Made by a program: the position numbers and the translations under genes. From positions 39,732,252-39,796,251 of the forward strand of contig NC_057719.1 in assembly GCF_004010195.1 (NCBI RefSeq): a stretch of 64,000 bases of DNA, in the 5' to 3' direction. The stretch comes from Chiloscyllium plagiosum (lineage: Eukaryota). Of this stretch, positions 1 through 64,000 are shown in pieces; positions within the stretch are counted from its first letter, which is position 1; each line of letters starts with the position of its first letter. Under the pieces are notes generated by a model, which saw nothing but the letters and a program-made list of their open reading frames with translations, was not told the DNA's origin and ran no database searches.

Positions 1-69
1 TGTTCCATGCTGCCTTGAAGACATTGAAGCCTCACTGGGGAATGTTTCCATGGATACTGGCTACCCTCT

Positions 70-355
70 GCTGCGTCACCAATATCCATGTGTGGCTCAT
101 AATAATGATCACTGGCAGTGTGTTTAGCTACAGGAAACAATGCAATTGAACTAGTCCTGTCCTCACCCAATATCCCCACAGACATGTTTCCAACAGGGGT
201 TTCTCAATAATGGTTATGTGTAGCATCAAAGCTGGTATTACATTCCCTAATGCATGAGTACAGAGGCAAATTGTAGCCTTTTGAGATCAGCTATTCAGCA
301 TAAACTATGAATTGGAATCTTCCTGTTCTATATGGCTCTGCTGTCAATGGATAAT
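70..355 (-). mobile_element. Ancient SINE relic (AmnSINE2-like)
   Basis: GTCCTGTCCTCACCC...TTTCCAACAGGGG, AATTGTAGC and GAGATCAGCTA..CAGCA resemble the reverse complement of an old vertebrate SINE body, as recalled. Family name is uncertain. Confidence 0.45.
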
Positions 356-859
356 CTGGCTGGATCACAAGGTAGGCCTCACCTTCCAGATTTAACGTCA
401 ACTAATTTTTGCTTTATGATACAAATATTATTCTCGTCCTAGGATTTCTGACAATAAAAGGTCAAATAAATAATACAACAGATCCATAATAATGAGAAAT
501 GCAAAAGGTTGTTTGCATTGATCACTTCAAGCCTGGGCATAAGTTATTTTCTATTCTCTTTAATTACTTCAGTTCTATGCTTGGGTTTCTCAATGTGTGA
601 ATAGAAAAAGAATCACCCCAAGGCCTCTACCAATCTTTGTGTTCAGTAAATAACTGAGTTGCAAGAGTAACACAGATTGTTATTTTTGAAGATTTTATCT
701 TCCTCCAGTAATGTTTGTCAGCTGGGTTGCTGTATTAAGTAAATTGGATAACAAATGGAACTCAAGCCATTGAAATCACCTCACAAAAAATAAATTGCAA
801 AGATATGTGTAAATAGAAGGTGAAAATGAGAAATTGGCCCAATGTAATTTTTAAATTAT

Positions 860-1470
860 TACTTCACTCGATGTGGACATTATGGCAAGACCATGCCTAA
901 TTGCCCTTGAACCGAGAGGCTTCAGAGGCCATTTCTGAGGGCATTTAAGAGTTTAAAACGTTGCCGTTGCTCTGGAATCATATGTAGGCCCAACTACAAG
1001 TCAAGAATGGCAGATTTCCTTCCCTAAACAACATTAGTGAGCCAGATGTGTTTTTACAACATTCAATGATAATCTCATTGTCACCATTACTGAGACCATA
1101 TTTAGATTAGATTAGATTAGATTACAGTGTGGAAACAGGCCCTTCGGCCCAACAAGTCCACACCGACCCGCCGAATCGAAACCCACCCATACCCCTACAT
1201 TTACCCCTTACCTAACACTACAGGCAATTTAGTATGGCCAATTCACCTGACCCTGCACATCTTTGGATGGTGGGAGGAAACCGGAGCACCCGGAGGAAAC
1301 CCACGCAGACACGGGGAGAACGTGCAAACTCCACACAGTCAGTCGCCTGAGACGGGAATTTATTTATTATTAAATATATTATTACATTTAAATTGCACTA
1401 GCTGCCAGATCCCCACCGCATTAGCTTGGATCTCTGGATTAGTGCTGCAGTGATATTACCACTATGTTAC
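860..1470 (-). mobile_element. Shark tRNA-derived SINE (SINE2-type), interrupted by an HE1-type SINE
   Basis: CTAATTGCCCTTG...TGGAATCATATGTAGGCC...GGCAGATTTCCTTCCCTAA..CATTAGTGA...CTCTGGATTAG..CAGTGATATTACCAC. The same family recurs near 23800, 35680, 37705 and 49265. Confidence 0.7.
1102..1360 (-). mobile_element. HE1-type SINE (5'-truncated)
   Basis: (TTAGA)n tail followed by CAGTGTGGAAACAGGCCCTTCGGCCC...GGGAGGAAACCGGAGCACCCGGAGGAAACCCACGCAGAC; about nine copies in the window. Confidence 0.9.
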
Positions 1471-1479
1471 TATCTTACC

Positions 1480-2110
1480 CAATTTCTAGTGCAAGTGTCT
1501 AAGGTTGAACCAGATTGATCAAAATTTTCCAACCACATATCTACACAATTATTAGGACCACCTATCCATAACATCACCTGACTCCCTTCCTGTTTCAAAT
1601 CATCCATATTGTTGTTACCTCGAGATTTAACTATTCCAATGCAGTTCAGGCCAGTCTCCCCCAATCTGTAAACTTGAAGTCTGTAAACCTATTGCTTTTA
1701 TCCTAACTTGCATTAGGTTCCATTCACCTATCACCACGGTGCTTACAGGCCTACATTGTCTACTAGTTAAGTCACACCTCACTTTTTAAATAATTATTAT
1801 CCTCATTTGAAACACATCCATGGCCTTGCTCTTGCCAATTTTCATAATCCCCTCCAGTGTCTTAACCTTGCAAGATATCTGCACTCCTCTAATTCTGGGC
1901 TCTTGGGCATCCCTAATTTCAATCACTCCATTATTGGTGGCTGCACCTAAATCTGCCAAGGCCTTAAATCCCCCTGGAATTCCCTTTCTGAACCTTTCCA
2001 CACCTATACCTCTCAAGATGCTCCATGCAACCATTGATCAAGCTTTAGATCATCCGGCCTAATATCTATTCATATGGCTTGGTATCAGATTTTGATGTAC
2101 AAATGCTGCT
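1480..2110 (+). mobile_element. Degraded L2-like LINE 3' region
   Basis: Decayed coding pattern (TTTTAAA.TAATTATCCTC...TCCATGGCCTTGCTC, CTGGAATTCCCT) typical of L2 ORF2 C-terminus; many indels. Confidence 0.5.
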
Positions 2111-2692
2111 GTCAGGACAATTTAATTAATGCACATGAACATTATGTTTATGTTATCCTAATCTGTGCATAAATTTGCATTAAAAGTGCTTTTGAATATG
2201 ATAACAATATTTATTGTTCGCAATAAAATGTAATCTTTGAAACATTGGATCCAATTACCATTCTAATGATGATGCTTTTTCACCAAAACAGATAATGAAA
2301 GAATATAAGGTGTAAGATGGTTTTCCTTTATTCCTTTCCCTAGACAGGCAGTATCAGCAGAGTATTAACCTTGTTTGAAAAAAGTCACCTTGCTCTGTGT
2401 ATTTGTTTATGCAAGTTAAGGAGACCTTTGACTGAGATTTGGAAGCAAGTCAAACAACAAAACAACAGACTGGCACATGAAGCAGCTAAAATGAGGGAGC
2501 CAGGCCTAAGTCGATATCAGAGGCACTTTTTTCAAAAATGATAGTGGAAATCTTGTGGGCAAGAAATGCATTCATCTAACACGAAAGCACTTGCAACAAA
2601 AACCTGGAAAAAGGAGAAAGAAACTCACATTTACACAGACCATTGATGAAATAAATCAAACTAATGCACACTATAAAAAATATATCTTCTAG

Positions 2693-2822
2693 GAGAAAGT
2701 GAGGACGGCAGATGCTGGAGATGCTGCAAATCCTGAAGAAGGGCTCATGTCCGAAACGTTGATTCTCCTGCTCCTTGGATGCTGCCTGACCTGCTGCGCT
2801 TTTCCAGCAACACATTTTCAGC
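2693..2822 (+). mobile_element. Penelope-like pseudo-LTR mini-insertion with short inverted 5' segment
   Basis: GAGAAAGTGAGGAC.GCAGATGCTGGAGAT joined to an opposite-orientation pLTR; flanked by an imperfect ~21-bp duplication CTATAAAAAAT(A/G)TAT..TAG (2671-2692 and 2822-2842). Confidence 0.8.
2729..2764 (+). ncRNA. Minimal hammerhead ribozyme motif (Penelope-associated)
   Basis: AATC-CTGAAGA-A-GGGC-TCAT-GTCC-GAAAC-GTT-GATT: CUGANGA and GAAA cores, stem II, stem I AATC/GATT, and palindromic AACGTT in place of stem III. Confidence 0.7.
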
Positions 2823-2849
2823 TATAAAAAATGTATGTTTAGTAAAGAG

Positions 2850-2955
2850 AACCAAAAACAGAAATAGTCGGAAAAACTCAACAGTCTGGCAGCATCTGTG
2901 GAGAGAAAGCAGAGTTAAGTTTGTGGGTCCAGCATCCGCAGTTCTGTTGTTTTGT
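2850..2955 (-). mobile_element. Penelope-like pseudo-LTR fragment (older family)
   Basis: AAAAACAGAAAT...AAACTCAACAGTCTGGCAGCATCTGTGGAGAGAAAGCAGAGTTAA; same family near 5760, 24036, 46910, 48340, 49525, 54020 and 59305. Confidence 0.7.
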
Positions 2956-3574
2956 TGTTTGGTACAGAGATTAGTCACTGTGATTTCCCGTTCCTTTATG
3001 TGTAATATTATTAAAATAAAAGTGATCAAATAGATTAAAACTGTCAAAACCTTGGATTTAGGTTTGCAGGTCTGGAGAACGGTCCCAAAATTGGATGAAG
3101 CTGCAAATAGACAAAGGGACCTCAATGCATAATTAAGCCCAGCTAGTTGAAACCAATGCAGGCAGTATGCTAACTTCCTGCCGCCTGGTCACTGAATTAA
3201 TTGTAGCATGCAGCCAGCACTGAGTGTGCTGTTGAGTGGTTACATGCCTGAACGTGAGAAGCAAAATTATAAGAGGTTAGTTCAAGATAGTCTGTGCTAT
3301 TTAAAACCAACCTACACCTCTTATAGGGTAGTTGCAATTTAACTGGAACAAATGATGAACGTCATTATAAAGGTGGCTTATTTTTTTCTCCGAATGAATT
3401 CAATGCTCTCACCACTGTAGTATGGTTTTGATTCCCAATCAGAAAACAAGGGTTTTTATGATTCATGGTTGTGTCCCTACCTCTGGCCAGAAGGTCCAGC
3501 TTCAAGATCCAGGTGCCTCAGACACATGTCATAACATATCTGAACAGAGGTTGAATAAAAATAATCGCGAAGTC

Positions 3575-3885
3575 TAGAGTCTAGAACCAAGGATTACAGT
3601 CTTTGGATATGGGTAGGCCATTTAGAACTGAGATGAGGAAATATCTCTTCACTCCAAGGACAGTCTCGTGGAATTCTTTACCATCAAAGGCTTTGGAGGC
3701 TGAGTCACTGAAAACAATCAAGGAAGGGATAGATTTATTTTAGATATTAAAGGCATCAAGGATTTATGGAGAGAAAGTGGGAACACAGCATTGCGACAAG
3801 GGATAAGTCAGAAGCATATTGAATGGTAAAAAAGACTCAATGAGCTGAATGGTCTACCCATGCTCCTAGATTCTACCATTCTGTG
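3575..3885 (+). mobile_element. CR1-type LINE 3' end
   Basis: GAGTCTAGAACC...TTTAGAACTGAGATGAGGAAA..TCTTCACT...GTGGAATTCTTTACC, followed by the 3' UTR stem region. Confidence 0.75.
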
Positions 3886-3917
3886 TAAAAGTGAGTTTGA
3901 CCTGGGAAAGACACAGA

Positions 3918-4900
3918 ATGGCATAGCACGGTAGAAAATGGGGTTCAAAACTTTCTGATGCTACAGTGGAGGTTGTGGAATGCAATGGGCAGAGGAAGAG
4001 GCATGTTAGGTATTCACAAGAGATCACAAGACCATTCAGACAAGTATTGCAAAGGCACTTTAAACAGATGGTGGCATGGTCAATGCCAGGGATTAAGCCT
4101 CAAGTGTCTGGGCATAATAAACCAAGAAGTTTGATAACCTCATACAAGTGGTCAAGACCTGTAAATAAATCTCAAAATGCCATCTTTCATTATTTGCCCT
4201 GGGTGCTCACACACTGCTTGATTCACTACACCTTTATCACTCACATACCAATACCTTTTGCCAAATACAACACATACTAAGATCACAACTTCACCTCACT
4301 TTCACACAAATAGCACGGCTGCAAATGGGTGTCATGGTGGCTCAGTGGTTAGCACTGCTTCCTCATGGTGCCAGGGACCTGGATTCGAATCTCGCCTCAG
4401 GTGACTGTCTGTGTGGAGTTTGCATATTCTCCCCATGTCTGCATGGGTTTCCTTAGCGTGCTCTGGTTTCCTCCGACAATGTGCAGGTCAGCTGAATTGG
4501 CCATGCTAAAATTGTTCATAGTGTTAGGTGCATTAGTCAGGGGTAAATATAGGATAAGGGAAGGGGTCTGGATGGGTTACTCTTCTGAGGGTCAGTGTGG
4601 ACTTGTTGGGCCATATGGCCTGTTTCCCTACTGTAGGGAATCTAATCTAATCTAACCATACATCTCACTGACTATTATTGACTATCACTTCACCTAAACA
4701 CATCGCACCACATTCACTATCACAATTTTCTTTCTCCTGCAGGATAAGATGGTATATAACCTGGGACAGCAATACCTAAACAGCAAGCACAGGGATGGCT
4801 AACTGCCCTTATGTATATGGTGAGGTTATGCTTAGCATTGTTAGCATTGCCATGTCTGAGATTGGACCCAACTGTGAAACATACTCCCAACTTCTACTGC
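3918..4900 (+). pseudogene. Degenerate Myb/SANT-like ORF of a PIF/Harbinger-type transposon (two-exon remnant)
   Basis: Frameshifted translation gives ..SDATVEVV.. and KKFDNLIQVVK (ending 4156), then acceptor TTTCTCCTGCAG (4742) and DKMVYN. This resembles the FSDxxLExLV / KKFNDL / DKxAHN pattern of Harbinger Myb-like proteins. Confidence 0.45.
4327..4655 (+). mobile_element. HE1-type SINE
   Basis: tRNA-like head GGTGGCTCAGTGGTTAGCACTGCT, B-box-like GATTCGAATC, (TCTAA)n tail. Confidence 0.9.
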
Positions 4901-5014
4901 AGTATCAGCTGGAGCAGTGTAATGTTAAAGTGTGCAGTGGTAGCTCAGATGTCTTTCATTCTAGCATTGTCTGCTGCCATGGAACTTCAGACTGCTGCCA
5001 CAATGCTGTGGATA

Positions 5015-5233
5015 TAGATAGTTCTTCTATAATGCAATGGTTGCGTTCTTGTGCAACCCTGTATTATAGAAGAATCGTACTTTAGAAACAGCGCTTAAAG
5101 TGCTGGCAATGTAATCGCGTTACAGCCAACACATGTCTTAAAAGTTCGTGCTTTAAAAACAGAGTCCTCAATTCATCAATTGCGTTACAGCGAATTTGCG
5201 TTGATGGCATCCACGTTATAATAGAACAACCTG
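5015..5233. mobile_element. Tc1/mariner (Tigger-like) MITE
   Basis: TA-flanked imperfect terminal inverted repeats: left TAGATAGTTCTTCTATAATGC, reverse complement of right CAGGTTGTTCTATTATAACGT. Confidence 0.7.
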
Positions 5234-5757
5234 TACTAGTCAGGTCTTAAATAGTCTTGCAGTTGGTGCAGCTATTATAGTTCAACACCTTATTACAGTT
5301 GCTAAGGTGGATCTCTGGGAGACTGGCAACTGACTTGCTGTCCTCGGAACAGGATGACAATATACATCTTCCCATGTCTGCCACTTAGTTGCTGCTCTTG
5401 CTGCTGTTAGAAGCCCACTTATATTGGTTTGTCTATGCTAAGATGGTGCAGGTTGAAGCTGGATACTACAGAGCCAGAGCTACACAAGGTCAATATTGCA
5501 AAGCTATCTGAAATTCTCCCAGTGAAAATCACCAGTCTTCTCCAGCAAAGCTGTAGCTACGGTAACACTGCAGTAGAGCACTAGACCAGGCCAAGTACCA
5601 GAACAACAAGAACTGAGGAAATGTGCAAAGATCATAAACTAATCCTTATAGGAAATGTGACATGGTTTGATTTTAAAAATTGATTTGAAATGTTTATTGA
5701 GTTGATGCTTTTAATATTTGGGAATCTGGCAAAGTGGACAGGACTTAGAACAAGGAG

Positions 5758-5893
5758 ATAAAAGCAAAATGCTGCGGATGCTGGAAATATGAAGCAAACA
5801 CAGAAAATGCTGGAGACATCTGGCAAGACTGGCAGCGTCTGTGCAGTAAGAAACAGAGTTAACATTACGAGTCTGGTATGTCTACTCTTCAGA
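5758..5893 (-). mobile_element. Penelope-like pseudo-LTR with decayed hammerhead core
   Basis: Minus strand reads CTGAAGAGTAGACATACCAGACTCGTAATGTTAAC followed by the pLTR body. Confidence 0.7.
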
Positions 5894-6135
5894 GCAGTGA
5901 GGGCTATATGAAGGACCAATAACTGGATCCTGGGCCTCCAGAGGGACCACTGTGCTCTGGTCAAAGTGGGGCAATTGTGTTCAGGTTGGGGATCAAGGGT
6001 GGGGCAGGGGGCTAGGGCCAGAAGTAGCACGAGGGCCCATGACTTTTGTCCTTTGCCCTACATTTGAATGCTGTGATGGTTAGTAACAGAGGAAAAGTAA
6101 GGTTGTTGGGGAGAAGGTTAAGAGGTGACTTAGAG

Positions 6136-6261
6136 GAGAAAGTGAGGTCTGCAGAAGGGCATCGTCGATCACGTCGGGGGGGAAATTGCGGTCCTTGAAG
6201 AAGGAGGCCGTCTGTGTTGTGCGTATTTTGAACTGGTCCTCCTGGGAGCAGATGCGGCGGA
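6136..6261 (-). mobile_element. Penelope-like fragment (pLTR tip fused to ORF piece)
   Basis: GAGAAAGTGAGGTCTGCAG terminus joined to the minus-strand peptide RRICSQEDQFKIRTTQTASFFKDRNFPPDVIDDAL (post-RT helix-turn region of PLEs). Confidence 0.75.
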
Positions 6262-6605
6262 TAGAGACATACAAGATGATCAGATGGTTAGATAGCGTGG
6301 ACAATGAGAACCTTTTTCCTCAGATGGTGATGGCTAGCACGAGGGGATATAGCTTTAAATTGAGGGGTGATAGATATAGGACAGTTGTCAGTGGTAGTTT
6401 ATTTCTCAGTGAGTAGTAAGGGCATGGAATGCCCTGCTTGCAACAATAGGAGACTCGCCTACTTTAATGTCATTTAAAGGGTCGTTGGATAAACATATGG
6501 ATGATAATGGAATAGTGTAGGTTAGATGAGCTTCAGATTGGTTTCACAGGCCAGCACAGCATCGAGGGCTGAAGGGCCTGTACTGCACTGTTATTTTCTA
6601 TATTG
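6262..6605 (+). mobile_element. CR1/HER1-type LINE 3' end
   Basis: IETYKMIRWLDSVD...TRGYSFKL peptide and GGGCTGAAGGGCCTGTACTGCACTG tail. Confidence 0.85.
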
Positions 6606-7029
6606 AATGTAGTATTGAGTTTTCATACATTACTAGATGAGTTGATCATAGCCAGGCTTGCTGTGCAGGGTTATGGTGGTGGCCTCTTCCACCTCCTCAG
6701 GTGTTTGTCATATAAATGGCAGCGAGGGATTTGCCCTCATGATCATGAGTTTGTGCAGTGTGCTGTAGACAGCAACAAATTATGACATGTATTCTGCTGA
6801 GTGCAGCACAACTGAGTCCGGGCAATAGAAATATTGTTTAAGCTTTTTAATGATCTGCTATATCACAATCTGTCTGGCAGAATGGCTTTCATTGTGTACA
6901 TATTCCTCAACGTGCATGGCTTACACTTTGGTACCAGAGCCATGTTATCAAAACCTTGTCACCCAAAAGTATACTGATGGTTTGTTGTGGTGTAAGTGGA
7001 CCACTGAAGAAAGAAGTTGCCAAGATAGG

Positions 7030-7578
7030 TTAGGCCATTTTTGAATACTGTGTTCAATTCTGGTCCCCCCAGATATAGGAAAAATATTGTTAAGCTTGAA
7101 AGGGTTCAGAAAAGATTTACAAAGATGTTGCCAGGATTGGAAGGTTTGAGCTATACGGAGAGGTTGAATAGGCTATGTCAAAGGCTGGGAGGTTACCTTA
7201 CTGAGGCTGAAAAAATCATGAGGGGTGTGGATAGGATGAATAGCCAAGGTTTTTTTCCCAGTGTAGGGGAGTCTAAAGCTCTAAGTCATAAGTTTAAGGT
7301 GAAAGGAAAAAGATTTAAAAGGGGTCCGAGGGGAAACATTTTCACGCAGAGGATGGTGCATGTATAGAATGAGCCGCCAGAGGAGTTGGTAGAGGATGGT
7401 ACAATTACAACACTTAAAAGGCATCTGGATGGCTAAATGAATAGGAAGGGTTTAGAGGGATATGGGCCAAATGCTGACAAATGGGACTAAATTAGGATAG
7501 GATATCTAGTCAGCATGGATGAATTGGACTGAAGGGTCAGCTTCCATGCCGTACATCTCTATGATTCTGTGACTCTAT
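7030..7578 (+). mobile_element. CR1/HER1-type LINE 3' fragment
   Basis: KLERVQKRFTKMLPGLEGLSY.ERLNRL peptide; CTCTATGATTCTGTGACTCTAT tail. Confidence 0.9.
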
Positions 7579-7669
7579 ATTGGGCATTGACTTATGTAAG
7601 ATGTCACACATAGTCACACATCAGCCAGAGGTTAAAGAACCATAATCCTTTCAGTTGTGGTATGTCTCC

Positions 7670-7962
7670 AAATGGATGTTGAAAGGATGTTTCCTCTTGT
7701 GTGAGAATCAAGAACTATGGGCCATTTTACACCGAGATGAGGAAACACTGTTTCTTTGGAATTCCCTTCCTCAAAAGGCAGTGCTTGCAGAATCTTTAAT
7801 TATTTTTAAAACAGGGGTGGAAAGATTCTTGATTACCAAAATTAACATGGATTTGCAGGAATGTAGAGTTGAAGTTAAAATTGGATCAGACATAAACTTA
7901 GTGAATGACATAACAGGCTTGAAGACTTGAGTGACCTGTTCTTGCCCCTTGATTGTATGTTG
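7670..7962 (+). mobile_element. CR1-type LINE 3' fragment
   Basis: LWNSLPQKAV.AESLIIFK peptide. Confidence 0.75.
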
Positions 7963-8983
7963 AAATGCAATATCCAAAGGTGATGCAAATGTAGTCAACA
8001 GCACCGTGCACCACGGAGATTCCTCCAATCGTCACAAAGTTATGCCCCATCTCTACCTGCTGTTGTCTGGCAACATAGATCCATGCTTTCTGAGAATACA
8101 TAATCTCAGTAACTGTTCTAATGCATTAATGGATGGCCAATTGGGGGTTATTGCAACCATTTTGTGTTCCAGTCTGAGAAGAGTCAGGCCTATAAAAGTT
8201 AATAAATACAGTCACAGGCAGTATCTGTCCTTTTCTTGTACTGAGGCTACAGTTGTGGCTACAGTAGTAACAGATGACAGTGATGACACACAGTGAAGGG
8301 GAAATGTCTAACACATTCCTCCTCCCTAAGATTCTAGAAGGAGAGTTGCTCCCTACAAAATCTGGACTGATATATTCTCTTGCTGAGGTACCTTTTCACT
8401 CTCTTTCCCCTTCCAGCAGCTTGTCCTGCTGTTTGCTGCCTCTGCTCATTCTTACTAACTATACTAAGGGAATCAACATATGTCTGGGAAGTGCAGAATC
8501 CTTGAAATCAGGAGATGTGTTACAAACTATAAATACTTGAAGCAACTTTGGAACCAAATACAGCAAAGCTAGTAAATAATTCAACAATTATCCTGTTGAG
8601 GATCCCATTAACTAGAGCTGATTGGGAGAGATAATTGGGAAGGACTGCTGATCATTTGTTCAGTGCTTAAGAGGCAGTGATCATTAAGCTATAAATGGCA
8701 GCAGTAATGTATTATTGGCAGACTGATGTCCCAACCTGCAAACATCTCCTGGACATTCACTGTGCATGCATATATTCTCATCAAATCCAATGAATGGTAT
8801 TGTTAGCCCTAAAAGCTAGCACAGGCATCATGGACATCACTTATGAGACAAACCAGCATTTGTAGCTTCTATAAATCATTTGCCATGGAACCAAAGTCAA
8901 GTACATATATACTTAAATACAAGAAAAATCAATAAAACAAAAATAAAAGGAAATTTATAATATTCCTTAGTTTTTGAACATGT

Positions 8984-9177
8984 CTGAAAATGTGTTGCTG
9001 GAAAAGCACAGCAGGTCAGGCAGCATCCAAGGAGCAGGAGAATCGACGTTTCGGGCATGAGTCCTTCTTCAGGAGCCCTTCTTCTCCTGCTCCTTAGATG
9101 CTGCCTGACCTGCTGCGCTTTTCCAGCAACACATTTTCAGCTCTGATCTCCAGCATCTGCAGTCCTCACTTTCTCCT
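8984..9177. mobile_element. Hairpin-shaped Penelope pseudo-LTR mini-element
   Basis: Two inverted pLTR arms; hammerhead core on the minus strand (9040-9074); 13-bp TSD TTTTTGAACATGT on both sides. Confidence 0.85.
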
Positions 9178-10285
9178 TTTTGAACATGTATCAATACAAG
9201 TGAGGTGAATATTTCTTATTGTTACAATGTACTTTTAGACTAAAGCAAACAAATGTTTAATTCTTTGCAAGGTAGGCAATCAATAAAGGTTGAGTTCTTG
9301 CTCAGAATTGTGGTTCCCTTTTTGTTTTCTTGCCTTTTATGTAGAGATTCATGCCAATTGTTTCTGATATGAGTTTAGGCACCACTTGATTTTGATTCAG
9401 ACTGATGGCTGTGACCTTTTTCCTTGCAGCTACAGTTGCAAAATATTTTCTGGATGGCTAGAGTTCATAGGCAAGAGTTCTCATTAAGAAGGCGTTTTCT
9501 GCATGGGAGAAACACTCGGAGCTCATTAGCAATTCTGTTTAAGGTTTTCAAACAGTTGGTGGTCTCAGCAGTAGACAGCCTCTACTATTTTACTAACAGC
9601 CAACTGTCTGTTCAAATCATATTTAAACACAAGTTTATTTAAAATCATTTTGTTCCATTCATCATTTTCTATGTAGTTAAGTCTAATCACTTGCAGACAC
9701 ATTGATAGTGTCTTCTGCTGGTAGAAAAAAAAGGACATTGTTTCTTTCCATCTTACATATTTTGTTAAATCTTAAGCTTTTGACATATATTGTTATTTTT
9801 TACCAGAACCTTAATAAACACATTAATTTTACTTCCATCTCTTTTGTTTATGTATTTAGTCAAGTTTTGCTTTTGTGTGGATATCCATTAATGAAACTGA
9901 AAGAGATAAGACATTTTTATTTATTCATGAGATGTGGATGTCACTGGCTAAGCCAGCATTTATTTCCCATTTCTAAATTGCTTTGAGAAGTTGGTGGTGA
10001 GTCCATTTGGTGTAAGTGCATTTATAGTAGTGTTAGGAAGGTTGTAGTTGCACTTACAGTAATAATAAGGAGGGAGTTCCAAGATTTTGACCCAGTGCCA
10101 TTAAGGAATAGTGATATATTGACTTGAAATGGAAATTGCTGGTGGTGGTCATGTGTGTTTTCTGCCCTTGTCCTTCTAGATGGTGCTTCTTGTGAGTTTG
10201 GAAGGTGCTGTCCAAGATAGCAGTGTCATTATGGAGGAAGTGTTAGGATCCTGACCCCACATGCTCCAGGCCAACCCAATTCTTT

Positions 10286-10286
10286 T

Positions 10287-10311
<25 letters not shown>
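10286..10311. repeat. (CT)n microsatellite
   Basis: Direct observation. Confidence 0.95.
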
Positions 10312-10319
<8 letters not shown>

Positions 10320-10539
10320 ATTTTCTGTAATTTTCATTCTCTTTTATTTCATCTGACGTTGTAGGGAAGCCAGAGTGGTGTTGGACACTTGGCAGCAACA
10401 GCAATGGCATGTTGTAGACTTCGGTAGGTCGGGAACTCGGTTGGTCATCGGCTGCAGCAGAGCTTGGTGCCCTGAGTGTGGCTGCAATAGACCCACAACG
10501 GGAATTCAATGGGTCAAGGAGGCAAGGACCCATGCCATC

Positions 10540-12570
10540 TGGAGGTGAGGTAATGTGTGGTCTGAAGGTATGGACTGGAGCCAAGGCCTGGCACGGACTA
10601 GAGGTGTGGTCCCAATACGATCTGGATGCGAGGTGCGGTATGGTCTGGAGGTGAGGCGCAGTACGTTCTGGAGTTGAGGCGCGGTATGGTCTGGAGGCGA
10701 GGCGTGGTAAGGTCTGGATGCGAGGTGCGGTACGGTCTGGAGGTGAGGCGTGGTAAGGTCTGGATGCGAGGTGCGGTACGGTCTGGAGGTGAGGCACTTT
10801 ACGGTCTGGAGGCAAGGCGCTTTACGGTCTGGAGGCGAGGCATGGTACGGTCTGGTAATGAGGTGTGATACGGTCTGGAATTGAGACGCGGTACGGTGTG
10901 GAGGTGAGGCGTGGTACGGTCTGGAGGTGAGGTGTGATACGGTCTGGAGGTGAGGTGTGATAGGGTCTGGCGGTGAGGTATCATACGGTCTGGAGGTGAG
11001 GAGCGGTACAGTCTGGAGGTGAGGCGTGGTACGGTCTGAAGGTGAGGTGTGATATGGTCTGGAGGTGAGGTGTGATATGGTCTAGAGGTGAAGTGGTATA
11101 TGGTCTGGAGGCAGAGTGCGGTACGGTCTAGAGGCAAGGCGTGGTACAGTCTGGAGGCAAAGTGCGGTACGGTCTGGCGGTGAGGTGCGGTAAGGTCTGT
11201 AGGTGAGGAGCGGTACAGTCTCGAGGTGAGGTGTGATACGGTCAGGAGGTGAGGAGCGGTACGGTCTGGAGGCGAGGTGTGATACGGTCTGGAGGTGAGG
11301 TATCATACGGTCTGGAGGTGAGGAGCGGTACAGTCTGGAGGTGAGGCATGGTACGGTCTGAAGGTGAGGTGTGATATGGTCTGGAGGTGAGGTGTGATAT
11401 GGTCTAGAGGTGAAGTGGTATATGGTCTGGAGGCAGAGTGCGGTACGGTCTTGAGGTGAGGTCCGGTACGGTCTGGAGGCGAGGTGCAGGACGGTCTGGA
11501 GGTGAGGTGTGGTACGGTCTGGAGGCGAGGCATGGTACGGTCTGGAGGTGAGGTGTGATACAGTCTGGAGGCGAGGTGTGATACCGTCTGGAGGCGAGGT
11601 GTGATACGGTCTGGAGGTGAGGTGTGATACCGTCTGGAGGCGAGGTGTGATATGGTCTGGAGGCGAGGTGTGGTACTGTCTGGAGGTGAGGTGCAGTACG
11701 ATCTTGAGGTGAGGTGCGGTACGGTGTGTAGGCAACGAACGGTACGGTCTGGAGGCGAGGCGCAGTACGGTCTGTAGGTGAGGAGAGGTTCGGTCTGGAG
11801 GTGAGGAGTGATACAATCTGGAGGTGAGGTGTGATATGGTTTGGAGGAGGAGTGGTATGGTCTGGAGGTGAGGTGTGATACGGTCTGGAGGTGAGGAGCG
11901 GTACAGTCTGGACGTGAGGTGTGATACAGTCTGTAGGTGAGGAGCGGTACAGTCTGTAGGTGAGGAGCGGTACGGTCTGTAGGCGAGGCGCAGTATGGTC
12001 TGCAGGTGAGGAGTGGTACGGTCTGTAGGCGAGGTGTGCTACAGTCTGTAAGTGAGGAGCAGTAGAGTCTGCAGGTGAGGCGCATTACGTTCTGAAGATG
12101 AGGTGTGATTCGGTCTGGAGGTGAGGAGCGGTACAGTCTGTAGGTGAGGAGCAGTACGGTCTGTAGATGAGGAGTGGAATGATCTGTAGGCGAGGTGCGA
12201 TACAGTCTGTAGGCAAGGTGTGGTATGGTCTGTAGGCGAGGTGCGATACGGTCTGTAGGTGAGGAGTGGAATGATCTGTAGGCGAGGTGCGATACGGTCT
12301 GTAGGCGAGGTGCGATTCGGTCTGTAGGCAAGGTGTAGTACGGTCTGTAGGCCAGGCGCGATACGGTCTGGAGGTGAGGAGGGATACAGTCTGGAGGTGA
12401 GGCGCAGTACGGTCTGGAGGGGAGGCACAGTACGGTCTGGTGGGGAGGCGCCGTACTGTCTTGAGGCGAGGTGTAGTACAGTCTGATGGGAAGACGCGGT
12501 ACTGTCTGGTGGTGAGGTGCAGTATGGTCTGGTGGGGAGACATGGTACCATCTGGTGGGGAGGCCCTGTT
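10540..12570. repeat. 23-bp minisatellite array (~88 units), consensus ~CGGTCTGGAGGTGAGG(T/C/A)GCGGTA
   Basis: Continuous 23-nt periodicity; internal block duplications at offsets 322 (14 units) and 92 (4 units). Confidence 0.97.
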
Positions 12571-12579
12571 TGATCTGCT

Positions 12580-12752
12580 TGAAGGACTGTAATGCTGAAA
12601 TTTTTATTTCTTTATTGTTTTAGTTTACTCCTAAGATCTTGAATTTAGGTACCTTTGTATCTAAGATGGTGCTGTAACTGATGATTTTGTAACTTTCCAC
12701 TGTACTCATGTGAGTTCATGAGATAATAAACCTAATTTTAATTCTAATTCTA
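12580..12752 (+). mobile_element. 3' tail of a non-autonomous retroelement (related copy at 29590-29705)
   Basis: CTAAGATGG(T/C)GC...TTTGTA..TTT.CACTGTACTC...GAGT.CATG..A.AATAAA followed by ATTCTA repeats, shared by both copies. Confidence 0.6.
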
Positions 12753-15700
12753 ACATATTTCTATAGTTCATGGAGTTTATCTCGCCAATGATACAAACTG
12801 CTGCTACTGATGTGTTGCCAATCAGCAAGCTGCCTGTTCCGGACGATATCGAGAATATTAAATATTGTTGGAGCTTCCCTCACATTGGAAAGTGGGAAGC
12901 ATTCCACTGCATTCTTGACATGTGCTTTCTAGATTGTGAACAGATTTGGGATGTCAGGAAATAATTTACACATTGTGGGATTCCAAGCCTTTGAACTGCT
13001 CTTGTAACTACAGCCCTTCTATATGCTACTTCAGTTCAGACTCTGGTCAATGACCTCCTCAGGATATTAATAGTGGGGGTTTCCATGATGGCAATGCCAT
13101 TGAATGTCAAACAGTGTTGGTTAGACTCTCTCTTATTGGAGATGGTCGTTGCTGGTACTTGCCTTTTGTGAGGCCAAGCCTCAATATTGTCCAGGTCTTC
13201 CTGCATTTGGTCATGAACTGCTTCAGTATCAGGCAATGCTGCTGACCATTGTGCAACTATCAGTGAACACCACCAGTCTTGAACCTATGATCAAGTAAAA
13301 GTCATTGTTGAGTGACAGAAGATGGTTGTGCCTAAACCACAACCCTGAGGTAGTGGTCAGTGACTTAAGGTCAGGAAACAGTAAAATTACATTTCATTCA
13401 CAGTTGTTGAGTGAAATGACAAAATTCCTAATTCTAGAATATCATAAAGCTTACAATTGTACTGAAAATGAGTTACTTTAAGTAATAAGTTATGGGATGT
13501 ATCATTTTAATCAGAACTGGAAAAAAGTTAGAGATGTCGTACAGAGGTACAGAGGTCGGGAAAGAACACAGAAAGTTAATTTGATTTTTGCTCTTGAAGA
13601 TGCTAGCTGGTCAGTTGGGTGGTTCCAGTTTTTTTGTTTTGTTTTTATTTTCTGGTATTAATTTTGTGATTATTAAATTGAATGAGTCAGCTACTAAGGA
13701 GGGAGCTTGTGGAATATTAGCCAAGATGTTGAATTTACTTGTGTACATTTTCCAATGGTTGGTAGTTCTCCTTCAGCCTCCTAGATAATTAAGCACCTTA
13801 TGAAATTGGAAATCGGAGTGGTCCACACATACCTTTTAATATTGATTTTTACTGGATTTAACTCCTTCTCTGTAATGATCTTACTAGGACTGATAACCCG
13901 TCCACAGAAAAGTGTGTGTGTGTGTGTCTTCTGATTGAGAAACAAGTGAAACTGTACTGCAACTTCTGCTTATCTGAGATCATGCACTTTATAATTTTCA
14001 ATTTTAAATCGTGTCTGCAAGTATAAATGTCTGACATACATTAGCAAAATGTCATGTGGTTTTCAATCATACCCCAGCTTGATGACTATTCCTCAAATCA
14101 TGTAGTTTGCAGGAAATTGATATTAATAACTGTGCCAAAGCTTATTATGCAGCCAGCATCTTTTAACCCTGTGGTAGTACATCAGCTGTTGAAGGATGAA
14201 TTTTCAGTGCTGATTTCCTGTATTCTTCCTAAGACTCCTGAGGAATCTAGCCAGGAAATTACTACAGATTATTCATTACTAATTTTCTGACTGCCAGGTC
14301 CAGCAACTTCTCTGGCATGTCTTTAGTTTCAAGAGCAGTCATTAGACTGCATGTAGGAGCTTAATGTAATAAATAAGAAATTCCCACCTGCAGTAAGGCA
14401 TTAAATTTAAACTTAAAAAGTAAGCATTAAAGTTAAAACCAATTTAAAGGAGTAGTGCTTTCAGAGATAAGATCTCTCCATGAACCAGGGATGGATGGGT
14501 TAAATGCAGAAAATATTTGTGCTCAATTTGGTGAAAGTATGGAGTGTTTCTGTGAATGGGGAAGCAAGAGTAAGATGTTGTGGATTAAAGGCAGAAAGAT
14601 GGCAATATTGCTGTAAAGAACAGAGTGGACTCCCTTTGAAGAGGTGGAATTTTAGATATCAGTCGCTCATCTGAATGCCTTTTAATTTTACAATTTTCAA
14701 GGTTATATCTACAAACTGAGAAATGAATACTTTTAGAATGAATTTGATGTCACAATGTTTATGAAAAAAAGTTCAAATGTTCCAAAGATGCATGCTCCTG
14801 GATTCACTTAAAAATGCACAAGGTGGCTTGGTGAAGGGTTGGGAATGGAATGGTATCTATACAAAAGAGTGTTTAGAATTCTAAACTTCCCACCTTGACT
14901 CCTGAGTGGTGATAAGCATGTTAGCGTCATCTGTACCTATGAATCTTCCTCCACTGAGCCTTTTACTAAAATTAAACCTTTGTTGTGACATTAATTGCAA
15001 TTCTCACTGGTTGGAATTCTTCAAGTCCTGGTATCCAAGGTAACTAAATTTAAGGTGAATGTGTAATCCTGGAAACAAGCATAGAATAATTAAATATTGT
15101 GACGGTGTATCCTTAGTCCACAAAATAACTACAAAAGGCAACGACCATTTGCCTGAAGCACCCCATTTCATTAATCCTTGATTCCATCTAGGGTTTTTCA
15201 CCTTTGGTGTGCTATGAGTGTCAACCACACTCTGTATGAAGTAAGCATTCTAGATACTTGAGGATATCTTTATCATCCATTCTCTGTGTCAAATTATGTA
15301 TTTGCTGAATTGCTCATTTTGGAAATTGCTCTCTGAAATTGATGAATTGACACAACACAATCAGTTAAACAGATCCTCTGACATCTGCTTCTTATAAGTA
15401 GAACAAGGACTAACCAAGCTTGACATCATTGAATTACAATTTTCTGATTAATCCAGTTTTTTCTTTACTCTTTTTCCTTCTTTTTCCTTCTTGTCTTGCC
15501 CTAGCCTTTCATATTAAAATCTAGCAATTGGTGAAGTTAAGAAAAAGCACTTAGAACTAATAATAGTTAATGTAAAAAATTAACATTTTCTGAGGAACAT
15601 GCCCCTAAACTCGCTGACCTGTCTATACTTTGTAGAAGTGCAGAGCTGTAACCATTAAGTTAGTAATATAACATCATTCGAAATATGGTTCCAGCTATGC

Positions 15701-15839
15701 TTTTCTCTTTGTGGGATATGTGCAATATTCCATGTTACGGTCCTAGTCAGACTCACACCCACAACTGTTTTTCTGATACATTGATGCTTCCTGCTCTTGT
15801 CCAAAATTGGAAAAGTTAATCCAAAATTGACATCCTTCT

Positions 15840-17082
15840 CCCACTTTTACTTGGTACACCTCCTGACTCTTCCCTTCCCTTCATTGACTTCACTGTTTAA
15901 ATTTTCAAGGATAAGCTGTCCACTGATATCCATTACAAGCCCCCTGATGCTCACATTTACCTCAACGGCACCTCTTCACACTCTGCTTTTTGCAAGGATT
16001 TCATTCCATTCTCCCATTTTCTTTGACTCTGTTGCATCTATTCTGATGGTGCCACTTTCTGACATGACCTTTTTGCTCAACCAAGGTTACACCCACCCCC
16101 ACCTCCATTGTGGTGGATAGGATCTTCAGCCATTTCTGATCCATCTCTCACACTTCTCCTCTTCACTCTTCTCCTCCTTCCCAAAACAATGATAGGATTC
16201 CTCTTACTTTGAACCCTACTCATCTCTGCATTCAAAGGATCATTCTTTGCCTTTTCCCTCCAGCAAGATGTCACCAACAAATGCATCTTCCTCTGCCCTT
16301 CACTGTCAGCATTCAGCAGAAAATGTGTCCCCTTTGACATCCTGGTCCACTCCTACATCATTCCTAACTTTCTCACTCCCCCATGGCATCTTCTCATGCA
16401 ATTGCAGAAAGTGTAATATTTGCCCATTCACCTTATCCCTCCTCACATTCCAAGGCCCCAAGTACACTTTCCAAATGAAACAATATTTCACTTATACTTC
16501 TTTCAGACTAGCCTATTGCATTCACTGTTCACAATGTAATCTTCTTTACATTGGTGAGATCAAACTGAGACTGGGTGACCCACCTTATGGAAGACTTCTG
16601 TTCTTCCAAAGGAATGACCTCCCAAATTGCTTACCTTTTCAACTTTTCATTTCATCATACTCTCATGCTAATGTTTCTGACCTGGGCCTGCTGCAATATT
16701 CCAATGAAACACAACACATGCTTGTGGAACAGCTCATTTACTGCTTGGGCACTTTACATGCTAGAGGCCTCAATATTAAGTTCAATACCTTCAGAAACTT
16801 GACCACATTATGTCTACTCTTCATTTTGTTTTTACATTCCCTGTCATTACACCACCATCCCGCAACAGCCTTGATGTATTTATGTCTTTTTGGCTTTACT
16901 CTTAGTAGAGAGGACCCATTCCCTCCCTTTCACATCTCGGCCTCTGTCAAATGTATAAAAAATTTCCCAAAACCTTTCAGTTCTGGAGAAGAGTCACAAT
17001 GAATTCAAAACTCTGTTTCTATCTCCATAGATGCTGTCATACCTGCTGAGTTTCTCCAACACTTTCTATGTTTCTTTCAGAT
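15840..17082 (+). mobile_element. Degraded Penelope-like element: RT C-terminus, GIY-YIG endonuclease, 3' pLTR
   Basis: ORF 16247-17002 contains CNCRKCNICP and AYCIHCSQCNLLYIGEIKLRLGD (GIY-YIG). A pLTR with decayed hammerhead lies at ~16980-17080. Confidence 0.85.
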
Positions 17083-18049
17083 GTGAATTATAGAACCATA
17101 CAATGATACAAAACAGAAGGCCGCCAATAGGCCTGGCATACCAAAAGAATGGTTTTAAATGCGTATCTTTATCTTTGCTGTCAATGGAAGTGTGATTTTC
17201 CACATCAAAACTAACATTAGGACAGAAACAAATAGACTTTTGTTTTTATATTATAATAACTAACCTCTGTTTGCTTTAAAGAATATCACGCTTGCTAGAA
17301 TTCCTCCTTCTGAATAGCATGAAAATTTTGACTCTATATATTTAATAGTCCTTGGAAAAATTGATGTTGTTCTTCAACCACGAAGTACTTCATATAACAA
17401 TCTAGTTAGGAGTTGATAAAGTTTAGCTATTGATTGTGATCAAACCAAGATTTCAAAAATCACTTTCTGCATTATGTCCTCATGTGCTCATAAGCAACAT
17501 TCCTTTTAAAGTATTGTGGTAATTAAACTAAATTTTGCATGGTAACATTTTTATCAGAGTTTCTTATGGATTTCTTCAGCTAATCCTTTTAGAAAGAGCA
17601 ATATAAAGTCACTTAGGAATTGCAAACGTCAACAAATAAAAAAAAAACCAAACCTTAAGTCCCAACAATATTTATTTTATAAAGCATTATGCAAATCTTT
17701 ACTGTTTTTGCATGTAGCCACATTTTCCAGAAGTATTTTTAGCAGTAGCGGAACTGACGAATATTTTGACAGTCAACAAATTTAAAACAGAAATTATCTT
17801 GAGAAAGAAATATAGAAAGAGAAACTTTAAAAAAATGCCAATTCTTTCGGGTGTCATGTTTCACCTGAACTGCAATATCTTTTGAAATATCCAACTAATC
17901 AGTAGAATTTAGGCAAACATTTACATTTAAGGCATAACATAAAATGAAACCACAGCAGAGATGAAAAACAGATGCTGGTGGATTGCCAATCAATGAGATG
18001 GAAATTGGATGGGTGTATAAGTTGTTATTCATCCACTTGCAGATGTTTT

Positions 18050-19030
18050 TCACATATTCCAAAGTAAAATTTCATCCCCATGCTTTGTAAAAAACGTCTT
18101 TAGCAGTAGAAATCTTTTCAAAGTATGTGGCAGTACACTTAGGAAGTATTGATGTAAAAAAGATCTTGTTGTGCAGGTCCATAGGTCCCAACACAGGTGG
18201 ATAAGGTGATTTAAAAACATGTACAACATGCTTGCCTTCACTGGTTGGGACATTGAGTATAAACGTTGGCAAGTCACATTGTAGCTGATTAAAAAAAAGT
18301 ATTTTTAATCACCCTGTTTAGAGTTGCTATCACACACCTCTGGAGCAGGTGAATCTTGAACCCAAGCCCCCTGCGCAGTGGTAGGAACACTACCATTGCA
18401 TCATAAGAGGGCTTTAAATCCATAATCCTTTATTTTCTAATTAACCCATTCAGAACTGTTTTTACATACAGTGGGACTTGAACCTGGGTATCCTGGTTCA
18501 GAAGTAGAGATGCTACCACTTTGCCACAGGAAATACAAATATTGCAGGTGTATAAAATTTTAGTTCGGCCATATTTGGAGTATTATGTGCAGTTCTGATC
18601 ACTACACTATATAAAGTATGTGGAGTATTTAGAGAGGGTGCAAAAGAGGTTTACCAGGATGTTGCCTGGATTGGAGTATATCAGATATAAGGAGCGGTTG
18701 GACAAACTTGGATTGTTTTTGTTAGAGCACCAGAGGCTGAGGGACGACCTGATATGAATATATAAAATTATGAGAGGCACAGAAAGGTGGATAGTCTTTT
18801 TCCCTAGATTAAAATGTCAAATGCAAGCCAATTTTTTTTTATGAGGATAGTAGATGCCTGGAAAATACTGCCTCGGGGAAGTGATAGAAGCAGAGACCAA
18901 AGCAATGTTTAAGAGGCACTTAGTCAGACACATGAGCAGGCAGAGAATAGAGGGATATAGGCCATATGCAGACAAGTGGGATTATGGTTAGCACAGACAT
19001 GATGGGCCATAGGGTCTGTTTTGTGCTATA
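18050..19030 (+). mobile_element. CR1-type LINE 3' half interrupted by a SINE-like dimer
   Basis: GTTCGGCCATATTTGGAGTATTATGTGCAGTTCTG (VRPHLEYCVQFW-like); AGAGAGGGTGCAAAAGAGGTTTACCAGGATG. Confidence 0.8.
18300..18530 (-). mobile_element. Tandem pair of short tRNA-like SINE units (family also at ~3465-3560 and ~35480-35590)
   Basis: Two related units with CTTGAACC (B-box-like) and GTAG...CTACCA.TGC. Confidence 0.55.
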
Positions 19031-20466
19031 TTTAAGTTTAAGGTCAGGAGTAAGTGGTTTTGAAGAAATCTGAGATATCTTTCTGCCGGGATGGTAGAAA
19101 TATGGGACATAGTCCCTGACAGGATGGTGGAGGCAGGTACACTCACAACATTTAAGGAGCATCAGGATGACCACTTAAAATGCCAGTGCATGGGAGGCTT
19201 TGGACCGAGTGTGGGGGTAAATGGGATTAGTGTAGTTTGGTGTTTGATGTTCAGCAGACATGATTGTTTGAAGGGTCTGTTTTTTATGCTGTATGATTCT
19301 GTGACTAAACTATTTGATTCTCTTGTGCCACCTCATTCCCCAGAACCAGATTATCATTGCCTCTTTCCTTATCCAGTGGAACAGTGACCCAGAAATATCC
19401 AGCAGCACAGCATTTTGGATTCATTGTTGTAGCCACAGAAATATCTGTCTGTTCTCCCAACTATAGAAATCCCCTATCATGATTCCTTTTCTGTAACTCT
19501 CCCTGCTTCCTTTGTAGCTGAGTTACATCTAGTGCCATAGGATTGGCTATGGGTTGCACTGAGCAGACTTCTTGACTGGTTGCCAGTCATCCATTCTGTC
19601 CCTGTGTAACATTAAGCTGTGAATCACATTAAGAATTGGGCTATCCACTTGGCTCTCAGCCTTGCAGATGTGGTCAGTGATGACAGCTGCTGGAGGAGTT
19701 GGATCTCCCAGTCTGAGCTGTATAGTTTGCAACATTTTCTGCCCATGTGATTGTCTGGAATGAAAGAAGCATCCTGGAATTTGCAAATGGAAAAAAACAT
19801 GCAATCCAGAGGACTGTGGTTCCTTACCATGTTTCTATTTATTGGAATGTCTAAGCATAACAGAAATAAATCAGAGATTTGTTAAAACGTGTTAAAAAAT
19901 ACTCATTTCTTTATTAATCATTAGTTTCCCATTCATTTATATCATTTTGGTCTTAAAGTCACCTGCCGTTCACTTAGTTTTCACTTGCTCTAAACATGCT
20001 TGTTCAATTATTCAGAGGCAGTGATACACTTTGTGATGTATCAGTACAATTATGGTAACATAATGCTTAAGTTTCTCACTTGTAATCCAGACTCTAGAAC
20101 TAATGATCTGGAGAAACAGGACTGAATTTCGAGTGCCTGATTAGGCAGGCACAGAATTCCCTGTTCTTTGCCGTCACGTCAGTTCCCTGGCTTAATTCCA
20201 CCATTTTCTTGGACAGAAAATGAGGAAGACAGGCTTATCCAACCACAAGTAGAGGATAGTTAATTGATCAGGACAATGGATTTTCCAGTCACTCTCCAAA
20301 TCCCTGTGGGCAGCAGGAAATAGTTTGGTTGCTTGGAGAAAGCCTCCTAGCACCAGACCAGGAAGACCAGGCAGTTTTAGTTGCCCTGTTTGCTCACCTG
20401 GTGTCAACTGCAGGTCACCCTGTGGAGACACTCACTGCACCGCCACACCCCATCTCTTTCTCTCTC

Positions 20467-20492
20467 ACACACACACCCACACACACACACAC
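20467..20492. repeat. (CA)n microsatellite
   Basis: Direct observation. Confidence 0.9.
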
Positions 20493-20641
20493 AATGGTGA
20501 GTAGCTGCAAAGGCTTTTGTAAAGGTTAGGGACAGCATCTTCACTTTCAGGTGTCCTATTTCTCACTTTTCTGTCAAACTGCAAAGCTTCCATCTGACCC
20601 TCCAACATTGGGATCCTGTCCACTATTCTTAACTTACCATT

Positions 20642-20955
20642 GGGGCGGCACGGTGGCTAGCACTGCTGCCTCACAGTGCCAGAGACCCGGGTTCAATTCC
20701 CGCCTCAGGCGACTGACTGTGTGGAGTTTGCACGTTCTCCCCGTGACTGCGTGGGTTTCCTCCGGGTGCTCCGGCTTCCTCCCACAGTCCAAAGATGTGC
20801 AGGTCAATTGAATTGGCCATACTAAATTGTCCGTAGTGGTAAGGGGTAAATGCCCGTAAGGGCTAAATGTAGGGATATGGGTGGGTTGCGCTTCGGCGGG
20901 TCGGTGTGGACTGGTTGGGCCGAAGGGCCTGTTTCCACACTGTAATGTAATCTAA
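20642..20955 (+). mobile_element. HE1-type SINE (young, CpG-rich)
   Basis: GGGGCGGCACGGTGGCTAGCACTGCTGCC head, GGTTCAATTCC B-box, GGGCCGAAGGGCCTGTTTCC tail. Confidence 0.92.
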
Positions 20956-21265
20956 AAATTAGTTCAGAGACAACCACAGCACAAGCCTCTGGTTCCCATT
21001 TGAACTGCAAACTGGTGCCTGGAGCCCTCCAGGAAGAATTCTGCCCATTAATTCAAATTCCATCACGGCACTGAGACTTTAAAACATTAAATAGCTGTTT
21101 GGTATTACAGAGCTTGAGTATTGCTGAAATAGGCATGTTTTGTTGAAGCTTTTCATCTTGCGTCTCGCACCAAACAAAATCTGTCTTTTTTCAGCAATAC
21201 TTAAAATTAGTTAATTAAACAAAAAAAATCAGAAATGCTATTTTTGTAACAACTGAATTGTCATA

Positions 21266-21579
21266 CGGTGGCATAGTGGTTAGCACTGCTGCCTCACAGT
21301 ACCAAGGACCCAGGTTCAATTCCCGCCTCAGGCAACTGTCTGTGTGGAGTTTGCACATTCTCCCCGTATCTGCGTGGATTTCCTCCGGGTGCTCCAGTTT
21401 CCTCCCACAGTCCAAAAATGTGCAGGTTAGGTGAATTGGCCATGCTAAAATTGCCTGTAGTATTAGGTGAAGGGGTAAATGTAGGGGAATGGGTCTGGGT
21501 GGGTTGCTGTTTGAGGGTGAGTGTGGACTTGTTGGGCCAAAGGACCTGTTTCCACACTGTAAGTAATCTAATCTAATCT
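21266..21579 (+). mobile_element. HE1-type SINE
   Basis: Same head, body and tail as other copies. Confidence 0.92.
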
Positions 21580-21775
21580 ATAAAACCTATCTGGTTTACA
21601 TTTTTGGGGAAAGAAATTACACATTTTTACTCAGTCTAGCCCACAACTGATTCTGGACCTACTACAATGTGGTTCACTCTTCATCGCCCTCAGAAATAAC
21701 TTAGTTAACCATTCAGTTTTATGAACTACTGCACAAAATTATAATAATAAAAATTGACAAACCACCTGGCATAAT

Positions 21776-22034
21776 GTTTGCATATTCTCCCCATGTCTGC
21801 ATGGGTTTCCTCCGAGTGCTCCGGTTTCCTCCCACAGTTCAAAGATGTGCAGGTCAGGTGAATTGGCCATGCTAAATTGCCCATACTGTTAGGTGCATTA
21901 GTGAGAGAGAAATGGGTCTGGGTGGGTTACTCTTCGGAGGGTTGGTGTGGACTGGTTGGGCCGAAGGGCCTGTTTCCACACTGTAGGGAATCTAATCTAA
22001 TCTAATCTAATCCACTCCAATCTAATCTAATCTA
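21776..22034 (+). mobile_element. HE1-type SINE, 5'-truncated, with extended (TCTAA)n tail
   Basis: Body and tail match; tRNA-like head is absent. Confidence 0.9.
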
Positions 22035-22299
22035 AACAACAGATTGGAATGCAATAAAGGGCACATCCTTCTCAGTTGACCATGCAGTGCTTCCTTGTTA
22101 ATATCTGGGGATTTTTGCCAAATTTGGGAGAGGCATTCTTTAAGCTCTAAAAGAAAACCCTGGCATATTATTTCTATCATAGTCTAGAAGATATAAAAAT
22201 GTGATTATGTCCCAGAAACATCTGGGAGTCATTCAGTATTGACTTCAGACCCCATAAAGTTTCATTGCATCAGGTCACACAACATCATTCACACTAAGC

Positions 22300-22765
22300 A
22301 AGGGTTCAGAAAAGATTTACAAGGGTGTTTCCAGGGTTGGAGGATTCGAGCTATCAGGTGAGGCTGAATAGGCTAGGGCTGTTTTCCCTGGAGCGTTGGA
22401 GGTTTATAAGGCTTATAGAGGTTTATAGTATCATGAGGGGTATGGATAGGATAAATAGACAAGGTCTTTTCCCTGGGATGGGGCGTCCAGAACTAGAAGG
22501 TAGAGGTTTAGGGTATGAGGGGAAAGATATAAAAGGGACCTAAGGGATAAATTTTTCACACGGAATGAGATGCCAGAGGAAATGGTGGAGGCTGGTACAA
22601 CTACACCATTTAAAAGGCATTTGGATAGGTATGTGAATAGGAAGGGTTTAGAGGGATATGGGCCAAGTGCTTGCAAATGAGACTAGATTAGATTAGGATA
22701 TCTGGTCAGCATGGATGGGTTGGACCAAAGGGTCTGTTTCCGTGCTATACATCTCTATGACTCTA
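22300..22765 (+). mobile_element. CR1/HER1-type LINE 3' fragment
   Basis: FPGLEDSSYQVRLNRLGLFSLERWR...IEVYSIMRGMDR peptide; CTCTATGACTCT tail. Confidence 0.9.
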
Positions 22766-22839
22766 AGTGCTAAACAATGACACTGTTTAGCAAGCACGAA
22801 TCTAACTAACCCACTCTAATGCGAGGGCGTCAGCAATAT

Positions 22840-23135
22840 CTGCATTAGCAGCACTCTTGTTTCAGTGTCACAAGGTTTCAGGTTTGAATCCCACTTCACA
22901 GCCTGAGTACTATAATCAAACCTGATACTCCAATAAAATATGAAGGAAGATCCACACTGTGAGAGATGCCATCTTTTGGATCAAATGTTCAACCTAAGTC
23001 TCGCTTGCTTACTCATGTGGACGCAAATATCCTGTTTATGGAAGTTTTGCGATGCACATATTAGCTACCCCATGTCCTACATTAGAATAATGAATATATT
23101 TAAAAAAGTACGTCAAGCACTTTGGAAAATTTGGT
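22840..23135 (+). mobile_element. DeuSINE-like (SacSINE1-like) relic
   Basis: tRNA-like head followed by CACACTGT.AGAGATGCCATCTTTTGGAT.AAATGTT.AACC, resembling the Deu-domain as recalled. Confidence 0.55.
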
Positions 23136-24169
23136 GGCTTTATAATAGCGAGGTGCTTTTCATTGCCATTATTTTTATTGCCATCAGTGGATTCCCCATC
23201 ATCATTATTCTGGACTTTTCCATTGACTGGAATCTTAACTGAATCAGTCACATTAATACTGCATAACACCTACAGACACAAGTCAGAAGTGTAATGTAAT
23301 ACTCTCCACTTGTCTGGATCAGTGCAGCATCAACAACATTCAAGAAGGGCAACAGCATCCAGAACAACAGTTCTCTCGCTTAGTATCCCATCCACCACCA
23401 CCATAAATATTCATCCCACCATGACTTGTGCGCCTTGCCTGTAGTATATGCCAGGTTTAAGATGCACAATTCACCAGGGCTTCTTTGACAATCAAACTCA
23501 TTTTGCATGAGAACACCACAATATTGATCTCCAAATCTCACGCCATCTTGACTTGAAAATATCCTGCAGTCTTTTTCATCATTGTTGAGTTAAAACCCTG
23601 AAACTCCATGGCTAACACCACTATGGGAGAGTACCTTTTCCATAAGGATTGCACTGGTTCCAGATTTTGGCTCATCACCATTTTCTAAGGGACTGTTGGA
23701 GATAAGCAATTAATACTATATTGTCCATAAATCGGAAGTGAATTTTAACAAGTTATTTTATTTTGTAGGAGGAATTTTACCCTACAGGGATTTTTAACTT
23801 TATGATGTGTTATTTAAAATTTGTTTCCTGCCTGTGGGCAAGGCTGCATTTGTCTATCCTTCGTTAAACTAAAAAGGTGATTGTTAGCATCAATGTTTGC
23901 CATTCCAACTGAATGGTGCACTGGTTGTTTTCGAGGACATTAAGGCAACCATGTAGTGCAGAGCTGGAGTCACATGTAAATCAATCGCATAAATTTGGTA
24001 AGATTTCTCTCTCTCAAGAACATTAGTGAACCAATTAAAAGCAAAATGCTGCAAATGCTGGAAATATGAAAGAAACACAAAAAAAAACCTAGAGAAACTC
24101 AAAAGATCTTGCAGCATCTATGGAGGGAGAGACAGATTTTGGGTCCAGTATGACACTTCTTCAAAACAG

Positions 24170-24353
24170 GAGAAAGTGAGGACTGCAGATGTTGGAGATC
24201 AGAGCTGAATATGTGTTGCTGGAAAAGCGCAGCAGGTCAGGCAGCATCCAAGGAGCAGGAGAATCGACGTTCCGGGCATAAGCCCTTCTTCAGCTCCTGT
24301 TCCTTGGATGCTGCCTGACCTGCTGCGCTTTTCCAGCAACACATTTTTCAGCT
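24170..24353. mobile_element. Hairpin-shaped Penelope pseudo-LTR mini-element nested in an older pLTR (24036-24169)
   Basis: Inverted arms; flanking duplication CTTCTTCAAAACAG (24156-24169) and CTTCTTCAGAACCAG (24354-24368). Confidence 0.85.
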
Positions 24354-25748
24354 CTTCTTCAGAACCAGTCTGGTTTTCATGACAGTTAACAATTTGTTCA
24401 GGTATTTAAGCAAATAGCTCTTCCTTCATGTGGTTTACATCCAGTAATGCATAAAAATAAGTTAGATTCTCAATAACAAATAAGAGAAACCCGAAAAACT
24501 GAATACTGTTTTAGGATTAATAAAGTAATTCCATTTGAAATATGAACTGAGATTATTTGGAGTAGACAAAAGCAGTTAAGGCTGAATGATCTTGTTTTAT
24601 GATTATATTTGTATATTGAAACTGAACAGTGTTTAGGTTTCTGGCATGTTATAATAAAGCCTTTTGAACGTTAGTGGACTTTGTTCACTTGAAATTGAAT
24701 TTAGTATGATGATAACATATAACTAAGTACACCAGTATAAATGTTAACGTGATATGAATCATATACTTCAGTTAAACATTTTTCTTAGCTCAGTCAAACA
24801 TTAAAGGTCCTCATACTTAGTATCTATAGGATATTGTTTTTTTCTTGCACCAAGCAATTATTGAACTTCGTGAAAGCTAAGAATCCTGCAGTATTTTATC
24901 ACTTTAGTGAATAATGCTATGGAAGTCAGTTTCTGCAGAGTCACTCCTTTTCCTTACTGAATTGTTCATGTTGCTATGGAGATACTTGGTGTAATGGCTT
25001 TTACCAATAGGAACTGGAAATAAGCTGGGGAAAGCTGATGTCATGCTAACATTTCAATGACACTGTGCCCTCTGCTACTGAGAGATGGATTCCATTGCAG
25101 TTCTGAGAATTTTAATCATTGTGTTCTTTTTTCAATAGGCAACAGTTAAACTGAATATTAACCCAGAACAGATACAAATCTGTGTTGAAACATCCTTAAT
25201 TATTTTTGAGTAAAAGTAGGTCTATTAACCAATACACAGCCTGCACTCGAGTTAAAGAAATGCAAGGCTATTTAAGTTCTTAATCATCAGTTCATCAAAC
25301 TATCCCCTTGAGATTCCTTAGTCAACAATCACCCACTGACCACTCCACCACCCCATCCCACTTATTTTTGAGGAGAGAAGCTAAGACAGGAAAACGCAAG
25401 TTATAAAATTCTCCTTAGCCTTGAATAAAATCCATAACTCAGCCTCTGCTCCAAAATGAGTGCTGTTGTCTATATCTGTCCATGTCATACCCTCCAGAAC
25501 CAGGCCTTGGAAGCTTGAATGACCTCCTGATATTTTAAACCTCCATCTATATTTCAATTACAAGCACCTCAATAGTCTTTCTTTCTAAAAATATCACTTG
25601 CTTATGAAAATTAATAACAGCTCTCACAAGATAGATTAGATCTTCCCATGTTTACAAGTAATTGCTCATATTCAATAGATAAGTTTGTAAAGAAACAAAT
25701 CTTCAATATCTTTTTTTAGTGTTTGTAGTAAAAATATATTAAGACCAA

Positions 25749-26050
25749 GGATCAGTGGTTCGCACTGCTACCTCACAGCACCAGGGTCCCAGGTTTGATT
25801 CCAGCCTTGGGCGACTGTGTGGAGTTTGCACATTCTCCCTGTATCTGCGTGGGTTTCCTCTGGGTGCTCCGGTTTCCTCCCACAGTCCAAAGATGTGCAG
25901 GTCAGGTGAATTGGCCATGCCAAATTGCCCATAGTGTTCAGTGCATTCGTCAGAGGGAAATGGGTCTGGGTGGGTTACTCTTCGGAGGGTCAGTGCGGAC
26001 TTGTTGGGCCGAAAAGCCTGTTTCCACACTGTAGGGAATCTAATCTAATC
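25749..26050 (+). mobile_element. HE1-type SINE
   Basis: Head remnant, body and (TCTAA)n tail. Confidence 0.9.
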
Positions 26051-26052
26051 AA

Positions 26053-29000
26053 AGACTTAGGAGTGGAAGTAAGGCCATTTGGCCCATCAAGTCCACTCCG
26101 TCATTTAATCATTGCTGATGGGCATTTCAACTCCATTTACCCATACTCTACCCTTAGCCCTTAACTCCTTGCGAGATTAAGAATTTATCAATCTCTGCCT
26201 TGAAAGTATTTAATGTCCCAGCCTCTGCTGTGCTCCATTGCAATGAATTCCACTGACCCACCACTCTCGGGCTGAAGAAATGTCTCCTCATTACCATTCT
26301 AAATTGATCCTTTCTAATTCTAAGGCTGTGCCCACGGATTCTAGTCTCCTCACCTAACTTCCCAGCGTCCACCCTTTCTAAGCCATGCATTATCTAGTAA
26401 GTTTCTATTAGATTTCCCCTCAACCTTCTAAACTCTAATGAATACAATCCCAGGATCCTCAGCCATTCATCGTATGTTAGGCCTACAATTCCAGGGATTA
26501 TTTGCGTGAATCTCCGCTGGACACGCTCCAGTGCCGGTACGTCCTTCCTGAGGTGTGGGGCCCAGATTTGGACACAATATTCCAAATGGGGCCTAACTAG
26601 AGCTTTATAAAGTCTCAGAAGCACATCAATGCTTTTATATTCCAACCCTCTTGAGATAAATGACAACATTACATTTGCTTTCTTAATCATGGACTCAACA
26701 TGCAAGTCAACCTTTAGAGAATCCTGGACCAGCGCTCCCAGATCCCTTTGTACTTTGGCTTTATGAATTATTTTCACCATTTAGAAAATAGTCCATGCCT
26801 GTATTCTTTTTTTCCAAAGTGTAAGTGCTCACATTGAATTTCATCACCATTTCCTGGACCACTCTCCTAAACTGTCTAAATCTTCCTGCAGCCTCCCCAC
26901 CTCCTCAGTACTACCTGCCTGTCCACCTAATTTCGTATCATCGGCAAACTTCACCAGAATGTCCCCAGTCCCTTCATCCAGATCATTAATATATAAAGTG
27001 AACAGCTGCAACCCCAACACTTAACCCTTCGGGACACCACTTGTTACTGGCTGCCATTCCAAAAAAGAACCTTTTATCCCAACTCTCTGCCTTCTGTCAG
27101 ACAGCCAATCCTAAATCCATGCCAGTAGCTCACCTCGAATACCATGGGCCCTCACCTTACTCAGCAGCATCCCATGAGGTACTTTATCAAGACCTTTTGG
27201 AAGTCTAGGTAGATAACATCAAATGGGCTTCCCTGATCTAACCTACTTGTTACCCCTTCAAAGAATTCTGACAGGCTTGTCAGGCACAACCTCCCCTTAC
27301 TAAATCCATGCTGACTTGTTCTAATCCGACCCTGCACTTCCAAGAATTTAGAAATCTCATCCTGAAAGATGGATTCTAGAATTTTACCTACAACCAAGGT
27401 TAGGATAATCTGCTTATAATTTTCCATCTTTTGTCTTGATTCTTTCCTGAACAAGGGGATTACAACAGCGATTTTCTAATCACCTGGGACTTTCCCTGAC
27501 TCCAGTGACTTTTGAAAGACCAATGCCTCTGCTATTTTCTCAGCCACCTCCCTCAGACCCCTAGGATGTTGCCCATTGGGGCTAGGAGATTTATCAATTT
27601 TTAGACCTTTTAGCTTTTTTAGCACTTTCTCTTTTTTTATTGGCTACCATACTCAACTCTGCCTCCTGACTCTCCCTATTGTTGGGGATATTACTCATTC
27701 TTCCACTGTGAAGACTGACACAAAGTACTTATTAACTTCTTCAGCTATTTCCTTATTTCCCATCACTAGCCTTCCTACATCAATTTGGAGCGGCCCAATG
27801 TCTACTTTTGCCTCTCGCTTGTTTTTATGCATTGAAAGAAACTTTTAATATAATTTCTAATATTACTGGCTATCCTATCTTCATATCCATTCCTCTCCTT
27901 CCTTATTTCTCTCTTTGTTATCCTCTGTTTGTTTTTGTAGCCTTCCCAACCTTCTGATTTCCCAGTGCTCTTGGCCACTTTATAGGCTCTCTCTTTTTCT
28001 TTCTGACTTCCTTTGTCAGTCATGGCTGTCTAACTCCCCCACCACCCCACTCAGATAATCTTTCTTTTCTTTGGGATGAACCTTGTTCTGTGTCCTCTAC
28101 TACACCCAGAAACTCCTGCCGTTGTTGCTCTACTGCCTTACCCACCAGACTCTGCTTCCAGTCGATTTTCATCATTTCCTCTCTCATGCCCCTGTAATTG
28201 CCTTTATTTAACTGTAACACCGTTACATCTGATTTTGCCATCTCTCTTTCAAACTGCAGACTGAACTCTACCATATTATGATCGCTGCCTCCTTAGTGAT
28301 CCCTTATTTTAAGACCTTTTATGAAGTCTGGCTCATTACATAGCACTAAGTCCAGAATAGCCTGCTCCCTTGTGGGCTCCATCACAAGCTGTTCCAAAAA
28401 GCCATCCAGTAAGTATTCCATGAATTCTCTTTCTTTGGATCCTCCAGCAACATTTTTCACCCAGTCCATTTGCATATTGAAGTCCCCCATGATCGCTGTG
28501 ACCTTGCCTTTCTGACATGCCTTATCTATTTCCCGGTACAACTTGCGCCCCTGGTCCTGACCACTGCTGGGGGTTCTGTACATAACTCCCATTATGGTTT
28601 TTTGCCTTTGTGGTTGCTTGACTCCATCCACACAGACTCCACATCATCTGAACCTATGTCATTCTGTGCCATAGATTTAAATTCATTCTTAGCTAACAGG
28701 GCAACTCCACCCCCTCTGCCCCCCTCCCTGTCTTTTTGATAAGTTGTAAATCCTTGAATGTTTAACTGCCAGTCCTGAACCACGTCTCTGTGATGCCTAC
28801 CACATCATAATCATTCATGATGATTTGTGCCGTTAATTCATCTACTTTGTTACAATTACCCAGAGCGTTCAGGTAAAGTGCCTTAATGCTAACTTTCTTA
28901 TCATTATTAGAGATATTGGAAATCGTAAGATGTCCTAAGTTATCTTTCGTTTTTGCTGCATTCCTAGTCTGCCTTGAGCTTAAGCCCACCTGCACACATG

Positions 29001-29155
29001 CTAGCCAGCTGCTTATCTTTCCATTTAACACCATACTCCCTGTCACTTTATCTTGCCCTTACCTCCCCGACTCAGAAGTTTAAAGTCCTACTGACCTCCC
29101 TATATATCCTTTTCTCTAGAACACTGCTTCCAGATCGGTTCAGGTTGGACTGTAT
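26053..29155 (-). mobile_element. CR1-type LINE, ~3.1 kb: ORF1 end, APE endonuclease, RT, 3' UTR (disabled)
   Basis: Peptides ALYLNA..NKVDEL..DVVGITETW, IMGDFN, ILDLVL, SQHGFSKGRLCLT, DVIYLDFQK, RPHLEYCVQIWAP; ORF1 tail LNRSGSSVL. Multiple stops and frameshifts. Confidence 0.95.
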
Positions 29156-29459
29156 TTAACTTTTTAATTAAAAGAAGCAGGCTCTGGAAGCTCAGAGTGA
29201 CTTGATTTGCAAAATAAATTACTGATTGTGTGATTGCCACAATTTTTGCGACACAATTATGAATGTTTCAAGTGTATTTTACAACATAATGCATCCATGT
29301 TGATGAACAATGGAATAGTAGAGGATTAATAAACATAATTAGTGAAAATATTTCCCTCGGTCCCACCAATCATTTATGTTATGATACAGTTAGCTTATTC
29401 TTAACTGTTTTCTGTAATTATTTATGATCTACAAGTAAAAATAATTATACTTATATCAT

Positions 29460-30500
29460 TGTTATAATGAAGTGAATAGGCACCAAATGGCTCCCCTCTT
29501 CTCATGGCAGAGGCAGGGAGTAGCCTATATGTTTCCTTTTGGGTATTTCTTTTGGGTATTTCTTTCATTTCTGCTTCTGTCCTTAGTCCTGTCTTTATAT
29601 ACTAAGATGGCGCCGGAGAATGGTGACTTTGTACGTTTTTCACTGTACTCCTGTATTCCTGTACTCGAGTACATGTAACAATAAAATATAAAAATTCTAA
29701 AATCTGAAAGATGGCTTCTGGCTGAATTTGGTGGTCTTTCAATTTAAAGAAATGCAAATAGATGATTCGGTTGTTCTCCTGCAGATAGAAAGTGGGATTG
29801 ACTTCTTTCAGTTAGTTTCAATCAGATCCTTGCGTGGTCATCGTTAGCAAACAGGGTCAGCTTATTTGGGAGGAAAGAGGGAACTCACGTGGGTCTTCTT
29901 TCAATGGCATCTCAGCTACTTGGTGTCTACTGAGAAAGTGGAAGTTTAAACACACAATGGTTGGACATATCACATGACCTTCACCCAATGATTCATAACT
30001 GGTCATTGCTCGTGTATTCCCCTTTACAACTTAATCATTCCTGAAGAAGGGCTTATGCCCGAAAAGTCGATTCTCCTGCTCCTTTGATGCTGCCTGACCT
30101 GCTGCGCTTTTCCAGCAACACATTTTTCAGCTCTGATCTCGCATCTGCAGTCCTCACTTTCTCCTCTCTCACAGCCAGGGTTCCATGTTCGACTGATTAT
30201 GCTGAAGGGTTTCCAATTGTAATATAATCATATCACTCCTGAACAGGGTTCTGTTATCCAAGTAATTAGGTTCGATGGCTCGTCTTCACCAGCTGAAAAT
30301 TCAGGTGATTACCATGATGCCCTGCTAATGGACATATGATTGTAATTCTGTCATTTCCCTTGATAATTATCCTTGGTGGTTCTTTACAAACATGGTGTCA
30401 CCAGTTCAATGGATTGGAACGTGGAAGGTACAGTCATCCAAATTGTGAAGTCACTTTGTTAAACCTCGCCTTTAGTCTCATAAAATGTTTTTTCATGACA
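29460..30500. mobile_element. Possible degraded solo LTR carrying two nested insertions
   Basis: Termini TGTTATAA...TTCATGACA (TG..CA, imperfect inverted repeat), flanks TCAT/TAAT. No PBS or PPT seen. Confidence 0.3.
30036..30164 (+). mobile_element. Penelope pseudo-LTR 3' piece starting at the hammerhead motif
   Basis: ATTC-CTGAAGA-A-GGGC-TTAT-GCCC-GAAAAGTC followed by the pLTR ending CAGTCCTCACTTTCTC. Confidence 0.85.
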
Positions 30501-30559
30501 TAATGTTTTTGGTATAATACAATATTATAAAGTGCTTCAAATGAACATTATAAAACTGG

Positions 30560-30900
30560 CATACCACCAACCCAATCATGACAACATGGCAGTTAAAATT
30601 GGGATATGCAAAAGGCCAGATTTAGATAATCACTGAAATCCCGGTGGGTTGTGGAGCTGAAGAAGATTACAAAAGCAAGACCACAGAGGGGTTTGACAAC
30701 AAGAGAATTTGAAATTCAATACATTGTATGATCTGGAGCCAAAGTGAGCCAAAACTCACAGCTGTAATAGGTAAGTTGGACTTTAAATGAGTTAAGACAT
30801 GGGCAATAGGATTTTGGATAACTTCAAGTTTATGGATGTTAGAATGTGGGAGCTCAGTCAGGACATTGGAATTGTCAAAGGTGATGCCAGTGTCCATTTT
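30560..30900 (-). mobile_element. Degraded L2-like LINE fragment
   Basis: Peptide FDNSNVLTELPHSNIHKLEVIQNPIAHVLT...ITAV..SL.WL...IEFQILLL (L2 ORF2 C-terminus). Confidence 0.75.
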
Positions 30901-33900
30901 CTATAATGGCTTCACTGGATAGCTGCCTCCTGATCTGCTTCTCCTTCTGGTGTAGTTTGCTACTGGCATTGCAGCCCCTGTTATTCACTGGCAAAAGCCT
31001 ATGTTTGTTCCATTCTCTCTTGCTCCTAAGTTTCCAGGAATATTTGGTTTAAGAAACCTAAAGATAATCCATTAATTGAACTGCACGAAGAAAGAGGGAG
31101 AGTGTCCATGAATTTCATCCATAGAACTGAGGAGCAGTGAAATTTACAACTATTTCCACTATCCAAAGGTCCACACATCACTGGGCATCCACAACTTCAA
31201 TTTCAAATCCTGGCACTGTGAATACTTCTGGAGAAGTTGCAAAAATGCTCATTGCAACATTTCTGACAGAACCCCTTGCCCACCACTGTCCTCCTATCCC
31301 CTTCAAACATCTATCCTGCCACCACCACACTCAGGTTGCTAGGCCTTTTTCTTCTCCACTTCCCAGTGTCTCCGATCACACTTCCCACTAATCTCCATCC
31401 ATTATTCCTTATTTACCTTTACTACTTACAAACCTCCATACAATTTTCTATTCTTCTTCTCTACTCTTTTTCCCAGAGTTAGGGAAAGAAAACTGCAGGT
31501 CTGTAAGTACAAACCTATCATATGTTGCTGTGAGGCATGACATGTCACAAACACAATATTGAGTGAAATTTGGCAACTGAACCTATCATTAAGAATTCAA
31601 AATTTCAACTCCTGCCTACTTCAGTCAACACACATTTAATGTGTGTTACAGGCTTCATGCCATCTCACAGAACTTCAGTTGTCTGGTATTTATTAGGAGG
31701 AAATTTCTACTTGTCTAGTGCCAGCTGTTAGATAAGCATTTTGCTGCAATTTTGCTTATAAAATGAAAATATGTCAAAACTAAAACATTTACAATGTCTT
31801 TAATTAACATAATAACTTCCTTAAAAGGGAAGTCTTTACTGCTAACCTAATTATTGAGTGATGATATAAGACTACTTGAAACATTACGTTTCTACATGTC
31901 TTGTGTGGCATTATTCATATATGGACCTCACTGACCGGTTTGTAAAACATTTCTTACCACCAGTAGTATAGTTTGTAACAGTTTGCAAATTGATTACAGT
32001 TTTACAGTGCAAATAGGCAGAGCATACATCATGTAAACTATTCTCAGCAGTACCAGACAATTGAGGTGCTTATCTAGCTCTGGAGACAACTCAGAATAAA
32101 GTACATTCTCAATAGACCTTCACAATGTCCCACAACCTCCCACACCCATCAAGTCTGAAGCAACCATTCACCATGCCTGTTTTGGACCAAAGAAGAAAAT
32201 TCTCCTTGAGTTTATAAAGTGCTGCTTTGCTTAGCACAAACAAGTCATTGGAAATGTAATAATGAATGATCTTAACAGAGAGGATTATAATCAACTTGGT
32301 ATCAACAGGGGGTTGTCTGGGAAAAGGTCATTAAGTAAGATTTAAATTTGTATGTACAGTCTGACAACAAAGGATTTATGATTAAAGATTAATGCTTCAT
32401 CCACAGAAATGCATTTGTGGAGACTCTTTGTTCAGGATCTCTTAATTATTTCAGAGATTCAAGGAATAGTTATGTTATGCATGCTTTTAAAGTCTGTCAA
32501 AAATAATTTTATATTTATACAAATATTCTCAATTGTTTTTTGATGGCTCTTTATTAACATTTACTACAACACTTCGTTCTTTTCAGGCAGGGTTCCCACA
32601 ACGTTCAATTACACAGATCGAGGCACCACATAATGACTTTTTGTTTTCACAACTTACCAGCAACTGCAAAGATTTCAAGGGGGCATTGATTGCCATGTCA
32701 CTTTGTTAAAAGGAGACTAGGGAAAGTGGGACAGAAGCCATATGTGACGGTTGCCATGGAGCTTCCACCCATTACGTTTCGTGAGAAGAATAGCTATAGA
32801 AGGCCATTTGGTGCATTGGAGACCAAGTAAATTGAAGTTTAGCCAGTGTTGCTGTGAGACCATTAGAATGTATTCAGATGAAAGAGTATGAGTGATAGCT
32901 CTGTCTCATAGAAAATAGGCAGTCCTCAGCACAGTCTATGACAAAAGAGTCAGGGGTGTATTTTTAAAATCTTGATCTTAGCAACACTACTTGCAAAGTA
33001 ATAAAAGAATTCATTAGTGATACTTGTGTTCTGTGAGGCTTAAAATTATAATGCATTACCTTTTATTTTGTCATTGAAGTGCCAACAAAAAAGCCTTGCA
33101 GTACACACAGGAATTAAGTTCAGAACTAAATGGATTCCTGTTGTTAGTCATTTTAGTTTAAAATCCCTTGTAGCCATTTATAACTATTCTTCTGAAATTA
33201 AATTTAACATTTTAAGGACAATAACATAATGTCACTAGATTACATTTTTAAAATAAGGATAATGGCCTAAAATTGGCTAAAATCCACTAAGATTGACAGC
33301 AACCTCAGATATTCAGACATGTGCACAATTACATGAAAATCTCAAAGCTGCTATCTGTATATGTATGTTTTGTCACATGGAGCAATGTAGAGGTTCCCAC
33401 AAAGTGCAATTTCCATTGCAATCATGGTGAAATCCTCAACTGCTTCACTTAACGATATTGAAAATGTTACATTTTGTTAAATAAAATGTATTTGGGTTTT
33501 TAACAGCATACTAATTTGGAAAAATAGTATTTTATATTTGTGGAGAATCAAATTTCTCCAAAAGATTGAAAATCCCCACATGATTTTGATTTTATTTTGC
33601 TTTCATTAACAATCTATTTTTTTTTCTTGTTTCTATCTAAATGCAGTCATATTTAGTTTGCAACATGAAATTTTAAAATAAAAGTTAAGAAAACTTTAAT
33701 TAGTGGAAGCCTCTGGTTTTCTGTGTGTGAACACTTCAATGTCATTGGTTGTCTCCTTCCTTGCTGATGTGTGCTGTTGCTGCATGCCAAAACATCCCCT
33801 TGACTCAGCTCCAGAATCAAATATCTGTCAAGAAAGAGGAAATTCTTGCTATAAGGTCACTAGGTAGTTGTGCACAGTTTTCTTTGATGTCAGCAATGAT

Positions 33901-34963
33901 TATGTTTGTTTCAAATTGACTATGAAATCTATGTCAATTTTACTGTGCTACCAAATCATAAGTCAATGGTTCATAACCATCATTGGCTTCATGGTGACAT
34001 TCCTAATTTAATCACACTCTGTGGGAAGATAGTGCATTCAAATTAATTATTTTCCCATGGAGAATGTCATTCAACGTCAGTCCAGTCTGTAATGATCTCA
34101 TATACTCAAAGCACCTACTCTTCCACTCAGATTGGTAGAGTTATAAGAAATTCCACATATTTAGTTAATATGAATGGAGAAAATGCTTTTTTAAGCTTTT
34201 CCGTTTTCTCTAATTGATGACCCATGTACTAAGTCATACTTTCAAAAAAAATTGTTTTAATTTTGCTTAGTGTATGATTAGAGAGTAAAACAAGAATTCT
34301 ACTGTTTTGATCAAAAGAGAAATACGTCCATTTTTGAATGTTGAACTTTGTAAAAGAAATAAATGTTTCAGTGCTTCTCCTTTCATGACTTATGTCAACA
34401 TGACTTAAAAATCCCACATCGTGATTTATCCATGTGTATTTTAAATAAATTCTAATATGATATTTATATGACCAGCTAAATGTTCTACTCATCAAAGGAT
34501 AAATCATTCAAACTTATTTTAGAAAGATCCCTTAAAAAGGAGCGTAACTTGACAATTTTTGCATCAAAGTAAACAGAGTACGATCAAAAATTTACATAAT
34601 AATTGGAGATAAATATCAAATATTGTCCTTATATTTTTCATTTGGATGAGCTTATTGAATATGTTTAGAATAACACAAATGCAAAGAATACTTGACAAGT
34701 GAATTATTAGATAGGAGTGGTCTGATTAAGGGGTGCAGATTACATTGTAAACCACAAAGGTTAATCTTGATTATGTTATACCAGCTATCTGCCACTTCAT
34801 ATTTACCACAACCCCATCCCACACCTCCCATCATCAACCCCTATTCTTTTCAAAGTCTTTTGAAGTCCTGTTCTAGGGTAACTTCATGTATCAGCCATCA
34901 TCAACGCACTAAGTAATTTGAATTATTAATCATTACTGACCTTCCCATTGGAGCAATAACGGT

Positions 34964-35460
34964 TATAAGAGGGCACCTTCATATTGAAGCACACTTTACT
35001 GCAGCTTGGTCTTCTTCTCAAGCTGCAAGTCCTCAGATTACATCCTTAACTGGACAGAGAATCTGCCTCTGTGCTCACTAAATGTAATTGTTACCAATTA
35101 CTTGAAAAATAAACAAAACCGTTTGGGAATTCCAATCCAGGGCAACCAATAGGCAATTATAGATTTAAAATCATTTATGAAATTAATAAAGACATAAAGT
35201 AGACTGAAGTTTTGTTTTAGGTTGTGGAAATAAGAGTTGGAACTGTTTGGGGCTGCAGAACCTGCCCCAGGAGGAAACAATGACCCATTTGGAATTTTCA
35301 TCCATCTCCTCCTTTCTGCAACCCCCCAACACCACCCTCCCATCCCAACTCCCACTTAATGAGCACAGAGGCAGCTTCTCTGTCCAATTAAGGGCTTGCA
35401 GCATGAGAAGAAGACCAGGCTGGGTTAAAGTGTACTTCAATATGAAGGTGCCCTCTTACA
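34964..35460. repeat. Foldback / MITE-like element with ~120-bp inverted arms
   Basis: 34964-35090 is the reverse complement of 35346-35460 (TAAGAGGGCACCTTCATATTGAAG...TGGTCTTCTTCTCA.GCTGCAAG...TGGACAGAGAA.CTGCCTCTGTGCTCA), with one indel. Confidence 0.85.
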
Positions 35461-36160
35461 AATTTAAAAATGTAAATAAAGGGCCCTCTTGTGGCGTTGG
35501 GGCCCTACCCCTCGACCAGGAGGCTCAGGTTCAAGGCTCTCCTGCTCCAGCTGTATGTCATAGCATCTCTGAACAAGTTGATTAGAAACATAGTTTACTT
35601 TTTTTTAATTATAAGGGTAAATTAAAAGAAACAGAAAACACAATGAGATTACCACTGTCAGGTTTGAGGGGTTTGTTCTAATGCAATGTGGATGGCATTT
35701 TTTTTGCCCATCCCTAATTGCCCATACACATAGTAGTTTGTTAGGCTATTTTAGGGGGTTGGTAAGGGCCAATTACATTGCAATAGATCAGGAGTCACAT
35801 ATAGGCCAGATAAGATAAAGATCCTAAAATACATTAGTGAACCTGGCAGGTTTTTCCAATCAATGACAATTTCATGGTTGCCATTACTGAACCCAGCTTT
35901 CATTTCCGCATCTGGAGAAACATAGGGAGGTTGGGAGTAGGGAGAGGGTGATGAAATTCCTTCAAATGATGACATTCAGTTGTAGCAGCACCAGAGAAGC
36001 AAAGACTTGTACACCTGCCTGGAGTATTGATGGCTTGGTCTGCAACTGGGTACCACCTCCAGGCAAACTGCTCTCCCTCGCATTAGAAAATTGGAGGCTG
36101 ACTGGGAAATCCCAGTTAGACTCATTTCAGTGCTCTTAATAAAGCCAGTTCCAAACTTAC

Positions 36161-36321
36161 CTTGGCCAAACTGACCAGGAAGGAACTTGGAAAACCAGCA
36201 TACTGAGAAGCATCACTGTTTTCAGGCTCTGTCCACAATGTGAATTTGTGGGGTCACAAATTTTGTCCAGTGCCTTTTGTTCCCCTTGCTTTACAGCTTT
36301 TGAAATGCAGTTGCTAATGTA
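36161..36321 (-). other. Candidate spliced exon (161 nt), product unrecognised
   Basis: Acceptor TATTTTCCTACAG, donor AAG|GTAAGT, one open frame (YISNCISKAVKQGEQK...VPSWSVWP). Non-repetitive context; no partner exons found. Confidence 0.3.
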
Positions 36322-37004
36322 CTGTAGGAAAATATGCAGCCAGTTAGGTAATGGATCATAATGGATCAATTACTCTGAGTTTTAATTATTTAAGGCAATT
36401 TAGTATCACTAAGATAGGCAGTGTGTATAATTCAAAAAGTACTGTATTCCTTTTCATTGCCATCATTGTAGCATTTGGTTTAAGAATGACTGGTAGGTTT
36501 TGCAGCTGTGTAAATGGTTTAAACATTTGCCCAGTGACTGATCTGGAAACAATAAAAAACTTGAATATTTAAGAAATTCAATACTTTAATATTTATATTC
36601 ATATTCCCTATTATTTGTCATAATACATCTTGTGACTATTCACAATGTATAAAAATATATGGTACAAAAATAATTTTAAATAATTACTAATTAAATTCAT
36701 TAAAAGTACATCAGAAGATTGAAGTGATGAGCCTCGTGTGTTGGGTGAAAAGAGTAAGCATGGGAATTTCAATGCAAGAGTGGAGACACAGTATGAGGTA
36801 TGGCTTTCCTACCTCAGACATCCTGTCTGAGAATGAACAGAGACTATTTGAGTCTTGCTTCTAGAATGAGTTTAGTGTAAATAACTCTTTTTTCTCAGAA
36901 CAAACCATGCCAGAAGGCATACTCAATATATCCAACATCAGGGTATTGGCATTAGTTGGATTTGATCATTACCAGATGTGACTGCATGAATAGTATGCTC
37001 AATG

Positions 37005-37195
37005 CTTGGAAATGCTGGTGTTGGACTGGGGTTTACAAAGTTAAAAATCACACAATACCAGGTTATAGTCCAACAGTTTTATTTGGAAGCACTAGCTTTC
37101 ATCAGCCTGTCCTGATGAAGGGCTTAAGCCCAAAACATCGATTCTTCTGCTCCTCGGATGCTGCCTGACTGGCTGTGCTTTTCCAGCACCACACC
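37005..37195. mobile_element. Two Penelope-like pLTR pieces of different families, back to back
   Basis: GTTAAAAATCACACAA.ACCAGGTTATAGTCCAAC family (reverse copy at 44775-44895) joined to CCTGATGAAGGGCTTAAGCCCAAAAC, a hammerhead-like piece. Confidence 0.7.
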
Positions 37196-37249
37196 AACAT
37201 TCTTTGGCATATTCTTACCTTTGCTGGTCACATATATCTTCAGACCAGC

Positions 37250-37685
37250 AACATAAGATATCTACTTACCTATCCGAACTGATCCCCTGAGATATATGAT
37301 AATGATGCATGAAGGCATCAAAAGGATGCTCTGGTTTGACTATCATCATCAGGAAGACAAATATCATGATGCAGGATGTTGCCATATGCAGTTCAGCATT
37401 GACATGTGACACTGGAAATTGTTGACAACTTCATCTATTTGGGCATTACAATCAATAGTGATGGGTCACTTGATGCTGAAATCAACTCAAACACATTGCA
37501 ATTATTATGTACAAACTCAGCAAGAGAATGGAAAACATCAGCAATCTGACTGAGACACTAAACTAAGACTACAAAGCCTGAACCCTTAGTGTGGTCCATA
37601 ATAGTGATGAGACGTGGATAACATATGTTGTGCAGGAGAAAAATATGCATCCCCAACATCTCTTGGCAGGACAGGACCACCAACT
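37250..37685 (+). mobile_element. Degraded RTE-clade LINE fragment (RT C-terminal part)
   Basis: TTCATCTATTGGGCATTACAATCAATAGTGATGGGTCACTTGATGCTGAAATCAAC corresponds to an FxYLGSTI...SLDAEIN motif. Confidence 0.6.
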
Positions 37686-37704
37686 GCCAACAGAGTATTT
37701 TTCT

Positions 37705-38045
37705 TATTTATTCATTCATTCGCGGGATGTAGATGTCACTGACTAGGCCAGTATCTATTGCTTATAACTAATTACCCAGATGGCAGTTGAGAGTCAACCA
37801 CATTGCTGTGAATCTGGAGTCACATGCAGACCAGACAAGGTAAGGATAGCAGTTTCCTTCCCTCAAAAATATTAGTGAATCAAGTGGATTTTTCTAACAA
37901 TTAGAAATGGTTTCATGGTCATCACTGGACTCTTAATCCCAGATTTTTAAAATTGAATTTAATAATTCAATTGGGTCCCCAGAACATTACTTAGGTCTCT
38001 GGATTAATAGCCTAGTGATTATACCACTGGGCCATTGTCACCCCC
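37705..38045 (-). mobile_element. Shark SINE2-type element
   Basis: Same family as 860-1470, near full length. Confidence 0.75.
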
Positions 38046-38269
38046 AGCCATGGTTCTGCACACCATATATCATGGTTATTGAGCATCTGTTTTGGGGAAG
38101 GGATACCTTTTGACAGCTGCATCCATGACTTAACAGCCCTCTTCAGAATACTGTCTTCATACTGGATGGGGAGAGATTGAGAAAAGGTGCTCTGAAAATG
38201 GACTGTCCCATCATTCCCCTGTCTAAAAACCACACCCAGTGGCATTATAAATCCCATGGTTATAATGAA

Positions 38270-39960
38270 ATAAAGCTAATCTTGGAACTGGGAATGTGAG
38301 AACACTTGATAACCCAAAGACCTGGAAAGACAAAATCATGGCCCAGAAGCTAGCAAGGCACAACATTGACATCAATAATTTTAGCGAAGAGGAGACAACC
38401 TCTGGGTGGGATACTTGCGTGAGGCCAATGGAGGGCACACCTTCTGGAAAAGGAAGTCATACAGTGACACCCCCATCACAGAGTTGGAACTGGATCTGCA
38501 CTTCATTCTCTGAACCACCATTGGGACTCAATGAGAGGCTGATTAAATCTACACCCACATCTCGGCCATAACCAACATGCCAATCCACTGTCATCAGCGC
38601 ACACACACCAACTTTAGGTTCCAATCATGAAGTGGAGAAAAGGGTCCACTTCAATCTTGACGGAATCCTTGCTTCCATCCTCAGGGACAACAAGATCACT
38701 CTACTCAGTGACTTTAACACCTGAATTAAACATGATTACAAAATTTGGAAAGGAACTAGTGGCACAAATGGTGCTGAGAAGACCAATAGCATCCTGTTCT
38801 TGACCATATGTGCCCAACATGGTCTGTCGTGATGAACATGATCTTCCACGAGAAGAACCAGTTCAAGACTACACGGAGGCACCTGAGATCCAATCATTGG
38901 AATCTTCTGGTCAACATCATTATCCAAGGCAGAGGCCTGAGAAGTGTGCTTGTCACAAGAGCTTTGGAGAGTTCTGAATTTTGCTTGATGGAGCACTGAG
39001 TTATGATAATTAAGTGCCCAGACAGTGGAAGACTGAAAGCACTGGTCAGAGAAAGCTGAAAGATCTGAAACACCAGGATGAGTACCAAAGCATAGTTGCA
39101 CAGTGCACTGGATCAAGTGTCCGTCACTGATGCCATCTATATCCAGGCAAATGGAGAGCAACTTATGTTTGCTGCCCTAGACACCTTCATTCATAAAGGC
39201 ATGGTTTGCTCCATGTCAGAACCAGACTTGGTTTAATGCCAATTACATCCAGATCCACATTCTCAAATGGAAGTGAGCAGCCTTCTGGGACTTAGCAAAG
39301 ATACCCATGTAACCAAATTATGGCAATGTATCACAACTCCATCAGCTCACCTTTCATCTCTGGGTCAAAGGGAATTTTAGAATATGACTATGTACAACCA
39401 GGGTGTAAAGCTGATTATGGAAACTACAGAAAATTTTCCCTCCTATCCATCATTGGTAAGATCTTGGCCTGCATCATCCATAACCATCCTGTCACTGAGA
39501 AGCCCCTTCCAGAAACCCATTGTGGCTTCCAAGCATCCCAGGAAGCTAAGCACATAGTCTTCTGGGCTGGGCAGATTCAGAAGAAAAATCTAGAATTGTT
39601 CCAAATCATTTCATTCTGTTTGGTTGCCCATTGAAATTTGTCACCACCCTGAGACTCCTGCATGACCACTACTGTCCTGAGTGGACGATCTGAAATTGAC
39701 ATATTTTCTTCAAAGCATGGTCAAACAAGGTTGTGCAATTACCCCCACCTTCTTCATCATCTACTTGATTGTCATCATTCTCCTCATCAAAGATGACCAA
39801 ATGCCCAATGTCAGTAACCAATATTCTGTGGACAGGAAGCTTTGCACCCTTGATCACTTCCATATATTCATGACCTTCAGTTTGCAGACAACAGTGTTAG
39901 TGCATTCCATGCAAAACATGCAAAGGATACTGATCTTTTCAACACCTTGTGCTTAAAAGT
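38270..39960 (+). mobile_element. Degraded RTE-clade LINE (APE endonuclease + RT)
   Basis: WNVRTL...LARHNIDI, TVISAHTPT, DYGNYRKFSLLSIIGKILA, LPETHCGF, VKQGCAITPTFFIIY motifs. Confidence 0.8.
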
Positions 39961-40074
39961 CACCAAAAGAAAGCCTTCCACCAACATTCTCAGGCTAATT
40001 GAGCCTCCTATGGTAGATGCTTGGCTCTGGAGTTTCTGCAGCCTTTCCTCTTTCCTAGCAGCCAGCTTTACCAT

Positions 40075-40365
40075 ATGAACAGGAGTAGGCCATTCAGCCC
40101 CTCAAGCCTATTCTGTCATTCACGAGATCATGGCAAATCTGTGTTCTAACTCCATATACCTTCCTTTAACCAATATCCCTTAATATTTTCGTTTAACAAA
40201 AATGTATTTATCTGAGTTTTAAAATTAACAACTTATTTAGCACCAACTGCCATTTGAGGTGAATTTCAAATCTCCACCACCTTCTGTGTGTAGAAGTACT
40301 TCCTAACATCGCTCCTGAATGGTCTGGTCCTAATTTTTAGGCTAAGCCCACAGTTCTAGAATCAG
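40075..40365 (-). mobile_element. CR1-type LINE 3' end
   Basis: AGGAGTAGGCCATTCAGCCCCTCAAGCCT tail in reverse orientation. Confidence 0.75.
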
Positions 40366-41071
40366 TGGAACAAGTGCTATAAAAGGCCTTAGTAAGGCCT
40401 GATACCTTATTTCACTAACTTCACCAGCATTAATATATAAATCTTACATGCTCATGTAGACTTTATATGCCCCCTTGAGGACGATTTAGTTTTGCCTTAA
40501 AATGCTTTCATTTCAAGAGAATAAGAGAACTAGATCTGCTAATATGAAAACTGATTATCAAAGCAGAGATTTGAGTGTGTCAGTCTAACTGAAAATTATG
40601 TTATTTCTGCCTGTGATACAGTAAGCAGTTGCATATAATTTTACATAATGTAACAATTTTAAAGAATACATATAAAATTTTACATATTGCAATTGATTTC
40701 ATACGTAGTATGAAAATACAATTTCTGATACATAATGCACCAAAGCTGATGGATTTTCTTGTCTTTTTTTGGAGCAGCTTTCTGCTAGACTATGCTGCAA
40801 TGCAGTGACACATCAAACATATTTCAACAGTGTCTCCTTCACCACGACCTCTACCATCCAGAAGGACAAGAGCAGCAATATTATCAGAATGCCATCACTA
40901 TCAAGTTCCTCTCAGAGTCACAGATAATGCCTATTTGGTCATAAATTGGTTTCCTTGACCATTGCTGACTAAAAATCCTGAAAATCTTCATTTAATTAAT
41001 TGTGGGATTTTTTTCATCATGAGGATTGCATCAGTTCAAGGTGAAAACAAACTAGGGAAACTAGTCAATAA

Positions 41072-41730
41072 GATCATAAGATGTTAGAGCAGAAGTAGGC
41101 CATTCAGCCCATTGAGTCTGTTCCACCATTCATTGAGATCATGGCTGATCTGATAATCCTCAATTCCATTTTTCTGTTTATCTCCATAACTCTTGATTCC
41201 CTTACTGATTATAAATCTGGATATCTCAGTCTTGAATCTGCTTAATGACCAAGCCTTGACAGATGATGGCAGTAAAGAATTCCAGATTCACTACCCTCAG
41301 ACAGGAGAAATTCCTTCTCATCTTTGTCGTAAATGGGTGGTTTCTCATTCTGGGATTATTGTCCTCTGATTATGCCAAGACTCTCCCACAAGGGGAAATA
41401 ACCTCCCCATATCTACCTGGTCAAGCCCTCTAAGAATCTTGTATGTTTCAATACTATACTCTCATACTTGTTAATTTCAATGAGCTTAAATCACTCAACT
41501 GCATAAGAAAATCCCTTCATACCCGAAATAAACCAAATGAACTTTGGACTGTCTCCAACTCCAGTTTATCTTTCCTTAGATAATTGAACCAAAGGTATTC
41601 ACATTGTTCCAGGTGTGGTCTGACCAGTGTCTTTATAATTTAACAAGACTTAACAATTGTTATACTCCACACCCCTTGAAAGGAAAGGCCAATAGTCCAT
41701 TTGCTTTCCACATTACCTACTGAATTTGCA
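41072..41730 (-). mobile_element. CR1-type LINE 3' fragment
   Basis: AGAAGTAGGCCATTCAGCCC tail; TCCAGGTGTGGTCTGACCAG (VRPHLE on the minus strand). Confidence 0.8.
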
Positions 41731-41965
41731 GTTATTCTTTTATTCTTCTGGCCAGATGTTTATTTAGTGGTAGGTGAGCACTTTGGAGAGTGACCGTAAT
41801 TCAGTTACATTTAGTTTAGTGATGGAAAGAGATAGGTACGTGCCACAGAGCAAGAGTTATTGATGGGAGAAAGGCAATTATAATGTGATTAGACAAGACT
41901 TAGGTTACATATAATGTGGTAGCAAAATGGAGGGGATAGGGACAATCGAAATGTGGAGCTGGTTT

Positions 41966-42264
41966 AGATTAGATTACATTAGTTTCCCTACAGTGTGGAA
42001 ACAGGCTCTTTGGCCCAACAAGTCCACACCGACCCTCTGAAGAGTAACTCACCCAGACCCATTTCCCTCTGACCAATGCACCTAACACTATGGGCAATTT
42101 AGCATAGCCAATTCACCTAATCTGCACATCTTTGAACTGTGGGAGGAAGCCCACACAGACACGGGGAGAACGTGCAAATTCCACACAGACAGTCACCCTA
42201 GGCTGGAATTGAACCCGGGTCCCTGGAGTTGTGAGGCAGCAGTGCTAAACACTGAGCCGCCCCC
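41966..42264 (-). mobile_element. HE1-type SINE
   Basis: AGATTAGATT tail; head GGGGCGGCTCAGTGTTTAGCACTGCTGCC on the minus strand. Confidence 0.9.
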
Positions 42265-42268
42265 AAAA
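42265..42268 (-). terminator. Pol III T4 terminator downstream of tRNA-Thr
   Basis: TTTT about 10 nt 3' of the discriminator base on the minus strand. Confidence 0.5.
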
Positions 42269-42277
42269 CTAACCACC

Positions 42278-42351
42278 AGGCCCCAGCGAGGATTGAACTC
42301 GCGACCCCTGGTTTACAAAAACCAGTGCTCTAACCACTGAGCTATGGAGCC
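42278..42351 (-). tRNA. tRNA-Thr(TGT) gene or pseudogene with 8-nt anticodon loop
   Basis: Minus strand GGCTCCATAGCTCAGTGGTTAGAGCACTGGTTTTTGTAAACCAGGGGTCGCGAGTTCAATCCTCGCTGGGGCCT folds as a cloverleaf and closely matches vertebrate tRNA-Thr-TGT. Loop is TTTTGTAA rather than CTTGTAA. Confidence 0.88.
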
Positions 42352-42524
42352 AGTTGCAAAGCTATACTTATGTCAGTATATGAGAATGTGTATCAGTAGA
42401 TCTATACTTTTCATTCCTACTGTTAAGGCCTGTTTGTTGACTTAGATAATTTCGCAAACAGCTCTTTCAGGTTTTGCTGCCTCACCTCTCCCAAATTATG
42501 CCACTCTAAGTGTGTACCTAGTTT

Positions 42525-42780
42525 GATTCATAGAATCCCATTCAGCCCAACTGGTTCACACCAACCCTCTCAAGAGTAACCCACCCAGGCCCAACAATTC
42601 CCTGGACACTATGGGCAACTTAGCAGGCCAATTCACCTAACCTGCACATCTTTGGACTGTGGGAGGAAACCCACACAGACACGGGGAGAATATGCAAACA
42701 GTCACCTGAGGCTGGGATTGAACCTGGGTCCCTGGTTCTGTGAGGCAGCAGTGCTAACCATTGAGCCACCATGCCGCCCT
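42525..42780 (-). mobile_element. HE1-type SINE (older, internally deleted)
   Basis: Head GGGCGGCATGGTGGCTCAATGGTTAGCACTGCTGCC on the minus strand; body matches other copies. Confidence 0.88.
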
Positions 42781-44774
42781 CAAGGAACAAATATTGCGTG
42801 TCAGGCAGGGAAGAAGTGATAAGGTAAGGTAACCGTGGTTTACTATAAAAAATACATCTCTTGTTAAGCAGAAGAAGGAGGTTTATGTGACAATGAGTCG
42901 AGATAGTTCAGATGAGGCGATGGAGAGTTACAGATCAGCTAGGAAGGATTTGAAGAGAGACTTAAGAAGAGCAAAGAGAAGACATGAGCAGTCTTTAGCA
43001 AATAGAATAAAGAATAATCCTAAAGCTTTCTATAGGTATGTGAGTTATAAAAGGACGACTAGGGTAGGAATAGGGCCAGTCAAAGACAGAAGTGAGAAGT
43101 CGTGTGTGGACCCTGTCGAGATCGGAGAGGTGCTAAACAAATATTTCTCATTAGTTTTCACTCAGGAAAGGAGAATATTATAGAGGAGAAAAATGAGATA
43201 CGATATATTAGACTAGAAAGGATCAATTAAAGAAAAGGTGTTATCAATTCTAAAAGGAGTGAAAGTAGGCAAGTCCTCTGGGCCAGATAGGATTTATCTG
43301 AGGATTTTCTGGTAAGCTAGGGAAGAAGTGTTGGAGCCTTTGGCTTTGATCTTTGAGTCATCATTGTCTACAGGTTTAGTACTGGAGGACAGGAGGATTA
43401 CAAATGTTGTGCCCTTGTTCAGGAAGGGCAGTAGAGATGACCGAGGTAACTATAGACCAGTGATTCTTATGTCTGTTGTAGGAAAAGTTTTGGAAAGGAT
43501 TATAAGAGATAGGATTTATAATCATCTAGCAAGCAACAATTTGATGTCACATAGTCAACATGGTTTCGTCAAGGGCAGGTTGTGTCTCACAAACCTCACT
43601 GAGTTTTTGAGAAGGTGACCAAGCATGTGGATGAGGGAAGGGCAGTTAACGTGGTGTACATGGACTTCAGTAAAGCATTTGATAAGGTTCTACATGGTAG
43701 GCTGTTGGAGAAAATGCAGAGGTGTGGGATTGAGGGTGATTTAGCAGTTTGGATTAGAAACTGGCTTTCTGTAAGAAGGCAGCAAGTGGTGGTTGATGGA
43801 AAATATTCAGCCTGGAGTCCGGTTACTAGTAGTGTACCACAAGGATCTGTTTTGGGACCACTGCTGTTTGTCATTTTTATAAATGACTTAGACGCAGAAG
43901 TAGGTGGATGGGTTAGTAAGTTTGCAGATGATACTAAAGTCGGTGGAGTAGTGGACAGTGTGGAAGAATGTTGCAGGTTGCAGGGGGACTTGGAAAAACT
44001 GCAGAATTGGGCTGAGAGGTGGCAAATGGAGTTCAATGCAATAAATGTGAGGTGATGCACTTTGGGAAGAATAACAGGAAGGCAGAATACTGGGTCAATG
44101 GAAAACTTCTTGGCAGTGTGGATGTGCTGAGGGATCTTGAGGTATACAGATCCTTGAAAGTTGCCACCCAAGTTGATAGTACTGTTAAGAAGGCATACGA
44201 TGTGTTAGGTTTTATTGTTTTTGAGTTCCGGAGCCGTAATGTTATGCTGCAAATATACAAAACATTAGTGCGGCCACACTTAGAATATTGTGTACAGTTC
44301 TGGTTGCCCCATTACAGGAAGGATGTGGAAGCATCGGAAAAAGTGTAGAGGAGATTTACCAGGATGTTGCCTGGTCTGGAGGGAAGGTCTTATGAGGAAA
44401 GGCTGAGAGACTTGGGTCTGTTCTCACTGGAAAGAAGAAGGCCATGAGGGGATTTGATAGAGACAAAAAGATGATCAGAGGATTAGATAGGGTAGACAGT
44501 GGATGTCTTTTTCCTAGGATGATGACGTCAGCTTGTACGTGGGGGTATAGCTACAAATTGAGGGGTGATAGATTTAAGACAGTTGTCAGGGCGTGGAATG
44601 CCCTGCCTGCTAATGTAGTTAACTCAGCCACAGTAGGGACACTTAGACAATCCTTAGATAAGCACATGGATGATGATGGGATAGTGTAGGGGGATGGGCT
44701 TAGATTAGTTCACAGGTCGGCGCAACATCGAGGACCGAAGGGCCTGTTCTACACTGTATTGTTCTCTGTTCTAT

Positions 44775-44895
44775 AAAGGAGCAGCACTCCGAAATCTAGG
44801 GCTTCCAAATAAACCTGTTGGACTATAACCTGGTGTTGTGTGATTTTTAAATTTGTCCAACCCAGTTCAACACAGGCACCTCCAAGTCATGGCTA
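44775..44895 (+). mobile_element. Penelope-like pLTR piece with truncated hammerhead (stem II + GAAA)
   Basis: AAGGAGCAGCACTCCGAAA...AAATAAACCTGTTGGACTATAACCTGGTGTTGTGTGATTTTTAA. Confidence 0.6.
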
Positions 44896-44949
44896 CCAAA
44901 TGAAATTAACACAGATGGAATTTGGGACGGAAGGGGGAGTACACTTTTA

Positions 44950-45232
44950 GGGACTGAGAATGGATTAATTGTCACAAAAGCAGAGACTAGGAGTAAACAG
45001 ATCATTCTCTGGATATTGAGCTATAACTAATAGGGTACCGCAAGGATCAGTAATAGGACCAGAACTGTTTGTATTCTATATAAGTGATTTAGATGTGGAA
45101 ATCAATCAGTGCTTCCAGATTTGTTGATGACACCCAACTAAGTGAGAATATAAATTGTGAGGAAGACATAAGGCTTCAAGATGACTTGGACAGGCTAATT
45201 AAATGGGCTAGAACGTGGCACACGGAATAAAT
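44950..45232 (+). mobile_element. CR1-type RT fragment
   Basis: GGGTACCGCAAGGATCAGTAATAGGACC (GVPQGSVIGP) and TTTGTTGATGACACC (FxDDT). Confidence 0.75.
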
Positions 45233-47069
45233 GGAGGTCTGGACTGATTGACCATTGGTTATGCTGCAATTTGTGACAGAATTGGACAAGAAGTCCAGCA
45301 AGGCTGATTTGATGTCATAAGCATTTCCCTTGATCTTTTATGCTTTTCACAAGCTTTATGGCAAGTTTCTCGCTCTGCAGCGATGAGTTGCCAATTAAGA
45401 GGGATTCTTACTTGTTAAACACCTTGTTGATTGCCCAACTTGCCTCATCAGTATTCAGTTTTCTGTCTTACCAAACTCATCAAACTGTCTCATCTGTCAC
45501 CAGACCAGATACCTGTTGAATTCAGCTTACCACTGGCCCCAAATGACTTCTATCTTGGACAATGCACAAAAATATCTCAGGGCAGATTTCATGGGCAGCA
45601 GTCACTGGCACCCAATATCTGCAGACATTGGCATCTGATATGTATCAACCTTTAAGGACCCTCATGGCACATTTCTGATTCAGTTACAGCATTCTTTGGC
45701 ACTTCAATGCTACCCTTTAGGTTGAACTTATCTGCAACTACTGTTGCAACTATCACTGTCATATTGCAGCAAGGACACTGCACTCAGGAACATGAGACCA
45801 GCTCATGGATTGATCCCGACTACAACTCTGGGCTGTTCACTCGTTGTCATAGCGCTTACTCATTCTAAATCTACTTGGATGCACACAGCAGCCCTATCTT
45901 GCATTTCCTTGCCTTGCCTATTTGTGCTTTTTCCCCATCAGGCAGAATAATGGTTTATATTATTTCTGTCTTCCTGTCTCAGACACAAAGGAAGGAAGCT
46001 TGTCATGGTTGATAGCATTCCTGTTCAAGGGAGATTGCCTTCGTTCAGGACATCCTGTTAAATAAGTTAAAGGAAGCCTTCAATATCAGTCCATGGTATT
46101 GGAAATGGTCAGTCTGCCATTCAGGATGGTCAGAGTCAGGATGTTCTCTATATAATGGGTGAGGAGATGAATATTGAGTAACCTACCAACTATCTTACGT
46201 TTTTTTCTGCCTTAATGAGGGCTGCGTTCAGCCTGGAATGAAAGAGAGGCAGATATTCAAGGAATTGAAACTGGGTGGTGCATCTTTTACTTTTAGTGCA
46301 GGTGGGGAGGTGACCTGAGAGAGTGAGTAGGTAGCAGAGGGGCATTTAAGGTTAGTGATATCAGGGTTGAGTGTGTAACAGTGAGTGAGGGAAAATGATT
46401 TGTGAGAGTAGTAGATCATGAGTCTTGGTGAGACATGGATACATGAGGAAAGACAGAGTGAGTGCAAAGTATTGTAGAGAATATGGTAGGATTTACACCA
46501 GTGGAGTGGAGAAGATAATTGATTTCCTTCCAACAGTGCTGTGCATTCTTTCAAGCAGTTGTTACTGTACTGACCCGGGTGGCGATCTTGGACTGGTGTT
46601 GTGGCTTCCATTGCCAGTTCTGAAGGAAAAGAACAAACTCCCTCTGCACCATTCTATTCACCAGGGCCTCCAGGGCACCAATTTCCCCCTGTCTGCCATT
46701 AACGGAGAAAAATCAGGAACCATGCAGGGTAGGGCTGGACTGACAGTACTGGTCCGGGTGCACAATAGCTTTTAAAGATGAAGTGGTCACAAGGGATGCC
46801 TGTGAATTCTAGAAAATCCAAAGAGTGGCAAGTTGTTCTGGGAACAGTATGTTGTATGATGGGACTGGAATTAAATGTGAAGGATGCCATTGGAGTAGTT
46901 AATGAGGCTAAACAAAAACAGAAATTGCTAGAGAAATTCAGCAAGTCTGGCAGCATCTGTGGAGAGAAAAGCAGAGCTAACTTTTTGAGTTTGATAAGGT
47001 ACAGCAAGAAAACTTGCTTGGTCCTACGTTGGAAATCCATCCATAAAACTTAATGCAACTTGAACCTAT

Positions 47070-47855
47070 CCAAAAAAAATAAGATTCAACTCAAATGAAA
47101 TAAGTGTGATGTTATTCACTTCTGGTAGAAAAAAGAATGGAATGGCAGAGTATTTCTTAAATGATGAGAGGTTGGGAAATGCAAAAGGATCTGTGTGGTC
47201 TTGTCTATGAGTCAATAAAAACTAACATGGAGATCCAGCAAGCAATTAACATGACAATCAATATGTTAGCCTTCATTTCAAGGGGAGTTGAGCACGTGAG
47301 TAAAGAAGTCTTCTTGCATTTGCATAGAGTCTCGGTGAGACTTTACCTGGAATATTGTGTGCAGATTTAGTTTCCATATCTAAGGAAGGATGTATCTGTC
47401 AGAGAGGAGGTGTTATGGAGTTTTGCCAGATTAATTCCTGGGATTGCAAGATTGTCTAATTGATGAAACTGGATTTGTATTCTCTGCAGTTTCAAACAAT
47501 GAGAGATGATCTCAGTGAAATTTACAACATCCTTATAGAGAAAGACAGGGTGAGTATAGGCAGGATGTTTACCCTAGCTGGTGCCTTTAGAACCAGAAGA
47601 CATATCTCGGGATAAGAGGCAGGCCTCAGTTTAAGACTGAGGTGAAAAGGAATTTCTTCACTCAGAGGGGTGTGAATCTTTAAAATTCTCCACCCCTAGA
47701 ATTGTGGAAGCTCAATCATTGAGGCGGTTCAAGACATAATCTATTGATTTCTGGAGTCTAATGACATCAAAATGGCAATGAGGGATATTTCTGTCATGAT
47801 CTGGAATGGTGGGGTTGGCTCCATTGGCTAAATGGCCTACTTCTGTCCCTATGTA
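47070..47855 (+). mobile_element. CR1-type LINE 3' half
   Basis: MLAFISRGVE...VRLYLEYCVQI peptide and CR1 3' UTR. Confidence 0.8.
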
Positions 47856-48339
47856 TCCACGTCTAGGTTATATATAAAAAGAGAAGTGGTCCTAATATTG
47901 ACTGAACAAAATATCAAAATTCAAATTGCTTCTAGATGCAAAAATATGAAAATGTAGCTGGGGAAGGAAGCTGGGATTTTTTGACAGATTATACTGGAAT
48001 CAGAAATTTAAAAGTAGTTACAGATGCATTGTGATTCTTTGAAAGCTAACAAAAATTGAAAATCTTTATTTTCTTGCAATTTAAATGCCTTGCAAGATGT
48101 ACTCGGGGAAGTTCAGGTTCATACTCACTATTACAACTGCGTACAAATCCCAAACTACATGTGAGTAATGCCAAAGAAAAGCTTTCAGAGTATTTTTGAA
48201 TGAATGTAATTAAATCTTTTGGTACATAAATGATTATTCTGACTGTGGAATCACAAGCAATAGGATAAATAGAAACCTTAGGCAACAATGGCAGGATCTA
48301 GTCATATTTAAATATGCTTATCCACTCTGTGTATTCTAC

Positions 48340-48995
48340 AAAATAAAAACTGAAAGAACTGTGGATGCTGTAAATCAAAGACAAAAACAGAAATTGTTGG
48401 AAAAGCTCAGCAAATCAGGCAGCTTCTGTGAAGAGAAATCAGAGTTAACATTTTCGGTCCAGTGATCTATCCTCAGAACCCAGCTTTGCTGGAGCATTAC
48501 AGAAAACCTGAGAGAAAGGTGTTGGCCAGGGAACATGGTGGAATGTTAAAGTGGCAGGTAATAGGAAGCTCAGGGTATTTTTTTCAGAAAAGAAAATAGG
48601 TGTTCTGCAAAACAGTCGCCCAGTCTGCACCTCATCTCCCTAGTATAAAACAGATTACATTATAAGCAGTGAATACAGATTCAGTAAAGTGAAGGTAAAT
48701 TGCTGTTTCATCTGGAAGATGTCTGGAGCCTTGGATAGTGAGGAGGGAGGAAGTAAATGGGCAGATGCCACACCTTCTGTGATTGTATGGAAAGTGCTGT
48801 AGTTATGTGGGGAGGTGTTGGGAGTGTTGGAGGAATGGTCACTATGGAAGGCTGACAAGGGAGGGGCAGGGGATATATGTCTGGTGGTGGCATTCCATTG
48901 ATGGTGGTTGAAATGTCAGCTAATGATCCTTTGAATGTGGATGCTGGTGCGTGCTAATTGAGGAACCCTATCACTGTTGTGGAAGGGAGAGCAGT
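48340..48995 (-). mobile_element. Degraded Penelope-like element (GIY-YIG region + pLTR with hammerhead-like core)
   Basis: Minus strand GTTCTGAGGATAGATCACTGGACCGAAAATGTTAAC; peptide FQMKQQFTFT; similar to the 15840-17082 element. Confidence 0.75.
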
Positions 48996-49524
48996 GTTGA
49001 CGGCCAAAGTGTTGGAGATGGGTTAAAACATGAAATCTTTGTGGACTGTTTTCAAAATGTCTGTGGCAAGAGACAGACCAACTGTAAAATTCAGACCAAT
49101 ATTATTTTTCCTCATCTGTTGTTCGCATTTGATCCAAGCAATAGAAATCATCCTGAAATAATTCATCAATACTTTATTCAATATTGAATAGTAAGGGAGA
49201 TTTGTAGCCTTCCATTGTGAATAATGAGATGAGATGAGAGATTTTAATCAAACTCCTAGTTAAGTTGAGTTGTGGGTTGGAGTCATGTGTAGGCTAGACT
49301 AGAAAAAGATGGCAGACTTCCTTCCCTAAAGGAAGGCCAGATGTCTTTTTAAAGATATTCAGCATAATTCCAGGTTCCACTGAATTCACCATCTGCTATG
49401 GTAGTACGCAAACCCATGTCTCACAACATTGGCCTGATGTTGTGGACTGGTAATCCAGTGATACTGTATACTCAATTGCTTGGTGAGAGCATCTGAGAAG
49501 TATCACTTAGTTGTTCTTATCGGA

Positions 49525-51215
49525 GCAAATTGCTGCAGATGCTGGAATCTGTACTGAAAACAAGAAATACAAGAGATCACAGCAGGTCAGACAGCATCCA
49601 TGGAGGGAAAGCAAGCTAGCGTTTCAAGTCTGGATGACTTCATTAGAGCTGAAGAGAAGTGTGGAGGGGCAGCATTTATGCTAAAGTTGGGGGTGTTGGT
49701 GTGGAGGTGATGAGTGTAGAGTTCTGATGGAGAAAAGATGTTCATAGTTCAGATTAAGTGATTGGAATGTGAGAATGGCGGAACTATGGTGTGTTTCCTG
49801 CCAGACTTGAAAGAGCAGGCATTCCCACTAGGGTGGAGGGAAGAGGAAAGAGGACATGGTGACAGAGAATGTAACAAGTAAAGGTGAAAGGGAAGAAATG
49901 GCAGAATGTAACAAGTAACTCCAAACACAGTGAAGACTTGGGAATTGGTTTACAATTTGAAGGTGTTGAATTCAATATTAAGTTCTGAAGAATGTAAGGT
50001 CTGACAATGAGATGTTATTCCTTCAGTTTGTGCTGTCATTCACTGGAGTACTGCAGCATGCCAAGGACAGACAAGCGAGCAGACAAGCACAATTCTGTGT
50101 TAAAATGACTGGCTATGAAAGTCGGGGTCATGTTTGTGCACAGACCAGAAGTGTTCCACAAAGCAGTCACCTAGTGTGCATTTGGTTTCTCCAATGTAGA
50201 ATAGGCCACAGTGGGTGCAGTGAATATAATACACAAGATTGGAGGACGCACAGATTCACTTGGAAAGACTGTTTAGGTCCTTGGATGGTGAGCAGCGAAG
50301 AGGTGAAGTTACATGGTATGTTGCTATGAGAAGAGGGTGTGGTGTTGGTGGTCATGGAATGGACTAAGGTGCCTCGAAGGGGACAACTCCTGCAAAATGC
50401 AGAAAAGAGGAGAGCGGGGAAGGTGTGTTTAGTGGTGGCATTCTTCTGGCATTGTCTGAAAAGGCAGAAAATAATCCTTTGAATGCAAAGGCTGTTGAGA
50501 TAAAAAATGAGGACAAGGGAACCTGATCATGCTGTTGTGAGTGATGGGAAGAGGCACGGGCAGGAGCACGGGTCATAGGTCAGATGCAGTTGAGGGCCCT
50601 GTCAACCACAATGGATGGGAAACCACGGTTATGGAAGAAGCAAGCCATGACAACAGCACTGTTTTGGAAGGAGGCATCATCCGAACAGATGCGACATAAG
50701 CAAAGGAACTGGGAAAATGGGATGGAATTCTTGCTGGACATGAGGTGTGAAGAACTGTAGTGAAGGTAATTATAAGTGTCAGTGGCTTTGTAGTGATTGG
50801 CAGTAACAGTTTATTCCCTGAAATGGAGACAGACGGTTCAAGGAAAGAAAGGGAAGTGTCGGAAATGGACGATGTGAAAGTTGTAGAGGGGTGGAAATTT
50901 GAGGCACAGTGAACAAATTTTTTCAAAGTGCTGGTGGAAGCATGAAGCAGCATCAAAGCAGTTGTCAGTGTACTGAGAAAGGATTGTGGGAGGGAGCCAG
51001 TGTACGACTGGAACAAGAATTGTCTGCATATCTCATAAAGAGGCAGGCATAACTGAGACCCTAGCAGGTGCCCATAGCCATTCCTTTGATTTGGCAGAGG
51101 TGAGATGCATAAAAGGAGGAATTATTCAGTGAGAGAACAAGTTCAGCCAGGCGAAGGAGAATGGTGGTGGATGGAGAGTGTTCAGGCCTCTGGTCAAGCA
51201 AAAAGCTGAGAGCTT
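49525..51215 (-). mobile_element. Degraded Penelope-like element (RT, GIY-YIG, pLTR)
   Basis: LLRLAELVLSLNN...QIKGMAMGT, YTDNCF (YIDD-equivalent), FHPSTTFT...LSFLE, TIQGPKQSFQV. Confidence 0.88.
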
Positions 51216-52379
51216 CTATGTTGTGTAGCAATGAAATGACCAAAATACAGATTTTTGCAAAATTTCAAGAAATCTTCTGTAAGCAATCCAAAAATCATTA
51301 TAGGAAGATGCCTTTGACATGAATAGAGTAAATTTAATGCTAATTTTCTCATGGCAAATACCAGAGAAGTCAATTTGCCAGAACAGTGATACAGCAATTC
51401 TTTCTTATCAAAATCAATAAGCGAATCTAAATTTATTTGGCAGTTACCCTACATGAATTTTGAGCCAGTTACCTTTCTAATCAATTATAATTCAGAATGA
51501 AATATAAAAGAAAGGCATGTTGTAAAGTCAAACATTTAAATAAAGGATTTAGACACTGGAAAATCCAAATCAATCAAATGCAACCCCTAACTTTTGACTG
51601 CTTCTTAAAGTACTTCTCCTTCATATCAATTTTAACACCATTGAAAGTGGTCACAATGTGACAATATTATAAAATAAGCATTAAATGAATTATTCATGAA
51701 GTTCCATTGTACATCCAGATTGTTGTTTCCAAAGTTAACACACAGCCACTTAGTCTACTTTAATTACTATCTGATATGATCCCCAAGGACATCAACAAAT
51801 CAAAGAACCAAATTCACAGAAGGACCCCGCCATTTTTATAACTTTTACTTTTTAAAATAACTTTTACTTTAACAATCAAACCAAAATCAATATATGTTAA
51901 GTGTGAATGAACAGGTGAATCACTACCATTATAAATTTATACATTCAGTAACAGGTACAACAAATATAGTTCTCACAGATTTATTAAGTAGTCCACTCAG
52001 CAAATATGACACCAATTTCAGCCACAATGTCTCACAAGACTCTGATGTTCCTCAAGTAGAATTCTAATTCCTTTTCTTCATGGATTTAGCCACCAATTTC
52101 CATCTGACAGCAGTTACCACTCAACCTGAATTCCAGGAGTACAATCTTTAGCAAAATGTTGTACTTTTCAAGATGCTTCCCAGCTCTGCTCTTATTGCTA
52201 CTTATCATGTGAATACACCAGAATCATTATTTGAAGTGTTAGCAACTACCTTGTGAACTGCGTTGGATCAATCAAGTACTTTAAAGTAATGAAACTACAG
52301 CTGAAACCATATATTTTTACTTCATACTTTCCTTTCCAATCACGCTGAGGTGCTTTTCTCCAATGTAAAACTTAGTCAC

Positions 52380-53568
52380 AATTTGTTTGAAGAAGTAATG
52401 AGGAGGATTAATGAGGACACTGCGATGGATATGTCTATATAGACTTCAGTGAGGCATTCAAGAAGGTTTCTCATGATAGACTGGTTAGCAAGGTTAGATT
52501 ACATAGAATACAAAGAGAACTAGTCATACAAAACTGGCTCAAAGATTGAAGACTGAGGGTGGTGTTGGAGGGTCGCTTTTCAGATTGGAGGCCTGTGACC
52601 AGCAGCGTGTGACAAGGATCAGTGCTGGGCCCACTGCTTTTCATCAGTTATATAAATGATATGACATAGGAGGTATAGGTAGTAAGTATGCAGATGACAC
52701 CAATATTGGAGATGTAGTAGACAGCAAAGAAGTTTATCTCAGAGTACAACAGGATCTTGATCAATTGGACCAATGGGCTGAGGAATGACAGAGTTTAGTT
52801 TGGGTAAATGTGAGGTGCTGCATTTTTGAAAGGCAAATCAGGGCAAGACTTATACACTTAATGGTAAGGTACTGTAGAGTGTTTCTGAACAGAGATCTTG
52901 GAGTGCAGGTTCATAGGTCCTTGAAAGTGGAATGTCAGGTCAATAGGATAGTGAAGAAGGCATTTGGTATGCTTGTCTTTATTGGTCAGTGCATGAAATA
53001 TACGAGTTGTGGCTGTCCAGGACATTTGGAATACTGCATACAATTCTGGGCTCCCTGCTATAGGAAGGATGTTGTGAAACTTGAAAGAGTTCAGAATAGA
53101 TTTACAACGATATTGCCAGAGTTGGAGGTTTTGAGCTATAGGGAAAGGCTGAATAGGCTGGGCTTATTTTCCCCAGAGTGCCGGAGGCTGTGGGGTGACC
53201 TAATAGAGATTTATAAGATCATGAGGGGTATGGATAGGGTAAATAGACAAGGTATTTTCGTCAGGTTGGGACAGTCCATCACTAGAGGGCATAAGCTTAG
53301 GGTGAGAGGGGAAAGATTTAAAAGGGACCTGAGATGCAACATTTTCATGCAGAAGGTGGTGCATGTATGAAATGAGCTGCCAGAGGAAGTGGTGGAGTTT
53401 AGTACAAATACAACATTTAAAAGGATGGGTAGATGAATAGAAAGGGTTTAGAGGGACATGGGCCATATGCTGGCAAATTGGACTAGATGACTTTCAGATA
53501 TCTGGTTGGCATGGATAAGTTGGACCAAAGGGCCTGTTTCCATGCTGTACATCTCTATGACTCTATGA
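52380..53568 (+). mobile_element. CR1/HER1-type LINE RT to 3' end
   Basis: QGSVLGPLLF, YADDT, HLEYCIQFWAPCYRKDVVKLERVQ; CTCTATGACTCTATGAC tail. Confidence 0.92.
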
Positions 53569-54017
53569 CATAGGCTCATGTTTACACTATACCTCAAGGT
53601 CATGGGTTCAAAAATTTTCACACCCTTTCCACTGTATTACACCAGACACCGCACTGCACCAAACCACATCAGATCACACCTTGCCAACTGGACTCTCACT
53701 GGGAGAAGAGTTATTTAGGCATGTGGCCTGGTAGACACTTGGAATCATATGGCATGACTATGCCCAGTGACCCAGTCATGGTGATCTTGAAGGGGACAAA
53801 CATCTGAAGGAGCAGCCCATGTAATCTCTCCTTATCTCTGCTGCATTCCTCAGTGGCTACAAACTTGTAAACCAGAGATTCCATCACATATTGTAAATCT
53901 TATTTCTGATAATTTCTCTTCTCTAAGAAATAAAAATCTCTCATGTGATATAAAAGTCCAAAACAGGGGTTTCTCCTATTATGTGAAAGTATGTTTACAT
54001 GGTATACAATAAGAACT

Positions 54018-54155
54018 GGTTCTGATGAACAGTCACCAGACTCAAAATGATATCTGTTTTCTTACCACAGATGCTGTCAGGCCTGCTAAGTCTCTCCAGC
54101 AAATTCTGTTTTTGTTCCTGATCTCCAGCATCCACAGTTCTTGTTTTATTTTAGC
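54018..54155 (+). mobile_element. Penelope pLTR with decayed hammerhead
   Basis: TTCTGATGAACAGTCACCAGACTCAAAATG followed by the pLTR body. Confidence 0.7.
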
Positions 54156-54501
54156 ACAATACATTCATACAGTTGCAAACAGTTGAATCAACAGGATACA
54201 AAATACTGTTTAAGAAAAGGACCAGGTTTATGTAATTTAAACAAACAGAGTGTAAAATAACAAATTACGTTTTTTCTTGCATCTTTATTTGCTATTAAAT
54301 ATACTGGACTATTTAGGATAACCATCATCACAAAATTGCAGCAATCAAGATGGCTTCCCATCATTACACAGAAACATTTGACCTTGCCAGCATTTCTCAG
54401 AATCCCAAGAACAAATTTAAATAGCATATATACAAGATAAATGTTTCACTACGTAAAGAATGTTATCTACTTAAAATTCAACTTCCCTCCTGCACAATGT
54501 G

Positions 54502-54534
54502 AGTGCCCTCAAGTGGCCATCTTCATAGTGCACC
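54502..54534 (-). promoter_or_regulatory. Candidate CTCF site with upstream module
   Basis: Minus strand GGTGCACTATGAAGATGGCCACTTGAGGGCACT compared with core consensus TGGCCACCAGRGGGCRCT and a TGCA(G) upstream motif. Confidence 0.4.
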
Positions 54535-54914
54535 TTGTGAATTGTAACTTAATTTTCCCCTCAGTCATTTCATCCCATTGAAGGGAAAACTTAGTTGTGG
54601 TCTTGATAAAAGCAAGATAAAGCAGTTCATTATCAACTTGATCAAAATTAATAACGATGTTTCAAGTCCTCAGAGGAGATGGAGCAGAAAGAATGTAATT
54701 TTTGCTTTTATTCAAAAGAATTTGAACTAAATGATTTCTCTACTTTGCATTCAATAGTACTGGCATGAACAAATAATTGCGGTCCCGATGTAGGAGGCAG
54801 CTTCTCCTAATGTTGAATGTAAAATCTCAGAAAGCAGCAATTTATGTAAGTGCAGGTATGTCAACTGGCTGTTATGTTTATGCAGAAAATGTAGCAATAG
54901 AAGATTATCTTCAA

Positions 54915-55077
54915 ACAAAAACAGAGATTATTTAAAAGACTGAGCAGGTCTGATGAAGAATCACTGGATTTGAAATGTTATGTCTGTTTTTCTCTCGATA
55001 GATGCTACCAGACCTTCAGAGTTTCTCAAGTACTTTTGTTTCAAATTTCCAGCATCTGCAATTCTTTGTTTTTATTT
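54915..55077 (+). mobile_element. Penelope pLTR with short inverted 5' arm and decayed hammerhead
   Basis: AAAAACAGAG...CTGAGCAGGTCTG then ATGAAGAATCACTGGATTTGAAATGTT and an opposite-orientation arm. Confidence 0.7.
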
Positions 55078-56924
55078 GAGGGTTGTCTTGAGTTGTCTTG
55101 CTCAAAGGTACTCAAAGTAAATTGGAAGCACAATCTACATTGATACTGGTTGCAGTGTGAACGAATGTACTCTGCAGGATACTGTGTAAATGGAAAAAAT
55201 GAGGAAAGCAGACAAAGTGTTAAGTCTAGGCTCTACATTTTACATAGGCATCCCATATTCATCTTCTGCACCTTTCAGAAGACATGGAGCAGTTGATAGA
55301 TCAACTTTGTCACACTAAATCCTATTGACTTATCACCCTCTCCTTTTTGGCCTACATTGGTATCTGACATAAAATTTGAAATTCCCTTTATTAGATCCCT
55401 CCACATCCCACAGTAGTGATAACAATCCATCAACCATCCCCGAACCCACCACAGTACCCCATGTATTCCCATACACAAGTAGCTTCCCCATACCTTTTAT
55501 ATATTGAATATTTCCCCTTTACCTTCCCTACACCCTCCACTTTCCAGTTTGCTGTCTCCAATCCTCAGGGTTAACTCCCCACACCTTCCCACCATAATTG
55601 TGCCCCAGATACCCACCCATTCCATTAATTCTGCTGAGCCCAGGAATGACTACGTTTCACACCCCGAACCAAATTGGGTGAACAGTGCTGAATGATGACG
55701 AACTGACCTCCATACACCTTGGCCGATTGAAATTTGCTAATCCTGTCAATGGTTACAGAGGATCTGCAGGACCAACTGCTCTGGACTGAAGTTAGATGTA
55801 TCCCTTGCCCCAGAATGCTCCAAGTGAATGTCTGACTGTGTCCAAGCCATTGGACCAATCACAAATGTTACTGCTGACTTATTATACTGGGACCACCTGA
55901 CTAATGGGAGTCCCCTTGGCTTGACTGAGCAGTACTCCCATTTGACTTTGAGACATGGTGATTTGATACACATGCAGTGTGTTTGTCACTGGCACATGCT
56001 GTAGGTAGAAATTGTCATAGCACTGTGCCATGCAGAAACATGTCTACCCCCTTGAGCTGCCCGGAGATTCAGCCTGGTCTAATTCATGAGCTGGTACCTG
56101 TCCCTGCACGCAAAGTATCCTTGCAGCAGCATTCCAATAATAGTGGTTGATGTGCCCAAAGTGCAGCATTAGAATATGTAAGTGGATTGGAGCTATGCCA
56201 TGACTGTGCAGAGACCCTGACATGTATTAGACTGCAGCTTCTGTGAACATGGGATGCACATGGCCGCTGTCCTAGAGCGTGCCCTCAGATTTTTCAAACA
56301 ATGTGGAGGCAGGTTTAATTGTGGTATTCAAGGAGGCTTTGGATGATTATTTGGATAGAAATGATGTGCACAGATATGAGGGGAGAAAAGCAGGAGATTT
56401 GGAGTGGTAATAATGCTCAGTTGAAGACACAGTGCAGACATGATGGGTTGAATGGCCGTCTTCTGCACTTAGGTGATTCTGCAATGCATCCAATTTGCTG
56501 GGAATATAAAAATAGATGGGTGGGCATTTTGTGATGAGACCTTAAGAAGTAGAAGTGAATACAGACAGATTGAATGAATGGGTAAAAACTTGGCAGATGG
56601 AGTTTAATATAGGAAGGTGTGAAGTTATTCACTTGAAAAGAATCAAAAGGCAGACAATTATTTAAATTGAGAGATTCCATGTACAACACAGAGGGATCTG
56701 TGTCTCCTTGAGGATGAAACAGAAAAAAGTTACCATTGAATGTAAGGGCAGGCTTGATGGACTAAATAGCCAACTCCTACTCTATTTCTTCTGTTCTTGT
56801 GTTAGTGGTGGTGTCCAAATGGAGGTGCAGAGAAAAAAGTGGAAATCTGGAGTTACCAGATACCCATTTTGACATTTATGTCAGAAAATCTCAGAGTCCA
56901 GTTTCTATCTGGCAGGTAGTAGAT

Positions 56925-58330
56925 AGACCATAAGATATACGAGCAGAGGTATAGCTCATCGATCTGGTCTGCTATTTGATGAGATCGTGGCTGATCAAAC
57001 AACCCACAACACCACTTCCTTGTTTTCTCCTAAAAACCCTTCATTACCTTACTGATTAAAATGTCTATCTCAGTCTTGAATATACTCAATAATACAACCT
57101 TGACAGCCCTCTGTGGTAAAGAACTCCACATATTCACTACCCTTTGACAGAAGAAATTCACCCTCATCTCTGTCTTAAATGTGCGACCCTTATTCTTAGC
57201 TGAAAATGTGTTGCTGGAAAAGCGCAGCAGGTCAGGCAGCATCCAGGGAACAGTCGGCGATTGTCTTCATGGCGATCGTGGAGGCGGTTGTCTGGGCGGC
57301 GATCGCGGAGGCGGTTATCTGGGCGGCGATCGCGGAGGCTGCGAGGTCGGTGGGGGCGGAAGTGACGTCATTGTCGGCGGCGGCGGCAGCTATTGCCGCA
57401 GGCGATGTAGCGGCCGCGTGTGTAATGGCGCCAGACTGATTTCGGAGGCCGATGGAAGATTCTGGAACAGTTGAGGAATCCGGAGTGTCGGGGTAAGTAC
57501 ATGAAAGTTTTTGGTACTTACTGTCTTTGATTTCCGATATGGCCAGGAAGAACTGTTTGTTGTGCAGTGAGAGAGGGACTCACTGAAATCTTTGTAGAGG
57601 GAGGAAGAGAGCTTCTTCAAGGAAGGCATCCTTGTAAGAGGATTCGCAGTAGGTTGAAGTCTTTGAGGAGACCCTTATTCTTACCCTACATTCTCCCACA
57701 AAGGGAAACAACCTCTCCACATCTATGTCAAACCCTCTAAGAATATTATGTTTCAAAAGATCACTTCTCATTATTCTAAATTTGAATGAGTCCAAACACA
57801 TTCTACTCAACCTCTTCTCATAAAACAGTCCCTCCATATCTGAAATCAGATTAGCAAACCTCCTCTGAACTATCTCCAATGTTAGTATATCTAGAGCTAT
57901 AAGAGGACCAAAACAGTCCACAGTGTTCCAGTTTCTTGTATAGTTTTATCAAAACCTCACTAATTTTGTACTTCATTCCTTTTGAAATAAAGGCCAACAT
58001 TCCATTTAGCCCCCCCCCTGATTCCTGCTGAACTTGGCAGCTAGCTTTTTTGCGATGCATGTGCAAGGTCTTCCAAATCCCTCTGTGTTGTAGCTTTCTG
58101 GTATTTTTCTCCATTTAAAATTTATTCAGTTCCTGAGTTCTTCCTCCCAAAGTGCATAACCTCATTTTTCCGCATTATATTCCATATGCCAAACTTTTGC
58201 CCACATGCTTAACCCTCTGTCTCCCACTGCAGACTCCTGTGCCATCCTCACCACTTGCCTTTCCATCTAATTTGTATCATATGCAAACTTGGCTATAATA
58301 CATTCACTTTCCTGATCCAAGTCATTAATA
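56925..58330 (-). mobile_element. CR1-type LINE (RT to 3' end), interrupted at 57199-57669
   Basis: MLAFISKGMKYK, LEIVQRRFANLI, FFCQRVVNMWSSLPQRAV peptides. Confidence 0.88.
57199..57669 (-). mobile_element. Young CpG-rich Penelope-derived insertion
   Basis: Begins with the pLTR AGCTGAAAATGTGTTGCTGGAAAAGCGC; contains 27-bp tandem units; exact 14-bp TSD GACCCTTATTCTTA (57185-57198 and 57670-57683). Confidence 0.8.
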
Positions 58331-58332
58331 TA

Positions 58333-58550
58333 CAATCAGTTCTGCGATAACGCATGTTTCTTCTACGTGAACTGGCTTTAACACGTTTGTAAAATTTAGA
58401 CTGTTATTTGCAGAACATGAACTCTCTTAACCTGTATTAGCTATAATGTGATTCTGGCCTGATAGTTCAAATGACACAGCTATTGCACAATTTTCTTAGA
58501 ATGCAAGATCGCATGAGAACCGAACTTTAATGTTATGTCAGGACCGACTG
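58333..58550. mobile_element. Tc1/mariner (Tigger-like) MITE related to 5015-5233
   Basis: TA|CAATCAGTTCTGCGATAAC ... GTTATGTCAGGACCGACTG|TA; similar length (~220 bp). Confidence 0.7.
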
Positions 58551-59294
58551 TACTGGAAATAATAATTAGACAATGCAAATTGATGAGACAAGAAATTGTG
58601 AACAATAATCCCCATTAATAGATGTCTTGCTGCTCAATAGTGAGAATCTCGTTCCAATGTCCAGAATTTAGTTGAGAAATCTGACATGTTGCTCCTGTTA
58701 TTGGAAAAGGCTTGACTCAACATCTCACCTGATTTTCACAAATATCTTGCCACAGCCTATGTCATTCAGGGACTGGGAAAATTCTGTCTATTGTCTTTCC
58801 ATGATTGTCTGAGAGAAGTGAAACTATCTCAAAAGATCAAATTTGATGAAGTATTTCAAAATTTAATACACACTTAACTATTGGAAGGAATAAAACTACT
58901 GGGAGAAAATTAAAAAATACAAGGAGTGGAAAATTTAAAGATACCTGTAGAACTTTTATGAATAATAAATTGGTACAGCCAACTTCATAGTTCAAATCAA
59001 TTAGCATCCTTCCCAAAGAAATTGGGTAAGCAATGCAAGTTTAATGACTTGCCCTGTACCTTTCAAGTAATTTTTTTATTAATTCATGAGAATTATTGAC
59101 TGGGCCAGCATATATTGTTCATCCCTAGTTGTCAAGAATCCAGCAAACAAAAAACATTTTAAATTTCCTAGGCTCAATTTTTTTTGAAAATTGTGATCAA
59201 AATGAGGGACACTAATGATGGAGGAATGAAATTTCTCAATTTCTGGCACCCAATATCAGTACTGACATTTTCAGATCAGGCTCAGCACATTAAT

Positions 59295-60095
59295 ACAAAA
59301 GCAGAAGATTGTGGATGTTAGAAATGTGAAATACAAACAGTAAGTGCTGGAGAAACCCAGGACAATAAACACTCTCTGTTGGGAAGGAAACAGATAAATG
59401 GTTTAAGTTCAATATGATTTATGGACGAATACATGAATAGGAAGGGCATAGAGGGATATGGATCCTGCAAGTGAAGACAGTTTTAGTAATGGAAGGGCAA
59501 GATATATCGGTGCAGGCTTGGAGGGCTGAAGGGCCTGTTCCTGTGATGTATTGCTTTTTCTTCTATGATTCTGTTGGAACTGAAGAAAAAGGGGCAAAAC
59601 TGCTAGATTTTATATTGTGGTAAAAGATAGGGAGGAGCAAGTGGGAAGAATAAGGGATGATGGGAATGTTAGAAAGTGAGGGAAATTAGCGATCATAGGT
59701 CTTATAGAACAAAGACCAAGGAAGTGGGAAGGCTTATAAATGAGAGAGAGGTCCAGAGCAGTTGTTATTAGTAGAATATAAGTCAGCTCTGCTGAAAGCA
59801 AAACTAAGAAAACCAGACACTAGGTTGGGGGAAGGTAGGTGAAACAAAACAGAAGATAGAATTTATGGTCTTAAGTTGAACTCCATGTGAGTCCAGCCGG
59901 TTATAAAGTGCCTAAACAGAAAATGAGGTGCTTTTCTTCCAGTTGGCTTTAGGCTTCATTGAAACACTGCGGCAGACCGAGGGCAGAAATATGTGCACGG
60001 GAACATGATGGTGTATTGAAATGGTAAACAACTGGAAGGTCAGGGTTGTGCTTGTAGATTAAGCAGATGTGTTCCGCAGAGCAGTCACCCATCTT
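59295..60095 (-). mobile_element. Degraded Penelope-like 3' region with a CR1 3' tail inserted (~59420-59570, +)
   Basis: pLTR start AAAGCAGAAGATTGTGGATG; GIY-YIG-region remnants; CR1 tail GGAGGGCTGAAGGGCCTGTTCCTG. Confidence 0.65.
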
Positions 60096-60379
60096 CACTG
60101 GTTTATCTATATGTTTTGAAATTTATTCTATGTCTCTCCTCATAATGCAGTCTCCTCTTTGGGGAGATTAGACACAGACTGGGTGAAGCTTTAATGGCTT
60201 ATTTACACATTTAGAAATAACAAATGTTAGAGTGCACAGCATAGATTCACCAGAATGGTTGGTAAAACTTCAGATGTATGGAGAAACATGAGATCGTGAA
60301 CTATTTCCACTGCAGCAAGACAAAATAAAGATTTGTAAAATAATTTTTAAAATTGGGGAAAGACAAGTTCCTTTGATTC

Positions 60380-60745
60380 AGAATCCCTGTTATGCAGATA
60401 GAGGCCATTTAGTCCTTCAAGTCTGCACCTGTAACCCTACATTTATCATGACTAACCCACCTAGCCTGCACATCCCCATTCACTGCGGGGCAATTTAGCA
60501 TGAGCTGAAAATGTGTTGCTGGAAAAGCGCAGCAGGTCAGGCAGCATCCAAGGAACAGGAGAATCGACGTTTCGGGCATAAGCCCTTCAGCATGGCCAAT
60601 CCACCTAACCTGCATATCTTTGGACTGTGGAAGGAAACTGGAGCATCCAGAGGAAACCCTTGCGGACACAGGGAGAACATGCAATCTCCACGCAGACAGT
60701 TGCCTAGGACTGGAATCAAACCTGGTGTCTTGAGATAGCAGTTCT
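60380..60745 (-). mobile_element. HE1-type SINE interrupted by a Penelope pLTR piece (60503-60588)
   Basis: SINE sequence GGGCAATTTAGCATG|GCCAATCC is split by the pLTR, with AGCATG duplicated. Confidence 0.88.
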
Positions 60746-60955
60746 GTAAAGTTACTGTTGTGCAGACATTAAATGATTTATTGTTATTAATTTAAAATTG
60801 TCAATAAATAGCAAAGGGGACTAAAAACAAATCTACACAAAGAAGGGCTGCTGAAGCACAGAATTTGTTTGCACATTGAATGGTTAAGGCAGAGTCTATT
60901 CCACTTAATAAAGGCATTATCAGTAAAAATTTGAAGTCAAAAAAGATATGGGGAA

Positions 60956-61058
60956 AGTGACCACAGTTGTTACACTTGAGAGGATGCAGAAAAGATTTAG
61001 AAGGATGTTGGTGGGAATGGAGGGTTTGAGTTATAGGGAAAGCCTGAATGGTTGGGGC
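60956..61058 (+). mobile_element. Short CR1 fragment abutting the ERV
   Basis: ACTTGAGAGGATGCAGAAAAGATTTAGAAGGATGTTG...TTGAGTTATAGGGAAAGCCTGAAT. Confidence 0.75.
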
Positions 61059-62121
61059 TAATTGATAGTCCACCGCATAATGTGTCTGCTGTGTGTAGAG
61101 TCTGAGTTCAGCCAGCTCTGTGTTAATTGCTTCCAGAGCTTAAGAGGTACTGTTGCCTAGGGTAGTCAGGCCATGTGCAAGATAATTTCAGTTTTGAGCG
61201 CTGACGATCCCTGCTGTGCCCGCCCCCCCCAAAGATAGAGATCCCAAGAATCCATGTTCCAGTGATGACCCCACAGTGGTGGGGACCTGCCAGTCAGCAC
61301 AGAACTCCTGACTGATGGCGCAGGTCACTAACCTTCTCCAAATATGTCCCCCACTGGGGCATGGTACAGTAAGGGGCGCAATTGTCCCTACCACAAACAG
61401 GTTTGGGAGGTCTGGGATATTTATCGCGTAAGTCCCCTTAAATAGGAAAACAAATCCCGTCGTTGCTCGGTAACAGACATTGTCCTGTCCTTCTGTTTGT
61501 CTGTCCACCCATGTCATCCCCGATCCCCCAATTGCCCCACCACCAACTGGTAAGTATTGAACGGGTATTTCCATGTGGCACAGCTGAATGGGTGCCATTG
61601 CACTGACCACATATGAACTGTCTGCCCGCAGTGACATTCAAGCATGCCTGCTCGCTGCAGGTGCAGGTAAACTGTCCCCTAGAGTCTGTACAGCGCTGAT
61701 AAGTGCACTGAGTCTGGATGCATGAATCGTTTTTGGAAACCAGGGCATAAACGCATCCCCACCCCTGCCCTGTGAAACAAAGTGGGTAATTACTGGATTT
61801 TAAATGGGTCTTTCCTTCTCTTGGCTGAGAGACCCAGCCCCATGGGCCGGTGGTCCTGCCCAGCTGCACACATCTACCCTGGAGTCCCTGTTTGTATTTT
61901 CCTATCTGCCCCTTAAATGGCACACCCAAGGTGTCTACTGTATATGGGTTACGAGGGGTCCACCCTGGGATGGCCATAAAAAATGAGTCCACTGATTGCG
62001 CCAGTGGATAGCAGATAGTTCAGTTCCCATGCAATCTTAGGTGGGTTTTATCCTCAAAACCTGGCATGTTCCCAACAGTTGTAACACTTAAATACAGTGA
62101 AATACAGATAGGTATATACAT
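61058..62121 (-). pseudogene. env: Retroviral envelope (SU + N-terminal TM), disabled
   Basis: ATG at 62121 gives MYIPICISLYLSVTTVG (signal-like); Cys-rich SU with CGQC; fusion peptide GFLGSLSLGGAGTAGIVSA; heptad ALEAINTELAELRLYT; ISD-like QQTHYAVDYQLA. Contains stops and a frameshift. Confidence 0.85.
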
Positions 62122-62139
62122 GTTGCAGTTAAAATAGCG

Positions 62140-64000
62140 TTAACAGTTAAAGTATTTGTTCCCGTTAGGAGGTGCAGTCGTGCCTTGTTCTGTTATGTTT
62201 TCGGTAGTCTCCCCGGGATGACTGTCTTGTCTGCCTTTGCTGCTTGCATCTGGGGAGTGGTCAATGACATGAGTTTGACAGGAGTCTTTAAACAGTTTTA
62301 GTTGGGTCCAGTGCTTCCATGTGCCTTTTCCTTTAATATCGATGCAGGCCCAGGTGTCCCCGCTTATTACCACATCGTATGGTCCATTCCATTTTGGGAC
62401 AAAGCCTGGTTTGTCGGGCAGTGCTCACACCAGGACGTGGCTTCCTGCTGCTGGGACCTCAGGAAAGACTTTGAGGTCCCCTGCCCTGTCCTTTTTGTCC
62501 TGTTTGTCAATTACAGATTTCTGCATTCCTGTCAATCGGGCACTTAATTCTATGACATATCGCCGAATTTTGTCTTTTAGTGCACCCACATTAGTGCCAC
62601 CTGTGATTATTGTCTCTGGCAATTGCATTGCTTGCCCCATCATTAATTCAGATGGGGTTAGCCCGGTCGTGGTGGCTCTTAATCTCATTAGTATGGCTGG
62701 CAGCACTTCAGCCCATGTTCTGTTTGGGGCCTGCATAGCCTTAGCTAAAGTATTTGTGAGCGTTCTATTCATTCTCTCTACCATCCCTGAGCTCTGGGAG
62801 TGATAGGGGATGTGGAATTTTTGTCTAATGCCGAGTAATTGGCATACAGTCTTCATGGCTCTTCCTGTAAAATATGTCCCTTGGTCAGGGTTGATCTGGA
62901 GGGGCACCCCCCCACCTAGGGATTATCTCCTCTGCTAATATTCTGGCCAGAGTGGTTGCAGTGCAGCTTTTGGTTGGGAATGTTTCTACCCACTGGGTGA
63001 ATTGGTCTATGATGACCAGGCAGTACGTTTTCCCATGGGAAGGTGGTAGTGGCCCTGTAAAATCTATCTGTAAGTGTTCCCAGCGTCCCCTAGGTCTGGG
63101 CTGGTGTCCCATCCTAACTTTTATTGGTCTCCCTGGGTTATGTTGTGCACAAACCATGCAACTGCAGCAGGACTTGGCCACATCTCTTCCCATTCCCTTC
63201 CACTTACCACTCTCTCCCTAGGGTTGCTATTATGGCCTCTCTACCTGTATGGGAGAATCCATGGTGCAGTTCAAGCAATGTGTTCTGTATACATGTTAAT
63301 GCTACCACCTTGTCTGCTCGCCTCCAGAGACCATCTTTCCCTTTGAATGCCCCCCACAGTTTCCGTTGTTCTCTCTCTTCCTGCAGCTGCTGAATTTGGA
63401 TAGCATCTTTTGCTAATTCAATAGAGGCTATTGCAGTCTCGTTATTAGCTTCTTGTTCTCGGGCTTTCTGAGTTGCTTGGTCTGATGCCTGGTTTCCTTT
63501 GAATTTTAGCCAACCTGGGCTCTCTTTTGCTGGCTCCTTTTGATGGGCTTTTATTTTTATTACTGCAGCTTTTTTTGGCTCTTCACTGGCACGCAATAGT
63601 GCCTGACTTCTTAATTGTTGTGAGATAGGGGTTCCCCCCACGGTGGTGAACCCTCTTTTGTCCCATGCCACCATGGACTACACTGAAGGCATATTAACTA
63701 TCTGTATTTATATTCACGGGTTTTTCTTTTGCTAGTTCCAGTGCTTTGGTGAGTGCTACCAGTTCTGCTACCTGTGTGGACAGACTTCCATCAATCCTCC
63801 CGGACATAACTGTTTCTAACTTTTCATCTACCACAGCCTATCCTGTTTGGAGCGACCCTGCTACATAGTTTTGTCACCCGTTCATGAAGAGGGTCTCCTC
63901 AGCTGTGTCTAGGGGGTATCTTTTACTTGCTCTTTATCCTCATCCCCATCTATATCCCCACAGCTCCTCGTTTTCCTGTGTCTATAATTCCCTCAGCTGG
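62140..64000 (-). pseudogene. pol: Retroviral pol: RNase H and integrase, disabled
   Basis: RNase H motifs STQVAELVALTKALELA, TDS, KIKAH, GNQASD. Integrase HHGFSH...CMVC, LQIDF, D-35-E (PDQG...GMVER), WNGPY (GPY/F). Contains stops and frameshifts. Confidence 0.93.

Follow-up and report, generated by a model that had tools for sequence, protein, structure and literature searches.

Does the hammerhead-like motif at positions 2729–2764 of this elasmobranch window (the whole stretch of 64,000 nucleotides that was analysed) belong to a family of mobile elements, and does this copy still cut its own RNA? We conclude that it very probably comes from a high-copy Penelope-like family whose minimal type I hammerhead motif has been left behind here in a dead solo pseudo-LTR insertion. 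Minimal hammerheads (min-HHR) in the pseudo-LTRs of metazoan Penelope elements were defined in PMC4209133 (Cervera and De la Pena 2014), which describes them in the Xena, Poseidon and Neptune elements of fish, in coelacanth and in Xenopus, mostly as solo truncated copies, some of them close together in opposite orientation. Passages of that paper on activity report none for monomers and low activity for dimers, and propose the processing of a tandem precursor; the dimer evidence for min-HHR is reviewed in PMC6765202. The kind of motif has been known since 2014, and the site studied here is an ordinary decayed example of it. No hammerhead from a shark was found in the literature searched, which included parts of PMC4209133 and of its supplements; repeat databases may list some. 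An earlier sequence-only reading had taken the site for a minimal hammerhead in a shark Penelope pseudo-LTR, and this identification stands, the motif being of type I and the architecture that set out in sections of PMC4209133. Its wider claim, that the pseudo-LTRs of shark Penelope-like elements encode such ribozymes, extends a known rule to these hosts and is not a new rule; its choice of this copy as the one that best shows the ribozyme is not supported by the comparisons below.

A minimal hammerhead motif at 2729–2764

Read on the forward strand, the site opens with the 5′ arm of stem I, AATC (AAUC; 2729–2732), in place of the (C)AUUC of the family that is recovered from loose ends before 2731 and 2753. 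There follow the hammerhead core C3–A9, CTGAAGA (CUGAAGA; 2733–2739), an extra A between positions 9 and 10.1 that precedes stem II (2740), a 4-bp stem II, GGGC/GTCC, with a 4-nt loop TCAT (2741–2752; pairs G-C, G-C, G-U and C-G), G12–A14 (GAA; 2753–2755), the palindrome ACGT (ACGU; positions 15.1, 15.2, 16.2 and 16.1; 2756–2759), H17 (2760), which is U here (letter T) and C in the family and places the predicted scissile bond at 2760/2761, and the 3′ arm of stem I, GATT (GAUU; 2761–2764). The letters that the earlier reading had listed, namely the CTGAAGA and GAAAC boxes, a 4-bp stem II, a 4-bp AATC/GATT stem I and AACGTT, are all present at 2729–2764. The traits that mark membership of the min-HHR class are found as well: the C3-U-G-A-N-G-A9 and G12-A-A-A15.1 boxes, the extra A2740, the G10.1–C11.1 pair (G2741–C2752, in 6/6 copies), the absence of helix III, the palindromic ACGU at 15.1–16.1 and the U16.1-H17 site. 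Helix I has 4 bp, yet two of its pairs rest on junction bases.

A descriptor of the minimal type I hammerhead (both core boxes, a stem II of at least 4 bp and A-N-N′-U-H, with G-U permitted), composed after the site had been seen, matched only 2729–2764 on both strands of the window, whereas 150 sequences of 64 kb drawn from a first-order Markov model gave 0 matches. The looser pattern CTGANGA-N6-20-GAAAC matched three times, against 0.75 expected, a count attained by 4/100 shuffles. Rfam returned no hammerhead match at the gathering score in the window, nor at E ≤10 in 2500–3100, and this silence is expected because the motif is without helix III.

The insertion that carries the motif

The motif is part of a short repeat that we name family A. 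The window has 11 pieces of it, six of which reach the hammerhead; nearly all are solo pieces of ≤150 nt. Its host is an insertion of ~130 nt, in which an inverted tail and a pseudo-LTR body lie between 15-nt target duplications. The left target-site duplication (2671–2685, forward strand; 14/15 identical to the right copy) is followed by an inverted, 5′-truncated piece in which nothing of the pseudo-LTR is left but its 3′ tail of ~30 nt (2691–2722, reverse strand; placed by blastn to intact copies), a junction segment that resembles the inverted tail (2720–2732, forward; 11/13 to the family A tail and 12/13 to a family B tail), a tail-less family A pseudo-LTR body (2731–2823, forward; 94–96% identity to the four closest other window copies) and the right duplication (2822–2836, forward). 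Depth over all contigs at junction position 2725 is 653, against millions on either side. Because 2720–2732 resembles the inverted tail, the AA of the AATC arm is junction sequence, and the probability that two junction bases fit stem I by chance is between 0.08 (AA) and 0.26 (any purines).

The same head-to-head layout recurs at 8984–9177 and 24168–24353, with 13- and 12-nt duplications, respectively; among six insertions tested for target duplications, four have a clear one (12–15 nt), one has a weak 9-nt match and one has none. Penelope insertions as described in PMC3846280 and 10.1101/2021.04.23.441226 have an inverted truncated partner, a tail of 30–40 nt on one end and a target duplication, to which the inverted tail, tail-less body and target duplication seen here correspond. 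No host exon was identified near 2729–2764.

Family consensus and changes private to this copy

Family A is very abundant. Public sequencing runs aligned to 2591–2950 yielded 88,091 contigs from X1, 84,306 from X10 (a run under a second organism label relative to X1) and 8,194 from X16, nearly all of them falling on the repeat portions; this depth shows great abundance and is not a copy number. The rise in depth 3′ of the hammerhead is confounded by the private mismatches of the 2729–2764 copy and was left unused for end mapping. A 30-nt family A pattern had no match in metagenome, prokaryote and viral contigs.

Against this background, the label ‘best-preserved’ that the sequence-only reading gave the copy is true only in the narrow sense that it alone in the window passes the full descriptor, the other five copies that reach the hammerhead each failing through one or more changes or truncation. 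As a recommendation of the best example of the ribozyme the label misleads: positions 2750 and 2760 deviate from 4/4 compared copies, and half of stem I comes from the junction. The third pair of stem II is G-U in this copy, G-C in 4/5 other copies and A-C in the fifth. Position 2760 is C in 71%, 69% and 82% of aligned depth (X1, X10 and X16), and therefore the family triplet is GUC and the U of this copy is a CpG C-to-T change; hammerhead sites with GUU cut more slowly than those with GUC. The remaining changes in this copy are C-to-T decay. Across the aligned depth the CG of the palindrome is altered at C15.2 in 13% and at G16.2 in 17%, as expected under neutral decay.

These data also dispose of two readings of the letters. 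Family A does not conserve AACGUU as a helix III of 6 bp, since most copies have C as the sixth base and an A14–U17 pair would occupy core bases; the six-base AACGTT exists only through the CpG change at 2760, so the pairing unit is ACGU. AATC, likewise, is not the family arm of stem I. Loose ends before 2731 finish in CCTCAT in X1, X10 and X16 (n = 393, 469 and 63; overall agreement only 0.35–0.38), and the X10 loose end before 2753 (n = 379) reads CATTC ahead of the core, as does the copy at 30041; the family arm by these loose ends and the 30041 copy is CAUUC, which makes the family stem I C-G, U-A, a U-U mismatch and A-U.

A second repeat family with the same hammerhead boxes

Adjoining the insertion on the reverse strand is a pseudo-LTR remnant of a second family, family B (2843–2937), which has lost its hammerhead boxes. 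Loose ends that follow 2918 (1833 from X1 and 262 from X16) give the family B hammerhead; it has the boxes and the ACGU palindrome of family A, together with U17 and a 5-bp stem II, GGGUC/GACCC, whose last pair is G-U in the X1 consensus. Its first stem I pair is U-A, against C-G in family A, and window copies lengthen the family B 5′ arm to (A/G)GUU opposite AACU.

A third short repeat family occurs at 36995–37112 (reverse strand) and 44765–44895 (forward strand), its two copies agreeing at 86% and showing the palindrome AGCU and a stem GGAG/CUCC. It probably represents a further end repeat of a Penelope element, one whose palindrome is compensated, although both copies are broken and the resemblance is only suggestive. 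Within 24040–24365, the family A insertion at 24168–24353 has entered a family B hammerhead at its 5′ edge and duplicates 12 nt of its core region, and at 37005–37195 a family A variant adjoins the third family in head-to-head orientation. It seems that the end repeats of Penelope copies serve as landing sites for other copies.

Folding, pairing and covariation

The minimum-energy fold of the isolated 36-mer consists of stems I and II (−5.7 kcal/mol) and is no better than that of shuffled sequences (z = −0.12); the probability of stem I is 0.01–0.21 in three longer flanking contexts. When two 36-mers were cofolded, the ACGU/ACGU intermolecular helix had a probability of 0.94–0.96, with A14–U17 also paired (0.84) and stem I below 0.1, the active arrangement being at −9.7 kcal/mol versus a minimum of −16.1; given 61 nt of context, the shared ACGU helix fell below 0.01. 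These ViennaRNA values leave out the tertiary contacts of the hammerhead core. Covariation, which the sequence-only reading had proposed as a check of stem II across genomic copies, did not appear within family A: two-sided change was seen in 0/10 pairs over six copies, and the score was not above that of shuffles. Compensated stems are seen only between families A and B, in a comparison made by eye from read loose ends, and it is this comparison that would support the hammerhead fold.

For an active parent element, we propose that a tandem transcript would carry two hammerheads whose ACGU palindromes pair into a shared 4-bp helix III, and that cleavage would follow GUC, probably aided by the protein of the element. 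Reverse transcription would begin at the tail and continue to the 5′ end of its template, in most cases an RNA not yet cleaved, and the expected outcome would be short solo copies that start at the 5′ edge of the hammerhead, many of them accompanied by an inverted partner. Because the stem I of the family is weak, even the parent may cut poorly, and we infer that its ribozyme would be weak and dependent on a dimer or on protein, the 2729–2764 copy being a dead product of it.

An alternative interpretation is that the fold never reaches a useful cutting rate and serves as a landmark for protein binding or reverse transcription, or is a catalytically crippled relic. We consider this possible, though the less likely account of the family: its weak stem I fits such a role, and 6/11 copy ends retain the whole uncut hammerhead; the parts of PMC11167929 on ribozyme mutants describe no effect on insertion in vitro and no RNA-seq ends at the cut site; passages of PMC4209133 give low activity even for dimers; and cleavage was absent in 8/9 Xenopus dimers in the portion of 10.64898/2026.07.22.740005 that treats them. 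Against this interpretation, the boxes and the palindrome are common to families A and B despite their differing stems, and the ribozyme of an Anolis element cuts with its protein, with rescue at C3/G8 (PMC11167929).

Ties to Penelope open reading frames

Remnants of Penelope open reading frames (ORFs) lie beside or are joined to the end repeats at several places in the window. On the forward strand, a broken remnant with reverse transcriptase (RT) and GIY-YIG endonuclease regions (15678–16798) is followed by a family B pseudo-LTR (16977–17090), the whole spanning 15678–17090. The reverse strand has a similar remnant (51174–49956) followed by a B-like pseudo-LTR (49652–49525; together 49525–51174), an endonuclease-region remnant (48987–48482) followed by a family B pseudo-LTR (48482–48352; together 48352–48987) and a broken RT/endonuclease remnant at 60095–59874 that was mapped with relatives as queries. 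Two fusions, both on the reverse strand, involve family A. At 6132–6271 a fragment of the RT thumb (6271–6155; tblastn E = 1e-8) is fused straight to a family A tail, and at 57199–57671 a single insertion with a 12-nt duplication unites a family A pseudo-LTR piece (57197–57254) with the N-terminal portion of a Penelope ORF, whose ATG is at 57629. The frame at 57199–57671 is 74% identical to the shark protein P0151 (E = 1e-31), and the N-terminus of P0151 in turn matches full-length ORFs with RT and GIY-YIG domains (E = 5e-9 and 6e-7). The ATG at 57629 lies ~37 nt beyond the apparent end of the tail (57666), where the tail match is merely 5–6 nt. Within this N-terminal piece, a 27-nt tandem repeat at 57271–57339 encodes an Ala/Thr-rich low-complexity stretch.

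An exhaustive protein search with the frame at 16304–16750 retrieved 443 proteins at E ≤0.001. A domain scan of ten of them found GIY-YIG in eight and RVT_1 in five, most below the Pfam cut-off; those above it were P0101 (RVT_1) and P0063 (GIY-YIG). Scanned directly with Pfam, four broken Penelope frames of the window gave neither an RT nor a GIY-YIG match. Those protein relatives of the window’s retroelement remnants that have a named source belong to rays, a skate and sharks, which marks the DNA as elasmobranch-like. Some public protein entries of sharks and rays that carry the names mucin-2-like, DDX19A-like or receptor-transporting protein 3-like (among P0151, P0152, P0001 and P0004) include pieces of Penelope ORFs, which are probably retroelement sequence annotated as exons. 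The remnant at 16334–16798 and its relatives have a Cys motif between RT and endonuclease; the Zn-finger motif of the Neptune clade at this place is shared with Nematis (10.1101/2021.04.23.441226, in part), and the Cys-rich linker suggests Neptune or Nematis affinity, not Poseidon, for the remnants in the window.

Because the window holds no full-length family A element (ORF, 3′ untranslated region and both repeats), the link between family A and Penelope rests on the two fused fragments and on family B. Family A could instead not be an end repeat of any autonomous element but a short non-autonomous one, akin to a SINE or a retrozyme, which only borrows the Penelope machinery. That nearly all window copies are solo and ≤150 nt would fit, and such derivatives, as well as hammerhead tandem repeats in one chondrichthyan, are described in part of 10.64898/2026.07.22.740005. 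We nevertheless consider it quite unlikely: Tandem Repeats Finder detected no head-to-tail array of the unit here, Penelope ORF sequence is joined to two of the copies, in one case within a single target duplication, and the pattern of tail and inversion is that of truncated Penelope copies.

Other features of the window include a minisatellite at 10616–12539 with a 23-nt period, ~84 copies, 78% matches and a strong G skew, and a tRNA gene or pseudogene at 42278–42351 (reverse strand; Rfam 62.3 bits), whose anticodon loop is irregular and which ARAGORN left unassigned. Broken frames bearing an integrase at 62140–63677 (reverse strand; Pfam rve, E = 1e-7, and Integrase_H2C2) mark an LTR retroelement or endogenous retrovirus. 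LINE remnants, which we take to be CR1-like, occur at 26394–29058, 42833–44689 and 52789–53370, with RT/endonuclease matches at 43603–44052 and 28296–28643. A tRNA-headed SINE with (TAGAT)n ends, presumably the HE1 SINE, has many copies (1090–1360, 4320–4655, 20634–22035, 25732–26053, 41960–42263 and 60586–60732).

Activity of the 2729–2764 copy

The 2729–2764 copy is most likely inactive in vivo: a partner in cis is absent, the sequence has drifted (G-U and U17) and half of its stem I derives from the junction. The nearest family A copy on the same strand is 27,308 nt away, and no dimer partner lies within 27 kb. Its core is full and its stem I is better than that of the family, and slow cleavage in vitro at high RNA and Mg2+ concentrations may therefore be possible.

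The opposite proposal, that the junction repaired stem I and that this is a working or host-used ribozyme, with a host transcript cut together with a partner RNA in trans, strikes us as most improbable. It can point to this copy as the sole one in the window that passes the full descriptor, to stems I and II as the minimum-energy fold in isolation and to family contigs in a run guessed to be RNA, a run that may hold DNA. Yet junction bases that fit have a chance probability of 0.08–0.26, stem I reaches only 0.01–0.21 in the three flanking contexts, the nearest possible partner on the same strand is the one at 27,308 nt, the other changes are C-to-T decay and the surroundings offer no identified host exon. 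A chance match to a short motif, for which the two-box pattern in 4/100 shuffles, the fold z of −0.12 and the Rfam result might speak, is refuted by the descriptor control (0 in 150 replicates) and by the read loose ends of families A and B, two repeat families whose motifs share one location, that expected for Penelope elements, and we regard it as next to impossible.

Where the copies begin

Of 11 family A 5′ ends, six lie within ~5 nt of C3, three lie 2–7 nt 3′ of the predicted cut and two are in the tail. Of the five ends off the edge, three fall within 8 nt beyond the cut, a result with P = 0.005 for a position fixed beforehand and P = 0.14 for any 8-nt window; the test was post hoc, and the ends were set by blastn and are blurred by microhomology. 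These ends may record the state of the germline template RNA, the edge class being uncut and the post-cut class cleaved before reverse transcription, a conjecture that we hold to be unlikely. A pause of the polymerase at stem I would predict the same picture. Uncut RNA is the main substrate in vitro in the account given in part of PMC11167929. If the conjecture were true over many thousands of shark copies, the genome would hold a footprint left by minimal hammerheads of Penelope elements that had cleaved in vivo.

Relation to known systems and meaning

The site shares with the min-HHR of PMC4209133, as characterized in parts of that paper, the type I core, the extra base between 9 and 10.1, the G10.1–C11.1 pair, the palindromic 15.2–16.2, the lack of helix III and, with two of its pairs formed by junction bases, a short helix I; it differs from them in its elasmobranch host, its 4-bp stem II, the U-U mismatch in the helix I of the family and the decayed state of the copy. 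Frangieh et al. 2024 (PMC11167929) describe, in the portions relevant here, protein-assisted cleavage, insertion in vitro that needs no cleavage and reverse transcription that starts at the tail. Their Anolis carolinensis Poseidon element PAc resembles the present family in having a hammerhead in the pseudo-LTR, a tail of 30–40 nt that marks the starts of reverse transcription, AT-rich targets and an ORF start near the repeat; the ORF of PAc starts at stem II, whereas here the ATG lies past the apparent tail end by the ~37 nt given above. The type I hammerheads of animal non-LTR retrozymes (parts of 10.64898/2026.07.22.740005 and PMC7229834) are likewise akin to the end repeats of Penelope elements, and one chondrichthyan genome is reported to have them, but retrozymes form head-to-tail arrays, whereas here a solo copy has an inverted tail and a target duplication. 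A retrozyme array at the site was rejected, Tandem Repeats Finder having found no head-to-tail units with consecutive hammerheads in the window.

The single site matters little, being a decayed solo copy of a motif familiar from Penelope elements. It does carry a caution for ribozyme mining, in that the copy with the best descriptor fit can mislead about its family: because the fit at 2729–2764 owes something to junction bases and to a CpG-type change, testing this copy would misrepresent family A. The size of family A, by contrast with the single copy, may make it possible to learn, from where its copies begin relative to the cut site, if such hammerheads cleave in vivo and at what stage they do so.
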